Shown here: piece by piece, positions 1-56,972 of the stretch
Layout: each line of letters begins with the position of its first letter
How positions within the stretch are numbered: position 1 is the first letter of the stretch
Source: an uncultured Gammaproteobacteria bacterium
Lineage (GTDB): Bacteria; Pseudomonadota; Gammaproteobacteria; SZUA-229
NCBI GenBank assembly: GCA_963924875.1
Contig: CAWUSX010000007.1
Coordinates: forward strand, 1-56,972
Reading direction: 5' to 3'
Length of the DNA stretch: 56,972 nucleotides
Made by a program: the position numbers and the translations under genes
The notes under the pieces: generated by a model
The model's database searches: none
The model's input: only the letters and a program-made list of their open reading frames with translations
Told to the model about the DNA's origin: nothing

Positions 1-1060
1 GTTTTTCGATTTCTGGCCATCCACCTGCATTATTAATAATTTGTTCCACCATTAATGCCACATGACTATTACACGCATTAAGTGCAGGAACATATTCAAA
101 GCGCTCGCCTCCTGCCTGTAAAAAATCATGCCTACCCTCAATCGCAATTTCTTCTAATGTTTCCAAACAATCGATAGAAAAACCCGGACACACAACGGTA
201 ATATTTTTAATACCCTCTTTGGGTAATTCAACTAATCGTTTTGCTACATAAGGCTGCAACCATTCGGCCTTACCAAACCGAGACTGAAAGGCCATTTCCC
301 ATTGATCATTTTTCAAATTTAGTTCTTCTGCAAGAAGTCGTGCTGTTTTATGGCAATGACAAAAATACGGATCGCCTGTTGTAAGCGTTGATTTCGGCAT
401 ACCATGAAATGAAATAAATAATTTATGTGATTCATTTATTTTCTGACCCGTAACCTCCCAGTTGGACCTGATAGATTGTGCGAGCGCTTTAATATAAGCA
501 GGATCGTCATGATATGGGCCTAGTAACCTTAGCTCTGGCACCCAGCGCCATTTTGTTAGGCATTTAAACACCGCATCCGCCACTGATCCCGTAGTCGCAC
601 CAGAATATTGCGGATATAACGGCAACACCATAATTCGTTCTGCGCCATCTGCAGATAACGCGGTTAAACCTTGCTCAATTGAAGGTGAGCCATAGCGCAT
701 CGCCATTCGGACATTACATTTTCCAGGTAATGTCTCTGCTAATTTCATGCTAATTTTTTCTGCAAGCTCTGTAGTACCCGCCATAAGTGGTGAGCCTTTA
801 TCGCTCCACACTTTCTGATATGCCTTTGCCGATTTAGCAGGCCTGACACGTAAAATGATGCCATGCAGAATGAGCTTCCATACGAATTTTGGAATTTCAA
901 TCACACGGGGATCGGAAAGAAACTCTGCAAGATAACGCCTTACCGATGATGCCGTAGGTTGCTCTGGCGTGCCTAAATTAACCAGCAAAACCCCCATGGA
1001 GGCTCTTCTGCCGTGCTGGAAATTCGCCTGACCTAGATACCTTTTCCCCTGATAGCTCAT
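1..1060 (-). CDS. hemH: Ferrochelatase (3' end runs off the window edge)
   Basis: Manual translation from ATG 1060: MSYQGKRYLGQANFQHG...GVLLVNLGTPEQPTASSVRRYLAEFLSDPRVIEIP; later LPLYPQYSGATTGS, FQSRFGKAEWLQPY, CPGFSIDCLETLEEI. Absent from the ORF track because no stop lies inside the window. Confidence 0.93.
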   Translation of the reverse strand, partial: MSYQGKRYLGQANFQHGRRASMGVLLVNLGTPEQPTASSVRRYLAEFLSDPRVIEIPKFVWKLILHGIILRVRPAKSAKAYQKVWSDKGSPLMAGTTELAEKISMKLAETLPGKCNVRMAMRYGSPSIEQGLTALSADGAERIMVLPLYPQYSGATTGSVADAVFKCLTKWRWVPELRLLGPYHDDPAYIKALAQSIRSNWEVTGQKINESHKLFISFHGMPKSTLTTGDPYFCHCHKTARLLAEELNLKNDQWEMAFQSRFGKAEWLQPYVAKRLVELPKEGIKNITVVCPGFSIDCLETLEEIAIEGRHDFLQAGGERFEYVPALNACNSHVALMVEQIINNAGGWPEIEK

Positions 1061-1167
1061 ATCTGACGGTTGTTTATCTGTCACTTGTTTATTCACACGT
1101 ATCTGCCTTGTTTTGAGCCTTGAGAAAGCGTTTAATCCACTTAGATAAGAAAATCCTGCACATCAAA

Positions 1168-1228
1168 CTTGTACAATGATTAAAAGATTATACTTAATAC
1201 TTGTACAGGTCAATTATTCTTGTACAAT
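1168..1228. promoter_or_regulatory. Divergent hemH/litR promoter region with three CTTGTACA boxes (candidate LitR/CarH operator)
   Basis: CTTGTACA at 1168, 1200 and 1219; TTGTAC(1201-1206)-16 bp-TACAAT(1223-1228) fits a sigma70 promoter overlapping two of the boxes. Confidence 0.55.
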
Positions 1229-1234
1229 AAAACC

Positions 1235-2269
1235 ATGAAAAACCATAAGACAATGAATAATAAGATACTAAATAGCGCAGTTGAAACCAACTCAAGTGCT
1301 GATCTTGAGCGATTCCCTATTAGAATTCTGTCCGAGAAGACATCGGTAGGAACATCAACTTTGAGGGCATGGGAGCGAAGATATGGACTTTTAACGCCAG
1401 AAAGGACTCCAAAAGGTCATCGTTTATATAATAATAATGATTATAAGCGGGTGCTTAAAATTATTGATCTGCTTAATGACGGCCACTCTCTACCGTCAAT
1501 TACAAAGATGTTGCTTACAGACAAAACCTCTACAAATACATATCAGGCATCTTCCGACAGCGATAACGCTTCAGGCAATAATCTGTCCTCTATGCACAGC
1601 GTATGGGACGGTTTCATACAAAAAACACTAGAAGCCAGCAGTGATTTTAGTATTGAAAGGATAGACGCAATTTATAACGAAGCCTCCTCCTTATACCCGA
1701 TTGATATGGTGACAGACCGCCTCATTCAACCAGTAATAAGCCAACTAGGTAAAGCCTGGATTGAACACCCCGAAGGCGGTATCGCCGAAGAGCACTTTTA
1801 TACTAGCTGGCTAAAAAATCGCCTTGGTGCGCGTTTTCATCACTCCTATTCACATGCCAGTGGTACACGAATCATCTGTGCCTGTGTACCTGGCTCATAC
1901 CATGAAATTGGACTCATGTTATTTGCTTTATCGGCCATGGCGCGAGGCTATAGAGTTTTATATTTTGGTGCCGATTTACCGTTTAACCAACTTAGCTATA
2001 TTGTGCAACGCTCGGCAGCAAAAGCGGTTGTACTTGGTGCACAAACTCAAATGGACACAAACGTAAATAATGAATTAACAGACGTAATCACAGATATTAA
2101 AGCGCCCATATTTGTAGGTGGTTCAGATAAATTAATCGATGCAGAAAAGTTTGAATCGGCAGGTGGAATACTACTTGGCTCTAATATATCTGTAGCCCTA
2201 CGCGTATTTGAAAGTCACGTGACAGCTTATCCTGCCTCTCGAAACCCTAACACCTCACAAGAGGAATAA
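1235..2269 (+). CDS. litR: MerR-family cobalamin-binding photoregulator (LitR/CarH type)
   Basis: MerR HTH (TLRAWERRYGLLTPERTPKGHRLY), helical bundle W...EEH (AWIEHPEGGIAEEH), B12 Rossmann motif (PGSYHEIG...GYRVLYFGADLP); directly upstream of photolyase. Start ATG 1235 or 1253. Confidence 0.85.
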   Translation: MKNHKTMNNKILNSAVETNSSADLERFPIRILSEKTSVGTSTLRAWERRYGLLTPERTPKGHRLYNNNDYKRVLKIIDLLNDGHSLPSITKMLLTDKTSTNTYQASSDSDNASGNNLSSMHSVWDGFIQKTLEASSDFSIERIDAIYNEASSLYPIDMVTDRLIQPVISQLGKAWIEHPEGGIAEEHFYTSWLKNRLGARFHHSYSHASGTRIICACVPGSYHEIGLMLFALSAMARGYRVLYFGADLPFNQLSYIVQRSAAKAVVLGAQTQMDTNVNNELTDVITDIKAPIFVGGSDKLIDAEKFESAGGILLGSNISVALRVFESHVTAYPASRNPNTSQEE

Positions 2270-2270
2270 G

Positions 2271-3647
2271 ATGAATACCCTGCTCTGGTTACAACGCGAT
2301 TTACGCGTGCATAATAATCCTGCACTGGAGTGGGCTTTAGAGCAAGGTACCCCTGTTATCGCTGTATACATTTATAGCCCACAAGAAGATACACCCTGGT
2401 CTGAAGGCGCGGCATCAAGATGGTGGCTACATCACAGCCTGAGTAAACTTGCAAATAGCTTATTAGAATTAAATATCAAACTGCATTTCGTTAAGGCGAA
2501 TTCAGTAGACAGCATAGAAAAATGGGTAAACAAATATAATATAGATTCCGTGGTGTGGACAAATAGAGTTGAGCCAAACCGCGTTATATGTGAAACAAAA
2601 ATAGTAAACAAACTAAATGCTAAAAACATCACTGTAAAACGCCTTACTAATGGATTATTACAAAACCCAGCAGACTTTTTAACCGCTAGTAAACAAACAC
2701 CTTATAGAGTCTTCACGCCGTTTTATCGAAAGCTTCGCAGTGAATTAAACTTTTCAGATTTTTATTCACATAGCACTCAGGTAAAAAAATGCGCACCTTG
2801 TTTAGAAAAAATAAATTTAAATAGCGTCGATTCATTAAATAAATTAGGCCTACTGGACACGCATAACTGGCATTCTAAGTTACATCAATATTGGACACCC
2901 GGTGAGGATGCCGCGCATATCAGGCTGGATGATTTTATCGACGAAAAAATATTAGATTATATTTCATCTCGTGATTTTCCTGCTATTGATGCCACTTCAA
3001 CGCTTTCACCACACTTACATTTTGGTGAAATAAGCCTGTCACAAGTTGTTACCGCTTTAATTCCTTTATTGGAATATAAAAACAGAAACTATGCAGAGGC
3101 CGCCGAGGCTTTTCTACGCCAGCTTATCTGGCGAGAATATGCACAATACATTATGTATCACTTCCCGCATACCGCCCTGCAAGCAATGAATGAAAAATTC
3201 CATGACGCTTTCTGGAAAGACGATAAAGAGAGCTTAAAAAAATGGCAACACGGAAATACCGGCATTCTTCTCGTCGATGCGGGAATGAAGCAGCTATGGG
3301 AAACCGGCAGTATGCATAATCGTGTGCGCATGTTAGTTGCGTCACTACTCACAAAAAATATGGGCATTCACTGGCAACATGGCGCGCGCTGGTTTTGGGA
3401 CACCCTGGTCGATGCAGATCTTGCAAACAACAGCATGGGCTGGCAATGGGTAGCCGGCTGCGGTGTAGATGCTGCACCCTATTTTAGAATATTCAATCCT
3501 GATACGCAGTCTAAAAAGTTTGATAAAAAAAATGAATATTCTAATTTATGGTTGCACGATAACGATTTCACTAATCGTCCAATTGTAGACCTCAGTGCTA
3601 GTCGTAAAGAGGCACTTGAACGTTACTCTATTTATATAAAGCAATAG
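2271..3647 (+). CDS. phrB: Deoxyribodipyrimidine (CPD) photolyase, class III-like
   Basis: WLQRDLRVHNNPAL, TSTLSPHLHFGEIS, MHNRVRMLVASLLTKN, WFWDTLVDADLANN, WQWVAGCGVDAAPYFRIFNP. Confidence 0.95.
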   Translation: MNTLLWLQRDLRVHNNPALEWALEQGTPVIAVYIYSPQEDTPWSEGAASRWWLHHSLSKLANSLLELNIKLHFVKANSVDSIEKWVNKYNIDSVVWTNRVEPNRVICETKIVNKLNAKNITVKRLTNGLLQNPADFLTASKQTPYRVFTPFYRKLRSELNFSDFYSHSTQVKKCAPCLEKINLNSVDSLNKLGLLDTHNWHSKLHQYWTPGEDAAHIRLDDFIDEKILDYISSRDFPAIDATSTLSPHLHFGEISLSQVVTALIPLLEYKNRNYAEAAEAFLRQLIWREYAQYIMYHFPHTALQAMNEKFHDAFWKDDKESLKKWQHGNTGILLVDAGMKQLWETGSMHNRVRMLVASLLTKNMGIHWQHGARWFWDTLVDADLANNSMGWQWVAGCGVDAAPYFRIFNPDTQSKKFDKKNEYSNLWLHDNDFTNRPIVDLSASRKEALERYSIYIKQ

Positions 3648-3668
3648 CATTAAAAGGAAGAATGACGC

Positions 3669-3839
3669 ATGAACATAAAGTTGAACAATCAAAACACCGC
3701 CAGTAATATTGATCAATCGGAAGCCAATCGTCTGCCATGCAGAGGCGGCACTATAAACTGCGCTAACTATAAAATATGTAACTGAAAACCCTGGCGTTTA
3801 CCAGAAAATAGCCAACTTATAAAGGCAGATAATAAATGA
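3669..3839 (+). pseudogene. Small Cys-containing ORF with an internal TGA
   Basis: AAGGA RBS, then MNIKLNNQNTASNIDQSEANRLPCRGGTINCANYKICN*KPWRLPENSQLIKADNK*; TGA at 3783-3785. Confidence 0.35.
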
Positions 3840-3955
3840 TACTTACTATTTTTTACGATAGCCAATGTCCTCTATGCATGAGTGAGATGGATTTATTAAA
3901 AAAGCACAATCATAATAATCATCTCAAATTAGTCGACCTTCATCATGAAGAGTTA

Positions 3956-5791
3956 TCAGGGAAGCGTATACATTATGGGTAACAGGAAGGATAAACCCAG
4001 CCAGACGATGATGGTTAGTGGGATACCGACACGCACAAAATCCATAAACGTGTAACCGCCTGCATTCATCACCAGCAAGTTTGTTTTATATGCCATGGGT
4101 GTTGCATAACTCATATTGGCACCGAACAGCACGGCGATAACGAAGGGTTCCGGATTTACCTGAAGTTGCTGCGCGATACTGATGGCAATGGGGGTGCCGA
4201 TAACGGCTGCGGCATTGTTGGAAACTATATTGGTCATGATGGCCATCAATAACATCAGCCCCGACAGAATAACTGCCGGTGATGCGCCGCTGGTGACGGC
4301 AACGAACACCTGCGCCAGGTACTCGGCGCCGCCGGTTTTTAATAGTGCTGAGCCCAGTGCCAAACTCGCCACCACGATTAATATGACCTGGGTGCTGAGT
4401 GCCTTGGAGGCATGGCGCCATGACAGGCAGCGGGTTATTAACATTACAAACACACCACACACGGCACTGATGGCAATGGGTGCCAGCCCGAACGCAGCAA
4501 AGATGACGATGCCTGCCATGATGATTAATGCGGTGGATGCCTTGTCGGTGTGTGGCAGGTCTGCAGTGGCATCCAGCACCAGTAATTTACCCGCACGTTT
4601 GGTCTCTACAATATTTTCAGTGTGCCCCTGTACCAGCAAGATATCCCCTGTGCGCAGCCGGACCTGTTCTATTTTCTCGCGCAAGGTTTCCAGTGTGATG
4701 CCCGCACGGGATATCGCCAGTACCAGCAACTGGTAACGCTCGGAAAAGTTTAGCTGCCGCAGCGTCATGCCCTGCAAGGGCGAACCCTGCACGACGATAA
4801 TTTCGGCCATCTGCTGGCCTTCGCCGGACAAGGGATTTTCCTCATCAACCGCGGTATCACCGACATATAACATGGCACCGAGTGCGCTTTCGAATTCTTT
4901 GAGATTATCCGGGGTGTCGCTGACTAATAATCTGTCAGCGGCGCGAATATGCGCATCCGGTAGTGGCTGAATGAAGGTATTACTGTCACGCATAATGCGC
5001 GACACGGCCATAATACCGCCGGCTTTTTCGATGACTTCTGCCAGCGTTTTGTCGACGGCAAAGCTGTCCTCTGGAATGGCCAGTTGTGCGGCAAATATTC
5101 TCGGTGAGCTATCGCTAAGTCTGGCCTGCCTTGCCGGTAACAGTAATGGTGCAATCAACCACAGGTACACAATGGCAATACAGGCAACGATGGCTGCGGG
5201 GATAAAAAAATCAAACATCTCTATTTTACGCAGCCCCATGTCTGCAGCCACCGACACCACCAGCAGATTGGTGGAGGTGCCGATACTCGTGCTCATGCCC
5301 CCAACCAGTGTCGCAAATCCCATGGGCATTAACATACCGGAAGACGATGCACCGGTGCGCAATGACACACTGATGAGTATCGGCAACAATAATACGACGA
5401 TGGGAACATTGTTAACGAAGGCGCTGAGGAAGGCACCAATAATGAGTGTTAGCAACATGCTAAGCGCTGGACTCAACTTCCACAAACGCGCGAGATTACG
5501 CCCGAGTGGTTCGAGTGCACCGGTGCGCACCAGACCACTGCCGGCGATCATCAATGCGCACACAGCCACCAGTGCCTCGTGACCAAAGCCACTGAAAAAA
5601 TCCACCGCCTCAATGTGTTCACCCTGCGGCGTAACATAGGGAAATGCAACAAAGCCGCTGGTGAGTAACACCAGTATAAAAAGGCTGGAGGTTTCAATAG
5701 CAATTTTTTCCCGGCTAAACAACACAAGTGCAAGCACAACTAGCGCAAGTACAGCCAGAGCATGGGGTTCGGGCATGGGTGGAAAATTCAT
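3956..5791 (-). CDS. SLC13/CitMHS-family permease with two TrkA-C (RCK_C) domains
   Basis: SAFVNNVPIV, TSIGTSTNLLV, TNIVSNNAAAVI, SYATPMAYKTNLLV motifs; soluble central region flanked by hydrophobic domains. Confidence 0.9.
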   Translation of the reverse strand: MNFPPMPEPHALAVLALVVLALVLFSREKIAIETSSLFILVLLTSGFVAFPYVTPQGEHIEAVDFFSGFGHEALVAVCALMIAGSGLVRTGALEPLGRNLARLWKLSPALSMLLTLIIGAFLSAFVNNVPIVVLLLPILISVSLRTGASSSGMLMPMGFATLVGGMSTSIGTSTNLLVVSVAADMGLRKIEMFDFFIPAAIVACIAIVYLWLIAPLLLPARQARLSDSSPRIFAAQLAIPEDSFAVDKTLAEVIEKAGGIMAVSRIMRDSNTFIQPLPDAHIRAADRLLVSDTPDNLKEFESALGAMLYVGDTAVDEENPLSGEGQQMAEIIVVQGSPLQGMTLRQLNFSERYQLLVLAISRAGITLETLREKIEQVRLRTGDILLVQGHTENIVETKRAGKLLVLDATADLPHTDKASTALIIMAGIVIFAAFGLAPIAISAVCGVFVMLITRCLSWRHASKALSTQVILIVVASLALGSALLKTGGAEYLAQVFVAVTSGASPAVILSGLMLLMAIMTNIVSNNAAAVIGTPIAISIAQQLQVNPEPFVIAVLFGANMSYATPMAYKTNLLVMNAGGYTFMDFVRVGIPLTIIVWLGLSFLLPIMYTLP

Positions 5792-6041
5792 TGCCTGTAG
5801 TTACCTTTAATTATAATTATTATTTGCATAAGAGCATTTAGACAAACTGCAATTATTTAAATCTTCTTCAATACTTTACTGAAACCTGGTGGCATAATTT
5901 AAACTTTTTTCAAAAACGTAATTTTCTACTCAGACAAATAGTGAATGTATTTATGTGCTTAAGTTTTTAATCATAGCTCAAATTAAAATCTGTTAAACTG
6001 AATGTCTAATTAATTACTTCTTATAGCTACCCCTGAAACCT

Positions 6042-6920
6042 TCACTGGCTTAACGCTTCGAAACCTGAGATCACATCAAACAATTCTTCATCAATACCAT
6101 TCTGACGCAATCGATAAAACGTTCGATTAAGATCCCCCTGCAGTTCATCGATATTTTTCTCTGCGCGCTGCATCGCTGCAAGTCGGCTGGCATTTTCACT
6201 GGCCAGTGATTCGGCACATGCTCTGAAAAGAGATACAAATAAATATTCACGCATTAATGCCCGCAGTGTTTTCTCCCTGTTATTAACAAGCTCAGGTAAA
6301 TTTTTAGTTGGCCATTTTATATTAGATATTTTATCTCGCCATGATTCATCTAACGGCAACAGCCTATGACTGACTGGTGTATAAATTGAATCAGACTGCG
6401 GACGATTATAAAAAATATATACCTGATCAAATACACCCTGTTCCCGTTGCGCCTCCATTTCAATTAAAATTTGCCCAACCAGAGAGGTAATGGCATTAAT
6501 AGAATTTGGTAAAACAAAACCTTCCCGTGGTACAAGATTCGTCTCCTCCAGGCGCGATTGAATTCGTTCACCAACGGCCCAGACTATTTTGTTTCCCGGG
6601 ATTTTATCAAGCGTGTTTACGGCGAACTCCACCATTAACTCATTGAATTGTCCAACCAGGCCCTGATCAGAACCAAACACAATCACACCCGTCGTCCTGC
6701 TTTCTGCCTGATACATATTTGCTGTTACAGATTGCGCATCCTGCTGAAAACAGGCCGCGAGACCCATTTGTACTGTGTGATAATAATCGTCCAGAGAACG
6801 CACTGCAGTTTCATATTGCCCGATACTGGATGCGGCTATCGCCTTCATTGTACTCACAACTGATTCGAGATCTTCAGCACTGGCAATTTTATGTCGCAGA
6901 CTGGCGAGGCTATCACTCAT
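6042..6920 (-). CDS. atpG: N-ATPase gamma subunit
   Basis: VVSTMKAIAAS, FGSDQGLVGQFN, ASENASRLAAMQRAEKNI, RQNGIDEELFDVISGF; TAATG overlap with atpA. Confidence 0.95.
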   Translation of the reverse strand: MSDSLASLRHKIASAEDLESVVSTMKAIAASSIGQYETAVRSLDDYYHTVQMGLAACFQQDAQSVTANMYQAESRTTGVIVFGSDQGLVGQFNELMVEFAVNTLDKIPGNKIVWAVGERIQSRLEETNLVPREGFVLPNSINAITSLVGQILIEMEAQREQGVFDQVYIFYNRPQSDSIYTPVSHRLLPLDESWRDKISNIKWPTKNLPELVNNREKTLRALMREYLFVSLFRACAESLASENASRLAAMQRAEKNIDELQGDLNRTFYRLRQNGIDEELFDVISGFEALSQ

Positions 6921-8482
6921 TATTTATCCGTCACCTGCTCTTCAACGTTATAGCTTGCCAGCGCATCGCGGGCATTCTGCACAATGCAGGCGCGATCTTC
7001 GTCAGTTAATTTTTTACTACTTGCAAATCGCGCAGACACATCCGCTGGAATATCTGCTGTCGCCAGGCGCACGGCATTTTCAGCCGCGGTCATTTGTTCC
7101 AGTGGTATGACATCAAATAATTCTTCCGCCAGTGCGAGTAATACCGCAATTTGCTCTATCACGGAAACCGGTGAGAATTCTGGCTGTTTAAGACAGGCGC
7201 GAATGCGTCGTCCATGTTCGAGTATTTTTCGAGTATTTTCATCCAGTCGCGCGCCAAAGCGGGCAAAGGTTTCCAGTTCCTCAAACTGTGCATACGCCAG
7301 TTTAAGATCTGCGGCTACCGCACGATATGCCGCACGTTGTGCCTTACCGCCCACACGTGAAACCGATTTACCCACATCAACGGCAGGCAGCACACCCAGC
7401 TCAAACAATGAAGGTGAAAGATAAATCTGCCCATCCGTAATCGATATCAGGTTTGTTGGAATATACGCGGAAATATCCTGTGCCTCTGTTTCGATAATCG
7501 GCAGTGCGGTTAACGAGCCACCACCAAGCTCCTCACGTAAGTGGGTTGCGCGTTCCAGCAAGCGTGAGTGAATATAAAAAATATCACCGGGGAATGCCTC
7601 GCGTCCGGGTGGACGACGTAATAGCAGCGAAAGCTCACGATAGGCGCGCGCATGATGTGTAAGGTCATCATATACAACCAGTACATCTCGACCCTGCTGC
7701 ATAAAAAATTCTGCGATACTGGTTGCTGCATAGGGTGCGATGTATGCAAGCCCGGGCGGATCATTACCTTCGGTAACTACAACTACGGTATATTCCAACG
7801 CACCCTGTTCGCGTAAAGTTGCAATCACTTTGGCGACACCAGAAGCGCGTTGACCAATCGCACAATACACACACAACACATTCTGCTCACGTTGATTGAG
7901 TATCGTATCCAGTGCGATGGCCGTCTTGCCCGTTTGGCGATCACCAAGAATTAATTCACGCTGTCCGCGACCGACAGGAATCAATGCGTCGATGACTTTT
8001 ATACCTGTTTGCAAAGGTACGGTAACTGGCGCACGATCCATTATCGGTGGTGAAGGACGTTCAACAGGTAAACGCGCACTGGAAACCAGCCTGCCCTTAC
8101 CATCCAGAGGCTCCCCCATCGGATTAATAATACGCCCGATAAGTCCATCGCCTACGGGCACATCAACGACATGCCCGCGGCGTTCAACTTTATCACCCGC
8201 CTGTAAGTGCCAGTATTCGCCGAGTAACACCACACCAACTTCGTCTTCATCAACATTGAAAGCAATACCGTAGATATCATCCTTGTTATTACCAGGAAAT
8301 CTCAGCACCTCTTCAAATCCAACGCCCGGCAAACCGGATACTTTTGCAATACCCGTTGAGATACTGGTTATGCTACCGACTTCCATTGGTTTTAATTTTG
8401 GCGTAAAACAATCAAGCGCTTCACGCATCTGTGAAAATGCGCTATTAAAAGAACCCTGCAGGCTGTCGGTTTCGTTATTCAT
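6920..8482 (-). CDS. atpA: N-ATPase alpha subunit
   Basis: [55 protein letters not shown]. Confidence 0.97.
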
Positions 8483-8487
8483 TGATG

Positions 8488-9294
8488 TTATTCATTATTG
8501 TTTTTATCGCTTACTTCCGCTGTTAGCTGTGAGCGCCCATCACTCTTCAACAGGTGATCTACACTGCCTGCCAGTTGCGCGAGATAATTATCAATACTCC
8601 AGCCAATCTTATGACCCTCTGTACTGATCTCAATACCACTCACCAGATCAGCTGCGGTCACAAATTCAATCTGTTTGTGTTCTCCAAGTATTTCCCCGAT
8701 TGCCGTTTCTATCGACACCTTCTGCTCGGCTGACAAATCAAATGCGCTGTGAATCAGCAGTGCCTGAGTTGATGACTTAAAGGTAGATTTCAATTCAGCC
8801 ATTTCTTCATTATTGAGTTCACGCAAACGTTTAATAAAAATATCCGTCATGCGTTCCTCAAGCGAACTATCTGCGAGGTCAGTGAGTGCCTTACGTGCAA
8901 TCGCGAACACCTCATCCCTCGCCTGATGTGTGACTGCATCATGCAGGCTGTGTTGTTCATTTAATAAAGCCTGTTGTTGTTTAGCGCGTAAATCTTCAGA
9001 CTCCTGGCGCGCAATTTCGAGTAACCGCTGATGTTCAACCTTCGCCTCATCAATGGCTTTATTAAGATAATTATTTCGTTGCTTTTCAAACTCTGTATTT
9101 TTTTTCTGGAATTCCTTACGTTGCTTTTCTGCCTGCGTCATTTTTTCAGCGGCATCTGCAAGCTCTGTCGCAATGCGTTGCTCACGCGCATCAATCGCAT
9201 TAAGTATGGGCTGATATAAAAATCGTTTTAGCAACCATACCAAAATCAGAAAATTAATGAGCTGTGCAATAATCGTAAACCAGTCGATTAACAT
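8488..9294 (-). CDS. atpF: N-ATPase b subunit with delta-like C-terminal extension
   Basis: [30 protein letters not shown], coiled coil, extended C-terminus (LVSGIEI...WSIDNYL); no separate atpH. Confidence 0.93.
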
Positions 9295-9297
9295 GAC

Positions 9298-9579
9298 TTA
9301 TTTTCCTGCTACCTGAGCGAGAGCGAAATTCCAGAATGGATTGGCAAACAACAAAATCATCGAAACCACAAAACAGTAAATAGCGGTCGATTCAATCATT
9401 GCCAGACCAACAAACAGCGTGCGCGTTATGGTGGCAGATGCATCAGGTTGTTGCGCCAGAGAGCTAAGTGCTACAGCTACTGCCTTACCTTCACCCAGTG
9501 AAGGCCCAATAACACCGATAGCGATAGTCAGGCCTGCCGTAATAATGGATACGACGGCGATAATTGTCATGCTGTCCAT
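9298..9579 (-). CDS. atpE: N-ATPase c subunit
   Basis: Two hydrophobic helices, GPSLGEGKA, QQPD loop, AMIESTAIY. Confidence 0.96.
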   Translation of the reverse strand: MDSMTIIAVVSIITAGLTIAIGVIGPSLGEGKAVAVALSSLAQQPDASATITRTLFVGLAMIESTAIYCFVVSMILLFANPFWNFALAQVAGK

Positions 9580-9613
9580 GGGTTTTCCTTTAATAATTTA
9601 AATAGTTGTTTCA

Positions 9614-10318
9614 TTAGTTTGCTTCAGATTTTGATTCGGGCAGAGGATCAAGCTTACGCACCCGAGTGGCCGCAGCAATGTACACCGTTGCCAGAATGAA
9701 AAAGATATAGGCCTGCACTACACCGGTAAGTAATCCCAACGCAGTCATCACAATAGGAAATAGAAAAGGCGTAATACTAAGTAAAATACCAATAATCATT
9801 GCGCCACTCATCATATTACCAAACAAGCGTACCGCCAGCGCGAGGGTTCGCGAAAGCTCACTGATAATATTAAATGGCAACATAATGAAAGTCGGCTGAA
9901 TATAAGAATACAGATAGCGCTTCAAACCCTTTTCCTGAATACCAAACATGGGTACCGCTACCAACACGCACAAAGCCAGTGCCGCTGTACTGGAAAGCGA
10001 TCCAGTGGGTGGTTCAAAACCGGGTATCACTGTGCCAATGGCGGAAATAACGATAAACAAAAAAAGTGAGCCCAGAAAACCAAGATACTTATGTGGATGA
10101 CTTAAGCCAACGTCTTCTATTTGTTTGTTGATTGTAATAACGACCATCTCCAGCAAGTTTTGCCAGCGCGAGCGTTGTAAATCAGTTTTTAGTTTTCGCG
10201 TAATAAGAATTGAACCAACAACCAGCAGCAACATCACGGCCCAGGTAAAAACAATAGTCGCGTTGAGTTTTAAAAAACCCATTTGCCAGTAAATAATTTC
10301 GTCGGGACTAAGCTGCAT
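9614..10318 (-). CDS. atpB: N-ATPase a subunit
   Basis: ELSRTLALAVRLFGNM, QAYIFFILATVYI; likely start MQLSPDE at 10318. Confidence 0.94.
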   Translation of the reverse strand: MQLSPDEIIYWQMGFLKLNATIVFTWAVMLLLVVGSILITRKLKTDLQRSRWQNLLEMVVITINKQIEDVGLSHPHKYLGFLGSLFLFIVISAIGTVIPGFEPPTGSLSSTAALALCVLVAVPMFGIQEKGLKRYLYSYIQPTFIMLPFNIISELSRTLALAVRLFGNMMSGAMIIGILLSITPFLFPIVMTALGLLTGVVQAYIFFILATVYIAAATRVRKLDPLPESKSEAN

Positions 10319-10619
10319 AATCGCTCTTCTGTTGCACAGAGTTGGTGTGTTCTTTTTCACGCATAAGTCGCGTAGCAATAATACGCACGAGAATAAAACC
10401 AAGCAGGCCCGCAACTAATCGTTGCCAGCTATCAGCCATAATTAAATACAACCCGAGAATAACAATACCGGTTCGAAATAACAGGCTAAACAAAAACAAA
10501 AGTGCTACATGTTTACTCGTAGCAAGTCGACGTACTGTCCACCAGAGTCCGGCGAAAAAAAACACGCCAAGCAATAATCCTGCGAACAGAGAAAACAGCA
10601 TCTGCAGATAATCAGTCAT
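10308..10619 (-). CDS. atpR: N-ATPase AtpR subunit
   Basis: GLLLGVFFFAGLWWTVRR, SLLFRTG, LLGFILVRI (Arg in membrane helices); sits between atpQ and atpB. Confidence 0.88.
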   Translation of the reverse strand: MTDYLQMLFSLFAGLLLGVFFFAGLWWTVRRLATSKHVALLFLFSLLFRTGIVILGLYLIMADSWQRLVAGLLGFILVRIIATRLMREKEHTNSVQQKSDYAA

Positions 10620-10980
10620 GATTATTTTCATCCTCGTATTGGTGAATTTCCCTGTCTTCTTTATCTATCCAGCGCCAGGCATTGAAGCAACCAAGGCACA
10701 GGCCGGCAACAAGCAACATCAGTGTCCATGAATGCTCAGCCGAATAGTTTTTATCCAGCCACATCCCCAACGCTGCACCGAGTACCGTCGGCATGGCTAT
10801 AGACCAGCCAACCAGACCCATCATACCCAACCCCGACCATACTGTTTTCGTAACATATTTTTGTGCTTTTAGTTTACGCGCTGCCATATCACCAACCTGT
10901 TGGCTAAATTCAGATTCACCAGCGACAGATTTAGGCCTGGGTTTGACTCTGGTTTTGGGTTTTACTTTTTCATCAGTCAT
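10612..10980 (-). CDS. atpQ: N-ATPase AtpQ (AtpZ/AtpI-like)
   Basis: GLGMMGLVGWSIAMPTVLGAALGMWLD...GCFNAWRWI; operon position. Confidence 0.88.
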   Translation of the reverse strand: MTDEKVKPKTRVKPRPKSVAGESEFSQQVGDMAARKLKAQKYVTKTVWSGLGMMGLVGWSIAMPTVLGAALGMWLDKNYSAEHSWTLMLLVAGLCLGCFNAWRWIDKEDREIHQYEDENNHD

Positions 10981-11027
10981 TAACAGCTTGTATCCATTAG
11001 ATTAGATTCACTATGCTTTGTTTACGA

Positions 11028-11420
11028 TCATCTATCCTGATGAAATGTTGCAAGGCGTCGAATAAATCCACTTTCCATTTTTGCCAGTACAGAACGTAGT
11101 TTCTGTTCCTGCTCATCCAGATGTAAAAATTCTTCCTCTACTGCATCACGTAATTTATCCAGACCCATCCCACCAATCGCGTTACGCACCGACACCAGAA
11201 CATCGACACCGGTTTTCACCAGCACGCCTTCATCAACTGCAATAAACACTTCGCCTTCTGCTGCACTTTCATAAACCAGTATTCCCGCGGGCAAAGGCAC
11301 CACACAATCCAGTCGACGTGGCAACAGGCCAAATGACCCTTCGTGTGACACCGCAACAATGCGCAGGACATCCTGCCTGTCTGCAAAAACTTTATATGGC
11401 AACAAAATTTTAAGATGCAT
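11028..11420 (-). CDS. atpC: N-ATPase epsilon subunit
   Basis: MHLKILLP...GSFGLLPRRLDCV...AVDEGVLVK; directly after atpD. Confidence 0.92.
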   Translation of the reverse strand: MHLKILLPYKVFADRQDVLRIVAVSHEGSFGLLPRRLDCVVPLPAGILVYESAAEGEVFIAVDEGVLVKTGVDVLVSVRNAIGGMGLDKLRDAVEEEFLHLDEQEQKLRSVLAKMESGFIRRLATFHQDR

Positions 11421-11422
11421 GG

Positions 11423-14244
<2,822 letters not shown>

Positions 14245-14252
<8 letters not shown>

Positions 14253-16638
14253 CCTGCCATTTCCAGTTAAGAATTTCCGGCATATCTTCGCCGTGTTTTT
14301 CGATGTAGACCTTATGGTCCTGCAGCTTGTCTCGCAAATACTGTTTTGCATAGGCGGCACGCGAACCCAGACTCGGCACGCGGTCGATCACATCAGCCGC
14401 AAGATGAAAGCGATCCAGATCGTTTAACACGGCCATATCAAAAGGCGTGGTAGTGGTGCCGTTTTCCTTGTAACCGCGCACATGCAAATGGTGGTGACTG
14501 GCACGTCGATAAGCCAGTCGATGGATTAGCCAGGGGTAGCCGTGATAAGCAAAAATAATCGGCTTGTCTCTGGTAAACAGCACATCATAATCTTTATCTG
14601 AAATACCATGCGGGTGTTCGCTCTCTGGTTGCAATGTCATCAGATCGACCACATTAATCACGCGAATTTTAAGTTCAGGAAATTGCGCGTGCAAAATCTT
14701 TACGGCGGCTAGCGTCTCCAGCGTTGGCACATCACCACAACAGGCCATCACCACATCTGGGTCACCCCCCTGGTCATTGCTAGCCCATTTCCAAATACCC
14801 AATCCAGCGGTGCAATGCTTAATTGCTGCGTCCATGTCCAGCCATTGCAGCTCGGGCTGTTTGCCTGCGACTATGACATTAATATCATTATGACTGCGCA
14901 GGCAATGGTCCGTTATACATAACAAGGTGTTGGCATCGGGCGGCAAATAGACGCGAATAATCTCCGCCTTCTTGTTAACAACCACATCGATAAACCCCGG
15001 ATCCTGATGACTGAAACCATTATGATCCTGTCGCCAAACGTGCGATGACAATAAATAATTTAACGAGGCAATGGGCCTGCGCCAGGCAATGTCGCGTGTT
15101 ACATCGAGCCACTTGGCATGTTGGTTAAACATCGAATCGATGATATGAATAAACGCTTCATAGCAGGAGAAAAAACCGTGACGTCCGGTTAGCAAATAAC
15201 CTTCCAGCCAACCCTGGCACTGATGCTCACTCAACATCTCCATCACTCGGCCATCGGGTGCAATGTTCTCATCGCCGGGCAGAATCTCTGCGGTCGAGCA
15301 GCGTTTGGTAACTTCAAACAGCGCCGCCCAGCGATTCGACGCGGTTTCATCCGGGCTGAAAATACGGAAGTTACGCGACTTGATATTGAGCTTCATAACG
15401 TCGCGTATAAGCTCTCCCTGAACACGCGTTGCTTCGGCCTTAACCTCACCGGGATGTGGTACCTCGACTGCATAGTCACGAAAATCTGGCATGCGCAAAT
15501 CACGCAACAACAAGCCTCCATTGGCATGCTGGTTCGCGCCCATGCGCTGGTGTCCTTTGGGTGCCAGTTCAGCCAGTTCAGCCATCAGTTTGCCAGACTC
15601 ATCAAACAGCTCTTCTGGACGGTAACTCTTCATCCACTGTTCAAGAATTTTTAAATGCTGTGGCTGCTTGATGAAGTTCGTCACCGGCACCTGGTGTGCG
15701 CGAAACGTATCTTCGATTTGTTTCCCATCGACGGACTCGGGGCCCGTCCAGCCCTTCGGCGAACGCAAAATAATCATCGGCCAGCGTGGACGTTCGCTGA
15801 ATCCATTTTCTCGCGCATCACGCTGAATCGCGCGAATTTCAGCCACCGCGATGTCGAGTATTGCGGCCATTTGTTGGTGCATTGTTTCGGGATCATCGCC
15901 CTCAACGAAATACGGCGTGTAACCATAGCCACGAAACAGAGACTCCAGTTCATCATGTGAAATTCGCGCCAGCACGGTGGGGCCCGCAATTTTGTAACCG
16001 TTCAAATGTAGAATCGGTAACACCGCACCGTCGTGCAGCGGATTAAGAAATTTATTGGAATGCCAACTGGTCGCCATGGGGCCGGTTTCCGCTTCGCCAT
16101 CGCCGACTACGCAGGCCACCAGCAAATCAGGATTATCAAACGCGGCGCCATAGGCGTGAGACAAGGCATAACCGAGTTCACCGCCTTCATTAATTGAGCC
16201 CGGCGTTTCCGGCGCAACGTGACTGGGGATGCCACCGGGAAAGGAAAACTGGGTGAATAATTTCTTCATCCCCTGCTCGTCCTCGGAAATATTTGGATAC
16301 ACCTCGCTATAAACCCCTTCCAGATAGGTGTTGGCAACAAGGCCCGGCCCACCATGTCCGGGGCCGGTAATATTGATAATGTTCAAGTCATATTGCTGGA
16401 TGATTCGATTGAGATGGACGTAAATAAAATTAAGCCCCGGCGTGGTTCCCCAGTGCCCAAGCAAACGAGGTTTTACGTGTTCAATCGTCAGGGGTTTTTT
16501 GAGCAATGGATTGTCGTATAAATAGATCTGCCCAACAGAAAGATAGTTGGCCGCGCGCCAGTAGGCATCCATTTTGCCTAGCAACTCTGCTGACAGCGGT
16601 GTGTCTTCTAACATTTGTTTTTGCGCCTTCATGATCAT
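14245..16638 (-). CDS. xfp: Xylulose-5-P/fructose-6-P phosphoketolase
   Basis: [34 protein letters not shown] (TPP motif), [12 protein letters not shown]; AAGGA RBS before ATG 16638 (alternative start 16662). Confidence 0.96.
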
Positions 16639-16662
16639 ATTTATTTCCTTTTGGCTTTTCAT

Positions 16663-16859
16663 TTATAGCGCCAGACCCAGCTGTTGAACAACCATTGCTG
16701 CGATCATCTGTTCTTCGTCGGTGCAAATAACACGCACCTTTACGCGTCCAGCGTGTGTAGAAATTACATCTTCATTTTTGGCATTACAATCTGCATTAAA
16801 TTTATCCCCAGGAAACTCCAGTCACCCAGTGTCGCGGCATAAGCGCTAATACCTTTTTG
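16663..16859 (-). pseudogene. ackA: Acetate kinase C-terminal remnant
   Basis: Fragments QKGISAYAATLG / LEF(L)G / NAKNEDVISTHAGRVKVRVICTDEEQMIA match the AckA C-terminus (IGAYAAALGG...VRVIPTDEELMIA), with an internal deletion and frameshift; stop at 16663-16665. Confidence 0.8.
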
Positions 16860-17002
16860 CTTCCTTATTGTTCAACCTGGATTAAGTCTGTTGATTACTT
16901 TTACTATTTTTCCTTAGAGATTTTAAAAATAGATGACGACTGCGACGGGCTATCCATCCGACAAACAGATGTAGTAAGTGTTCAGGCATATCCATATGAA
17001 TA

Positions 17003-19549
17003 TCATCGCTGCCAAAGAATATGCGCCTCTTCTAGTGGTATTGCCACACCTTCATGATGAGGGATCAGTCGCACCGTGTAATCTGTCGCGGGACGCGTGT
17101 CCGGCACCTCTGCCTGAAAGGCAACACCATTTACCGATCCCAGCAGATCTCGCACCGCCTTCATCTCAATTCGTTCCGCCGCATTGCCATCAATGCCATT
17201 GGCAAAAAGCTCAACACGTACTGCATGCGGTTCAAGATCATCAAGGTACACCTGAACTTCAAACACATGTTGCTCATTTTCTGTCAGCAGCGTCATTTCA
17301 CCAAAACGTAAAGCGGACCAGTGTTGTTGTAACATCTGCTTCCACTTAACCAGAGCCTCTCCCTTTGCACCCTTATTGGCCGCTCGTTCACAGTAGGCAG
17401 CCGCCGCCGGAAGATAATGTTGCTCGGTGTATTCACGCACCGCCCGATTACTTGAATACTGTGGTGTTAAACACGCCATGCTTTCGCGCATTCGTGTAAT
17501 CCAGGCGCCTGGCATGCCCTGTTCGTCGCGTGTATAAAATTCCGGAATTACTTCATTTTCCAGCAGCTCGTAAAGCGCGTTTGCATCATGCGCATCCCAC
17601 GCCGGATCGTCACCATGTTCCTGACCATCGCCCAGCGCCCAGCCAACATCAGGCGTATAGGCTTCCGCCCACCATCCATCCAGTACCGATAGATTAATGC
17701 CACCATTAACCAGTACCTTCATACCGCTAGTACCACAGGCCTCCCAGGGACGCCGAGGTGTATTGAGCCATACATCAATACCCTGAATCATCTGCTCGGT
17801 TATCAGCATATTGTAATCACTGAGAAAAACCACATGGGGACGTACCTCGGGCCGCTGGATAAAATGCGACCACTGCTTAATCAGCGCACGCCCTACTTCA
17901 TCTGCCGGATGTGCTTTACCCGCCATAATAAGTTGCACGGGGCGCTGTGGATTGGTGAGGATGCCGAGCAATCGTTCTGGATCATGTAGTAATAAGTTGG
18001 GCCGTTTGTAACTGGCAAAACGTCGCGCGAAACCCAGCGTTAAAGTATTGGGATCAAACAAATGTTTCGTCACAGCCACATCTTCAGGCGACATGCCTCG
18101 GACCGCCAGCTGCCGTGATACGCGTTGACGCACATAATCAACAAATGTCTGGCTGGCTGCGAGGCGAAATTTCCACAGATCCGTATCGGAGACCTGACGA
18201 ATTCGCTGCTCGAGTATTTCTGTTTCACCTAACCAGCGATCCTTACCACAGGCCTTAGTCCACAGGTCATCTGATGCCTCTGAATCCCAGGTCGGCATAT
18301 GCACACCGTTAGTAACGTGTCTGACCGGTACTTCATCGGTGGGCCAGTGCGCAAACAGTGGCTCAAATAAATGCCGGCTAACTCCTCCATGCAGCTGGCT
18401 CACACCATTCACCGCGCCACTGCCGCGTATTGCCAGATGAGCCATATTAAAAGTTTCGGAGGTATTGTCAGGATCTTCACGACCCAGGGCGAGCAAATCA
18501 TGGCAGGTAATGCCCAGCCTCTGTTCTGCATAACCACCAAGGTATTGCTCGATAAGTGCCGGCGCAAAACGGTCAAAACCAGCGGCTACAGCGGTATGCG
18601 TTGTAAACAGATTGCCCGCACGGGTCACCGCCAGTGCTTCTGCAAATGTTTTGCCGTTCTCCTCCATAAAACTGCGGGCACGTTCCAGCACAGCAAAGGC
18701 CGCATGGCCTTCATTTAGATGACAGACTTCTGGTCGTAAACCAAGCGCCTCGAGTAATCGCCAGCCACCAATGCCAAGCAACAATTCCTGTTTGAGACGT
18801 AACTCTGGCCCGCCGCCATACAACTCACTGGTTATGCCACGATGCGCGGGGTAATTTGCCGCATCATTGCTATCTAACAGATAAAGTTGCACTCGTCCCA
18901 CCTGCACCTGCCAGGCACGTAACCAGAGCGAGTAACCAGGCAGCGCAATCTCCAGACGTAACCATTCACCGCTGTCGGTACGCAATGGCGTAATCGGTAA
19001 CTGACCGGGATCGTTGTAAGGATACAGCGCCTGTTGCGCTCCATCCTTATCGATTTCCTGGCGAAAATAACCTTGCTGGTACAGCAGGCCTACACCCACA
19101 ACCGGCACACCCAGATCACTGGCGGCCTTAAGCTGATCACCTGCAACATTGCCAAGCCCACCCGAGTAGATAGGTAAGGCATCACTCAACATAAATTCCA
19201 TACTGAAATAGGCGACACAATTCAACTGAGTATCTGGGTAGGTTTGCTGAAACCAGGCGGGCGCTTCAACGGCAGTGCGTCTCGCCTGCAACAAGGCATC
19301 AATTTGTGTGCAGAAAACAGGATCCGCTAAAACATGCTGTAGCTTCTCGCGTGACACCGTCTGTAAAACAACCCAGGGATTTTTCGTTAGCTCCCAAAGC
19401 ACAGGATCCAGCTGACGCCACACCTGATCGGTATCATGATTCCATGACGAGCGCATATCCAGCGCAAGCTCGGCCAGTGAATCGAAGCCCTCTACGTCTC
19501 TTGTTGCATGACGTTGCTTGGGGTGATGAATACCTTTTTGTTCGTTCAT
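17003..19549 (-). CDS. glgP: Alpha-glucan (glycogen/maltodextrin) phosphorylase
   Basis: AYFSMEF, YSGGLGNVAGD, HLNEGHAAF, FARRFASYKR, EACGTSGMK (PLP lysine); ATG 19549 overlaps the upstream TAA. Confidence 0.96.
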   Translation of the reverse strand: MNEQKGIHHPKQRHATRDVEGFDSLAELALDMRSSWNHDTDQVWRQLDPVLWELTKNPWVVLQTVSREKLQHVLADPVFCTQIDALLQARRTAVEAPAWFQQTYPDTQLNCVAYFSMEFMLSDALPIYSGGLGNVAGDQLKAASDLGVPVVGVGLLYQQGYFRQEIDKDGAQQALYPYNDPGQLPITPLRTDSGEWLRLEIALPGYSLWLRAWQVQVGRVQLYLLDSNDAANYPAHRGITSELYGGGPELRLKQELLLGIGGWRLLEALGLRPEVCHLNEGHAAFAVLERARSFMEENGKTFAEALAVTRAGNLFTTHTAVAAGFDRFAPALIEQYLGGYAEQRLGITCHDLLALGREDPDNTSETFNMAHLAIRGSGAVNGVSQLHGGVSRHLFEPLFAHWPTDEVPVRHVTNGVHMPTWDSEASDDLWTKACGKDRWLGETEILEQRIRQVSDTDLWKFRLAASQTFVDYVRQRVSRQLAVRGMSPEDVAVTKHLFDPNTLTLGFARRFASYKRPNLLLHDPERLLGILTNPQRPVQLIMAGKAHPADEVGRALIKQWSHFIQRPEVRPHVVFLSDYNMLITEQMIQGIDVWLNTPRRPWEACGTSGMKVLVNGGINLSVLDGWWAEAYTPDVGWALGDGQEHGDDPAWDAHDANALYELLENEVIPEFYTRDEQGMPGAWITRMRESMACLTPQYSSNRAVREYTEQHYLPAAAAYCERAANKGAKGEALVKWKQMLQQHWSALRFGEMTLLTENEQHVFEVQVYLDDLEPHAVRVELFANGIDGNAAERIEMKAVRDLLGSVNGVAFQAEVPDTRPATDYTVRLIPHHEGVAIPLEEAHILWQR

Positions 19550-19845
19550 TATTTCCACATGACATCGGCGTTTTCTTTTGCCGCAGCAGACAATAGATCA
19601 ATCAGCGGCAAGGCCCGATGAGCCATGCTGACTGATGGTTCATCTGCATCCTTATCATCAACTGGCGTCGCCTCATTTTGTGCATCTATAGCCGCCGTTA
19701 ATTTAGTCAATGCTGCAGGTATATCTGCTGCCAGAATGGCACTGGGGACAGTTCCACTATGCCCCATCATTTTCAGCATAGAGAGGGCAACATCGCCAAA
19801 CATAGTGATGTCGGCAAAGGCACTGGTTGAGAATGTAACTAGCAT
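19549..19845 (-). CDS. DUF1840-family protein
   Basis: MLVTFSTSAFADITMFGDVALSMLKMMGHSGTVPSAI...VSMAHRALPLIDLL...VMWK. Confidence 0.8.
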   Translation of the reverse strand: MLVTFSTSAFADITMFGDVALSMLKMMGHSGTVPSAILAADIPAALTKLTAAIDAQNEATPVDDKDADEPSVSMAHRALPLIDLLSAAAKENADVMWK

Positions 19846-19920
19846 GAGAATCTCCCTGGTCATATTTTTATAAAACAAAAATTGGCTATAGCCTGTGCAG
19901 GTCGCGCCAGACGTTTACGA

Positions 19921-20157
19921 GATACTGTCAACTTATCTCATTATTTTATACCACTCAAGTGTGACAACTTATAAACGCCATCGTTACCGCATACCAGTAT
20001 TGGCCATGCTGGATGGTTTTATAATCGCTTCACTCTGAGCTTCAGGAATTTTCAACAACGACTCATTTCCGAGGTATCGTTGTTACTTATAAAACAATCC
20101 GTGAATGATGCTTAAAGCTTACACCCTGTTACGTAAAATCAATAAAAAAGAATCAGC
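19921..20157 (+). mobile_element. Decayed IS6-family element (left IR plus transposase N-terminus)
   Basis: IR-like GATACTGTCAACTT at 19921; from GTG 19961, across two frameshifts: MTTYKRHRY / IGHAGWFYNRFTLSFRN / RGIVVTYKTIRE*CLK, matching the IS6 transposase N-terminal pattern YxRHRFP..I.HAVW.Y.RF.LS.R...RGI.VSYETIR.WC.K. Confidence 0.8.
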
Positions 20158-20273
20158 TTGAACCTCCCCCAATCTACACATCTTCTGTGTTTCTGCAATT
20201 AACCGCATGCTGTGTTTTTAAGAATCAGGCTAAAATGGTATGATTGGCGGATATATTCAATGAGGAAAGACTA

Positions 20274-20594
20274 ATGGCGCAGTTCGTATTTGTATATCTG
20301 GGTGGTAATCAGCCATCCAGCCCGGAGAAAGCTAAGCAGCATTTTGATAAGTACATGCAGTGGTTAGGGACTATTAAAGAATCCGTTGTTAGCCCGATGC
20401 TGCCATTAAAAGATACAGCTACAGTAGGCTCAGATGGATCAATAAGAGAAGGCAGCAGCAGTGCGATGTCGGGTTTCAGCATCATCAATGCCGACTCGAT
20501 TAAGGACGCCCTGGCGATTGCACAAGACTGTCCGTTTCTTGAGATTGGTGGCTCACTTGAAGTCTCAGAGTTAATGCAGATGCCCAGTCAGTAA
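20274..20594 (+). CDS. YciI/YCII-related domain protein
   Basis: MAQFVFVYLGG...YMQWL...MSGFSIINADSIKDALAIAQDCPFLEIGGSLEVSE; GAGG RBS. Confidence 0.75.
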   Translation: MAQFVFVYLGGNQPSSPEKAKQHFDKYMQWLGTIKESVVSPMLPLKDTATVGSDGSIREGSSSAMSGFSIINADSIKDALAIAQDCPFLEIGGSLEVSELMQMPSQ

Positions 20595-20712
20595 CAAACA
20601 AAACCCACAACTGTTTTGAATAATTAAAACAATAAATCATGCAAAAAATAAAGGGGTAGGTTTAACCTGCCCCAATGCTGTTTTTATATTTGTAAAAGGC
20701 TGAATAGAAATT

Positions 20713-20976
20713 ATGATGGATATTGAAAAAGGTATACAGATTGATAGCATGAGAATTGCTGAATCAATCGAGTTATTAAACAAATTTGTTGATGATTCTA
20801 GTATTGATCCTTTTATCGCCGCATTAGAAGCTTTAAAAAATGACACTGGTAATAAGTCACTAATAGCGCAAGTCATTACTGTATGGAATGAACTTGGTAT
20901 AACGCAAGGCGCCGTTTTAACTTATGCACCTTATGTCTGGCTTATGTTGTCTGAAGACCCGTTTGGCGAAAAATAA
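20713..20976 (+). CDS. Hypothetical protein (87 aa)
   Basis: Clean ORF with protein-like composition, C-terminal QGAVLTYAPY; family not recognised. Confidence 0.6.
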   Translation: MMDIEKGIQIDSMRIAESIELLNKFVDDSSIDPFIAALEALKNDTGNKSLIAQVITVWNELGITQGAVLTYAPYVWLMLSEDPFGEK

Positions 20977-21279
20977 CGGTATTAAAGAGGCTGGTTCAAT
21001 CTAAGGCCTAATTTTTCATTTAAGCCACAGCGTTATCAAGTTTAGGGTTATCAAGCCCAGAATCATCAAACTATGGGCCAGCTCTTACTTTTACCTTTAA
21101 AATTTGACTGACGCGAGAGTAATGCAATTCAAAACACTCTCCCTTCTCTCTTATGCTATAGCCACCACTCGCACACGCATATGCGTCGCATTAACCATCA
21201 CTATTATCAGGTTGTATTATCATTTCACGCCCTAATATTTAAAGTACTGAACAAAAAAATCTAAGAATAGAGGTTGCGC

Positions 21280-22035
21280 ATGGCTACCACATCTTCAAGT
21301 TTCACTAGCGGTAAAGTAATAGAAAACAGAGCATGGACAGATCGGCTTTATTTACTAAAAATTCGCACCGATAAAATGGCATTTAAAGCGGGCCAGTTTA
21401 TCCGTTTACAACTTACAATTGATGGAAAAAATGTCGCCAAACCCTATTCATTGGTAAATTCGCCCGATGAAAAAGACATAGAGGTGATTTACAGTAAAGT
21501 TGATAATGGACTGCTTTCCAATGCATTGGCAACCCTCAAGGCAGGCGACACGATAGAAGTTTCACGACTCGCATATGGCTTCTTTGTGCTGGATGAAGTC
21601 CCCCAAAGCAAACAATTATTAATGTTTGCAACCGGTACCGGACTTGGGCCATATATTTCAATTCTTAAAACAGATGAAGTATGGCAACGTTATGAAAACA
21701 TCGTACTGGTACACGGCGTGCCACTCGTTGAAGAACTGGTCTATGCCGATCTAATCGAGACATGGCAGCAAAAATACCCGGAGCAATTTCAATTCGTCTC
21801 TTGTGTGTCACGCGAACAAAACCCGACGGGTTTACATGGCCGGGTAACGGATCTGCTAAGCAAGGGCATCCTCGAGGAGCATGTGGATCTTGAGATTAAT
21901 AAAGATAACAGCCATATCATGCTCTGCGGAAATCATAATATGATTAATGATATGAAAACGTTATTGGCTGAGCGTGACATGAGCAGACATCTTCGTCACA
22001 AACCAGGGCATATTACTACGGAACAATATTTTTAG
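21280..22035 (+). CDS. fpr: Ferredoxin/flavodoxin-NADP+ reductase
   Basis: FKAGQF, KPYSLVN, ATGTGLGPYISIL, MLCGNHNMI, C-terminal GHITTEQYF. Confidence 0.93.
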   Translation: MATTSSSFTSGKVIENRAWTDRLYLLKIRTDKMAFKAGQFIRLQLTIDGKNVAKPYSLVNSPDEKDIEVIYSKVDNGLLSNALATLKAGDTIEVSRLAYGFFVLDEVPQSKQLLMFATGTGLGPYISILKTDEVWQRYENIVLVHGVPLVEELVYADLIETWQQKYPEQFQFVSCVSREQNPTGLHGRVTDLLSKGILEEHVDLEINKDNSHIMLCGNHNMINDMKTLLAERDMSRHLRHKPGHITTEQYF

Positions 22036-22298
22036 TGGGGTGATAATAATAGATCATTCGTTGTGCCCACAGATGCGTTTGCAATATTAAAAATATCATA
22101 CTCTGCTAGCGATTAATTCTGACACCAGTTAATGTTTCGATTTCTTATCGAATCTGCTGCCTTTCATTTCGTGGTGACAGCTCGTGGTTAGTTTTTTACA
22201 CACAAAATAGCATAAATAATTAATAAGCAGCCGTCAGTGACAATACTTATAACCATCTTCCCCACCATCGGAAGAGCAAGCATATTAAGCCCCCCCTC

Positions 22299-22982
22299 TT
22301 AATTACCAAATATACATTCTTCATCATTATCTAACCATAATGGATAATTGTGCATAGCTTTGGAAAACAGGCGACTTTGTAAATGATAATTTAACCAGCT
22401 GTGTAAATGAGCATATGGCCCCTGTAAAAAAAATTGCTTATTTACTCGGGAATACTTTCGAACAAAAGGCAGTAATGCATAATCAGGTAAACTGGGTGTA
22501 GAGCCCATTAAGAATTCAGTTTCAGCCAGGCGATGCTCAAGCTGCAGAAGAAAAGGCTCACACTGTAAGCGACAATCTTCTTCGTCATTTCCGTGGAAGC
22601 GCCTGGCGCATTGGTATTGTTCTAGCCGGGGTATAAATTGCTGGTCATTTTGCGCAATCAGATGAAGCATTTCCGGCAGCGCATCTGCATCCTGTGAATA
22701 GAGCAAGTTTTCTGGATCATTGCGCTTTAGCGCCCACAACATGACATCTAAACTTTCATCGATGACGCATTTATTACCCACAGTTTTATGCTTACAGGCT
22801 GCGTCATTTTCCAGTATTAAAACAGGTACCGTACCTTTAGGAGATATAGCCAGAAATTCAGCGGGTTTATTCTGCATAACAATTGCACGCAGCTCTATCG
22901 TTTGTTGAGCCAATAATATGGCGAGCCTTGCACGCATGGCGTAGGGGCAATTTTGCAGCGAATACAGTATTGGAAATGTCAT
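22299..22982 (-). CDS. Glutathione S-transferase family protein
   Basis: LYSLQNCPYAMRARLAI, SPKGTVPVL, IDESLDVMLWAL, DYALLPFVR. Confidence 0.9.
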   Translation of the reverse strand: MTFPILYSLQNCPYAMRARLAILLAQQTIELRAIVMQNKPAEFLAISPKGTVPVLILENDAACKHKTVGNKCVIDESLDVMLWALKRNDPENLLYSQDADALPEMLHLIAQNDQQFIPRLEQYQCARRFHGNDEEDCRLQCEPFLLQLEHRLAETEFLMGSTPSLPDYALLPFVRKYSRVNKQFFLQGPYAHLHSWLNYHLQSRLFSKAMHNYPLWLDNDEECIFGN

Positions 22983-23065
22983 TGTTATTTGTTTTTAATT
23001 TGAATTCCCATTCTATGATTAAACGCCATCATTAAATGCAAAGCTAATGTTATCAGCCACGGTTT

Positions 23066-25339
23066 TTACAGGCCCTGAACATATTGTGCATTAGTCGATA
23101 CCGGAATCATGCTATTCAATGTTTGCCCTGCTTCGTCATCACCGTTGATGATATTTTCAAAGTGTGTAATCAACTGCGCTTTATCTTGCTCGGCTTTAGA
23201 GCCCGCACCAATATTAGTTAGGTCAATAAAAAACTCATCAAATAAACCAGAAAGATCATTCACGATATCAAGGTTTAAAAACTGTTCGTCATTATAAATG
23301 CTTGGGTAGCCACCTTTTTGTTTATCAATGGCAAAAGAAACGCCTTTAACATTGGTAATAGTGGTGGCTTTGCTACATTTCAGCATACAGCCATCTTCGA
23401 TGCTGGGTTTTTTACAACCGACGGTTTGCTGAAAAAAGCATTGGCGGCTGGTCATCATTAAAATTGGGTGATAAATGCTGTATAGCAATTTGAAGTTATC
23501 TGGGCGTGCAATGTTTTTTATTTGCATGCGATTAATTTCGTTTGAAATAAAGGCGCCGGCACAGTTTAACTCTTCTTGCAGCGTTAATAGTGCATAAGAG
23601 TTGGTGGTGTTTAAAAAAGGCCCGGCAATCCATTCAATGCCCATTTCAAATGCTTTGTAGGCAATACCCGTATTATTACTCACGATACGCTCAGGCCTAA
23701 CGTGTTCGAGTAGGCGCACTGATTCGTCATAATCCTTGCCAATTAATACCGCAGGAAACCAGGGAATTAAACGTGGGTTGCGTAAAAAAATATCGATGAT
23801 TTTGTTGCAGTCGCTCTTCCAGCTTTCTGGCAGTTTGAAATACACATCAGCATCCGTCAGGTCACACAGGTAGCTATCTTTTTCGTCGGCTATTAATATT
23901 GATAATCCTGGTTGAGGCGCCGCTTTTATATTTTTAACTAATTGTGGCACTTCAACAAAGGGCGTTATTTCTACTAAATTATTTAACAACACAGCCGCCT
24001 GATTTTTTAAATCTGTAAGCTCTTTAAATGGAATACTTAAGCCAGCATCTATATCATCATTCAGTCCACTACATGTAAAACCTTCAATAAGGTAATCGTT
24101 GTTAGCAAAGTTTTTAAAACGTTTTTCTAATACGCCTTGATTAATGGACGATTCATTAGCAGGCCTGAGTGGTGACTTAGTTTGCAAGCGGTGGACTTTT
24201 TCGTTATCACCTATCGTTATGGTTAAACATAATGGCTCGTTTAAGTTTGCAGAAAAAGCTAATGTTAACGGTTGTCTGGCAATGCTGAGGTTTTTTATTT
24301 TTTCTGCGAGTTCTGCGCCGAGTTCATTTTTCTTCGTGTAAAGTTCCTGCTTTACGCTCTGCACATGTTCCACTGTTACGGCAATATTTTTATTAATGGC
24401 ATGTGTAGCGCTGTAATCACGCGGATTATCAATAAACATATCCTTGGTGAGATTGCCCTTTAAAAATGAGTTAGTAAAGTCACGATTAAAAACACGATAC
24501 AGATTAGAATTATCAGCCAACATTTTTCCTGATCCAGCAAACTCATTAAGCTGCTTTCGCCAGGTGTCAACCACGGTATAAACATAGTGTGCATTTTTGA
24601 TTCGGCCTTCAATTTTCAATGAATCAACTTCTGCATCCGCTAATTCCGGTAAATCAAAGTAAGCAGAATTATCTTTTAGGTTGAGGGGAAACCGATTTCC
24701 TGTCGCCGTAATTTCATATTCATCTCGACATGCCTGGCTGCAACTACCACGGTTACCTGAGTTACCCACACTCACCGAGCTGGAATAACACTGGCCAGAA
24801 AATGCGATACACAGGGCGCCATGCACAAAAACTTCGGTGAGTACGTTGTGCTCATGAGCCAGTGCCGTTAAAGATTTTATTTCGCCAATATTTAATTCAC
24901 GAGATAAGTTAATGCGTGTTGCGCCAATTTTTGCCAAAAACAATATCTGGCCTTCGTTATGCGTCGTCATCTGAGTGGAGGCGTGAATACTTAAACCTGG
25001 AAAATATTTTTTTACAAGGTTGAAAACCCCAAGATCCTGCACAATAATCCCGTCTATACCCGTGTTTACCAGCTTGTTCAATAGTTTGATTAAAGCAGGC
25101 ATCTCCTGCTCCAGGATAACCACGTTTAAGGTTAAAAACACCTCGCAATCGTACTCGTGTGCCAGGCGTAAGACCCCGGATAAGTCTTCAAAAGTAAGGT
25201 TAGAAGCCCGGTTTCGGGCATTAAAATTATCCAGACCACAGTAAACCGCATCGGCACCGGCAATCACAGCGGCTTTAATAGCTTCAACATCGCCGCCAGG
25301 CGCTAATAATTCAATCTTTCTATGTAAATTGTGACTCAT
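23066..25339 (-). CDS. U32 peptidase family Fe-S protein, long RlhA-like form (probable RNA hydroxylase)
   Basis: ELLAPGG, GADAVYCG, HASTQMT, EVFVHGALCIAFSGQC...NRGSCSQACR, SLKIEGR; 757 aa. Confidence 0.85.
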   Translation of the reverse strand: MSHNLHRKIELLAPGGDVEAIKAAVIAGADAVYCGLDNFNARNRASNLTFEDLSGVLRLAHEYDCEVFLTLNVVILEQEMPALIKLLNKLVNTGIDGIIVQDLGVFNLVKKYFPGLSIHASTQMTTHNEGQILFLAKIGATRINLSRELNIGEIKSLTALAHEHNVLTEVFVHGALCIAFSGQCYSSSVSVGNSGNRGSCSQACRDEYEITATGNRFPLNLKDNSAYFDLPELADAEVDSLKIEGRIKNAHYVYTVVDTWRKQLNEFAGSGKMLADNSNLYRVFNRDFTNSFLKGNLTKDMFIDNPRDYSATHAINKNIAVTVEHVQSVKQELYTKKNELGAELAEKIKNLSIARQPLTLAFSANLNEPLCLTITIGDNEKVHRLQTKSPLRPANESSINQGVLEKRFKNFANNDYLIEGFTCSGLNDDIDAGLSIPFKELTDLKNQAAVLLNNLVEITPFVEVPQLVKNIKAAPQPGLSILIADEKDSYLCDLTDADVYFKLPESWKSDCNKIIDIFLRNPRLIPWFPAVLIGKDYDESVRLLEHVRPERIVSNNTGIAYKAFEMGIEWIAGPFLNTTNSYALLTLQEELNCAGAFISNEINRMQIKNIARPDNFKLLYSIYHPILMMTSRQCFFQQTVGCKKPSIEDGCMLKCSKATTITNVKGVSFAIDKQKGGYPSIYNDEQFLNLDIVNDLSGLFDEFFIDLTNIGAGSKAEQDKAQLITHFENIINGDDEAGQTLNSMIPVSTNAQYVQGL

Positions 25340-25435
25340 TGTGCACTCGGTATTCTCTGGCAGGCCAGTTAAATGTGGAATTAAAGCTGGAATTCTAACG
25401 GGAACTAAAGTGTATAGCTATGGATTAAAACTAAC

Positions 25436-25597
25436 TTACGAGTCGGGATGAGCTTCTCCTTCAAAGTAACCATCTCTACCTCCATCAGCATCTGGCCCAA
25501 ATCCAGTATGGCCTGAATCGAGTTCTTTTAGAGCTAGCATATTTACTAAATGTTCAAACGCATGAGAATCGAGATAGTGAGTTTATAATTATTTGAT
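25436..25597 (-). pseudogene. Fragment of an Mrr-like restriction-endonuclease domain
   Basis: Frame from 25573: LDSHAFEHLVNMLALKELDSGHTGFGPDADGGRDGYFEGEAHPDS*; FE...DGGRD signature; no in-frame start and truncated. Confidence 0.6.
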
Positions 25598-25860
25598 ATA
25601 TTGCTTTAATGCCATAACCACTCGAATCACTAATGTCAAACTCGATTGAGGTCATACCATTGATTCATAGCAACCAGGCTTAAGATGCATTGTTCCAATA
25701 TTATCAAGCTAATGCAGACCTTCGTTATAGTGTCACAGTCGGTCGTCGTCCAATCATATGCGGACTATTGTGCTATTAGTTTTCAAAGTGACTTACCATA
25801 AAACGATTATTTTATAATACTAATCTGGCATTTTGGCAGTGCTGAAATCCGACGTTTAGC

Positions 25861-25894
25861 GGTGTTGGAGTCGGCGGTTTTCGACTCCGATACC
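25861..25894. repeat. GC-rich hairpin next to direct repeat copy 1
   Basis: GGTGTTGGAGTCG-gcggtttt-CGACTCCGATACC, 13-bp stem with two G:T pairs. Confidence 0.7.
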
Positions 25895-25934
25895 TAACAG
25901 GACAAGATCGACAAGTTGGAATATTTTGACTCCG
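25895..25934 (+). repeat. 40-bp direct repeat, copy 1
   Basis: TAACAGGACAAGATCGACAAGTTGGAATATTTTGACTCCG, identical to 26931-26970. Confidence 0.95.
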
Positions 25935-26005
25935 AGCCTTAAAATATTTGCTAAGTGATAAAAACTAAGCCACCTTCACTGCCACGCGGTTACCTCGATA
26001 TGTCA

Positions 26006-26749
26006 TCAAGCCAATGCCTTCCATAACAGAGAGCCGCCACTGATTAACAATAAGCCACCAATAAGCATTAATTGCTGGCGGTGGCTAATCCCTGTGTGAA
26101 CCTTGTTACCTAAATAGAGCGCAAACCCCACCAGCGGTAACGTCATTAGCAGGGCACTTAACATATCAGGCTGTAGCAACAGGCCAAAGGCCAGAAAGGT
26201 AATAACACGTAATGCACCATCAAGCATAAGCAGGCCAGAAATGGTGCCACGTAATTGCGTTTTATCATGCAGGCGATGCGCAAGGTACACCACATACGGC
26301 GGGCCACCTGTACCAAACAGCGCGCCAATTAAGCCACCGCTAAATCCAGTGGGTATACTCCACCAACGACTAACTGGTTTTTCGCTGTGCACATTAAACA
26401 CATAACGAAGGCCAAAAAAGATAACGAACAAGCCGAGCGCGACCATCAATGGCTCACGTGGCAAATTAACCAGCAGGGATGATCCGATCAAAATACCAAT
26501 AATGCTTAGTGGTAATAAAAAACGAATTTCATCCCAGCGCACCTGCAGACGCATATACCGACTGAGCACCATCGACGAGACAAAATCCAGCACTAGCACC
26601 AAAGGAACAACAAAGGTTAAAGGCAGGAAATGAGCTAATAATGGTACAGCGATTAAAGCCGAACCAAAGCCCGTAATGCCACGTAAGAAATACGCGAACA
26701 GAATAATAAAAAATGCGGCAAGATACGTATCGGGTGTCATAGGGAGCAT
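26006..26749 (-). CDS. Sulfite exporter TauE/SafE (TSUP) family protein
   Basis: GITGFGSALIAVPLL, GGLIGALFGTGGPPYVVYL; about 8 hydrophobic helices. Confidence 0.88.
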   Translation of the reverse strand: MLPMTPDTYLAAFFIILFAYFLRGITGFGSALIAVPLLAHFLPLTFVVPLVLVLDFVSSMVLSRYMRLQVRWDEIRFLLPLSIIGILIGSSLLVNLPREPLMVALGLFVIFFGLRYVFNVHSEKPVSRWWSIPTGFSGGLIGALFGTGGPPYVVYLAHRLHDKTQLRGTISGLLMLDGALRVITFLAFGLLLQPDMLSALLMTLPLVGFALYLGNKVHTGISHRQQLMLIGGLLLISGGSLLWKALA

Positions 26750-26930
26750 AGGCTCGGTAAGGTTTATATTAGCCTGTGATTAAAGGGGATACTATTGTTA
26801 TTAAACTTAAAGGCAATGAATAAATTAGTTTTTAAAAAATAAAAACCATAACTTTTTAACCCCTTCCTACCCTTTTACTCAATACTCTTTTTAACTCAGA
26901 TGTAAAAAACCCTTTCTCAGCTCACAATTA

Positions 26931-26970
26931 TAACAGGACAAGATCGACAAGTTGGAATATTTTGACTCCG
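26931..26970 (+). repeat. 40-bp direct repeat, copy 2
   Basis: Identical to 25895-25934. Confidence 0.95.
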
Positions 26971-27006
26971 CCCCTAAATATTGAAGATCGCACTGCAAAC
27001 ATAAGA

Positions 27007-27435
27007 TCATGCAGCACAACTATTTTTTTCAATAACCCTGACCTGCTGTTTCATAAGATCAACAATTGCATACACACCAACGTGACGATTGGGAGACAGA
27101 TTTTCATCAAGCTTCAAGCGCTCGAAGAATTCATCAACATCGAGCTTTTTAATTTCATCCGAGGTCATGTTCTCTGTGAGCTGTATGAGAAGTGCCAGCA
27201 CTCCTTTTATTATGCTGGTATCACAGTCACCTGAAAAATAGATGCTATTGTCAGCCTGTTTTCTGTGTGCTGAAACCCACACCTGTGACATGCAGCCTTT
27301 TACTTTATTTTTTTCAGTTCTGTCTGCGTCTGACATTGCTGGCAACTGCTCTCCTAATTCTGTGAGATAAGCATATCGCTGGTCCCAGTCTCCAAGCAGC
27401 TCGAATATATCAACCATTTCATCTAGTGTAGTCAT
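27007..27435 (-). CDS. sufE: Sulfur acceptor protein SufE
   Basis: DWDQRYAYLTELG, VKGCMSQVW (active Cys), LSPNRHVG. Confidence 0.92.
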   Translation of the reverse strand: MTTLDEMVDIFELLGDWDQRYAYLTELGEQLPAMSDADRTEKNKVKGCMSQVWVSAHRKQADNSIYFSGDCDTSIIKGVLALLIQLTENMTSDEIKKLDVDEFFERLKLDENLSPNRHVGVYAIVDLMKQQVRVIEKNSCAA

Positions 27436-27453
27436 TATTGCTCCACATTTGAA

Positions 27454-27780
27454 TTAAACAGAAAAAGACTCACCACAGCCGCACATTTCCTGAATATTCG
27501 GGTTAATAAAATCAAATCCCTGATTCAGTACATTGCTCTTCTGGTAATCTAAGGTCATACCATCAATGTGAATAAGGCTATTTTTATCAATCACAACGGT
27601 AATACCCTGCGTGTCAAATGTGACGTCATCGTCTTTAATTTCATCAGCATAATCGACCACATAGGCAAACCCGGTACAGCCAGATTTTTTTGTTCCCAGG
27701 CGTAAACCAAGTCCCTTGCCTCTTTGTTGAAGCATCTTGTTGACATGTTGTGCTGCAAATTCTGTTAATGTAATCGCCAT
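27454..27780 (-). CDS. sufA: A-type Fe-S carrier SufA/IscA
   Basis: KKSGCTGFAY, CGCGESF. Confidence 0.92.
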   Translation of the reverse strand: MAITLTEFAAQHVNKMLQQRGKGLGLRLGTKKSGCTGFAYVVDYADEIKDDDVTFDTQGITVVIDKNSLIHIDGMTLDYQKSNVLNQGFDFINPNIQEMCGCGESFSV

Positions 27781-27806
27781 ATAATTATCTCCAATTAAAA
27801 TGCCTG

Positions 27807-28196
27807 TTAAAAAAGTCCGAGTGCAAGCTTTCCTTCATCACTTATCATCTCTCTGCTCCAGGGGGGATCCCAGACCAGAGACACCGTAGCACTGTTAACG
27901 CCGTCCAGCGAACTCACTACAGATTCAACCTGACCTGGCAAAGTGCCTGCAACAGGACATGCGGGTGCGGTTAGTGTCATTTCAATAGACACATCATTAT
28001 CATCATTAAGTTCAATTTTATAAATCAAACCCAGATCATAAATATTCACAGAAATTTCCGGATCAAAAATTCCGCGAATAGCCGTCACAATCTGAACATC
28101 CAGCGGATCATCCGGGTTTATTTCAAACTCGGGTTCCTTAAGCTCTAAGGATGTTTCTGTAATATCTCGCTGAGAAATAATTGGTTTATTTAACAT
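27807..28196 (-). CDS. sufT: DUF59 Fe-S maturation protein SufT
   Basis: IFDPEISVNIYDLGLIY, MTLTAPACPVA, WDPPW. Confidence 0.9.
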   Translation of the reverse strand: MLNKPIISQRDITETSLELKEPEFEINPDDPLDVQIVTAIRGIFDPEISVNIYDLGLIYKIELNDDNDVSIEMTLTAPACPVAGTLPGQVESVVSSLDGVNSATVSLVWDPPWSREMISDEGKLALGLF

Positions 28197-29529
28197 TAGC
28201 CTGACTCTCAACTTGTAGTGTGTTTTTCACAGCCCTGTTAAGGTATTCCTGTATACACTCTATATTAATGTTATTAATTATTTCGCCGGCAAAACCCAGG
28301 CACAGCATCTTCTTTGCTAGCTGTTCACTAATACCTCTCGAGCGCAGATAAAAAATCTGCTGAGGCTCTAATTGCCCTATGGTTGTACCATGGCTACACT
28401 TGACGTCATCTGCATAAATTTCAAGTTGCGGTTTGGAATCAATTTCTGCCTGTCGGCTTAACATGAGATTTTTATTTGATAAATGTGCAGCTGTTTTCTG
28501 TGCATCTTTTGCAACGTATATCAAACCATCGAATATTGCTCTGCCTTTGCCGTACAATATGCCCTTGAAGTTTTCGGTGCTCGAACAGTTTGCAACATCG
28601 TGACGTATATTCAGATGAAAGTCCTGCGTCTGTCCATCTCCTACCATATATAATCCATTCAAATGACAGGCTGCAAATTCCGCTTTAAAATCGACATTAA
28701 ATTCAGTTCTGGACCATGCACCACCTAATGAAATGCTGCTGTTGTTATAAACACTATATGCCTGTTGTGAGAGAAATACACTGCCTAGATGATAAGCCGT
28801 TGGGCTTTCCTCCTGCAAACGATAATGTTGCAGATTAGCACTCTCTTCGAGCACCACTTCAGTCAGATTGTTATTCAGGTAATGTGAGTCACCAGTGCTA
28901 ATATAACGTTCTATGAGTGTTGCAGAAGCCTCCTTTCCAAGCACACACAAATTCCTTGGCTGAATAATCAGCGCATTATCAACACTTAAGCTGACATTAA
29001 TTACCTCAATCGGTTTTTCGAGTTTAATGCCATCTTCTATATGCAGAAACAGTCCATCATTAATCAGCGCCGTATTCAGCGCAGAAAATACATGCTGATA
29101 ATGTTTTGCGGCATGTCCGAACCAGCTTGCCAGCATATCCGTGTCTGTTTTTAGAGCATCACGCAGACCACCAAGTTTTACCCCCTGCGGCAAGTTTTGA
29201 ATATTCGAAAGATGAGGCATAAAACGTCCGTTAGTAAATACCAGACGGTATGTATCTATATCCGTAATAAAGTGCTCATCGATATCCACTTGCTGAATCG
29301 CATCAAGCTCTTCATCAACAGGTGAGTACTGGTTTTTAAACAGACTATCGATATTTGAATATTTCCACAGCTCCTGCTTACGGTTCGGCGCTGTGTAATC
29401 TTGCAACTGCAGCTGTGCATTATTGCGTATATCTTTAAACCATTCGACCTGTTCAGTATCAGTAACCTTTACGGCCTTGTCGATAATCTGCTTTAACCAC
29501 TGTTCAGCGTCATTTGCTAATGTGCTCAT
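28186..29529 (-). CDS. sufD: Fe-S assembly protein SufD
   Basis: ELWKYS, IDSKPQLEIYADDVKCSHGTTIGQL, FYLRSRGI. Confidence 0.95.
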   Translation of the reverse strand: MSTLANDAEQWLKQIIDKAVKVTDTEQVEWFKDIRNNAQLQLQDYTAPNRKQELWKYSNIDSLFKNQYSPVDEELDAIQQVDIDEHFITDIDTYRLVFTNGRFMPHLSNIQNLPQGVKLGGLRDALKTDTDMLASWFGHAAKHYQHVFSALNTALINDGLFLHIEDGIKLEKPIEVINVSLSVDNALIIQPRNLCVLGKEASATLIERYISTGDSHYLNNNLTEVVLEESANLQHYRLQEESPTAYHLGSVFLSQQAYSVYNNSSISLGGAWSRTEFNVDFKAEFAACHLNGLYMVGDGQTQDFHLNIRHDVANCSSTENFKGILYGKGRAIFDGLIYVAKDAQKTAAHLSNKNLMLSRQAEIDSKPQLEIYADDVKCSHGTTIGQLEPQQIFYLRSRGISEQLAKKMLCLGFAGEIINNINIECIQEYLNRAVKNTLQVESQANVK

Positions 29530-30278
29530 GCGGCCACCTCAGGTTTCAACCAGTCATAACCCTTTTCTTCAAGTTCTAATGCCAGGCTCTTGTCGCCTGA
29601 TTTAACAATCTGCCCATCTACCAGAACATGGACAAAATCGGGCTCAATATAATCGAGCAGACGCTGGTAATGGGTTACCACTATCATTGCCCGATTTTCG
29701 TTTCGTAAAGCATTAACCCCTTCTGCGACAATTCGTAGCGCATCGATATCGAGCCCGGAATCTGTTTCGTCGAGTATCGCCAGCTTGGGTTCTAACAAAG
29801 CCATTTGCAGTATCTCATTGCGTTTTTTTTCTCCACCTGAGAAACCGCAATTCACATCCCGTTTTAACAATTTCTCATCCAGATTAATCGTCGCTGCTGT
29901 TTGTTTTATGAGTTTCATAAATGCGATCGCATCCAGCACTTTCTCACCTCTTGCTGAGCGAATAGCATTTAGTGATTCCTTTAGGAAAACCATATTGTTT
30001 ACACCGGGCAATTCAACCGGATATTGCATCGCAAGAAAGATTCCTCTGTGCGCACGTTCTTCTATAGCCAGATCAAGCAAATTATCATTTTCAAAAGTCA
30101 CTTGCCCCTGCGTCACACTATATCCATCGCGACCAGAGAGAATATGCGACAAGGTACTTTTGCCCGCACCGTTAGGCCCCATAATGGCATGCACTTCACC
30201 TGCATTAACATTCAGGTTTAAACCTTTGAGTATTTGCTTACCTGCAACTTCTGCATGTAAATTTTTTATTGATATCAT
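29526..30278 (-). CDS. sufC: Fe-S assembly ATPase SufC
   Basis: GPNGAGKST, FSGGEKKRNE, LDETDSGLDIDAL. Confidence 0.97.
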   Translation of the reverse strand: MISIKNLHAEVAGKQILKGLNLNVNAGEVHAIMGPNGAGKSTLSHILSGRDGYSVTQGQVTFENDNLLDLAIEERAHRGIFLAMQYPVELPGVNNMVFLKESLNAIRSARGEKVLDAIAFMKLIKQTAATINLDEKLLKRDVNCGFSGGEKKRNEILQMALLEPKLAILDETDSGLDIDALRIVAEGVNALRNENRAMIVVTHYQRLLDYIEPDFVHVLVDGQIVKSGDKSLALELEEKGYDWLKPEVAA

Positions 30279-30294
30279 TTTTTAAACCTCTCGT

Positions 30295-31743
30295 TTATCC
30301 AACGGCCCCTTCAAGGGTGACATTAAGTAACTTTCTTGCTTCAACGGCAAATTCCATCGGCAGCTCGTTAAACACCTCCTTACAGAAACCATTCACGATC
30401 ATGGATACTGCATCCTCTTCAGAAAGCCCTCGCTGCTGACAGTAGAACAACTGGTCCTCACCAATTTTTGAGGTGCTCGCCTCATGCTCAACTTTTGCTG
30501 TGGGGTTTGCCACCTCTATGTAGGGAAAAGTATGTGCGCCACACTTATCACCAATCAGTAATGAATCACACTGACTATAATTTCGCGCATTTTCACCACC
30601 TTGCATAACCTTCACCAGACCACGGTAGGTATTCTGCCCCTGACCTGCGGAAATACCTTTGGCAACAATCGTGCTCTTACTGTTTTCACCAATATGAATC
30701 ATTTTGGTACCGGTATCTGCCTGCTGTTTGCCACGACTCACCGCAACTGAATAGAACTCACCAATCGAGTCTTTACCGGTCAGAATACAACTGGGATATT
30801 TCCAGGTAATCGCCGAACCGGTCTCTACCTGTGTCCATGAAATGTGTGAGCGATCACCCTGGCAAATTCCACGTTTGGTTACAAAGTTATATATTCCGCC
30901 CTTACCCTCGGCATCACCGGGATACCAGTTCTGCACTGTAGAATATTTTATTTTTGCATCTTCTTTCGCCACCAGCTCAACCACTGCCGCATGAAGCTGG
31001 TTCTCATCACGCATTGGCGCGGTACAACCTTCCAGATAACTGACATAACTATTATCTTCAGCAACAATCAATGTTCGCTCAAACTGTCCGGTATTGGCTT
31101 CGTTAATTCTGAAATAGGTTGATAGCTCCATAGGGCATCGTACGCCACTGGGTATATAAACGAAGGTGCCATCAGTGAACACCGCCGCATTCAGGCAGGC
31201 AAAATAATTGTCTCTATCGGGCACAACTGAGCCCATATATTTTTTCACCAGCTCGGGATAATCTTGTACGGCTTCTGACATAGAACAGAAAATCACACCG
31301 GCATCAGCCAGCTTTCCACGGAAGGTTGTTGCGACCGAAACACTGTCGAATACCGCATCAACCGCAATCCCCGCGAGTGCCATCTGCTCTTCAATAGGAA
31401 TACCCAGCTTGTTGTAGGTATCTCGTATTTCGGGGTCAATTTCATCCAGACTTTTCGGCCCATCAGAAAGATTTTTTGGCGCTGAATAATACGATATAGC
31501 CTGAAAATCAATAGGCTGTATATCCAGCTTTGCCCAGTGTGGTGGTGTCATACCAAGCCACTTTTTATAGGCAGATAGTCGCTTTTTCAACATCCATTCG
31601 GGTTCATTCTTTTTTGACGAAATCAGCCTTATGACATCTTCATTAAGTCCGGGTGGAACCGTGTCTGATTCAATGTTAGTTATAAAACCATGCTCATAAC
31701 CACTATCGATGAGTTGCTCTATATCTTTAGGTGAAGTGCTCAT
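30295..31743 (-). CDS. sufB: Fe-S assembly scaffold SufB
   Basis: [44 protein letters not shown]. Confidence 0.97.
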
Positions 31744-31764
31744 ACCCTACATCCTTTGGCGTTA

Positions 31765-31789
31765 ATACCTTACTAAATTACTCAGGTAT
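31765..31789. promoter_or_regulatory. IscR type-1-like box 1
   Basis: Reverse complement ATACCTGAGTAATTTAGTAAGGTAT versus consensus ATASYYGACTRWWWYAGTCRRSTAT; 21 bp upstream of the sufB ATG. Confidence 0.75.
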
Positions 31790-31836
31790 TTATAGGCCTT
31801 TATTGGATGAGTTTCAACGCCTTTATTTGTAGGCTT

Positions 31837-31861
31837 ATTCCTGACTAAACTAGTAGGTTAT
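31837..31861. promoter_or_regulatory. IscR type-1-like box 2
   Basis: ATTCCTGACTAAACTAGTAGGTTAT. Confidence 0.7.
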
Positions 31862-32107
31862 TATGCACCACTCATTCTGCTATATCGCAGAGACAAAAAC
31901 ATAAGCCATTACTAAGCTCTAATATCGACTAATAATGAGCATGTACATGCCTATCACTAATTCTAGATTGTTTCTATAAATTGCTGTTTCTAATGCTTTT
32001 TATCGAGTAATTATATATTAAAAAAGGCTCGTTAGAATATTTTGTGTATGCAAGATACTACGTTCTGTACTGCTATAGATTTCGACTTTGATGAATACCA
32101 TCAGGAA

Positions 32108-32169
32108 TAATATGACTAATTTACTCACAACATCTATATACTAAATTACCTACTAAAACACTCGGGTAT
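32108..32169. promoter_or_regulatory. IscR type-1-like boxes 3 (weak) and 4, upstream of the divergent small ORF
   Basis: TAATATGACTAATTTACTCACAACA (32108-32132) and ATTACCTACTAAAACACTCGGGTAT (32145-32169; reverse complement ATACCCGAGTGTTTTAGTAGGTAAT). Confidence 0.6.
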
Positions 32170-32240
32170 TACATAGTTCAGGTTAATTTAAATATGCTTT
32201 ATTTAACTAAATGGGCAGAACCAACGCAGGAGAAATTGAG

Positions 32241-32435
32241 ATGACTGATAAAAAAGACCTGATAGCAACAGACAGTGAGCACCACATTGAAGAAAGACTT
32301 TTTCAGGATTACCTGGGAGTTAACCTCTATGACTTAAGCGTGTCATCTTTCCTGGAGGTTTCTGCCAGACACTTCGGTGTGTTTTATGAGCAGGACCCTT
32401 ACGGTGAAAAAGACGACAGGTATTTGATTAATTAA
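32241..32435 (+). CDS. Small acidic hypothetical protein (64 aa), divergent from suf
   Basis: AGGAG RBS 8 nt before ATG 32241; MTDKKDLIATDSEHHIEERLFQDYLG... Confidence 0.55.
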   Translation: MTDKKDLIATDSEHHIEERLFQDYLGVNLYDLSVSSFLEVSARHFGVFYEQDPYGEKDDRYLIN

Positions 32436-32717
32436 TATCCACTACTGATGAAGTTTAATCCTGATAGAAATTAACCTGTACATATATAACAAATATCAGG
32501 GCCCCCTTTAATCACCACCTTTTTATATTGGAGGCTAGTAAACATCTACTTTGTATAATTTGGTTAAAAATGCCTGACTTGACGTCACACCTGAATGTAT
32601 TCAACTACACTTGAGAAGTGCGTCTTAAGATGATAATAGATGCTGCTGTCAACACACACTGCGTGAGCTGGGAATACCTTCGCGACATCAACTCAAATTA
32701 ATGAGACATCTGCATCA

Positions 32718-33089
32718 ATGCAACGCTTAACGACTTCATCAGCTCACACCTCACGCCTCTGGCGCCTACTTTGTGATCTCCGCATCCGCCAACTATTGTT
32801 GCTGGTATTTTGCCTGCTCAGCCTTATTACTGTCTCGGCCATCAGCTGGAATGCTATACAGGTTTTTAAGCAGTACGGTGAAGCCGAACGGATGTCTGGC
32901 ATTAATGCCATTGCTCAACGTGCCCTGGCCCTCAATGCCGTGCTGGCACGCGAGCGGGGTTTCACCGCTGCCCTACTGGCCCAGCCCAATAGCCATAACC
33001 TGAAGACCCAGCAGCAATTGTCTCTGCTTCAGGAAGATTCCGATCAGGACTTGCGCCTGTTATATAAAGCCCTGGGTGAACATAGCTGA
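32718..33089 (+). pseudogene. Truncated N-terminus of a membrane sensor (TM helix plus start of a NIT-like domain)
   Basis: LRIRQLLLL TM segment, then LARERGFTA resembling the NIT (LQ)RERG motif; ends after 123 aa with no signalling domain. Confidence 0.5.
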
Positions 33090-33393
33090 ATTAATTAAAC
33101 AGGTTAAAGAAGTGTTTGACAACGAACTTTCCGTGCACTTCGATATCGAAGAAAAATCAATACTACCCGAGTTAGTAAAGATCGGTGAGCATAAACTGGT
33201 AAAAAGAACGCTGGATGATCACATCAAGCTACGTCAGTTGATCAAAGAACTGGACGAGCGCGGAAATCTTCTCATGTTTTCTAAGATTTTGAAGGAGCAC
33301 GTAAAATTCGAGGAACAGGAATTATTCGAAGCCTGTCAAAACAAACTTGAGCCTGAGGTAATGGAGAGTATCGGCCAAGTATGCGATCGCTAA
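33076..33393 (+). pseudogene. Hemerythrin (HHE) domain protein, apparently lacking its N-terminal helix
   Basis: HFDIEEKSILP, DDHIKLR, EHVKFEEQELF ligand pattern; first His helix absent; GTG start overlaps the previous fragment. Confidence 0.6.
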
Positions 33394-33704
33394 ACATATA
33401 ACTACAGCTATCAAGCAATCGAAATAGATCAGCCTTTTTGAGTAAGCGGAAAAATTAAGAAAGACAATTCAAATAGCAGGTATAAGAAAGCTATGCCTGT
33501 TAAAAACAGCCACTCAAAATAAGCCCACCCGAAAAAATGATACAAAGTAACTAATTTTGTGAGTGTTACGACATTCAAATAATTATAATGCTATTACTGG
33601 AACATAAATAATTGATAAGCATACAAAATAAATGATATAACGAGGTCTAGAAAAAAATGTATAACAAGACGCAGGGTCTTGTTAATTCGACTGCTAGGTA
33701 AAAT

Positions 33705-34430
33705 ATGAAGATCAAAAAATTTCTTAGTTACGAGTGGGACGCAATAGCAGGGGTTATTGCCGCCGTAGCCGCCATAATTTTACATCTACTACACATAGTA
33801 GACGAACATGTAATCCTACCTATTGTGCTTGCCCTGTTAGGGCTTTTATTTATCAATTTCATGCGCCATACAAGTCAAAATGAATTAACAGCTGAACATG
33901 TAGAGAAAACTGAACGCACCGTCCGCAGAATACAAGCATCGCTAAAAACACCAGAAATAATTCTGGTTGGTCCACGACAGCTACGTTCTGTTAGTGAACA
34001 ATTTTCCCATCACATGAGAGGCGATGCAATTTGGTATAATGTTTGCCTGTCAATGTATCGACCACAGCCTTTGTTTGATGCGCTACTACGACCAGCGATA
34101 GAAAATCCATTGGTCACCTCAATTCAGTTTGTCCTTGATGAAAGCCAAAAGGATTTATGGAAGGAAGTAGTGCTGCCTAAAATAGCCGCCTGTGCCGGAA
34201 GCTCCAAAGTGAGAGAGCCCTACTGGTGCACACTAGCCAAGAATACTTCATTTATTATCGCGGATAACCATCAAAGTGATGGTGCTGAGGCGCTACTTAG
34301 TTTCTGGGGCGAACCGTTCATGGCTCAATCCACCGAACGGGATATTCCACGGTTTATCTTCCATGTACAAAAAAACTCAGAACTATTACCACACTTGATG
34401 GAACTTGTACGTAGCTGTAATCATCAGTAA
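33705..34430 (+). CDS. Hypothetical membrane-anchored protein (241 aa)
   Basis: Two N-terminal hydrophobic helices followed by a soluble domain; AGGT RBS. Confidence 0.75.
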   Translation: MKIKKFLSYEWDAIAGVIAAVAAIILHLLHIVDEHVILPIVLALLGLLFINFMRHTSQNELTAEHVEKTERTVRRIQASLKTPEIILVGPRQLRSVSEQFSHHMRGDAIWYNVCLSMYRPQPLFDALLRPAIENPLVTSIQFVLDESQKDLWKEVVLPKIAACAGSSKVREPYWCTLAKNTSFIIADNHQSDGAEALLSFWGEPFMAQSTERDIPRFIFHVQKNSELLPHLMELVRSCNHQ

Positions 34431-34493
34431 TACCAGATGAGGGTACTACTCGGGCGCTATGTCTATCTAACATATTACGCAATCAAATTTATA

Positions 34494-34556
34494 ATCTAAC
34501 TAATTGCTTGAGTGTGGATCGGGATCGCGCAAAGCGCACGGTCCACTTAGCTTAAT
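34494..34556 (+). other. Degenerate attC-like palindrome
   Basis: ATCTAAC (RYYYAAC) ...GCTTGAGTGTGGATCG...GCGCAAAGCGC...CGGTCCACTTAGC; the terminal GTTRRRY is missing. Confidence 0.4.
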
Positions 34557-34890
34557 AAAAAAACAAATGAGTGAAACAACAATACCTTATAAAGAAGCAT
34601 CATTTCACTACAATAACTGACGACAGTAATCATGCAATAGAAAAATGTAATAACCGAGTTAGAAAACACTAAGAATTTAAAATAACTAATGAAGTATTTT
34701 TGCAATCAAACCGTCTGACACTAGCAACTTAAATCTACAATTCATGACACCGTCGTAACCGGACACCCAAACCAAGAAATTACCGAGTTAATAAAATATA
34801 AACAAAACAATATTTCAAACAGTCGCTGACAGTTAATTATTCAACCAAAATTTGCGTATTATTTCTCTACTATATTGCCACAGTAATAGT

Positions 34891-35147
34891 TTAACTAGCC
34901 CACATATAAACACTAAAAGTCATACTCAGGACAAAAACAACCACAGTGAAACAATCAATCTCCATAAAATATCAACTCGACGAAGCCCCATAAAATGATC
35001 AATTATTAATTGTCCTTTAAACCAGACTGCCGCAAGCATTAGTGCAACCAATAACTGCTGTTCAAAGCCAAATTGACTGAGCAAAAAAATTGTCAGTGTT
35101 GTCGCCATTAATAAAAGCCAAACAATAGTCGCTTTAACATCTAGCAT
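34891..35147 (-). pseudogene. norF: NorF-like (cytochrome oxidase subunit IV family), frameshifted
   Basis: VWLLLMATT...KGQLIIDHFMGLR; adding one T in the T-run near 34935 restores WLFFVLSMTFSVYMWAS* ending at 34891. Confidence 0.65.
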
Positions 35148-35150
35148 AAA

Positions 35151-35755
35151 TCAGCGAATTAGATACACAAGTGGAAATAATATAACCCAAACCAGGTAAC
35201 CATATGCCAGTAAGATGCCCCTGTTTCCAGGCCCAGAAGATTATTTTATGAGTAACCACCTTTAGTAGCTTTTAATAACATAGCAGTCAAAATAACCAGG
35301 CCTAGCATTACATGCATATAATGAAAGAAGGTCATTGATAAGTACAAGGTATAAAAAGAATTTGTGCTGAGATTTACCCCTTCACTGTATTTAGAATAGA
35401 ACTCATATGATTTTATAACGATAAATATTAAACCCGTAAGTACAGATGCAGATAACCAGAAAACAGTTTTATTCTTATTATCTCTTTTAGTAGCATTAAC
35501 GGCTTTGACTACAAAAAAGCTACTTGTTAATAGAACAAATGTATTTATTAATCCCAATCTAACATCTAGAGTTAATTGATACTGGTTAAATAACTCTATA
35601 TTATTGCTTCGGGTAATAATATAAGTAATAAAAAAAACACCAAAAACCAGTAGCTCTGCATAAATAAACATCCACACAGCTAAATCACCCGGCAAATCAT
35701 CGGGTAATCTGCCTCTAGTTTCTAAATTTTTTGTTACAGAAGTAGCGATAGTCAT
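35151..35755 (-). pseudogene. norE: NorE-like (cytochrome oxidase subunit III family), in-frame stop plus frameshift
   Basis: LPGDLAVWMFIYAELLVF, NTFVLLTSS, FHYMHV; TAA at 35246-35248, then NNLLGLETGASYWHMV, and a 1-nt deletion near 35198 before DLVWVILFPLVYLIR*. Confidence 0.8.
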
Positions 35756-35867
35756 TTATTGATTATCTAAGAGATGCATCAGAATAACCTTGACTCAATT
35801 CAGCGGCTAAACCAATAAGACTAGAAGTTTTTAGCTGAATGATAAGCTTACTAATATTTATATAAAC

Positions 35868-36479
35868 TTAGTAATCTGAATAAATAGCACCGGTCGGACA
35901 TACAGCAACGCAATCGCCGCAACTTGAACAGGCTGTATCTTCAATCAGCCAGTCACCTTCACCAAAGGTAAGTAAACTTGCCGAACCCCGATGAGAACGA
36001 CTGATAACATGACTATCTCTACATGCTCTTATACATCGATCACAATGTATGCATTTTTCCTGAGCTAATTTAATATAATCTGAACTATAACGATTACAAT
36101 CCTTCGGCTTTTGATCATGTAAATAAAAACGTGCAGAATTAACACCCAGCTGACTGGCATATTCACGCACTTGAGTACTTAAGGTTTCTAGCCCGCCATG
36201 TTCTGCAATAATAAATTCCATTAGCACTTTCCTGGCGTTTACTGTTTTCGTACTATGGGTTTGTATTTGCATATTTTTTTCAACTACGGTTGAGCAGGCG
36301 GGCAATAATTTATTATGTCCTTCAATTTCAACCGAACAAATACGACAAACTGAACGCAACTCCAGGCCTGGCAAATGACAAATAGTTGGAATAGATAGAT
36401 GTATTTTTTTTGCCACCTGTAATATAGTTTGGCCCGTCTTAGCCTCAACCTCCCGGTTATTTATGCTAATTTTAATCAT
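35868..36479 (-). CDS. HoxU/NuoG-N-terminal-like Fe-S protein ([2Fe-2S] plus 2x[4Fe-4S])
   Basis: IPTICH...CRICSVE...ACST; CIHCDRCIRAC; CSSCGDCVAVCPTGA; the His/3Cys cluster motif is degenerate (EHGGLETL). Confidence 0.85.
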   Translation of the reverse strand: MIKISINNREVEAKTGQTILQVAKKIHLSIPTICHLPGLELRSVCRICSVEIEGHNKLLPACSTVVEKNMQIQTHSTKTVNARKVLMEFIIAEHGGLETLSTQVREYASQLGVNSARFYLHDQKPKDCNRYSSDYIKLAQEKCIHCDRCIRACRDSHVISRSHRGSASLLTFGEGDWLIEDTACSSCGDCVAVCPTGAIYSDY

Positions 36480-36480
36480 T

Positions 36481-37710
36481 TCACAGGTTCCTGAAATGTT
36501 TTAAATAAGTAATGACAGGAACCGAAGCGGCCTTACCTAAACCACAGCTTGATGTTTGCTGCATGGTTTCACTAACACTATGTAGCCAGTTAATACTGTC
36601 ATCTGTTTCATTTGAATCAAGTAATTGCTGAGAAAATTTACGCAGCTCCTGTGTTCCTACCCGACATGGTGTACAGCGTCCGCATGACTCCTCTTTAAAA
36701 AACTCGGTTGATTTAGACATTTCAAGTAATGGGTCACGAGTACTATTAAATAAACGTATTGTTCCAGAACCAACATGCAAGCCTAACTGACTCAATCCAT
36801 CCACATCATAATTAACATTAATTAATTTTATTGGGACTAAACCGCCAGAGATACCGCCAACTTCAACAAAACTTAAATCTTCAGCCTCAGCCTTAGCAAT
36901 AATATTTTCTAATGAATCACCCATATCAACTTCATAAATACCTGGCAGGCTTACATCACCCAATAAAGTAACTAACTTCGGATGCTTATTTATAAACCGT
37001 TCTGGGGCACTTAAGAGAATCGGAATCCAGCTAAGCGTTTCAACATTATTAATAATTGTCGATTTATTCCATAAGCCTTTTTCATGGGGATAAGGTGGTT
37101 TTAAACGAGGCTCGCCACGCTTTCCTTCAATATAGTTAAGTAATGCAGTTTCTTCACCTACTATATATAAGTCTGGATTAGGACCGTACAAAACATTTAT
37201 TGTTATATTTTTTAAAAACGATTTATTTTCTGAGACGATTTTAGTTAAATTTTCATAAGCCCTTTTATAGGCCGAATTAACAACCAGATATACCTCATTA
37301 ATTTCTAGCAACCTACAGGCAATGGCTATTCCTTCAATCAACAACTGTGGATAATGCAGCATAATATAATAATCTTTAAAGGTATAAGGCTCCCCCTCCA
37401 GGCCATTAACAACAAGATATTCTGGCTTATATGGAACAGCCGCCTGCCATTTTTTAAGCAACGGAATATGTGAACCACCACAACCGCATAAACCACTGGT
37501 ATAAATTAACTTTAAAACCTCTGCATTGCTGAGTTTATTGTTAATTATTTTTTTAAGTTGATTAAAAGCCCCTTCTTTTGAATAATTTTCAAAACTCGAA
37601 ACATTTCTACCTTCAATTTCAATAATCTCTTTTTCTTTAACATAACTTTTTTCTGCTGACTCGTAAAAAGAAGTTACACTATAATTTTGTTTTTTAATTT
37701 CATCTCGCAT
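36481..37710 (-). CDS. NuoF/HoxF-like FMN/[4Fe-4S] oxidoreductase subunit
   Basis: SGLCGCGGSHIP, NGLEGEPYTFKD, YIVGEETALL, PRLKPPYP, NNVETL, GGISGG, ESCGRCTPCRVG...SSCGLG. Confidence 0.88.
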   Translation of the reverse strand: MRDEIKKQNYSVTSFYESAEKSYVKEKEIIEIEGRNVSSFENYSKEGAFNQLKKIINNKLSNAEVLKLIYTSGLCGCGGSHIPLLKKWQAAVPYKPEYLVVNGLEGEPYTFKDYYIMLHYPQLLIEGIAIACRLLEINEVYLVVNSAYKRAYENLTKIVSENKSFLKNITINVLYGPNPDLYIVGEETALLNYIEGKRGEPRLKPPYPHEKGLWNKSTIINNVETLSWIPILLSAPERFINKHPKLVTLLGDVSLPGIYEVDMGDSLENIIAKAEAEDLSFVEVGGISGGLVPIKLINVNYDVDGLSQLGLHVGSGTIRLFNSTRDPLLEMSKSTEFFKEESCGRCTPCRVGTQELRKFSQQLLDSNETDDSINWLHSVSETMQQTSSCGLGKAASVPVITYLKHFRNL

Positions 37711-38611
37711 GTCTGAACCTCTTACTATTCAACAAGGGATTCATTAAATTCATAATTAAAATGGCATACATCTCGATACCTGCAATACTGGTATACATTT
37801 TCCCCAATACAGACAACACAGCCACACCCATACCAAAAATAATTCCACCTTTTATAGTATTTGGTGAGGTTTCTGGCGCGGTCACAAAAAAGAATGCCAT
37901 CAATAAAGTTGGCCCTCCCATTAAGTACACCAGAGGTTCAGACATCCAGGGTGCATGACCAACTATTTCAGCGGTATCTGGTAATAAAAAGACCACAATA
38001 GGTACAGTTAATAACATTGTGATAGTGGCTTCTCTCTTAATCACCACATAACGCAACATTAATCCACCAACAATCAACAATAATAAAGTACTGGTTTCAC
38101 CTATAGAGCCTTTAGTAAAGCCTAAAAATGCATCCCAGTAATGCGGTTGCAACATACCGCCTGCTTCTTTAAATAATAAACTGGCGCCACTGGCTAAATC
38201 TGCATAAGGTATCGGATCGACGTTTTCTAAAATCGCAATGACGGCACGTCCTAAAACAGCCGGATTAAAAACATTACCCAGTTTACCTTTACTCAATGCA
38301 GGCAAAGCCTGCTTGCCAATATACTCCGCAACAAATCCACCAATTATAATCATATAAAATGGCGTTAAAGGACTAAGCGTTAAGCCCATTAGTAAGCCAG
38401 TTATCATGCTGCCCGGATTGAATATTTTTACTACACCATCATTTGACCATTGTATTAACGCACCTGCTAACATTGTGGTTAAAGTCGATAAAAGCAAAAC
38501 AAGAAAGGCATTAACACCAAAATAAATGCTGCCAAAAATAGCCAAGGGCAATAAGAGAATAAAGGTGCTCCATTTTGCACCAAGAGTCAGGCGGATTTCG
38601 TTAATACTCAT
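37700..38611 (-). CDS. Stand-alone RnfD/NqrB-family membrane flavoprotein
   Basis: ITGLLMGLTL, GNVFNPAVLGRA, DLASGAS (flavinylation motif), GSIGETS, AFFFVTAPETSP, YAILIMNLMNPLLN. Confidence 0.88.
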   Translation of the reverse strand: MSINEIRLTLGAKWSTFILLLPLAIFGSIYFGVNAFLVLLLSTLTTMLAGALIQWSNDGVVKIFNPGSMITGLLMGLTLSPLTPFYMIIIGGFVAEYIGKQALPALSKGKLGNVFNPAVLGRAVIAILENVDPIPYADLASGASLLFKEAGGMLQPHYWDAFLGFTKGSIGETSTLLLLIVGGLMLRYVVIKREATITMLLTVPIVVFLLPDTAEIVGHAPWMSEPLVYLMGGPTLLMAFFFVTAPETSPNTIKGGIIFGMGVAVLSVLGKMYTSIAGIEMYAILIMNLMNPLLNSKRFRHAR

Positions 38612-38613
38612 TA

Positions 38614-39162
38614 TCACTCAGCTGACTGCATTTTTTCATGTGGCATAATTTTTCCAGCTTCCTGCCATGGCTTTACTTCTGCAGCTGTGTGGCACTCTAC
38701 ACACTCCACTACAAATGATTTATGGCAGGTTAAACATGATGATGGGTTAATGCTAGCCAGCATAATATGCCTTTCCAGGCCATTACCAGATGGATTGATA
38801 AAATCACTACTATGGCTTTCTGGAATTGTATTATGACAAGATTCACACTCAGTCTTCAAATGACAGGATGCGCAACGCTGGTAGGAAAAGTTTTTTGTTC
38901 TGCCATGAGTATATCGTCGAAACTGCTCATTATGTGATTTAGGCGGCGGAATAAGTAAACCCTGCTTTATATCTTTAACTCCATTTTTTATATGCTCATG
39001 CTGAGAATGACATTGCATACATTTACCATCATTGCGCCATTCATGTACATTATTTTTGATAAAATTATTGCTAATTGCCATTATTACAATACTGATAAGC
39101 AATAGTAAAAACACAAGGTATCGCGGTTTTATAAAATTAAATTTTGTTATTAGCTGCAACAT
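38614..39162 (-). CDS. Membrane-anchored pentaheme c-type cytochrome
   Basis: N-terminal TM/signal; CMQCH, CASCH, CESCH, CLTCH, CVECH; ATG 39162 overlaps the upstream TAA (alternative start 39174). Confidence 0.88.
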   Translation of the reverse strand: MLQLITKFNFIKPRYLVFLLLLISIVIMAISNNFIKNNVHEWRNDGKCMQCHSQHEHIKNGVKDIKQGLLIPPPKSHNEQFRRYTHGRTKNFSYQRCASCHLKTECESCHNTIPESHSSDFINPSGNGLERHIMLASINPSSCLTCHKSFVVECVECHTAAEVKPWQEAGKIMPHEKMQSAE

Positions 39163-39800
39163 TATTTTATGCATCTGAAACCAATATCAAAACTTCTATA
39201 TTCCGGTTCTCGGTTAACATAAGCCTTAATGCTAACCCCTGATGGGCTACTATTTGAACTGCCACCAACAACACGCTTTTCTTCTACCCACTCTGCAACA
39301 TTACCGGCCATATTTAAAACATTATAAGGTGATGCCCCTTTATCAAATGATTTAGACGGGGCAGAATAAGTATAACCATCGTTTTCTGCCCATTTCTCAC
39401 CACCCGTATTCGCTTTTTTATAATCCCATTGGTTACCCCAGGGCCAGATTCGCCCATCTGAATTACCAGCAAATCTCATCCACTGGGCATGTGTCGGCAA
39501 TTTCTGGCCACGCCATTTACAATACGCATTTGCAGAATACCAGCTCACACCAACAACAGGATGATCTGGTTTTTTAAATGTATCTTGATTAAAAGGCGCT
39601 AAGCTTGCGGCGACTGAGTTTATAAAAAAAGATGAGCGATACTCTTTCCAGTACCTGGGTAGCTTATGTTCAGGATGTGCAGCAATAAATTCTGCATAAG
39701 CCTTATTAGTCACTTCAATAATATCTATATTTTGGACTGTATCTGCCTGTGCAACAAATGAACGGATCAACATCATTAAAACAAAACAGAAACGTAACAT
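39162..39800 (-). CDS. Exported FGE-sulfatase (SUMF1/NirV-like) domain protein
   Basis: Signal peptide (AQA), EVTNKAY, HPVVGVSWYSANAYCKW, WPWGN, NMAGNVAEW, IGFRC; no FGE catalytic CxxxxC. Confidence 0.87.
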   Translation of the reverse strand: MLRFCFVLMMLIRSFVAQADTVQNIDIIEVTNKAYAEFIAAHPEHKLPRYWKEYRSSFFINSVAASLAPFNQDTFKKPDHPVVGVSWYSANAYCKWRGQKLPTHAQWMRFAGNSDGRIWPWGNQWDYKKANTGGEKWAENDGYTYSAPSKSFDKGASPYNVLNMAGNVAEWVEEKRVVGGSSNSSPSGVSIKAYVNREPEYRSFDIGFRCIK

Positions 39801-40870
39801 TATTGATGCCCCCTGGTTAAAGTATCCCAGCCTATAGAACGAGTCACACTACTATTATCATCAATAATTAAAGCTTCAATATTGTCTTTGCCATTCACCC
39901 AACGCATTCCATTGATTGCACCTTTAACAGATACTGCTGTTGCATAGGCATCTGCAAGTGCTGCATCTTTAGTTAAAATGGTAACACTTTGGGTGCCGCT
40001 GGCTGGTTTACCCGTTTTTGGATTTATAATATGACTATAGCGTTTACCCTTATGCATAAAGTACCGCTGACTATCACCCGAAGTTGCCACAGAATAGTCA
40101 GCTATTGAGAACTGCTCAATTATCTGCCCTTTCCAACGGGGATTTTCAATATTGATATTCCAGGGTCCAGTTGATTTTTTCCCCATTAGATAAACATCTC
40201 CACCCGCACTAACTGCTGCATTTTTTATTCCCATCTCACGAAATATATTAATAGCCAGCTCGGCTGCATAACCTTTACCAATACCACCAAAATTTATTTT
40301 CATGCCTTCGGGTATTTTAACTTTCATTTCGGATTGATTTAATTCAATTTTATCTGTTCCCACAAACTGTAATTGCTGCTTTATTTCTTTGTCACTGGGC
40401 AAGACTACTGTTTTATCGCGAAAAGGATACAAATCCCAGACAGAGCCTATAGTCACATCAAAATCACCAGCTGTATTATCAAAAGCCTGTTTCGATAACA
40501 GTAATAAACTCATCGTTTGCTGACTTACCTTAATCCATTTACCTGATTGTTGATTTAGAAGAAACACATCACTACCAGGTTTCCACGAGCTTATTTTCGA
40601 CTCAAGCGCTAATAAATCGTCTGTTATTTTTGTTATTGCCTGAAGTGCTAGTTTTTTTGGGGCATCAACAACAAAAATAAACTGTGAGCCCATTAAAACT
40701 ACTTCACGTTTGGTTAATTTAGATGAATTACTGTGTGAAAATTCATAAATAGGCTTTTTAATGATATTTTCATCTAAGTGCTGTATTTTGTTCACTGTCT
40801 TTTCTCTATGCATAACACCATAAACTAAAGACAAACTAACAACGACAATGAATACTAGCCACTTTTTCAT
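39800..40870 (-). CDS. apbE: FAD:protein FMN transferase ApbE
   Basis: FDVTIG, FGGIGKGYA, AGGDV, ATSGD, YSHIINPKTG, ADAYATA. Confidence 0.93.
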   Translation of the reverse strand: MKKWLVFIVVVSLSLVYGVMHREKTVNKIQHLDENIIKKPIYEFSHSNSSKLTKREVVLMGSQFIFVVDAPKKLALQAITKITDDLLALESKISSWKPGSDVFLLNQQSGKWIKVSQQTMSLLLLSKQAFDNTAGDFDVTIGSVWDLYPFRDKTVVLPSDKEIKQQLQFVGTDKIELNQSEMKVKIPEGMKINFGGIGKGYAAELAINIFREMGIKNAAVSAGGDVYLMGKKSTGPWNINIENPRWKGQIIEQFSIADYSVATSGDSQRYFMHKGKRYSHIINPKTGKPASGTQSVTILTKDAALADAYATAVSVKGAINGMRWVNGKDNIEALIIDDNSSVTRSIGWDTLTRGHQ

Positions 40871-43800
40871 TATTCAATTACCTTCATAAAATTAAGCAGG
40901 TCTTCTATTTGCCCAGGTCTTAAATGTGATGTACCACCATGTGAATCAATGACTCTGTTTTGTTTATCTAAATCACCTTTTAATGTTCTTTCTGTTAATT
41001 CATTAAAACCAATCTCTTTTCTATCTTTTCTTACAACCTCATCACCTATCATGACTGGCATTAAGAATTTTCTTGCTGCCGGATGTTCAGGTGTTAGTAA
41101 AACTTCACGCAATGATCTGGCACGAGCATGATGTAGGAAAACGGGAGGCCTATCAAAAATGCCGCGTAGTGTCATTGTGGTAAATGAACCTTCTTTTTCT
41201 TCAAATCGTCCCTTATCTTCATGTTTTAAGCCTAGTGGATCTCCATTTGCTGTTTCAACTGCGAAGACACTCGCCAGCGAGTATGAAGCATCTCGCCTTG
41301 TCATAGTGGTTAATTGCGGCAATGCACGCCGATCATTATTTGCAAGTAGTTGGGTTTTATTTGTGAACTCAGGTGAGGTATGGCATACCCCACACATAAC
41401 CTGTGCTGAATTAAATAACTGCTTACCCCGTTTTACGGAAGGATGCTGTTTATCAAATGGTGTTGGCAATAAGCGATTTTCATGCCCCATCCATGCTGCT
41501 AAAAATGGATAAAATTCGGCTAAAGAATATGCTTTATTGAAATATTTTTTTGACTGGGCTTTGAAAAACTCATTACGTCTATGCTCAAGGTCATACCATT
41601 TTTTACCCAACTTATTAACTTCAACGCGTTCTTTTAATTCTTCATGCATTAAACGTCTTTTATTATCGGCTACAGGTGAAACCAACTGACTGTAATCGCC
41701 TGCCCATACTGGCCTGTCAAAATCAATAGAACTAGCAGGTTCATTAATGTCGGCACCTTGCCCCTCTTCAAGAATATGCGTGCCTTCAAAATAATAAGGC
41801 TGAATAGCAAAAATATTTTTTATTTGCGGAATTCCAAGTGTTCCACCTGGTGTTAAATGCCCCCATTTATTCTGCCCCACTACCTCTGCTGCACCCCAGG
41901 CACGGCCATCACCTGTATCACGATAATGACAGTGTGAACATGAGGTATCGCCATCAGAACTAAAAACGGTTGAATGAACAACCACATCACCACGCTCTGC
42001 ATCGGTTGCAATGGCAGGTAGTGTTAAGTCGCCTACAATAATCTCTGAATTATTTTCAGGATTAGTCAAATCAATAATGGAGATGGTTTCACTCATCTGA
42101 TTTGCAACAAATAATTTATTATTCGCAGCAGTAATGCCTATTGGTCTGAAACCCACATTAAATTTTCGTAGTGGAATAAGTCGATCTGATGGTTCATCAG
42201 GATTGTGCTTTATCTGCCATTCAATAATTTCAAATGTACCCGACATACTCACATAAAGTTTGTCCGCAAGTGTCACGGACCATTCTGGAAATGACCCGGG
42301 AACTCGTTGCAGTTCTGGCGGTATATCACCTTTAACATCTCCTGTAGTGGCTTCAGCTGTATCGGAGGTGTACCTTACCCAGTTTTTATGTGATTCATAT
42401 TTATTGGTTTTAAGAAAGTAATCAGGTGAACTATTTTCAGAAATAGATTTGAAGTCAATCGAAGTTAAATCAATCGCAATGATATCATTTTGAATATCAC
42501 GCATTTTGAAATTCCATGTCCCATCAACTGCGTCAAAATCACCCATTATAAACTGTTTATCAATAGGATAAGCGTCATAGCCCTGGCTGGGGTCTCTTAA
42601 TACAGTATACTGAGCTGCCGGGTTATTTTTATCCCAACTTTCAGCGCCATATGGATCACGTTCTTTGCTTGCACCAAAACCCGCACCCATGGTAAACACC
42701 ATTAAGGTGTCGTCTTTTATCATTAAATGGCTGGCAACATTTCCAATATAAATACTACCTATGAGTTTGTTTGTTTGCGTGTCAATTACCGCCACATCCA
42801 TAGTTCCAGTATTGCCTACAAACAAATAACGATCATATAGTGCTAAATCTTTTGGATGAGACTGTTCATTACCTACCGGTATTCCTGGGCCGCCATAACC
42901 CTGCTCAATCCATTTAACTATTTTTTCTAAATCATTATCGCCTTTTTCAAACAGGACACCACCAGGGTGAAATTCTGCTGTAATTTTTTCATCACCAAAT
43001 CCACCCATATCTTTTGGCAATACAGCTCTTAGCAAAGGACTATTATAGGCATCACCACCAATTGAATTTGCAACTGCAGATAAAAAGTTTTGCTTGATAT
43101 CAGGGCCAGAAATAAATCCACCTGCTGCTGCATTATGACAAGGTGCACACTTTGATCTTAAAATAGCATTAATACCCTGTGAACTGTGCTGTTTGGCTTT
43201 TTCTATTTGTTTATCCGTAAATCCTCGAATATATAAATCATTAAGAGTTTGTTTAGAAATGGCGCTATTACCATAAAACACTTCATCATTGAAACCACCC
43301 TGTACATTAATTTTTCCATAAAGATGATTATCTGTTTCAACTATATCAATTACCAGAACCTGATCTAAATATCGATTTGCAAGCCATGCCTTGTTACCAT
43401 CTTTAGAAAATTTAATATCTTGAGCATAATAATCAAGCTCAATAATATTCACGACTTCATCTAACCGGGTATCAATAACTGAGGCATAATTTGAAAATTC
43501 ATTTGTTACAACGAGAAATTTACCACCTGGGTGTAACACTGATGTATAAGGTCTACTGCCTACTTCAATGCGCTTAATGACTTTATTTGTTTTTAAATCC
43601 ACCACCGCGAGTTTATTCTGTGGATTATTTTCAGTTCCTTGCAAAGTAACATATAACTTAGTTGCCTCTTTATTAAGCGTAACACGCGTGGGTTTATCAC
43701 GATGCGGCTGTTTCGTCTGCAGAGGAACGTTATTTGAAACCGGCGTTAAATCATGCGCTTTAAATTTACTTTTATAGCGCCACACCGAGGATGTCAATTT

Positions 43801-43896
43801 ATCAAATGCAGAGCCATAATAAATCTGTTCGGCAAAACTAAAATCGCAAAAACCTATTAAGATCAGGATAATGTATATTGTTTTATTTTTATGCAT
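40870..43896 (-). CDS. Exported YVTN beta-propeller plus MauG/CcP-like cytochrome c (3 CxxCH), HzsB/HzsC-like layout
   Basis: Sec signal (SFA); propeller blades (IEVGSRPY, VGNTGTMDVAVIDT, VGFRPIGI..LFVANQMSETISIIDL); CAPCH, CSHCH, CGVCH; RGKQLF and TLRGIFDRPPVFLHH..ARSLREVL resemble CcP/MauG elements. Confidence 0.75.
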   Translation of the reverse strand: MHKNKTIYIILILIGFCDFSFAEQIYYGSAFDKLTSSVWRYKSKFKAHDLTPVSNNVPLQTKQPHRDKPTRVTLNKEATKLYVTLQGTENNPQNKLAVVDLKTNKVIKRIEVGSRPYTSVLHPGGKFLVVTNEFSNYASVIDTRLDEVVNIIELDYYAQDIKFSKDGNKAWLANRYLDQVLVIDIVETDNHLYGKINVQGGFNDEVFYGNSAISKQTLNDLYIRGFTDKQIEKAKQHSSQGINAILRSKCAPCHNAAAGGFISGPDIKQNFLSAVANSIGGDAYNSPLLRAVLPKDMGGFGDEKITAEFHPGGVLFEKGDNDLEKIVKWIEQGYGGPGIPVGNEQSHPKDLALYDRYLFVGNTGTMDVAVIDTQTNKLIGSIYIGNVASHLMIKDDTLMVFTMGAGFGASKERDPYGAESWDKNNPAAQYTVLRDPSQGYDAYPIDKQFIMGDFDAVDGTWNFKMRDIQNDIIAIDLTSIDFKSISENSSPDYFLKTNKYESHKNWVRYTSDTAEATTGDVKGDIPPELQRVPGSFPEWSVTLADKLYVSMSGTFEIIEWQIKHNPDEPSDRLIPLRKFNVGFRPIGITAANNKLFVANQMSETISIIDLTNPENNSEIIVGDLTLPAIATDAERGDVVVHSTVFSSDGDTSCSHCHYRDTGDGRAWGAAEVVGQNKWGHLTPGGTLGIPQIKNIFAIQPYYFEGTHILEEGQGADINEPASSIDFDRPVWAGDYSQLVSPVADNKRRLMHEELKERVEVNKLGKKWYDLEHRRNEFFKAQSKKYFNKAYSLAEFYPFLAAWMGHENRLLPTPFDKQHPSVKRGKQLFNSAQVMCGVCHTSPEFTNKTQLLANNDRRALPQLTTMTRRDASYSLASVFAVETANGDPLGLKHEDKGRFEEKEGSFTTMTLRGIFDRPPVFLHHARARSLREVLLTPEHPAARKFLMPVMIGDEVVRKDRKEIGFNELTERTLKGDLDKQNRVIDSHGGTSHLRPGQIEDLLNFMKVIE

Positions 43897-43898
43897 TA

Positions 43899-46800
43899 TC
43901 AAAATACGCCTTTATAAGTCGCGCCTATATCTATCCAGCGAATTAACATCAAAAGATCTTTATCATCAAGGTAGTTGTGATCTTTAGTCATTAACTTGTC
44001 AATTAATGGACTTTGAGATGACAGTGCTTCACGTTCATTAATGTATTTTTTATCCGCAAAATCATGACTCTGAGGATCACGTAATTGATGCAAGCTTTCA
44101 TATGCCTGATTATAGTGACGTGTTTTTAACTCACTTAAATTCAGCCCCCCACCACTATGACACTTAACACAATGTTTATTTAAAATAGGCTGAATATCCT
44201 TAACAAAATCGATCGAGATATAATCAGTTAATTTTTTTCCTTTAGCTGAAGGTGAGCGTCGTTTTTGTTCCTGTTTATTCCAGGTCGCTACCACCTTAGA
44301 TGCCTCAGTTACAATATCAGCCGGACCTATTCCCTGCATAGGTTCACGGGTTAATGAACCATGACAACCTCCACAGGTACTAACAAATTTGCTTCTTGGT
44401 ATAGAAAGGGTAAATCGTTCTCCTGGCTGAGTATAAAACATACGTTGCAAGGTAAGTAGCGCACGTTTATCTTTATCTAATGCCTGCACTATCCATGCAA
44501 CATTTGCTGGTACCTCCACATATATAGAACTATCCGACTCTAAAGCCACCTCACCAAAAATAAGTTTTTTAGTATGCACTCCCTTACTCACCGCAGTTGC
44601 AAATGGATCGTCATCACTAATATTTTGCGTATCTTGCTTTGTTAATGGAAATACGCCAATTGCCCGAACATACTTGATTATGCCTTTAGGCAAAATATTT
44701 CTTTTACCCGTTTGTGTAAAATTTGTTAAAAATGCTGCCAGTAAATCAACGTCATACACTTCAATTTCTGCTGGCGTATTTGTTGGCATACGTTTCACAC
44801 CATCTACTACTTCTGGTTTGAGTCCATGTACAAATTTTTGATGTTTCAGAGGATGATGTCGATTTTCATGCAAACGAATAACTACGGGTCTTGGATTGTA
44901 TTCGGCTGCATCTGTTGAAATTTTATCTAAACGTGTTTTTTTATAAGTTCCAATTTGATGCCGATCTTCTGCCTGCAATGATGCATCAAAATTTATTCGA
45001 TAAATATCCCAGTCCGGATCTGCATTTTTATCTAAATGATCTAATTTATTTGTTACATGAGAAACTAAAATGGAACCATCAACTAATGGATAAGGGTCAC
45101 GATAGGCCCCCGCTTCAGATACACCGGTATGATTGATATTTTTATCAAACACCACCATCTCAGATATGTAACGAGGTAAGGATGAAAAATCAACCTCATT
45201 ATATTTTTCTGTTAGTGGAATATCATCCATCGGATTATTAGCTTCAGTGGATGAACCAAAGCCATGATCGACTAATGCCAACTGACCTCCACCCCAGTAA
45301 TTTCGCGGGTCTTGTAATATTTTAACTTCAAGACCTTGCGGCATTTCTCGTGCATCAGTGTGCAGTGCATATTGAGAACGCTCACCCCCATGGGGATGGA
45401 AATCAAAACCGCCTGCCTGCATGCGAAATATTGCCCCATTAAAAATCGGTTTATCATCTTGATATCCCAGGTTACGCACTGATGTCGCCATCACTTCGCC
45501 ACTGGTTCTTACCGTAGGCTTGCGCTCCTGATTAAAGCCCCAGGTCATTCGTCTATTACTTTCTTTAAATGAACCCGGTTTAAAACGCCAGATATCGTAA
45601 GCCGATGAATAATTTCTCTGTGGCTGCTCTATAACATAAATACTATTTATATCCAAAGCATGGGGTAAGGCTTTATCGAGTATTAATTTATTCTTAGTGT
45701 GCTTTATAATTTTCCGCCACAATCCTTTATTGGGACCTTTCACAAAGCTCAGTTTTAAATTGGTAAACGTACCCGCTTTTTCATGCCGCTGTTTATCCGT
45801 TATAATTGTCTTCGATGGATTGTCAGTATTATCCACCTCGCCAATAATCCCCCATGGCTCGGACGCAACATAATCACCTACCACATTACTTGCATAGCTA
45901 ATAAAAACGTCACTCAGATCATAGCCCTGATGATTATCTAGAGAATAATTAGGTGTATAGACAGGATCAATATGATGAACAACATCATCTTTTTTATCTG
46001 TAGCCGTACTAAGTTGCTTTATTTCTTTTGATTCTAAATCTATTTCAAAAATTCTAAATCCTGTATCTCTACTATGCCTCTTAGAAAAAACAATTTTCCT
46101 TGCATCATAACTGACATCAAGCGACTGAATTTCCTCATTTTTAAAGAATGTAACTTGACTTTCACTTACGCCATCAAAAAAGTAAATATTAGAACCAGGA
46201 TAAAACTCATCAAATGAAAAATATTTACGTGGCATATGACGCGGTCCACGGATAAATACAATACCTTTTTCATCACCTGGCAGGTCATTCAGCAATGGTT
46301 TCCCTTGAATGGTTAAATTCTTAAATAAATCATCTCTTTCCATTGCCATCCATTGCAATATTTTTTTTACATCGACATCATCATAGTTTTCAAAAAACTG
46401 ATTATTACCGCCGCGCTGATGCACACCACCTGACTCTATGGGTATATTTTTAACTAATACACGACTGAGTTTTAAATCACCACCTAAATTAACTAGACGC
46501 GTTAAATCACCTAGAACGGATGCTTTATTCTTACTTGTCATTTCATTAGAAAATTCCCCATTGGGTAATGGAGGTAATAATTTGAGATCGGTAAACGAAG
46601 CAGGTCCATGACAGGAAGATAAGAAACAACTATTTCTCACCAGAGCGGGTTGAACTTCATCTTTAAAAAACTGAGTAGAAGCAGATAGGGATTTTTGTTT
46701 TTCGGGATGTTCTGAAATTTCCTTATTCAGCCACTCCAGCATAAGCTGATAGTCTGTATCATCGGTTGAATAAAATATATCCAGGCCTTTATGTGCAACA

Positions 46801-47165
46801 CCACCATATTCTTCTGTTAATGGCGACCTTACAATATGACTGAATTCTGCAGCTTCACCATATTCTACCCGGCGATGACTAATTGCTACCTTATAGGCAA
46901 GCTCACTATCTGAAATTTTATTCTGAGTTGTTATAGGAAAATAAAAATAATTCTTATTTTCTCCCAACATATAATCACTATAGGCATCCGCATTTATACC
47001 ATGACAAGAAAGACATCTATTCTCAAGAACAGGTACAACCTTATCTTTAAAAAAAGCCTGGCTTGCTGATTTATTGCTCATAAAATTTAGCACACTATCG
47101 CAGCCGTTTAGCATAAAACAGCTGCAAACAACTAATATATAATTAATAGTGATATTAAATTTCAT
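43899..47165 (-). CDS. Multiheme lipoprotein resembling hydrazine synthase alpha subunit (TolB-like propeller, HZS-alpha middle domain, 4 heme motifs)
   Basis: Lipobox LNGC; CLSCH, CFLSSCH, CGGCH, CVKCH; VSYDARKIVFSKR; AYRDPYPLVDGSILVS; VALESDSSIYVEVPANVAWIVQALDKDKRA..QPGE; FVKDIQPILNKHCVKCH...WIDIGA. Confidence 0.72.
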   Translation of the reverse strand: MKFNITINYILVVCSCFMLNGCDSVLNFMSNKSASQAFFKDKVVPVLENRCLSCHGINADAYSDYMLGENKNYFYFPITTQNKISDSELAYKVAISHRRVEYGEAAEFSHIVRSPLTEEYGGVAHKGLDIFYSTDDTDYQLMLEWLNKEISEHPEKQKSLSASTQFFKDEVQPALVRNSCFLSSCHGPASFTDLKLLPPLPNGEFSNEMTSKNKASVLGDLTRLVNLGGDLKLSRVLVKNIPIESGGVHQRGGNNQFFENYDDVDVKKILQWMAMERDDLFKNLTIQGKPLLNDLPGDEKGIVFIRGPRHMPRKYFSFDEFYPGSNIYFFDGVSESQVTFFKNEEIQSLDVSYDARKIVFSKRHSRDTGFRIFEIDLESKEIKQLSTATDKKDDVVHHIDPVYTPNYSLDNHQGYDLSDVFISYASNVVGDYVASEPWGIIGEVDNTDNPSKTIITDKQRHEKAGTFTNLKLSFVKGPNKGLWRKIIKHTKNKLILDKALPHALDINSIYVIEQPQRNYSSAYDIWRFKPGSFKESNRRMTWGFNQERKPTVRTSGEVMATSVRNLGYQDDKPIFNGAIFRMQAGGFDFHPHGGERSQYALHTDAREMPQGLEVKILQDPRNYWGGGQLALVDHGFGSSTEANNPMDDIPLTEKYNEVDFSSLPRYISEMVVFDKNINHTGVSEAGAYRDPYPLVDGSILVSHVTNKLDHLDKNADPDWDIYRINFDASLQAEDRHQIGTYKKTRLDKISTDAAEYNPRPVVIRLHENRHHPLKHQKFVHGLKPEVVDGVKRMPTNTPAEIEVYDVDLLAAFLTNFTQTGKRNILPKGIIKYVRAIGVFPLTKQDTQNISDDDPFATAVSKGVHTKKLIFGEVALESDSSIYVEVPANVAWIVQALDKDKRALLTLQRMFYTQPGERFTLSIPRSKFVSTCGGCHGSLTREPMQGIGPADIVTEASKVVATWNKQEQKRRSPSAKGKKLTDYISIDFVKDIQPILNKHCVKCHSGGGLNLSELKTRHYNQAYESLHQLRDPQSHDFADKKYINEREALSSQSPLIDKLMTKDHNYLDDKDLLMLIRWIDIGATYKGVF

Positions 47166-47196
47166 AAAAACTCTTTTGCCATTTATAAAAATTAAC

Positions 47197-47240
47197 AAAT
47201 AAAAACACAAGCACATTTTTATATGCTCGTGTTTTTATTT
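47197..47240 (-). terminator. Intrinsic-terminator-like hairpin (or operator) just upstream of the HZS-like operon
   Basis: Minus strand AAATAAAAACACGAGCA-10 nt-TGCTTGTGTTTTTATTT; 17-bp arms with one G:U and a U-rich tail. Confidence 0.55.
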
Positions 47241-47355
47241 ATGATTTAACATTTAAAATAAATAAACTAAGACACCATGCATCCATACAGAGGGACTTCA
47301 GGTATTTCTGATATGTTATAAAATACTAAACAAAGACGGGTACAGCTATTTTTTG

Positions 47356-48507
47356 TTATTCACAATAAATCTTACCGCTATTGTATAAATCTACAATAAG
47401 TAACATTTCTGTCTTACTTGCTAAATTCACAATTTCATTAATATTGAGCTGCCTTTGTTTGCATAACAATCGAGCAAACTCCAGAGCAACTTCATAATCT
47501 TCACCATCAACAAATAACAACGCATCGTTTGCATTTTCAGAAAAAGCAAATCGACTTGCCGGATGCCGACTTAAAGTAGTTGTTTTTGCCAGTTCTTGTA
47601 ATTCGTCAACGGAGCATAACTTCTGCTCGGGTGCGATTAATACATCTGCTTTGGTATCACTAACAAAGCGCCCAAACCAACGTTTCAACTCAGGGTGCTC
47701 TGGTTGTAAATATTCTTTAAATATTTCAGTTATACGCTGAAGAGCATCCGGCTTTATTTCATTAGAATATTCCTGAATTTTCTGCTCAGGATCATGATAG
47801 GTTAAATCTGTTGACAGGTTTTGCGTTATGTAACCAATAAACTCATTTACAATATCTGCATGACTGGTAGCACGAAAACCAATGGAATAACTTAAACTTT
47901 CACCCAATGACACACCATAATGTTGAATTCCAGGGGGTAAATAAAGCATATCACCTGGTTCCATTATCCACTCTTCTTCGGATTCAAAATCTTTTTGAAT
48001 TCTTAATGGTGTTTCTTTTACCTGATTATCCTCAGACACGGGCTGGCTATTTATTTGCCAACGACGTTTACCCTCGCCCTGCATAATAAATACATCATAT
48101 AAATCGATATGCGGCCCAACAGAACCCTGGTCTGCTGCATAGCTAATCATTAAATCATCCAGTCGCCACTCTGGAATAAAACGAAAACTATCAATAATCC
48201 ATGAAAGCTCTGGTATGTATTTTTCTAAATCATTAACAATCAACGACCAATGCGTTTTTGGCATAGATGCATATATTTCATCACTCATCGGACCAAACAT
48301 GGGAAACCAGGGATAGTCACCATCTTTTTCCATAACGATGCGAGAATTAACTTCCTCTTCACAGGCAAGACCAGCTAATTCATCTGCGCTAATAGGAGTT
48401 TTAAAATCGGCAAAAGCCTGACGTATCAGTAAAGGCTTTTTCTGCCAGTACTCATCCATAAAGGTTTTTGCCGACATATTACCCAGTGGGTTAATTATTT
48501 CTTTCAT
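47356..48507 (-). CDS. roxA: JmjC/cupin ribosomal protein uL16 arginine hydroxylase
   Basis: YWQKKPLLIR, WRLDDLMISYA, SVGPHIDLYDVF, EPGDMLYLPPG..HYG, YSIGFRA. Confidence 0.9.
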   Translation of the reverse strand: MKEIINPLGNMSAKTFMDEYWQKKPLLIRQAFADFKTPISADELAGLACEEEVNSRIVMEKDGDYPWFPMFGPMSDEIYASMPKTHWSLIVNDLEKYIPELSWIIDSFRFIPEWRLDDLMISYAADQGSVGPHIDLYDVFIMQGEGKRRWQINSQPVSEDNQVKETPLRIQKDFESEEEWIMEPGDMLYLPPGIQHYGVSLGESLSYSIGFRATSHADIVNEFIGYITQNLSTDLTYHDPEQKIQEYSNEIKPDALQRITEIFKEYLQPEHPELKRWFGRFVSDTKADVLIAPEQKLCSVDELQELAKTTTLSRHPASRFAFSENANDALLFVDGEDYEVALEFARLLCKQRQLNINEIVNLASKTEMLLIVDLYNSGKIYCE

Positions 48508-48622
48508 AACACGAATCTCATTGCGTATATTTACAAAACTGCCTGCATACACAAATTCCAGCGTTAAAAAATGCCATGATTTAAATACAAAACAGAGAAG
48601 ATATGATTTTTATAAGCAAAAC

Positions 48623-48680
48623 TTGCTAGCGCTTAAATATAATAAATTTTGCATACTTTATTATATTTAAGCGCTAGCAA
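48623..48680. repeat. Perfect 24-bp inverted repeat with 10-nt loop
   Basis: TTGCTAGCGCTTAAATATAATAAA / TTTATTATATTTAAGCGCTAGCAA, 17 bp downstream of the TauD-like stop. Confidence 0.9.
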
Positions 48681-48697
48681 ATCACTTTACATAATGA

Positions 48698-49618
48698 TTA
48701 GTCTGAGAAACCAGTACCCACTAAACGATCAAAATAACGTGCACGATAATAATGACGCTTGTGTTCATCATCATCCGTAAATGCTGCACGGTCATGCAAT
48801 ACATTATTACTTACCAGCCCCATACCTGATTCAAGGCGACCACGATAAATATAAGGTGAATCACTATTTAAAATATTCGTTAAGTATGCCAGCGCTTCCT
48901 GTGCAACTGGGTCTTCTGTCCAGATCACATTATTAACCCGTATTGTATGGCGCATATGCAGGTCACCACTGTGCATAATACTAAATACCGGACCCGGCTC
49001 ATCTTTACGCGCAATGGTTCCGCCTTCATCAATGCGTGCAGGAATAGTCATTGCATCGTTTGCCATTAAGGCACGAATATAGTCCGGGTTTTTGTCGCGT
49101 AATAAAATGTAGGCGATCTCGTGATCCATCACTGCATTTTCACCACCACTTGCAGCCTGCTGAACAACATGTAAATTTAGCGCATGAATCTGTTTGCTTG
49201 CCACATTATAGTAACCATCCGTGTGCCAGTTAATTGCTCGGTTGGTGTAAGGGATATATTGTTGACGTATGCCATTATCAGCAACCGTTAAAGACGTTAA
49301 ACCGGTTTCATCGGCCAGCCAGTTTTTATTGATGCTTTCCAGGCCAAAACGACGCCCCATAGAAAGTGGGATTTCCGGGTCTGGATCATCACCTGTTTTA
49401 CTTGCATACAATGCCATATTTGCTTTACGACAACGTGATTGCAATGCATCAAACTCACTATTGGTTAATTTACGCGGGTCATTAATTTCTACTAACAAAT
49501 CACCCAGGCTCGCAGGATATCCCTCAAGCTTCTGATCACGCCATCTGTTATATAGATCATCATTCTCAAGCGCAAATGGACTATTTACAATCTCTACTTT
49601 CTGATTAGGGTTAGCCAT
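48698..49618 (-). CDS. TauD/TfdA-family Fe(II)/2-oxoglutarate dioxygenase-like protein
   Basis: INWHTDGYYN (HxD), GGENAVMDHE, NNVLHDRAAF, RARYFDR; likely start 49618. Confidence 0.85.
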   Translation of the reverse strand: MANPNQKVEIVNSPFALENDDLYNRWRDQKLEGYPASLGDLLVEINDPRKLTNSEFDALQSRCRKANMALYASKTGDDPDPEIPLSMGRRFGLESINKNWLADETGLTSLTVADNGIRQQYIPYTNRAINWHTDGYYNVASKQIHALNLHVVQQAASGGENAVMDHEIAYILLRDKNPDYIRALMANDAMTIPARIDEGGTIARKDEPGPVFSIMHSGDLHMRHTIRVNNVIWTEDPVAQEALAYLTNILNSDSPYIYRGRLESGMGLVSNNVLHDRAAFTDDDEHKRHYYRARYFDRLVGTGFSD

Positions 49619-49774
49619 ACAAAAAACCTCATGTAGCAATATTTTAGACAAAAATCGAACTCGACACTTTAAGAACGCAAAAGGTTTCAGTCGTTGATCA
49701 AGCACAAGAAAAAGGGAAAATAAGCACTGAATAGCACTATTTCAGGGGTGTTATCGCGCCTGAAAGCATCTGAT

Positions 49775-49788
49775 TTGATTCATATCAA
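49775..49788. promoter_or_regulatory. FNR/DNR box upstream of the TauD-like gene
   Basis: Perfect TTGAT-TCAT-ATCAA. Confidence 0.7.
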
Positions 49789-49938
49789 CACTAAAAGAAG
49801 CCACGTTTAACTTTGGTTTTTATAACTCTTTGATTTAAAAATGAACGCCTAAGCGTTTCTGAGCTGAATATTGTTATCATACCCAACGACTATACGTTGT
49901 AGAAATCAAAATATACTAAGAGCCAGGGTTAGCCATGT

Positions 49939-50613
49939 TTAAATTACGGCATAGTCTTCCAATTGATCGCGATCGAGTATTTCTATTTCTGAGCCCTCGA
50001 CACGAACTACATTTAATAATCTAAGTTGTTTGATAATTCTTGAGAAGGTTTCAGGCTGTATTGATAGTCGTGAAGCCAGTACCGCCTTCGGAAACGATAG
50101 ACGAAAACTGTCTCCATCACCTGCCTGTTCCAGTAGATAGGTAGAAAGTCTGTGGCGTCCATTCTGCACACTCAGGTCATCTATTTCCTGCACCAGGCGC
50201 CGTATTCGCTGACTCATGCTACCCAGTAGCAGTAAACAGGTTTTGCTGGATTCCGACAGCATCTTGACGAAATACCGGGAATCAAACGAGATAATTTCAG
50301 CTTCATTCAGTGAGGAGGCTGAAACAGGAAATTCTGGACAGTCGAGGAACATCAGCGCCTCGGCAAATGTCTGCCCTGGCGTCACAATCTCGATGACCTT
50401 TTCCTGCCCATCTGCTGAATTTCGAAACAGTTTGATCAGCCCAGAATACACCAGGTAGAAGTGGCTAACGCCATCCCCCTGATTAAACAAAAACTCATCT
50501 TTATGCAGTACCTCGATACGGGCATGCTGAATAACATCATCAAGCTGCTGAGTGCTTAACTCATTAAAGAGATGCACCTGTTTTAAAAAATCCTTATGCT
50601 CTGACGTTATCAT
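49939..50613 (-). CDS. dnr: Crp/Fnr-family regulator, DNR type
   Basis: GQEKVIEIVTPGQTFAEALMF, PKAVLASRLSIQPETFSRI; no N-terminal Fnr Cys cluster; next to nir genes. Confidence 0.88.
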   Translation of the reverse strand: MITSEHKDFLKQVHLFNELSTQQLDDVIQHARIEVLHKDEFLFNQGDGVSHFYLVYSGLIKLFRNSADGQEKVIEIVTPGQTFAEALMFLDCPEFPVSASSLNEAEIISFDSRYFVKMLSESSKTCLLLLGSMSQRIRRLVQEIDDLSVQNGRHRLSTYLLEQAGDGDSFRLSFPKAVLASRLSIQPETFSRIIKQLRLLNVVRVEGSEIEILDRDQLEDYAVI

Positions 50614-50727
50614 GGGTACTCCAGATAAAAATCTATTTAACAAAATGTTTTATTGATGACCTGACATTGACTGCTTAACTAAGTGTATTCAAGCTTCTCG
50701 ACAATGTCTTAAGCAATTATCTGATTA

Positions 50728-50741
50728 TTGACTGAAATCAA
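50728..50741. promoter_or_regulatory. FNR/DNR box upstream of dnr
   Basis: TTGAC-TGAA-ATCAA (one mismatch). Confidence 0.65.
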
Positions 50742-51061
50742 TCATATGCAGATCAAACTATCCAATGATAAACGAACGCGACATTTAAGAGATGAACATA
50801 TCAGACGTCAGCTATTCGATATCTTCAGACTGGATTTGTACGAAGGTCACTGCATTCTCTTCAGCATGGACTTAACACTGGGCCTTAGCAATTTTCAGAG
50901 CAGAAAAACGTCCGCTGCCCACGTGCAATACTAACCTCTTACTGCGGGTCTTTCTTCCTCTGACACTGATCGCCTATGGCCTCAGCCTGCCATTCAGCAT
51001 GACCAACGCGTCCCTGATTTTTTATAGAGCACGCAAAAAAATCAATAATGCCAGCTGACAC

Positions 51062-51075
51062 TTGATGATTATCAA
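51062..51075. promoter_or_regulatory. FNR/DNR box upstream of the small ORF and nirE
   Basis: Perfect TTGAT-GATT-ATCAA, with TATAAT at 51103-51108. Confidence 0.8.
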
Positions 51076-51252
51076 GGCTGAGCCTGTCTCCATGGTTTTA
51101 ACTATAATTGCCCGTAAACCTGTTACGGAGCCGGTTAATGGTGATGCCAGCAGATGAATAGTGACTTGTGCTATAGAGCTTGAACAAACAGACACAACTT
51201 TAAGTACAGGTCGGCCACCTGGATTATTGCCTGAAAGAAAAGGAACGTAAAA

Positions 51253-51459
51253 ATGAATCTAATAATCTACCTTCTGAATTTCATCTTTGCCATTTTAATG
51301 ATTATTGTATTCCCGATATACTTCGCCTCTGCGGAAATCATCGTGGACGACTCGGCGCAAATCGACGTCATTAATATCAACTTCACGCCAGTCAATAACA
51401 ACTACGTAACGGATAGAAGTGAACAATCAAAAACATCGAAAGAATCGCTGGCACAGTAG
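51253..51459 (+). CDS. Small membrane or exported hypothetical protein (68 aa)
   Basis: AAGGA RBS, hydrophobic N-terminus ending ASA; 11-bp inverted repeat (51451-51486) over the stop codon. Confidence 0.5.
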   Translation: MNLIIYLLNFIFAILMIIVFPIYFASAEIIVDDSAQIDVININFTPVNNNYVTDRSEQSKTSKESLAQ

Positions 51460-51621
51460 AGCCTGAAATCAACGACTCTACTGTGCAATGTCAGACAGTA
51501 TTTTTATCAATACTTTTTATGACAATGATTTTTCTAGACAAGTCGCTTTCCCAATCACGGCGGCGACCAGCTCAACCGTCTATAACCTAACTGTCCACAG
51601 CCCGAATAACAGGGGTAGCAT

Positions 51622-52431
51622 ATGAAAAATAACTCGTCCATCGTTTATCTTATCGGCGCGGGCCCAGGGGATCCTGATCTACTCACGGTTAAGGCACTAC
51701 GCCTGATTCAACAGGCGGACATTGTGGTATACGACCGTCTGGTCTCCAGCGAGATCATGCAACAGGTTCCCAATGGCACCCAGCTCATCTATGTCGGCAA
51801 GGCCAGTGGTCAGCACCATATGAACCAGCAGGAGATTAACCAGTTACTGGTAAACCTGGCACAAGCCCGACACTCCCAGAAACCGCGCAATATCGTTCGC
51901 CTTAAAGGTGGTGACCCGTTTATTTTTGGCCGCGGCAGCGAGGAGGCACTAGCCCTGGTAGAACAGGGTATTCGCTTTGAATATGTACCAGGTATCACTG
52001 CGGCGGCGGCCTGTAGCGCCTATGCGGGCATACCGCTGACACACCGCGGGGTTGCCAAAAGCGTACGCCTGATTACCGGTCACTGTCGTGATAACCAGCC
52101 ACTAGAGCTCAACTGGAAAAGCCTTGCGGACAAAGAAACCACACTGGTTTTCTATATGGGGCTGTCCACTGTTGAGCAACTGAGTCGTGAACTGATGGCC
52201 GCTGGCCTTGCCCCATCCACACCGGCGGCGGTGGTTGAAAATGGCACCACACAAATGCAACGTCGTTGCCTGTCCACATTAAACAATTTAGCGGAGCAGG
52301 TTAAACTGCAGCAGATTCGTTCACCGGCACTGATTATTATCGGTGACGTGGTCAACTTTGCCGACACACTCGACTGGTTTACTCCGGAGATGCAATCTGA
52401 TGATGTCTATTCGCAACCTGCTGAAAGCTAG
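51622..52431 (+). CDS. nirE: Uroporphyrinogen-III C-methyltransferase (heme d1 pathway)
   Basis: VYLIGAGPGDPDLLT, VVYDRLVS, VRLKGGDPFIFGRGSEE, PGITAA, TLVFYMG. Confidence 0.93.
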   Translation: MKNNSSIVYLIGAGPGDPDLLTVKALRLIQQADIVVYDRLVSSEIMQQVPNGTQLIYVGKASGQHHMNQQEINQLLVNLAQARHSQKPRNIVRLKGGDPFIFGRGSEEALALVEQGIRFEYVPGITAAAACSAYAGIPLTHRGVAKSVRLITGHCRDNQPLELNWKSLADKETTLVFYMGLSTVEQLSRELMAAGLAPSTPAAVVENGTTQMQRRCLSTLNNLAEQVKLQQIRSPALIIIGDVVNFADTLDWFTPEMQSDDVYSQPAES

Positions 52432-52726
52432 CTCGTTAGCATTGTCTATGCTGGCGATCAATGCCCAGGCTGCGCCGGATCTCGAACGGCAGCAACAACT
52501 GGCGCACCTGCTAAAGCATGACTGTGGTTCATGCCACGGCATGACACTCAAAGGTGGCCTCGGCCCCTCGCTGGAAGTCGACAGCCTTAAAGATAAAGCG
52601 GACGATTTTCTCTTCCTCTCCATTCAACAGGGTCGCCCCGGTACACCGATGCCCCCCTGGAACACCGAGTTAAGTGATGAGGATATTCGCTGGATCGTTC
52701 ACCTGCTCCGTCAACCCGATGCCTGA
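52400..52726 (+). CDS. nirC: Monoheme cytochrome c55X
   Basis: Signal peptide (AQA), HDCGSCHGMTLKGGLGP, GRPGTPMPPW. Confidence 0.92.
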   Translation: MMSIRNLLKASSLALSMLAINAQAAPDLERQQQLAHLLKHDCGSCHGMTLKGGLGPSLEVDSLKDKADDFLFLSIQQGRPGTPMPPWNTELSDEDIRWIVHLLRQPDA

Positions 52727-52736
52727 AGGATTTACC

Positions 52737-53906
52737 ATGTTACGCCTGATTACTCTATTACTCATTAGCCTGTCTATAGCCGCCTGTAGCCACACACAAT
52801 TGCGCGGCACAGGCGATCTCGGACTGCTGATTGAACGTGCCGATGGAAGCGTACAACTGCTGGAACACAGTCATCGAAAGTCGCTGGCACGCATCACGGG
52901 GCTGGGTGATCTATCCCATGCGTCGATTGTTTACTCACGCGACGAGCGCTACGGCTATGTATTTGGTCGTGATGGTGGCCTGACAAAAGTTGACCTGCTT
53001 AAAGCGAGGATTGTTAAACGTGTTATGCAGTCGGGTAACAGCATCGGTGGCGCCATTTCACAGGATGGAAAACTGGTTGCGGTGTCTAACTACACGCCAG
53101 GCGGTGTAAAAGTTTTCGATGCCGAGACACTGGATCTGGTTGCCGATATTCCGGCTATCTACGGTAATGAGGGAAAACAGTCAAAAACCGTCGGATTAGT
53201 GGACGCACCGGGTCAACGTTTTGTATTTTCACTCTATGACGCGGGCGAAATCTGGTTGCTGGATATGAAGCAGCCCACTAAACCGCAGATAACAAAGTTC
53301 AAAGATGTTGGCAACCTGCCCTATGATGGCCTGATTACACCGGACGGACGTTACTATATCGCCGGCCTGTTTGGCGAAGATGGCATGGCAATGCTGGATC
53401 TGTGGCACCCGGAAAAGGGCGTAACACGAATACTGGATCATTATGGCAAAGGCAAGCAGAAGCTCCCAGTGTATAAAATGCCGCATCTTGAAGGCTGGAC
53501 ACAGGCCGGTAACAAAATGCTGTTTCCCGCGGTGGGAGAACATGAAGTTTTGGTCATGAATGATCAATGGCAACTGGAAAAAAGCATTCCCGTGCACGGC
53601 CAGCCGATCTTTGTAATGAGCCGTCCTGATCACCATCAGGTGTGGGTTAACTTTGCCCATCCACTCAATGATACCGTGCAGGTCATCGACACCGAAACAC
53701 TGCAAATCATTAAAACACTCACGCCCGGCAAGGCCGTACTCCATATGGAGTTTACCCCTCGCGGTGAGCAACTGTGGCTGTCGGTACGGGACGAAGACCG
53801 AGTCGATATTTACGATACCGAAACCTTTGAACGCATCGGTAGTCTCGATGCAAAGAGTCCCAGCGGTATCTTCTTTACTAACCGGGCGCATAAGATCGGC
53901 CTGTAA
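52737..53906 (+). CDS. nirF: Heme d1 biosynthesis beta-propeller lipoprotein
   Basis: Lipobox IAAC, RGTGDLG, GDLSHAS, FGRDGG, PVYKMPHLEGW, SPSGIFFTNRA. Confidence 0.95.
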   Translation: MLRLITLLLISLSIAACSHTQLRGTGDLGLLIERADGSVQLLEHSHRKSLARITGLGDLSHASIVYSRDERYGYVFGRDGGLTKVDLLKARIVKRVMQSGNSIGGAISQDGKLVAVSNYTPGGVKVFDAETLDLVADIPAIYGNEGKQSKTVGLVDAPGQRFVFSLYDAGEIWLLDMKQPTKPQITKFKDVGNLPYDGLITPDGRYYIAGLFGEDGMAMLDLWHPEKGVTRILDHYGKGKQKLPVYKMPHLEGWTQAGNKMLFPAVGEHEVLVMNDQWQLEKSIPVHGQPIFVMSRPDHHQVWVNFAHPLNDTVQVIDTETLQIIKTLTPGKAVLHMEFTPRGEQLWLSVRDEDRVDIYDTETFERIGSLDAKSPSGIFFTNRAHKIGL

Positions 53907-53995
53907 AGTATCAATTTACAGCGAATTGCCATATATCAAGGCGGTCGAGTACAACAGGAATTATGTTTATTACAAAGTGACTGTGGAGCCGATTA

Positions 53996-54547
53996 ATGTC
54001 GATTAAAGAAGTTCAGCAAACGCACCATACTAATAACAGTGACGCCAATAAGAGTGAATGGAATAACAACCTGGCACTGATACAGCGGCTATTTGACCAG
54101 TTTCAGCATAACCTGCCTCTCACACCAACACCCTATGCCGACATGGCCACCGAGCTTGGCATTGAAGAGGCTGAACTGCTTTCACTATTGAAATCACTAC
54201 AGTCGCAACACCTGATCAGTCGTGTGGGTGCGGTGTTTCAGGTAAACCGGGTTGGTGTGAGCACACTAGCGGCTATGGCCGTACCAGAAGAACGACTTGA
54301 AACGATTGCCGAGATGATTAGTCGTTACCCTTCGGTCAATCATAATTACGAACGCGAACACCATTTTAATCTGTGGTTTGTTGTTACCGCCGAAACCAGC
54401 GAACAGCTCGATGACATTTTACAGCAGATGCAACAACAGACCGGGATTGTGATTTTAAAGCTGCCAATGGAAAAAGATTATCACATCGATCTGGGCTTCC
54501 CTTTGCAATTAGTCGACAACCAACAATCCGGTGGACAGCCACAATGA
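53996..54547 (+). CDS. nirD: Siroheme decarboxylase subunit (AsnC/Lrp-like)
   Basis: FQHNLPLTPTPY, SRVGAVF, STLAAM, VNHNYEREH, YHIDLGF. Confidence 0.88.
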   Translation: MSIKEVQQTHHTNNSDANKSEWNNNLALIQRLFDQFQHNLPLTPTPYADMATELGIEEAELLSLLKSLQSQHLISRVGAVFQVNRVGVSTLAAMAVPEERLETIAEMISRYPSVNHNYEREHHFNLWFVVTAETSEQLDDILQQMQQQTGIVILKLPMEKDYHIDLGFPLQLVDNQQSGGQPQ

Positions 54548-55035
54548 TTGATAAACGCCAACTGATTGCTGCACTACAACAGGGTTTACCGCTGGTATCA
54601 CATCCCTATGAACAGATTGCGCAGCAGATCAACAGTAGCGAACAGGAAGTGATTGAAACACTCCAGCAGATGAAATCGCATGGCGACATCAAGCGAATGG
54701 GTATAGTCGTCAGTCATCGACAAATCGGCTACACCGCTAATGCGATGGTTGTCTGGGATCTTCCCGACGCACAGGTCGATGAGCTGGGGCAGTGCTTTGG
54801 CCAGTTTGACTTTGTGACACTCAGTTATCGTCGACCACGACAGCTACCCGACTGGCCCTACAATCTGTTCTGCATGATTCATGGGCAGAATCGAGAAGAT
54901 GTTCTCAATAACCTGCAGTTATTAATCAACAGTTGTCATGTTGATCAGGTTTCCCATGCCGTCCTGTTCAGCCAGCGTTGTTTCAAACAACGTGGTGCAC
55001 ATTACATTCATACCCCACTCAAAGCGCATGGTTAA
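54544..55035 (+). CDS. nirL: Siroheme decarboxylase subunit
   Basis: GLPLVSHPY, GYTANAMVVWD, WPYNLFCMIHG, CFKQRGAHY. Confidence 0.88.
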   Translation: MIDKRQLIAALQQGLPLVSHPYEQIAQQINSSEQEVIETLQQMKSHGDIKRMGIVVSHRQIGYTANAMVVWDLPDAQVDELGQCFGQFDFVTLSYRRPRQLPDWPYNLFCMIHGQNREDVLNNLQLLINSCHVDQVSHAVLFSQRCFKQRGAHYIHTPLKAHG

Positions 55036-55048
55036 AGGGTCAACAATA

Positions 55049-55498
55049 ATGGAACTCAGTTTAATCGACAAACAGATCATGAATCACCTACAGGGTGGCT
55101 TTCCTGTCTGTGAAAATCCATGGGATGCTATATCCAGTCAACTTGGCATCGACGTGGATCAGCTCATCGAGCGCATAGAAACCATGCAACAGGCCGGTTT
55201 CATCAGCCGCTTCGGGCCTTTATATAATGCACATGAAATGGGTGGTGGGCTCAGTCTCGCTGCCATGCAGATCGACGCGGATGATTTTGACCGAGTCGCA
55301 GACATCGTTAACGGTTTTCAGCAGGTGGCGCATAATTATGAGCGGGAACATCAGCTGAATATGTGGTTTGTTATCGCCACTGAATTTCCTTACCAGGTGG
55401 CGGAAGTGATTCAACAAATTGAAGATAGCACGGGTTACAGGGTATACAACATGCCGAAGCAGGAAGAATATTTCCTCGGCCTCCGATTTGAACTCTAA
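55049..55498 (+). CDS. nirG: Siroheme decarboxylase subunit
   Basis: LQGGFPV, SRFGPLYNA..MGG, VAHNYEREH, MPKQEEYFLGL. Confidence 0.88.
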   Translation: MELSLIDKQIMNHLQGGFPVCENPWDAISSQLGIDVDQLIERIETMQQAGFISRFGPLYNAHEMGGGLSLAAMQIDADDFDRVADIVNGFQQVAHNYEREHQLNMWFVIATEFPYQVAEVIQQIEDSTGYRVYNMPKQEEYFLGLRFEL

Positions 55499-55513
55499 GC
55501 AGGTATTATCAAT

Positions 55514-56026
55514 ATGCAGGCACGCAATATCATAGTAAAACCTGACGCATTAATAGATGACATCGATAGAAAGATCATTACCGCCACCCAGGCTGGTTTA
55601 CCGTTGGTTAGAGATCCCTACCGAGTTGTTGCAGAACAGATCGGCATCGACACTCATGAGTTATTGAAAAGAATAAATCATCTTCAGCAGTGCGGGATTA
55701 TTCGCAGGATTGGCATCATTCCGAATCATTACAAGCTGGGTTACAGGGCAAATGGCATGAGTGTGTGGAACGTAGCCGACACGCTGGTTCAACAACTGGG
55801 GCATGACATCGGCCAACTCGATTTTGTGAGTCACTGTTACCGCCGTCCCCGCTTCCTGCCGGAATGGCCGTACAATCTGTTTGCGATGGTTCATGGTCAT
55901 GACCGTGATGAAGTCATGCACAAGGTTGCGCTAATTGATCAGCTGCTGGGTGAATCTAACCAGGGGCACGATGTGCTATTCAGCCGCCGCATCCTCAAAA
56001 AAACAGGCCTAAGGCTCCAGGAGTAA
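55514..56026 (+). CDS. nirH: Siroheme decarboxylase subunit
   Basis: TQAGLPL, PNHYKLGYRANGMSVW, SHCYRRPR, LKKTGLRL. Confidence 0.9.
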   Translation: MQARNIIVKPDALIDDIDRKIITATQAGLPLVRDPYRVVAEQIGIDTHELLKRINHLQQCGIIRRIGIIPNHYKLGYRANGMSVWNVADTLVQQLGHDIGQLDFVSHCYRRPRFLPEWPYNLFAMVHGHDRDEVMHKVALIDQLLGESNQGHDVLFSRRILKKTGLRLQE

Positions 56027-56029
56027 GCG

Positions 56030-56972
56030 ATGTTCAGAATGACGCAATTTATGCAGCACCTTCTACACAACGAACCGGTAACGCCAGCTCGACAGCCGCC
56101 CGGTCCCGTGGTCATCTGGAACCTGATTCGCCGATGCAACCTGACCTGCAAACACTGTTATTCAATTTCTGCCGATAAGAATTTCCCGGGCGAGCTGGAT
56201 ACACAACAGGTCTACGAGGTGATGGACGATCTGCAACAGTTCCACGTACCTGTGCTTATACTGTCGGGCGGCGAACCATTGATGCGAGCCGATATATTCG
56301 ACATTTCAAAACGTGCAAAAGACATGGGGTTTTATGTTGGCCTTTCCACCAATGGCACACTGATTGATGAATCAAACATAAAACAGATTGCCGAAGTCGG
56401 TTATGACTATGTCGGCATCAGCATTGACGGCATAAAATCCACGCATGACAAATTCAGGCGTCGTGAAGGCGCATTCGATGAGTCAATGCACGGTATAAAA
56501 CTCTGCAAGGAGTCCGGCATTAAAGTCGGTATTCGCTTTACCCTGACACAGGATAACGCCCATGAATTACCAGAAGTTCTAGAACTTATGGATGAACATG
56601 AAATCGATAAATTTTACCTGTCCCATCTCAACTACTCCGGGCGTGGAAATAAAAATCGAAAAGATGATGTAATCCACAATATCACCCGCAATGCGATGGA
56701 CCTGTTATTTGATACCAGTTTCAATGCCGTCAAAAACGGCCAGCATAAGGAATTTGTTACAGGTAATAACGATGCCGATGGTGTCTACCTGCTTCACTGG
56801 GTGGAAAAACACTTTCCACACAAGGCCGATGAAATCCGTCAACGACTGGAAAACTGGGGTGGTAACTCATCCGGTGTCAATATTGCCAATATCGATAACA
56901 CGGGCAATGTCCATCCGGATACCTTCTGGTGGGATTATGATCTCGGCAATGTAAAAGATCGTGCATTCTCCG
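56030..56972 (+). CDS. nirJ: Heme d1 biosynthesis radical SAM protein (3' end beyond the window)
   Basis: Manual translation MFRMTQFM...PPGPVVIWNLIRRCNLTCKHCYS (CxxxCxxC), LILSGGEPLMR, YLSHLNYSGRG, WGGNSSGVNIANIDN. Confidence 0.95.
   Translation, partial: MFRMTQFMQHLLHNEPVTPARQPPGPVVIWNLIRRCNLTCKHCYSISADKNFPGELDTQQVYEVMDDLQQFHVPVLILSGGEPLMRADIFDISKRAKDMGFYVGLSTNGTLIDESNIKQIAEVGYDYVGISIDGIKSTHDKFRRREGAFDESMHGIKLCKESGIKVGIRFTLTQDNAHELPEVLELMDEHEIDKFYLSHLNYSGRGNKNRKDDVIHNITRNAMDLLFDTSFNAVKNGQHKEFVTGNNDADGVYLLHWVEKHFPHKADEIRQRLENWGGNSSGVNIANIDNTGNVHPDTFWWDYDLGNVKDRAFS

What the first reader, a model, noticed from the sequence alone, without database searches (positions are those of the whole stretch)
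35868..47165. Candidate new redox system: hydrazine-synthase-like multiheme pair wired to a stand-alone RnfD and a NuoF/HoxU module
Seen: eight co-oriented, visibly AT-rich genes with TAATG overlaps (40870, 39800, 39162), a short overlap or 1-2 nt gaps. Order: HZS-alpha-like lipoprotein (4 heme motifs), propeller+MauG-like protein (3), ApbE, FGE/NirV-like, pentaheme cytochrome (5), RnfD, NuoF-like, HoxU-like. Known: anammox hydrazine synthase is built from alpha (propeller, middle domain, hemes), beta (propeller) and gamma (MauG/CcP-like diheme); ApbE flavinylates RnfD; NuoF/HoxU pairs couple NAD(H) to Fe-S chains. Inference: a self-contained wire NAD(P)H <-> NuoF/HoxU <-> FMN-RnfD <-> pentaheme <-> periplasmic HZS-like enzyme in a non-anammox bacterium. 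Its position between norEF-like genes and dnr/nir hints at N-oxide chemistry (NO, hydroxylamine, N-N bonds), but the substrate is unknown. I do not recognise this combination as a named system.
Basis: partly seen in the sequence, partly recalled or inferred. Interest (0 to 1): 0.93.

Follow-up and report, generated by a model that had tools for sequence, protein, structure and literature searches.

The report
NADH-wired hydrazine-synthase-like heme enzyme cluster
Eight neighbouring genes encode a periplasmic heme enzyme related to the anammox hydrazine synthase together with its own electron cable to cytoplasmic NAD(P)H; the set is conserved across several bacterial phyla, its chemistry is untested, and I found no description of it in print.

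Summary
Eight co-oriented, tightly packed minus-strand genes (35868-47216) encode an HzsA-like lipoprotein (4 c-heme motifs), a propeller plus di-heme HzsB/C-like fusion (3), ApbE, an FGE-like protein, a membrane-anchored pentaheme cytochrome, an RnfD/NqrB homologue, a NuoF-like flavoprotein and a HoxU-like Fe-S protein. Hydrazine synthase alpha is the best solved relative of the first protein by sequence profile (E 3.8e-25) and by predicted fold (E 7.4e-25; next hit 6e-8). All eight functions lie in one locus in 13 of 34 related loci, in Pseudomonadota, Myxococcota, Cloacimonadota and unclassified MAGs. Most of the other 21 are cut by contig ends. RnfD-NuoF, RnfD-NuoF-HoxU and ApbE-FGE occur as single fused proteins elsewhere. 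A second variant uses RnfC and RnfG instead. Best reading: an Rnf-derived, quinone-independent wire carries NAD(P)H electrons to a periplasmic HZS-like reductase. The substrate is unknown; NO or hydroxylamine is only a weak favourite. It is not a hydrazine synthase in the strict sense, because defining residues and curated score thresholds are not met. The nir/nor neighbourhood is not conserved. Six literature searches found no description of this module.

The parts
43899..47165 (-). Gene A: HzsA-like periplasmic lipoprotein. The ORF runs to 47216; the likely start is M18 at 47165, with lipobox LNGC. It has an extra N-terminal di-heme domain (C68xxCH, C197x4CH), then a propeller, the HZS_alpha middle domain, and hemes at C948xxCH and C1016xxCH.
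   Evidence: Family alignment invariants. Profile against PDB: 5c2v_A at E 3.8e-25, collinear. AF2 model pLDDT 71.6. Foldseek top hit 5c2v_A at E 7.4e-25, TMt 0.55.
40870..43902 (-). Gene B: HzsB/HzsC-like fusion. It has a signal peptide and a YVTN beta-propeller interrupted by a cytochrome c insert (C252xxCH). Its C-terminal di-heme domain is of the CcP/MauG/HZS-gamma type (C655xxCH, C837xxCH). The start is TTG at 43902 or ATG at 43896.
   Evidence: Profile against PDB: 5c2v_B at 4.6e-22 and 5c2v_C at 2.4e-8, collinear. AF2 propeller is confident; the C-terminal domain is below pLDDT 50. Foldseek top hit 5c2v_B at 1.5e-13, tied with a generic YVTN propeller.
39800..40870 (-). Gene C: ApbE FAD:protein FMN transferase with an N-terminal signal or anchor.
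   Evidence: PF02424 at 1.3e-75. N-terminus read. Fused to the FGE-like domain in 11 other loci (Pfam-checked in L033).
39162..39800 (-). Gene D: secreted short FGE-sulfatase-fold protein of 212 aa.
   Evidence: PF03781 at 8.3e-31, covering profile positions 39-191 of 255. Signal peptide read. Best solved relatives are CalU17 and formylglycine-generating enzymes, about 1e-14.
38614..39174 (-). Gene E: pentaheme c-type cytochrome with one N-terminal transmembrane helix.
   Evidence: Five CXXCH motifs. All five are invariant in 14 of 14 aligned homologues, along with four further invariant His. No convincing solved relative; best E 4e-4.
37700..38617 (-). Gene F: stand-alone RnfD/NqrB-type membrane flavoprotein. 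Predicted flavinylation site is S146 within D140-LASGAS.
   Evidence: PF03116 at 1.2e-46. Profile against PDB: RnfD 7zc6_D at 2.6e-45. Acceptor Ser/Thr conserved in 26 of 26 sequences. Motif [S/T]GA[S/T] taken from PMC8238504.
36481..37710 (-). Gene G: NuoF-like NAD(P)H-binding FMN and [4Fe-4S] protein, cytoplasmic.
   Evidence: PF01512 at 1.3e-35 and PF10589 at 2.7e-23. Best solved relative NuoF 6q9c_B at 2.2e-62. C343xxCxxC...C389. Fused to RnfD in 11 loci and 16 database clusters.
35868..36479 (-). Gene H: HoxU/NuoG-N-terminal-like Fe-S protein. It has one [2Fe-2S] motif (Cys 34, 45, 48, 62) and two CxxCxxCxxxC motifs.
   Evidence: (HoxU NF005745 at 2.2e-43, below cut-off). Fused to RnfD in L030 and to RnfD-NuoF in P0115 and P0117.
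47356..49705 (-). Lineage-specific upstream genes in the same orientation: a TauD-family gene (49705..48698) and a JmjC-family gene (48552..47356), both Fe/2-oxoglutarate oxygenases. They may be co-transcribed with the cluster.
   Evidence: TauD homologues lie near the cluster in L008, L010 and L011 only; JmjC in L008 only.
49775..49788 (.). Perfect Crp/Fnr-type palindrome TTGATTCATATCAA, 70 bp upstream of the TauD-family start codon.
   Evidence: 9 matches with up to 1 mismatch in the window against 4.4 expected; 2 are perfect. A perfect box lies 83 bp upstream of the TauD homologue in L008. Among the other 39 loci the only perfect box is in L048, 1.5 kb upstream of B; L019, L033 and L036 have only one-mismatch matches.
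35246..35755 (-). Downstream co-oriented COX3/NorE-like membrane protein (30.8% G+C). Not part of the conserved set.
   Evidence: No syntenic homologue in other loci.

Best explanation
The eight genes form one conserved redox module made of two halves.

Half 1 is a transmembrane electron wire derived from the NADH side of an Rnf complex. NAD(P)H is oxidised at the FMN of the NuoF-like protein. Electrons pass through its [4Fe-4S] cluster and the [2Fe-2S] and two [4Fe-4S] clusters of the HoxU-like protein. NuoF and HoxU together stand in for RnfC. The electrons then enter the RnfD-type membrane protein. Its FMN is attached covalently to Ser146 by the ApbE encoded in the cluster and sits towards the periplasmic face. 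From there the electrons reach the membrane-anchored pentaheme cytochrome, which stands in for RnfG.

Half 2 is a periplasmic catalytic pair homologous to anammox hydrazine synthase: an alpha-like lipoprotein with four c-hemes, and a beta-gamma fusion with three c-hemes. The FGE-fold protein is a periplasmic maturation or accessory factor.

The net effect is quinone-independent delivery of low-potential electrons to a periplasmic heme active site, helped by the membrane potential. The substrate is not known. My favourite, at about 0.3, is a small nitrogen oxide: NO or hydroxylamine, as at heme gamma-I of hydrazine synthase.

Shown: gene content, homologies, co-conservation, fusions, cofactor motifs. 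Inferred: subunit contacts, direction of electron flow, role of the FGE-like protein, substrate.
For: Domains and motifs.

HZS homology:
- A-family profile against PDB: only HZS alpha is significant (3.8e-25; three collinear stretches over propeller, middle domain and C-terminal heme domain).
- Fold search: 5c2v_A at 7.4e-25 against 6e-8 for the next fold, TolB.
- B-family profile: HZS beta at 4.6e-22 and HZS gamma at 2.4e-8, collinear. Gamma is the best hit of the di-heme domain; the next CcP is at E 0.47.

One system:
- The order A-B-C-D-E-F-G-H with all eight functions is present in 13 of 34 variant-1 loci, from Gammaproteobacteria, Myxococcota, Cloacimonadota and unclassified MAGs. Two more lack only an ApbE hit.
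- B is 54-60% identical to the window protein in other phyla.
- In 5 of 5 genomes where A has no adjacent B, B is kept on another contig. In two of these it is followed by ApbE, and in one of them also by FGE.

Wire:
- RnfD and NuoF lie in one ORF in 11 of the 17 loci that hold both (Pfam-checked in 3).
- 16 database clusters carry PF03116+PF01512+PF10589. Two of them also carry the HoxU domains.
- RnfD-HoxU is fused in L030.
- A second variant of 7 loci pairs the HZS-like genes and the multiheme protein with RnfC-like, FMN_bind (RnfG-like) and RnfD genes.
- The review PMC12174285 (passages) states that the RnfC flavin domain is related to NuoF, and that its two [4Fe-4S] clusters bridge to the RnfD riboflavin.
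- The flavinylation acceptor is conserved in 26 of 26 sequences. ApbE is in the cluster.

Nitrogen-oxide lean:
- The only characterised relative of A and B acts on NO, hydroxylamine and ammonium (PMC12758564, sections read).
- NnrS was among the most frequent flanking families, tied at 4 of 121 scanned flank ORFs with HGD-D, FGE-sulfatase and PAS domains. The four NnrS genes lie in L010, L017, L037 and L040, in two phyla, two of them fused to DUF1858.
- A perfect Crp/Fnr box stands ahead of the gene string here and in L008.
- Heme d1 genes are next door in this genome.
Against: No binding, activity or expression data exist.

The nitrogen link is weak:
- The nir, Crp/Fnr and NorE neighbours have no credible counterpart in any other locus. 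The only hit was a 28% NorE match in L008.
- NnrS is common in relatives without the cluster (28 of 41), so genome-level co-occurrence (14 of 18 carriers) says nothing.
- The Fnr box is not found upstream of the cluster in most other loci.

Many carriers are aerobic marine heterotrophs by their record titles (Agarilytica, Ketobacter, Maribacter, Fuerstiella). That fits an oxidative-stress role as well.

HZS-specific residues are not met (see membership test), so chemistry cannot be transferred from HZS.

Two Planctomycetota loci lack NuoF next to the cluster; one of them lacks HoxU too. NAD(P)H is therefore not the universal donor.

The model of B's catalytic domain was unusable (pLDDT below 50).
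Confidence: 0.55

Rival explanations
1. Same complex, opposite direction. The periplasmic HZS-like enzyme oxidises a very low-potential substrate, and the wire delivers the electrons inward to reduce NAD(P)+. This would spare reverse electron flow in sulfur-oxidising autotrophs.
For: Rnf and its RnfC-RnfD half are reversible (PMC12174285 abstract and passages). The window's organism is a Thiotrichaceae-like bacterium, judged from record titles of its closest loci. PMC8238504 notes that the direction of such wires could in principle be reversed.
Against: Moving electrons inward works against the membrane potential, so it needs a donor well below NAD+/NADH (inference). The cluster is also found in Myxococcota, Planctomycetota and heterotrophic Gammaproteobacteria, which have no obvious need for this. 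No candidate donor is suggested by the neighbouring genes.
Confidence: 0.13
2. A periplasmic peroxide or oxidative-stress system, or a protein-maturation system. B's di-heme domain would act as a CcP (H2O2 reduction fed by NADH). Alternatively it would act as a MauG/MbnH-type enzyme that, with the FGE-like protein, modifies A or another protein.
For: B has weak CcP_MauG (PF03150, 17.3 bits) and MbnH-family (TIGR04039, 5.7e-5) matches. FGE-fold proteins are often protein-modifying enzymes (names of solved relatives). Carriers include aerobes. Hemerythrin/PAS and hemerythrin ORFs lie nearby in L009 and in the window.
Against: The best solved match of the di-heme domain is HZS gamma, not a CcP (2.4e-8 against 0.47). 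B keeps an HZS-beta-like propeller and is always paired with an HzsA-like protein. B is more conserved than A across phyla (54-60% against 40-48% identity), as expected of a catalytic subunit rather than a chaperone. A dedicated twelve-heme, NADH-fed chain is heavy for a maturation step (inference).
Confidence: 0.12
3. The same wire feeds a reductase for a non-nitrogen acceptor, such as sulfur, selenium, arsenic or halogen oxyanions or metals, or an extracellular electron-transfer chain.
For: A is a lipoprotein. Further multiheme cytochromes (MtrC/MtrF-like; c554/NapC-like) lie beside the cluster in L017 and L020, and a homologous ORF lies in L035. PMC10732223 (passages) proposes that HZS-like enzymes form a wider family acting on alternative substrates.
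Against: No outer-membrane porin-cytochrome genes or metal-related genes are conserved in the flanks. The extra cytochromes occur in 3 of 41 loci only.
Confidence: 0.15
4. The eight genes are neighbours by chance and do not work together.
For: None beyond the lack of direct experimental data.
Against: The order is conserved across phyla (13 complete loci). Overlapping or 1-2 nt-spaced reading frames. Three kinds of natural fusion.
Confidence: 0.02

Closest known systems
Anammox hydrazine synthase HZS-alpha/beta/gamma (Kuenenia stuttgartiensis, PDB 5C2V)
   Same: A shares the propeller, middle domain and C-terminal heme domain with HZS alpha, in the same order. B combines a beta-like propeller with a gamma-like di-heme domain, like the fused beta-gamma of Scalindua described in PMC12758564. 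Both proteins are periplasm-type c-heme proteins.
   Different: - Identity is about 15%, and scores are far below the NCBIfam equivalog cut-offs.
- A has an extra N-terminal di-heme domain of about 300 residues, including an invariant CX4CH.
- B has an extra cytochrome c insert.
- There is no Tyr after the alpha-I-type motif (CGGCHGSLT).
- There is no conserved Cys for a third heme link in the gamma-like domain.
- The gene order is alpha then beta-gamma.
- It is wired to NAD(P)H through RnfD.
- The hosts are not anammox bacteria.
Non-anammox HZS alpha plus beta-gamma homologue pairs, clades I-IV of Hagglund et al. 2025 (PMC12758564), and hzs-like genes of Phycisphaerae/KSB1 (PMC10732223)
   Same: An alpha-like gene lies directly upstream of a fused beta-gamma-like gene. 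HZS key residues are not conserved. Function is unknown.
   Different: The published clades I-III are flanked by FG-GAP/CRTAC1 and ABC-binding-protein genes. They have 8, 0 or 1 extra hemes on beta-gamma, and clades II-III lack the alpha-II heme. Here alpha-II is kept. The flanks are ApbE, FGE, pentaheme, RnfD, NuoF and HoxU. That paper's text holds no 'ApbE', 'NuoF' or 'sulfatase', and 'Rnf' appears only in its reference list. Whether this family falls in their clade IV cannot be told, because the supplements are closed.
Rnf complex (RnfABCDGE), especially its RnfC-RnfD-RnfG branch and the Methanosarcina Rnf with a multiheme cytochrome
   Same: RnfD homologue with a conserved flavinylation site, plus ApbE. 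The NuoF-like flavoprotein plus two [4Fe-4S] clusters play the part of RnfC (review passage). A multiheme cytochrome attached to an Rnf is known in M. acetivorans. Variant-2 loci use true RnfC-like and RnfG-like genes.
   Different: There are no RnfA, B, E or G genes in the cluster, so a ferredoxin branch and ion pumping are not expected. RnfD scores below the TIGR01946 cut-off (105 against 207 bits).
Nqr/Rnf-like flavinylation-associated systems of Meheust et al. 2021 (PMC8238504) and the 2024 follow-up (PMC10979944)
   Same: A cut-down RnfD-based, one-way wire from cytosolic NAD(P)H to an extracytosolic acceptor, found beside apbE.
   Different: Their system has RnfD fused to an FNR-type NAD-binding domain (PF00175) plus an RnfG-like subunit, and it lacks the RnfD flavinylation Thr. 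Here the donor module is NuoF+HoxU, the periplasmic partner is a pentaheme cytochrome, and the RnfD site is conserved.
NAD(H)-linked diaphorase modules NuoF/NuoG(N-terminus) and HoxF/HoxU
   Same: G aligns over its full length with NuoF (2.2e-62). H aligns with the N-terminal Fe-S module of NuoG, HoxU, FdhA and HydA.
   Different: No NuoE/HoxE partner gene is in the cluster. H has no Cys/His set for the His-ligated cluster. Both proteins score below the equivalog cut-offs. The module is docked, and often fused, to RnfD instead of to a hydrogenase or complex I.

Membership tests
Hydrazine synthase (anammox HZS) | Alpha-subunit architecture: propeller, middle domain, C-terminal heme domain | tested here: met
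   Profile hit to 5c2v_A at 3.8e-25, collinear. Foldseek 7.4e-25, TMt 0.55. PF18582 at 41.7 bits, above the 26.6 cut-off.
Hydrazine synthase (anammox HZS) | Beta propeller plus gamma di-heme CcP-like subunit | tested here: inconclusive
   Profile hits to 5c2v_B (4.6e-22) and 5c2v_C (2.4e-8), collinear. However, a generic YVTN propeller scores higher (1.6e-40), and the AF2 model of the gamma-like domain is below pLDDT 50.
Hydrazine synthase (anammox HZS) | Heme alpha-I ligated by Tyr591, four residues after the motif His, which binds Zn instead (feature as described in PMC12758564) | tested here: not met
   The collinear motif reads C948-G-G-C-H952-G-S-L-T956, with T956 invariant and no Tyr. 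The assignment of this motif to alpha-I rests on collinearity only.
Hydrazine synthase (anammox HZS) | Third covalent heme link through gamma-Cys165 (PMC12758564) | tested here: not met
   No invariant or nearly invariant Cys lies between the two heme motifs of the gamma-like domain in 17 aligned sequences.
Hydrazine synthase (anammox HZS) | NCBIfam equivalog scores | tested here: not met
   Alpha 35.1 bits against 800. Beta 64 against 560. Gamma 24.5 against 625. Beta-gamma fusion 50.8 against 1250.
Hydrazine synthase (anammox HZS) | Hydrazine production from NO and ammonium; partner hydrazine dehydrogenase | not testable with these tools
   An HAO-family multiheme gene (PF13447, 8.6e-43) exists elsewhere in the genome, but that family is broad.
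Rnf complex | Six subunits RnfA, B, C, D, G, E encoded together | tested here: not met
   Only an RnfD homologue is in the cluster. TIGR01946 scores 105.1 bits against a cut-off of 207.
Rnf complex | ApbE-flavinylated Ser/Thr in RnfD ([S/T]GA[S/T], PMC8238504) | tested here: met
   SGAS at residues 143-146. The acceptor is conserved in 26 of 26 sequences, and the strict motif in 15 of 26. It aligns with TTAT of solved RnfD 7zc6_D. Flavin attachment itself was not tested.
Nqr/Rnf-like system (Meheust 2021) | RnfD fused to a PF00175 NAD-binding domain, with an RnfG-like partner | tested here: not met
   No PF00175 or FMN_bind domain is found in the eight proteins. The fusions found are to NuoF and HoxU domains.
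Complex I NuoF / bidirectional hydrogenase HoxFU diaphorase | Equivalog-level similarity and a NuoE/HoxE partner | tested here: not met
   TIGR01959 scores 260.8 bits against 558.65. HoxU NF005745 scores 148.3 against 333. No NuoE-like gene is among the eight.
Bacterial di-heme cytochrome c peroxidase / MauG | Pfam CCP_MauG above gathering score | tested here: not met
   PF03150 scores 17.3 bits against 25.6. The best CcP in PDB has E 0.47.

The most novel reading that the evidence does not exclude
This is a previously unrecognised nitrogen-cycle enzyme. It would be a NAD(P)H-driven periplasmic relative of hydrazine synthase that reduces NO to hydroxylamine, or forms or cleaves N-N bonds, outside anammox bacteria. 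It would operate in marine sediment bacteria, including giant sulfur bacteria (Thiomargarita, Parabeggiatoa), Myxococcota and Planctomycetota, possibly together with the HAO-family cytochromes found in 14 of 23 carrier genomes.
Probability: 0.15. Interest if true: 0.95.

Novelty: new variant of a known kind. Interest (0 to 1): 0.72.

Why it matters
Hydrazine synthase has long been treated as an enzyme without relatives. Recent papers show distant alpha and beta-gamma pairs in other bacteria but give them no partners and no function.

This cluster gives one such family a complete, conserved electron supply: NAD(P)H, flavins, Fe-S clusters and twelve c-hemes. It also gives a dedicated flavin transferase and an FGE-fold accessory protein. 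The enzyme becomes testable, because the donor is known and only the acceptor has to be screened.

The cluster also shows a new way of building a quinone-independent wire across the membrane. It uses the NADH half of Rnf, with NuoF/HoxU swapped in for RnfC and a pentaheme cytochrome swapped in for RnfG.

If the acceptor proves to be NO or hydroxylamine, this would add a new reaction route to the marine nitrogen cycle in organisms that matter there.

Tried and rejected
- Complex prediction of RnfD (alignment A5) with the pentaheme cytochrome (A6): no answer (score 0.01). It is not used as evidence either way.
- The look-up of sequencing runs on 37700-47216: no RNA holder is listed. There are five DNA holders in two studies, and one holds 95% of the words and may be the source sample.
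- AF2 of B: the C-terminal 380 residues are below pLDDT 50. No active-site reading of the gamma-like domain was possible.
- Genome-level co-occurrence with NnrS was rejected as evidence: 14 of 18 carriers against 28 of 41 relatives.
- HAO-family (PF13447) co-occurrence: 14 of 23 carriers over the cut-off, against 8 of 41 relatives, two of which are carriers. The two groups differ in phylum and genome size, so this is kept as a lead only.
- Own genome (69% complete): the only Cytochrom_D1 hit is the NirF-like gene of the window. No nirS was seen, which is no evidence of absence. There are three COX1-family genes.
- Fnr-box search upstream of the cluster in other loci: L008 has a conserved perfect box. 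L048 has one perfect box 1.5 kb upstream of B. L019, L033 and L036 have only one-mismatch matches. The rest have none.
- The protein-atlas search on the N-terminal domain of A gave only generic cytochrome-like clusters.
- The pentaheme profile against PDB gave nothing convincing.
- The flank survey found no conserved neighbour beyond an extra FGE-like gene between B and C in 6 loci and the variant-2 Rnf genes.
- Supplementary files of PMC12758564 and PMC8238504 could not be seen. They may list this family or these clusters.

Full report
WHAT IS THERE.

The window is contig C7 of a 2.0-Mb, 69%-complete genome. Its closest loci carry titles of Thiotrichaceae and unclassified Gammaproteobacteria MAGs.

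On the minus strand between 47216 and 35868 lie eight ORFs with 1-nt TAATG overlaps, a 4-nt overlap or 1-2 nt gaps. Pfam and NCBIfam give:
- A, 1105 aa: HZS_alpha middle domain plus cytochrome c.
- B, 1010 aa: YVTN propeller plus weak CcP/MauG/MbnH matches, and below-threshold hits to hydrazine_beta, hydrazine_gamma and the beta-gamma fusion model.
- C: ApbE.
- D: FGE-sulfatase fold.
- E, 186 aa: weak cytochrome c7.
- F: NQR2_RnfD_RnfE.
- G: Complex1_51K plus NADH_4Fe-4S.
- H: Fer2_4 plus two 4Fe-4S motifs, HoxU-like.

Further details:
- A begins most likely at M18 with a lipobox. The gene on record is 1088 aa.
- B and D have signal peptides.
- E has one N-terminal membrane helix and five CXXCH motifs.
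- G and H have no signal sequence and carry the expected Cys motifs.
- The cluster has 37.4% G+C against 44.4% for the rest of the window.

HOMOLOGY TO HYDRAZINE SYNTHASE.

About 100 homologues of A at 40-78% identity are in the protein collection. Sources name them 'hypothetical', 'mono/diheme cytochrome c family protein' or, once, 'HzsA-related protein'.

In an alignment of 14 of them, C197-x4-C202-H203, C948xxCH and C1016xxCH are invariant, and C68xxCH is nearly so.

The profile of this alignment finds one significant solved structure. It is hydrazine synthase alpha (5c2v_A, E 3.8e-25), matched in three collinear stretches that cover the propeller, the middle domain and the C-terminal heme domain. 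An AlphaFold2 model (mean pLDDT 71.6) has 5c2v_A as top fold match (E 7.4e-25, TM 0.55 on the target). The next fold, TolB, is at 6e-8.

The profile of 17 B-family sequences matches HZS beta (4.6e-22) and HZS gamma (2.4e-8) in the right order. The two heme motifs face each other. Gamma is the best match of the di-heme domain. The propeller part, however, matches a generic YVTN propeller even better. The AF2 model of B is good for the propeller only.

Features that define the anammox enzyme, as described in PMC12758564 (sections 7 and 8 read), are not met:
- There is no Tyr four residues after the alpha-I-type motif (CGGCHGSLT).
- There is no conserved Cys for a third heme link.
- NCBIfam scores are far below the equivalog cut-offs.

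A and B are therefore true but distant relatives of HZS. They are not a hydrazine synthase in the strict sense.

ONE CONSERVED MODULE.

A scan of 185,579 species genomes returned 50 loci. Nine are distant paralogues (23-38% identity over partial matches) with none of the other genes. The other 41 hold orthologues of A.

In 34 of these (variant 1, which includes the window's clade in the tree), the order is A-B-ApbE-FGE-pentaheme-RnfD-NuoF-HoxU:
- 13 loci hold all eight functions.
- 2 lack only an ApbE hit.
- 2 Planctomycetota loci lack NuoF. One of them lacks HoxU too, and its next gene is a U32 peptidase.
- 11 are cut by contig ends.
- 6, from Thiomargarita, Parabeggiatoa and Thiotrichaceae MAGs, have A without an adjacent B.

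In 5 of 5 of those last genomes that I searched, a B orthologue (56-73% identity) lies on another contig. In two of them it is followed by ApbE, and in one of those also by FGE.

Seven loci (variant 2; Acidobacteriota, Bacteroidota/Maribacter, Myxococcota, Planctomycetota) have B-A-multiheme. These are followed by an RnfC-like gene (RnfC_N, Complex1_51K, SLBB, Fer4), an FMN_bind (RnfG-like) gene, a small ORF and RnfD.

Apart from an extra FGE-like gene between B and C in six loci, no flanking gene is conserved. The module is therefore self-contained.

In the A tree the phylum labels need 8 changes where 5 is the minimum. Within the window's genus the cluster was seen in 3 of 12 genomes (G000 and G005, plus a contig-end fragment in G002). 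The distribution is therefore patchy.

The profile of A finds 142 representatives at E <= 1e-30 and 3348 at E <= 1e-3 among 1.84 billion. This is a small family inside a large HZS-alpha-like superfamily.

THE WIRE.

RnfD and NuoF are one reading frame in 11 of the 17 loci that hold both. Three were checked with Pfam.

The large protein collection holds 16 clusters with PF03116+PF01512+PF10589. Two of them, of 1013 and 1029 aa, also carry the HoxU-type 2Fe-2S and 4Fe-4S domains. L030 has an RnfD-HoxU fusion. These fusions argue that F, G and H form one complex.

The F-family profile matches solved RnfD (7zc6_D, 2.6e-45). Its SGAS lies opposite the TTAT of RnfD. The acceptor Ser/Thr is kept in 26 of 26 sequences, and the strict [S/T]GA[S/T] motif of PMC8238504 in 15 of 26. 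An ApbE gene is part of the set, and in 11 loci it is fused to the FGE-like domain.

A review of Rnf/Nqr (PMC12174285, passages) makes three relevant points:
- The RnfC flavin domain is related to NuoF.
- Its two [4Fe-4S] clusters bridge to the riboflavin of RnfD.
- The Methanosarcina Rnf carries an extra multiheme cytochrome.

Variant 2 uses real RnfC and RnfG genes. From these points I infer that this is the NADH half of an Rnf complex. NuoF+HoxU replace RnfC, and the pentaheme cytochrome replaces RnfG. The pentaheme's five CXXCH motifs are invariant in 14 of 14 aligned sequences and present in 22 of 26 locus ORFs. There are no RnfA, B or E genes, so there is no reason to expect a ferredoxin branch or ion pumping.

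Contacts between E and F, and between E and A or B, are inferred only.

WHAT IT DOES.

The most economical reading is reductive. Cytoplasmic NAD(P)H electrons, helped by the membrane potential, reach a periplasmic heme active site without passing through the quinone pool.

The substrate is open. Evidence that leans towards NO or hydroxylamine:
- The chemistry of the only characterised relative.
- NnrS genes next to the cluster in four loci of two phyla. Two of them are fused to DUF1858. NnrS tied with HGD-D, FGE-sulfatase and PAS domains as the most frequent family among 121 flank ORFs.
- A perfect Crp/Fnr palindrome 70 bp ahead of the co-oriented TauD-JmjC-A...H string here, and 83 bp ahead of it in the closest relative.
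- Heme d1 biosynthesis genes (nirE-like, a NirF-like d1 protein, four NirD/L/G/H-type genes, a radical-SAM gene) and a Crp/Fnr regulator next door.

Evidence against:
- None of these nir/regulator/NorE neighbours recurs credibly in any other locus.
- NnrS is common in relatives lacking the cluster.
- The Fnr box is mostly missing elsewhere.
- Many carriers look like aerobic heterotrophs.

I therefore put the N-oxide substrate at about 0.3. The rivals stay open: the reverse direction, a peroxidase or MauG-like role, or another acceptor.

WHAT IS KNOWN.

- PMC10732223 (passages) reported hzs-like genes in Phycisphaerae and KSB1 and suggested a wider enzyme family.
- PMC12758564 (abstract, sections 7-8 and term searches) described four clades of co-located alpha and beta-gamma homologues with other neighbours. 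Its text never mentions ApbE, NuoF or sulfatase.
- PMC8238504 and PMC10979944 (passages) catalogue flavinylation-linked wires, including an Nqr/Rnf-like one. That one is built differently: RnfD fused to an FNR-type domain, an RnfG partner, and no RnfD flavinylation site.
- Full-text searches for combinations of hydrazine-synthase-like terms, PF18582, RnfD, NuoF, ApbE, NnrS, FGE and the sulfur-bacteria names gave nothing closer.
- Supplementary tables were closed, so a listing there cannot be excluded.

VERDICT.

The module is a new variant that combines two known kinds: HZS-like heme enzymes and Rnf-derived flavin wires. It is conserved across at least five named phyla and has no known function. 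I give it interest 0.72: high for bioenergetics and nitrogen-cycle specialists, but the exciting part, the chemistry, is still untested.

Noticed in passing
G000:C41:728-1423 (own genome, outside the window): An HAO-family multiheme cytochrome gene (PF13447, 8.6e-43, ORF of 483 aa). The same family is found in 14 of 23 other carrier genomes and in 8 of 41 relatives. This is a possible partner for hydroxylamine chemistry, but the family is broad.
   Followed up: partly
window 32718-33393 (+): Two overlapping ORFs of 123 and 105 aa. The second has a hemerythrin domain (1.6e-7). They may be a split or two-part hemerythrin/RIC-type gene. In L009 a hemerythrin+PAS_10 gene lies directly upstream of the cluster.
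   Followed up: no
window 49775-49788, 51062-51075 and 50728-50741: Two perfect Crp/Fnr-type palindromes and one with a single mismatch. They lie ahead of the TauD-family gene, in the regulator-nirE intergenic region, and ahead of the regulator gene itself.
   Followed up: partly
window 6042-12979 (-): A gene string with two ATP-synthase alpha/beta-family proteins (520 and 518 aa) and small ORFs between them. It looks like a second, N-type or atypical F-type ATPase operon.
   Followed up: no
protein P0104: A 1393-aa metagenomic protein carries the HZS_alpha middle domain together with NPCBM and FGE-sulfatase domains. This is an independent link between the FGE fold and HZS-alpha-like proteins.
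   Followed up: no
L006 (G011:C3) and L007 (G023:C17): Relatives of the window's organism encode other proteins of about 1000 aa with weak similarity to the HZS_alpha middle domain (E about 2e-4). The wider superfamily therefore has several paralogous lines in these bacteria.
   Followed up: no
L020 20670-22067 and window 23066-25339: A U32-family peptidase gene directly follows RnfD in the Fuerstiella locus, where NuoF and HoxU are missing. A 757-aa U32-family gene also lies about 10 kb from the cluster in the window. This may be coincidence.
   Followed up: no
L017 3771-5699, L020 8514-9965, L035 53-580: Homologous extra multiheme cytochromes lie beside gene A in three loci. They have MtrC/MtrF-like domains or c554/NapC-like motifs.
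   Followed up: partly
window 35246-35755 (-): The NorE/COX3-like gene just downstream of the cluster has only 30.8% G+C, the lowest of the genes measured.
   Followed up: no
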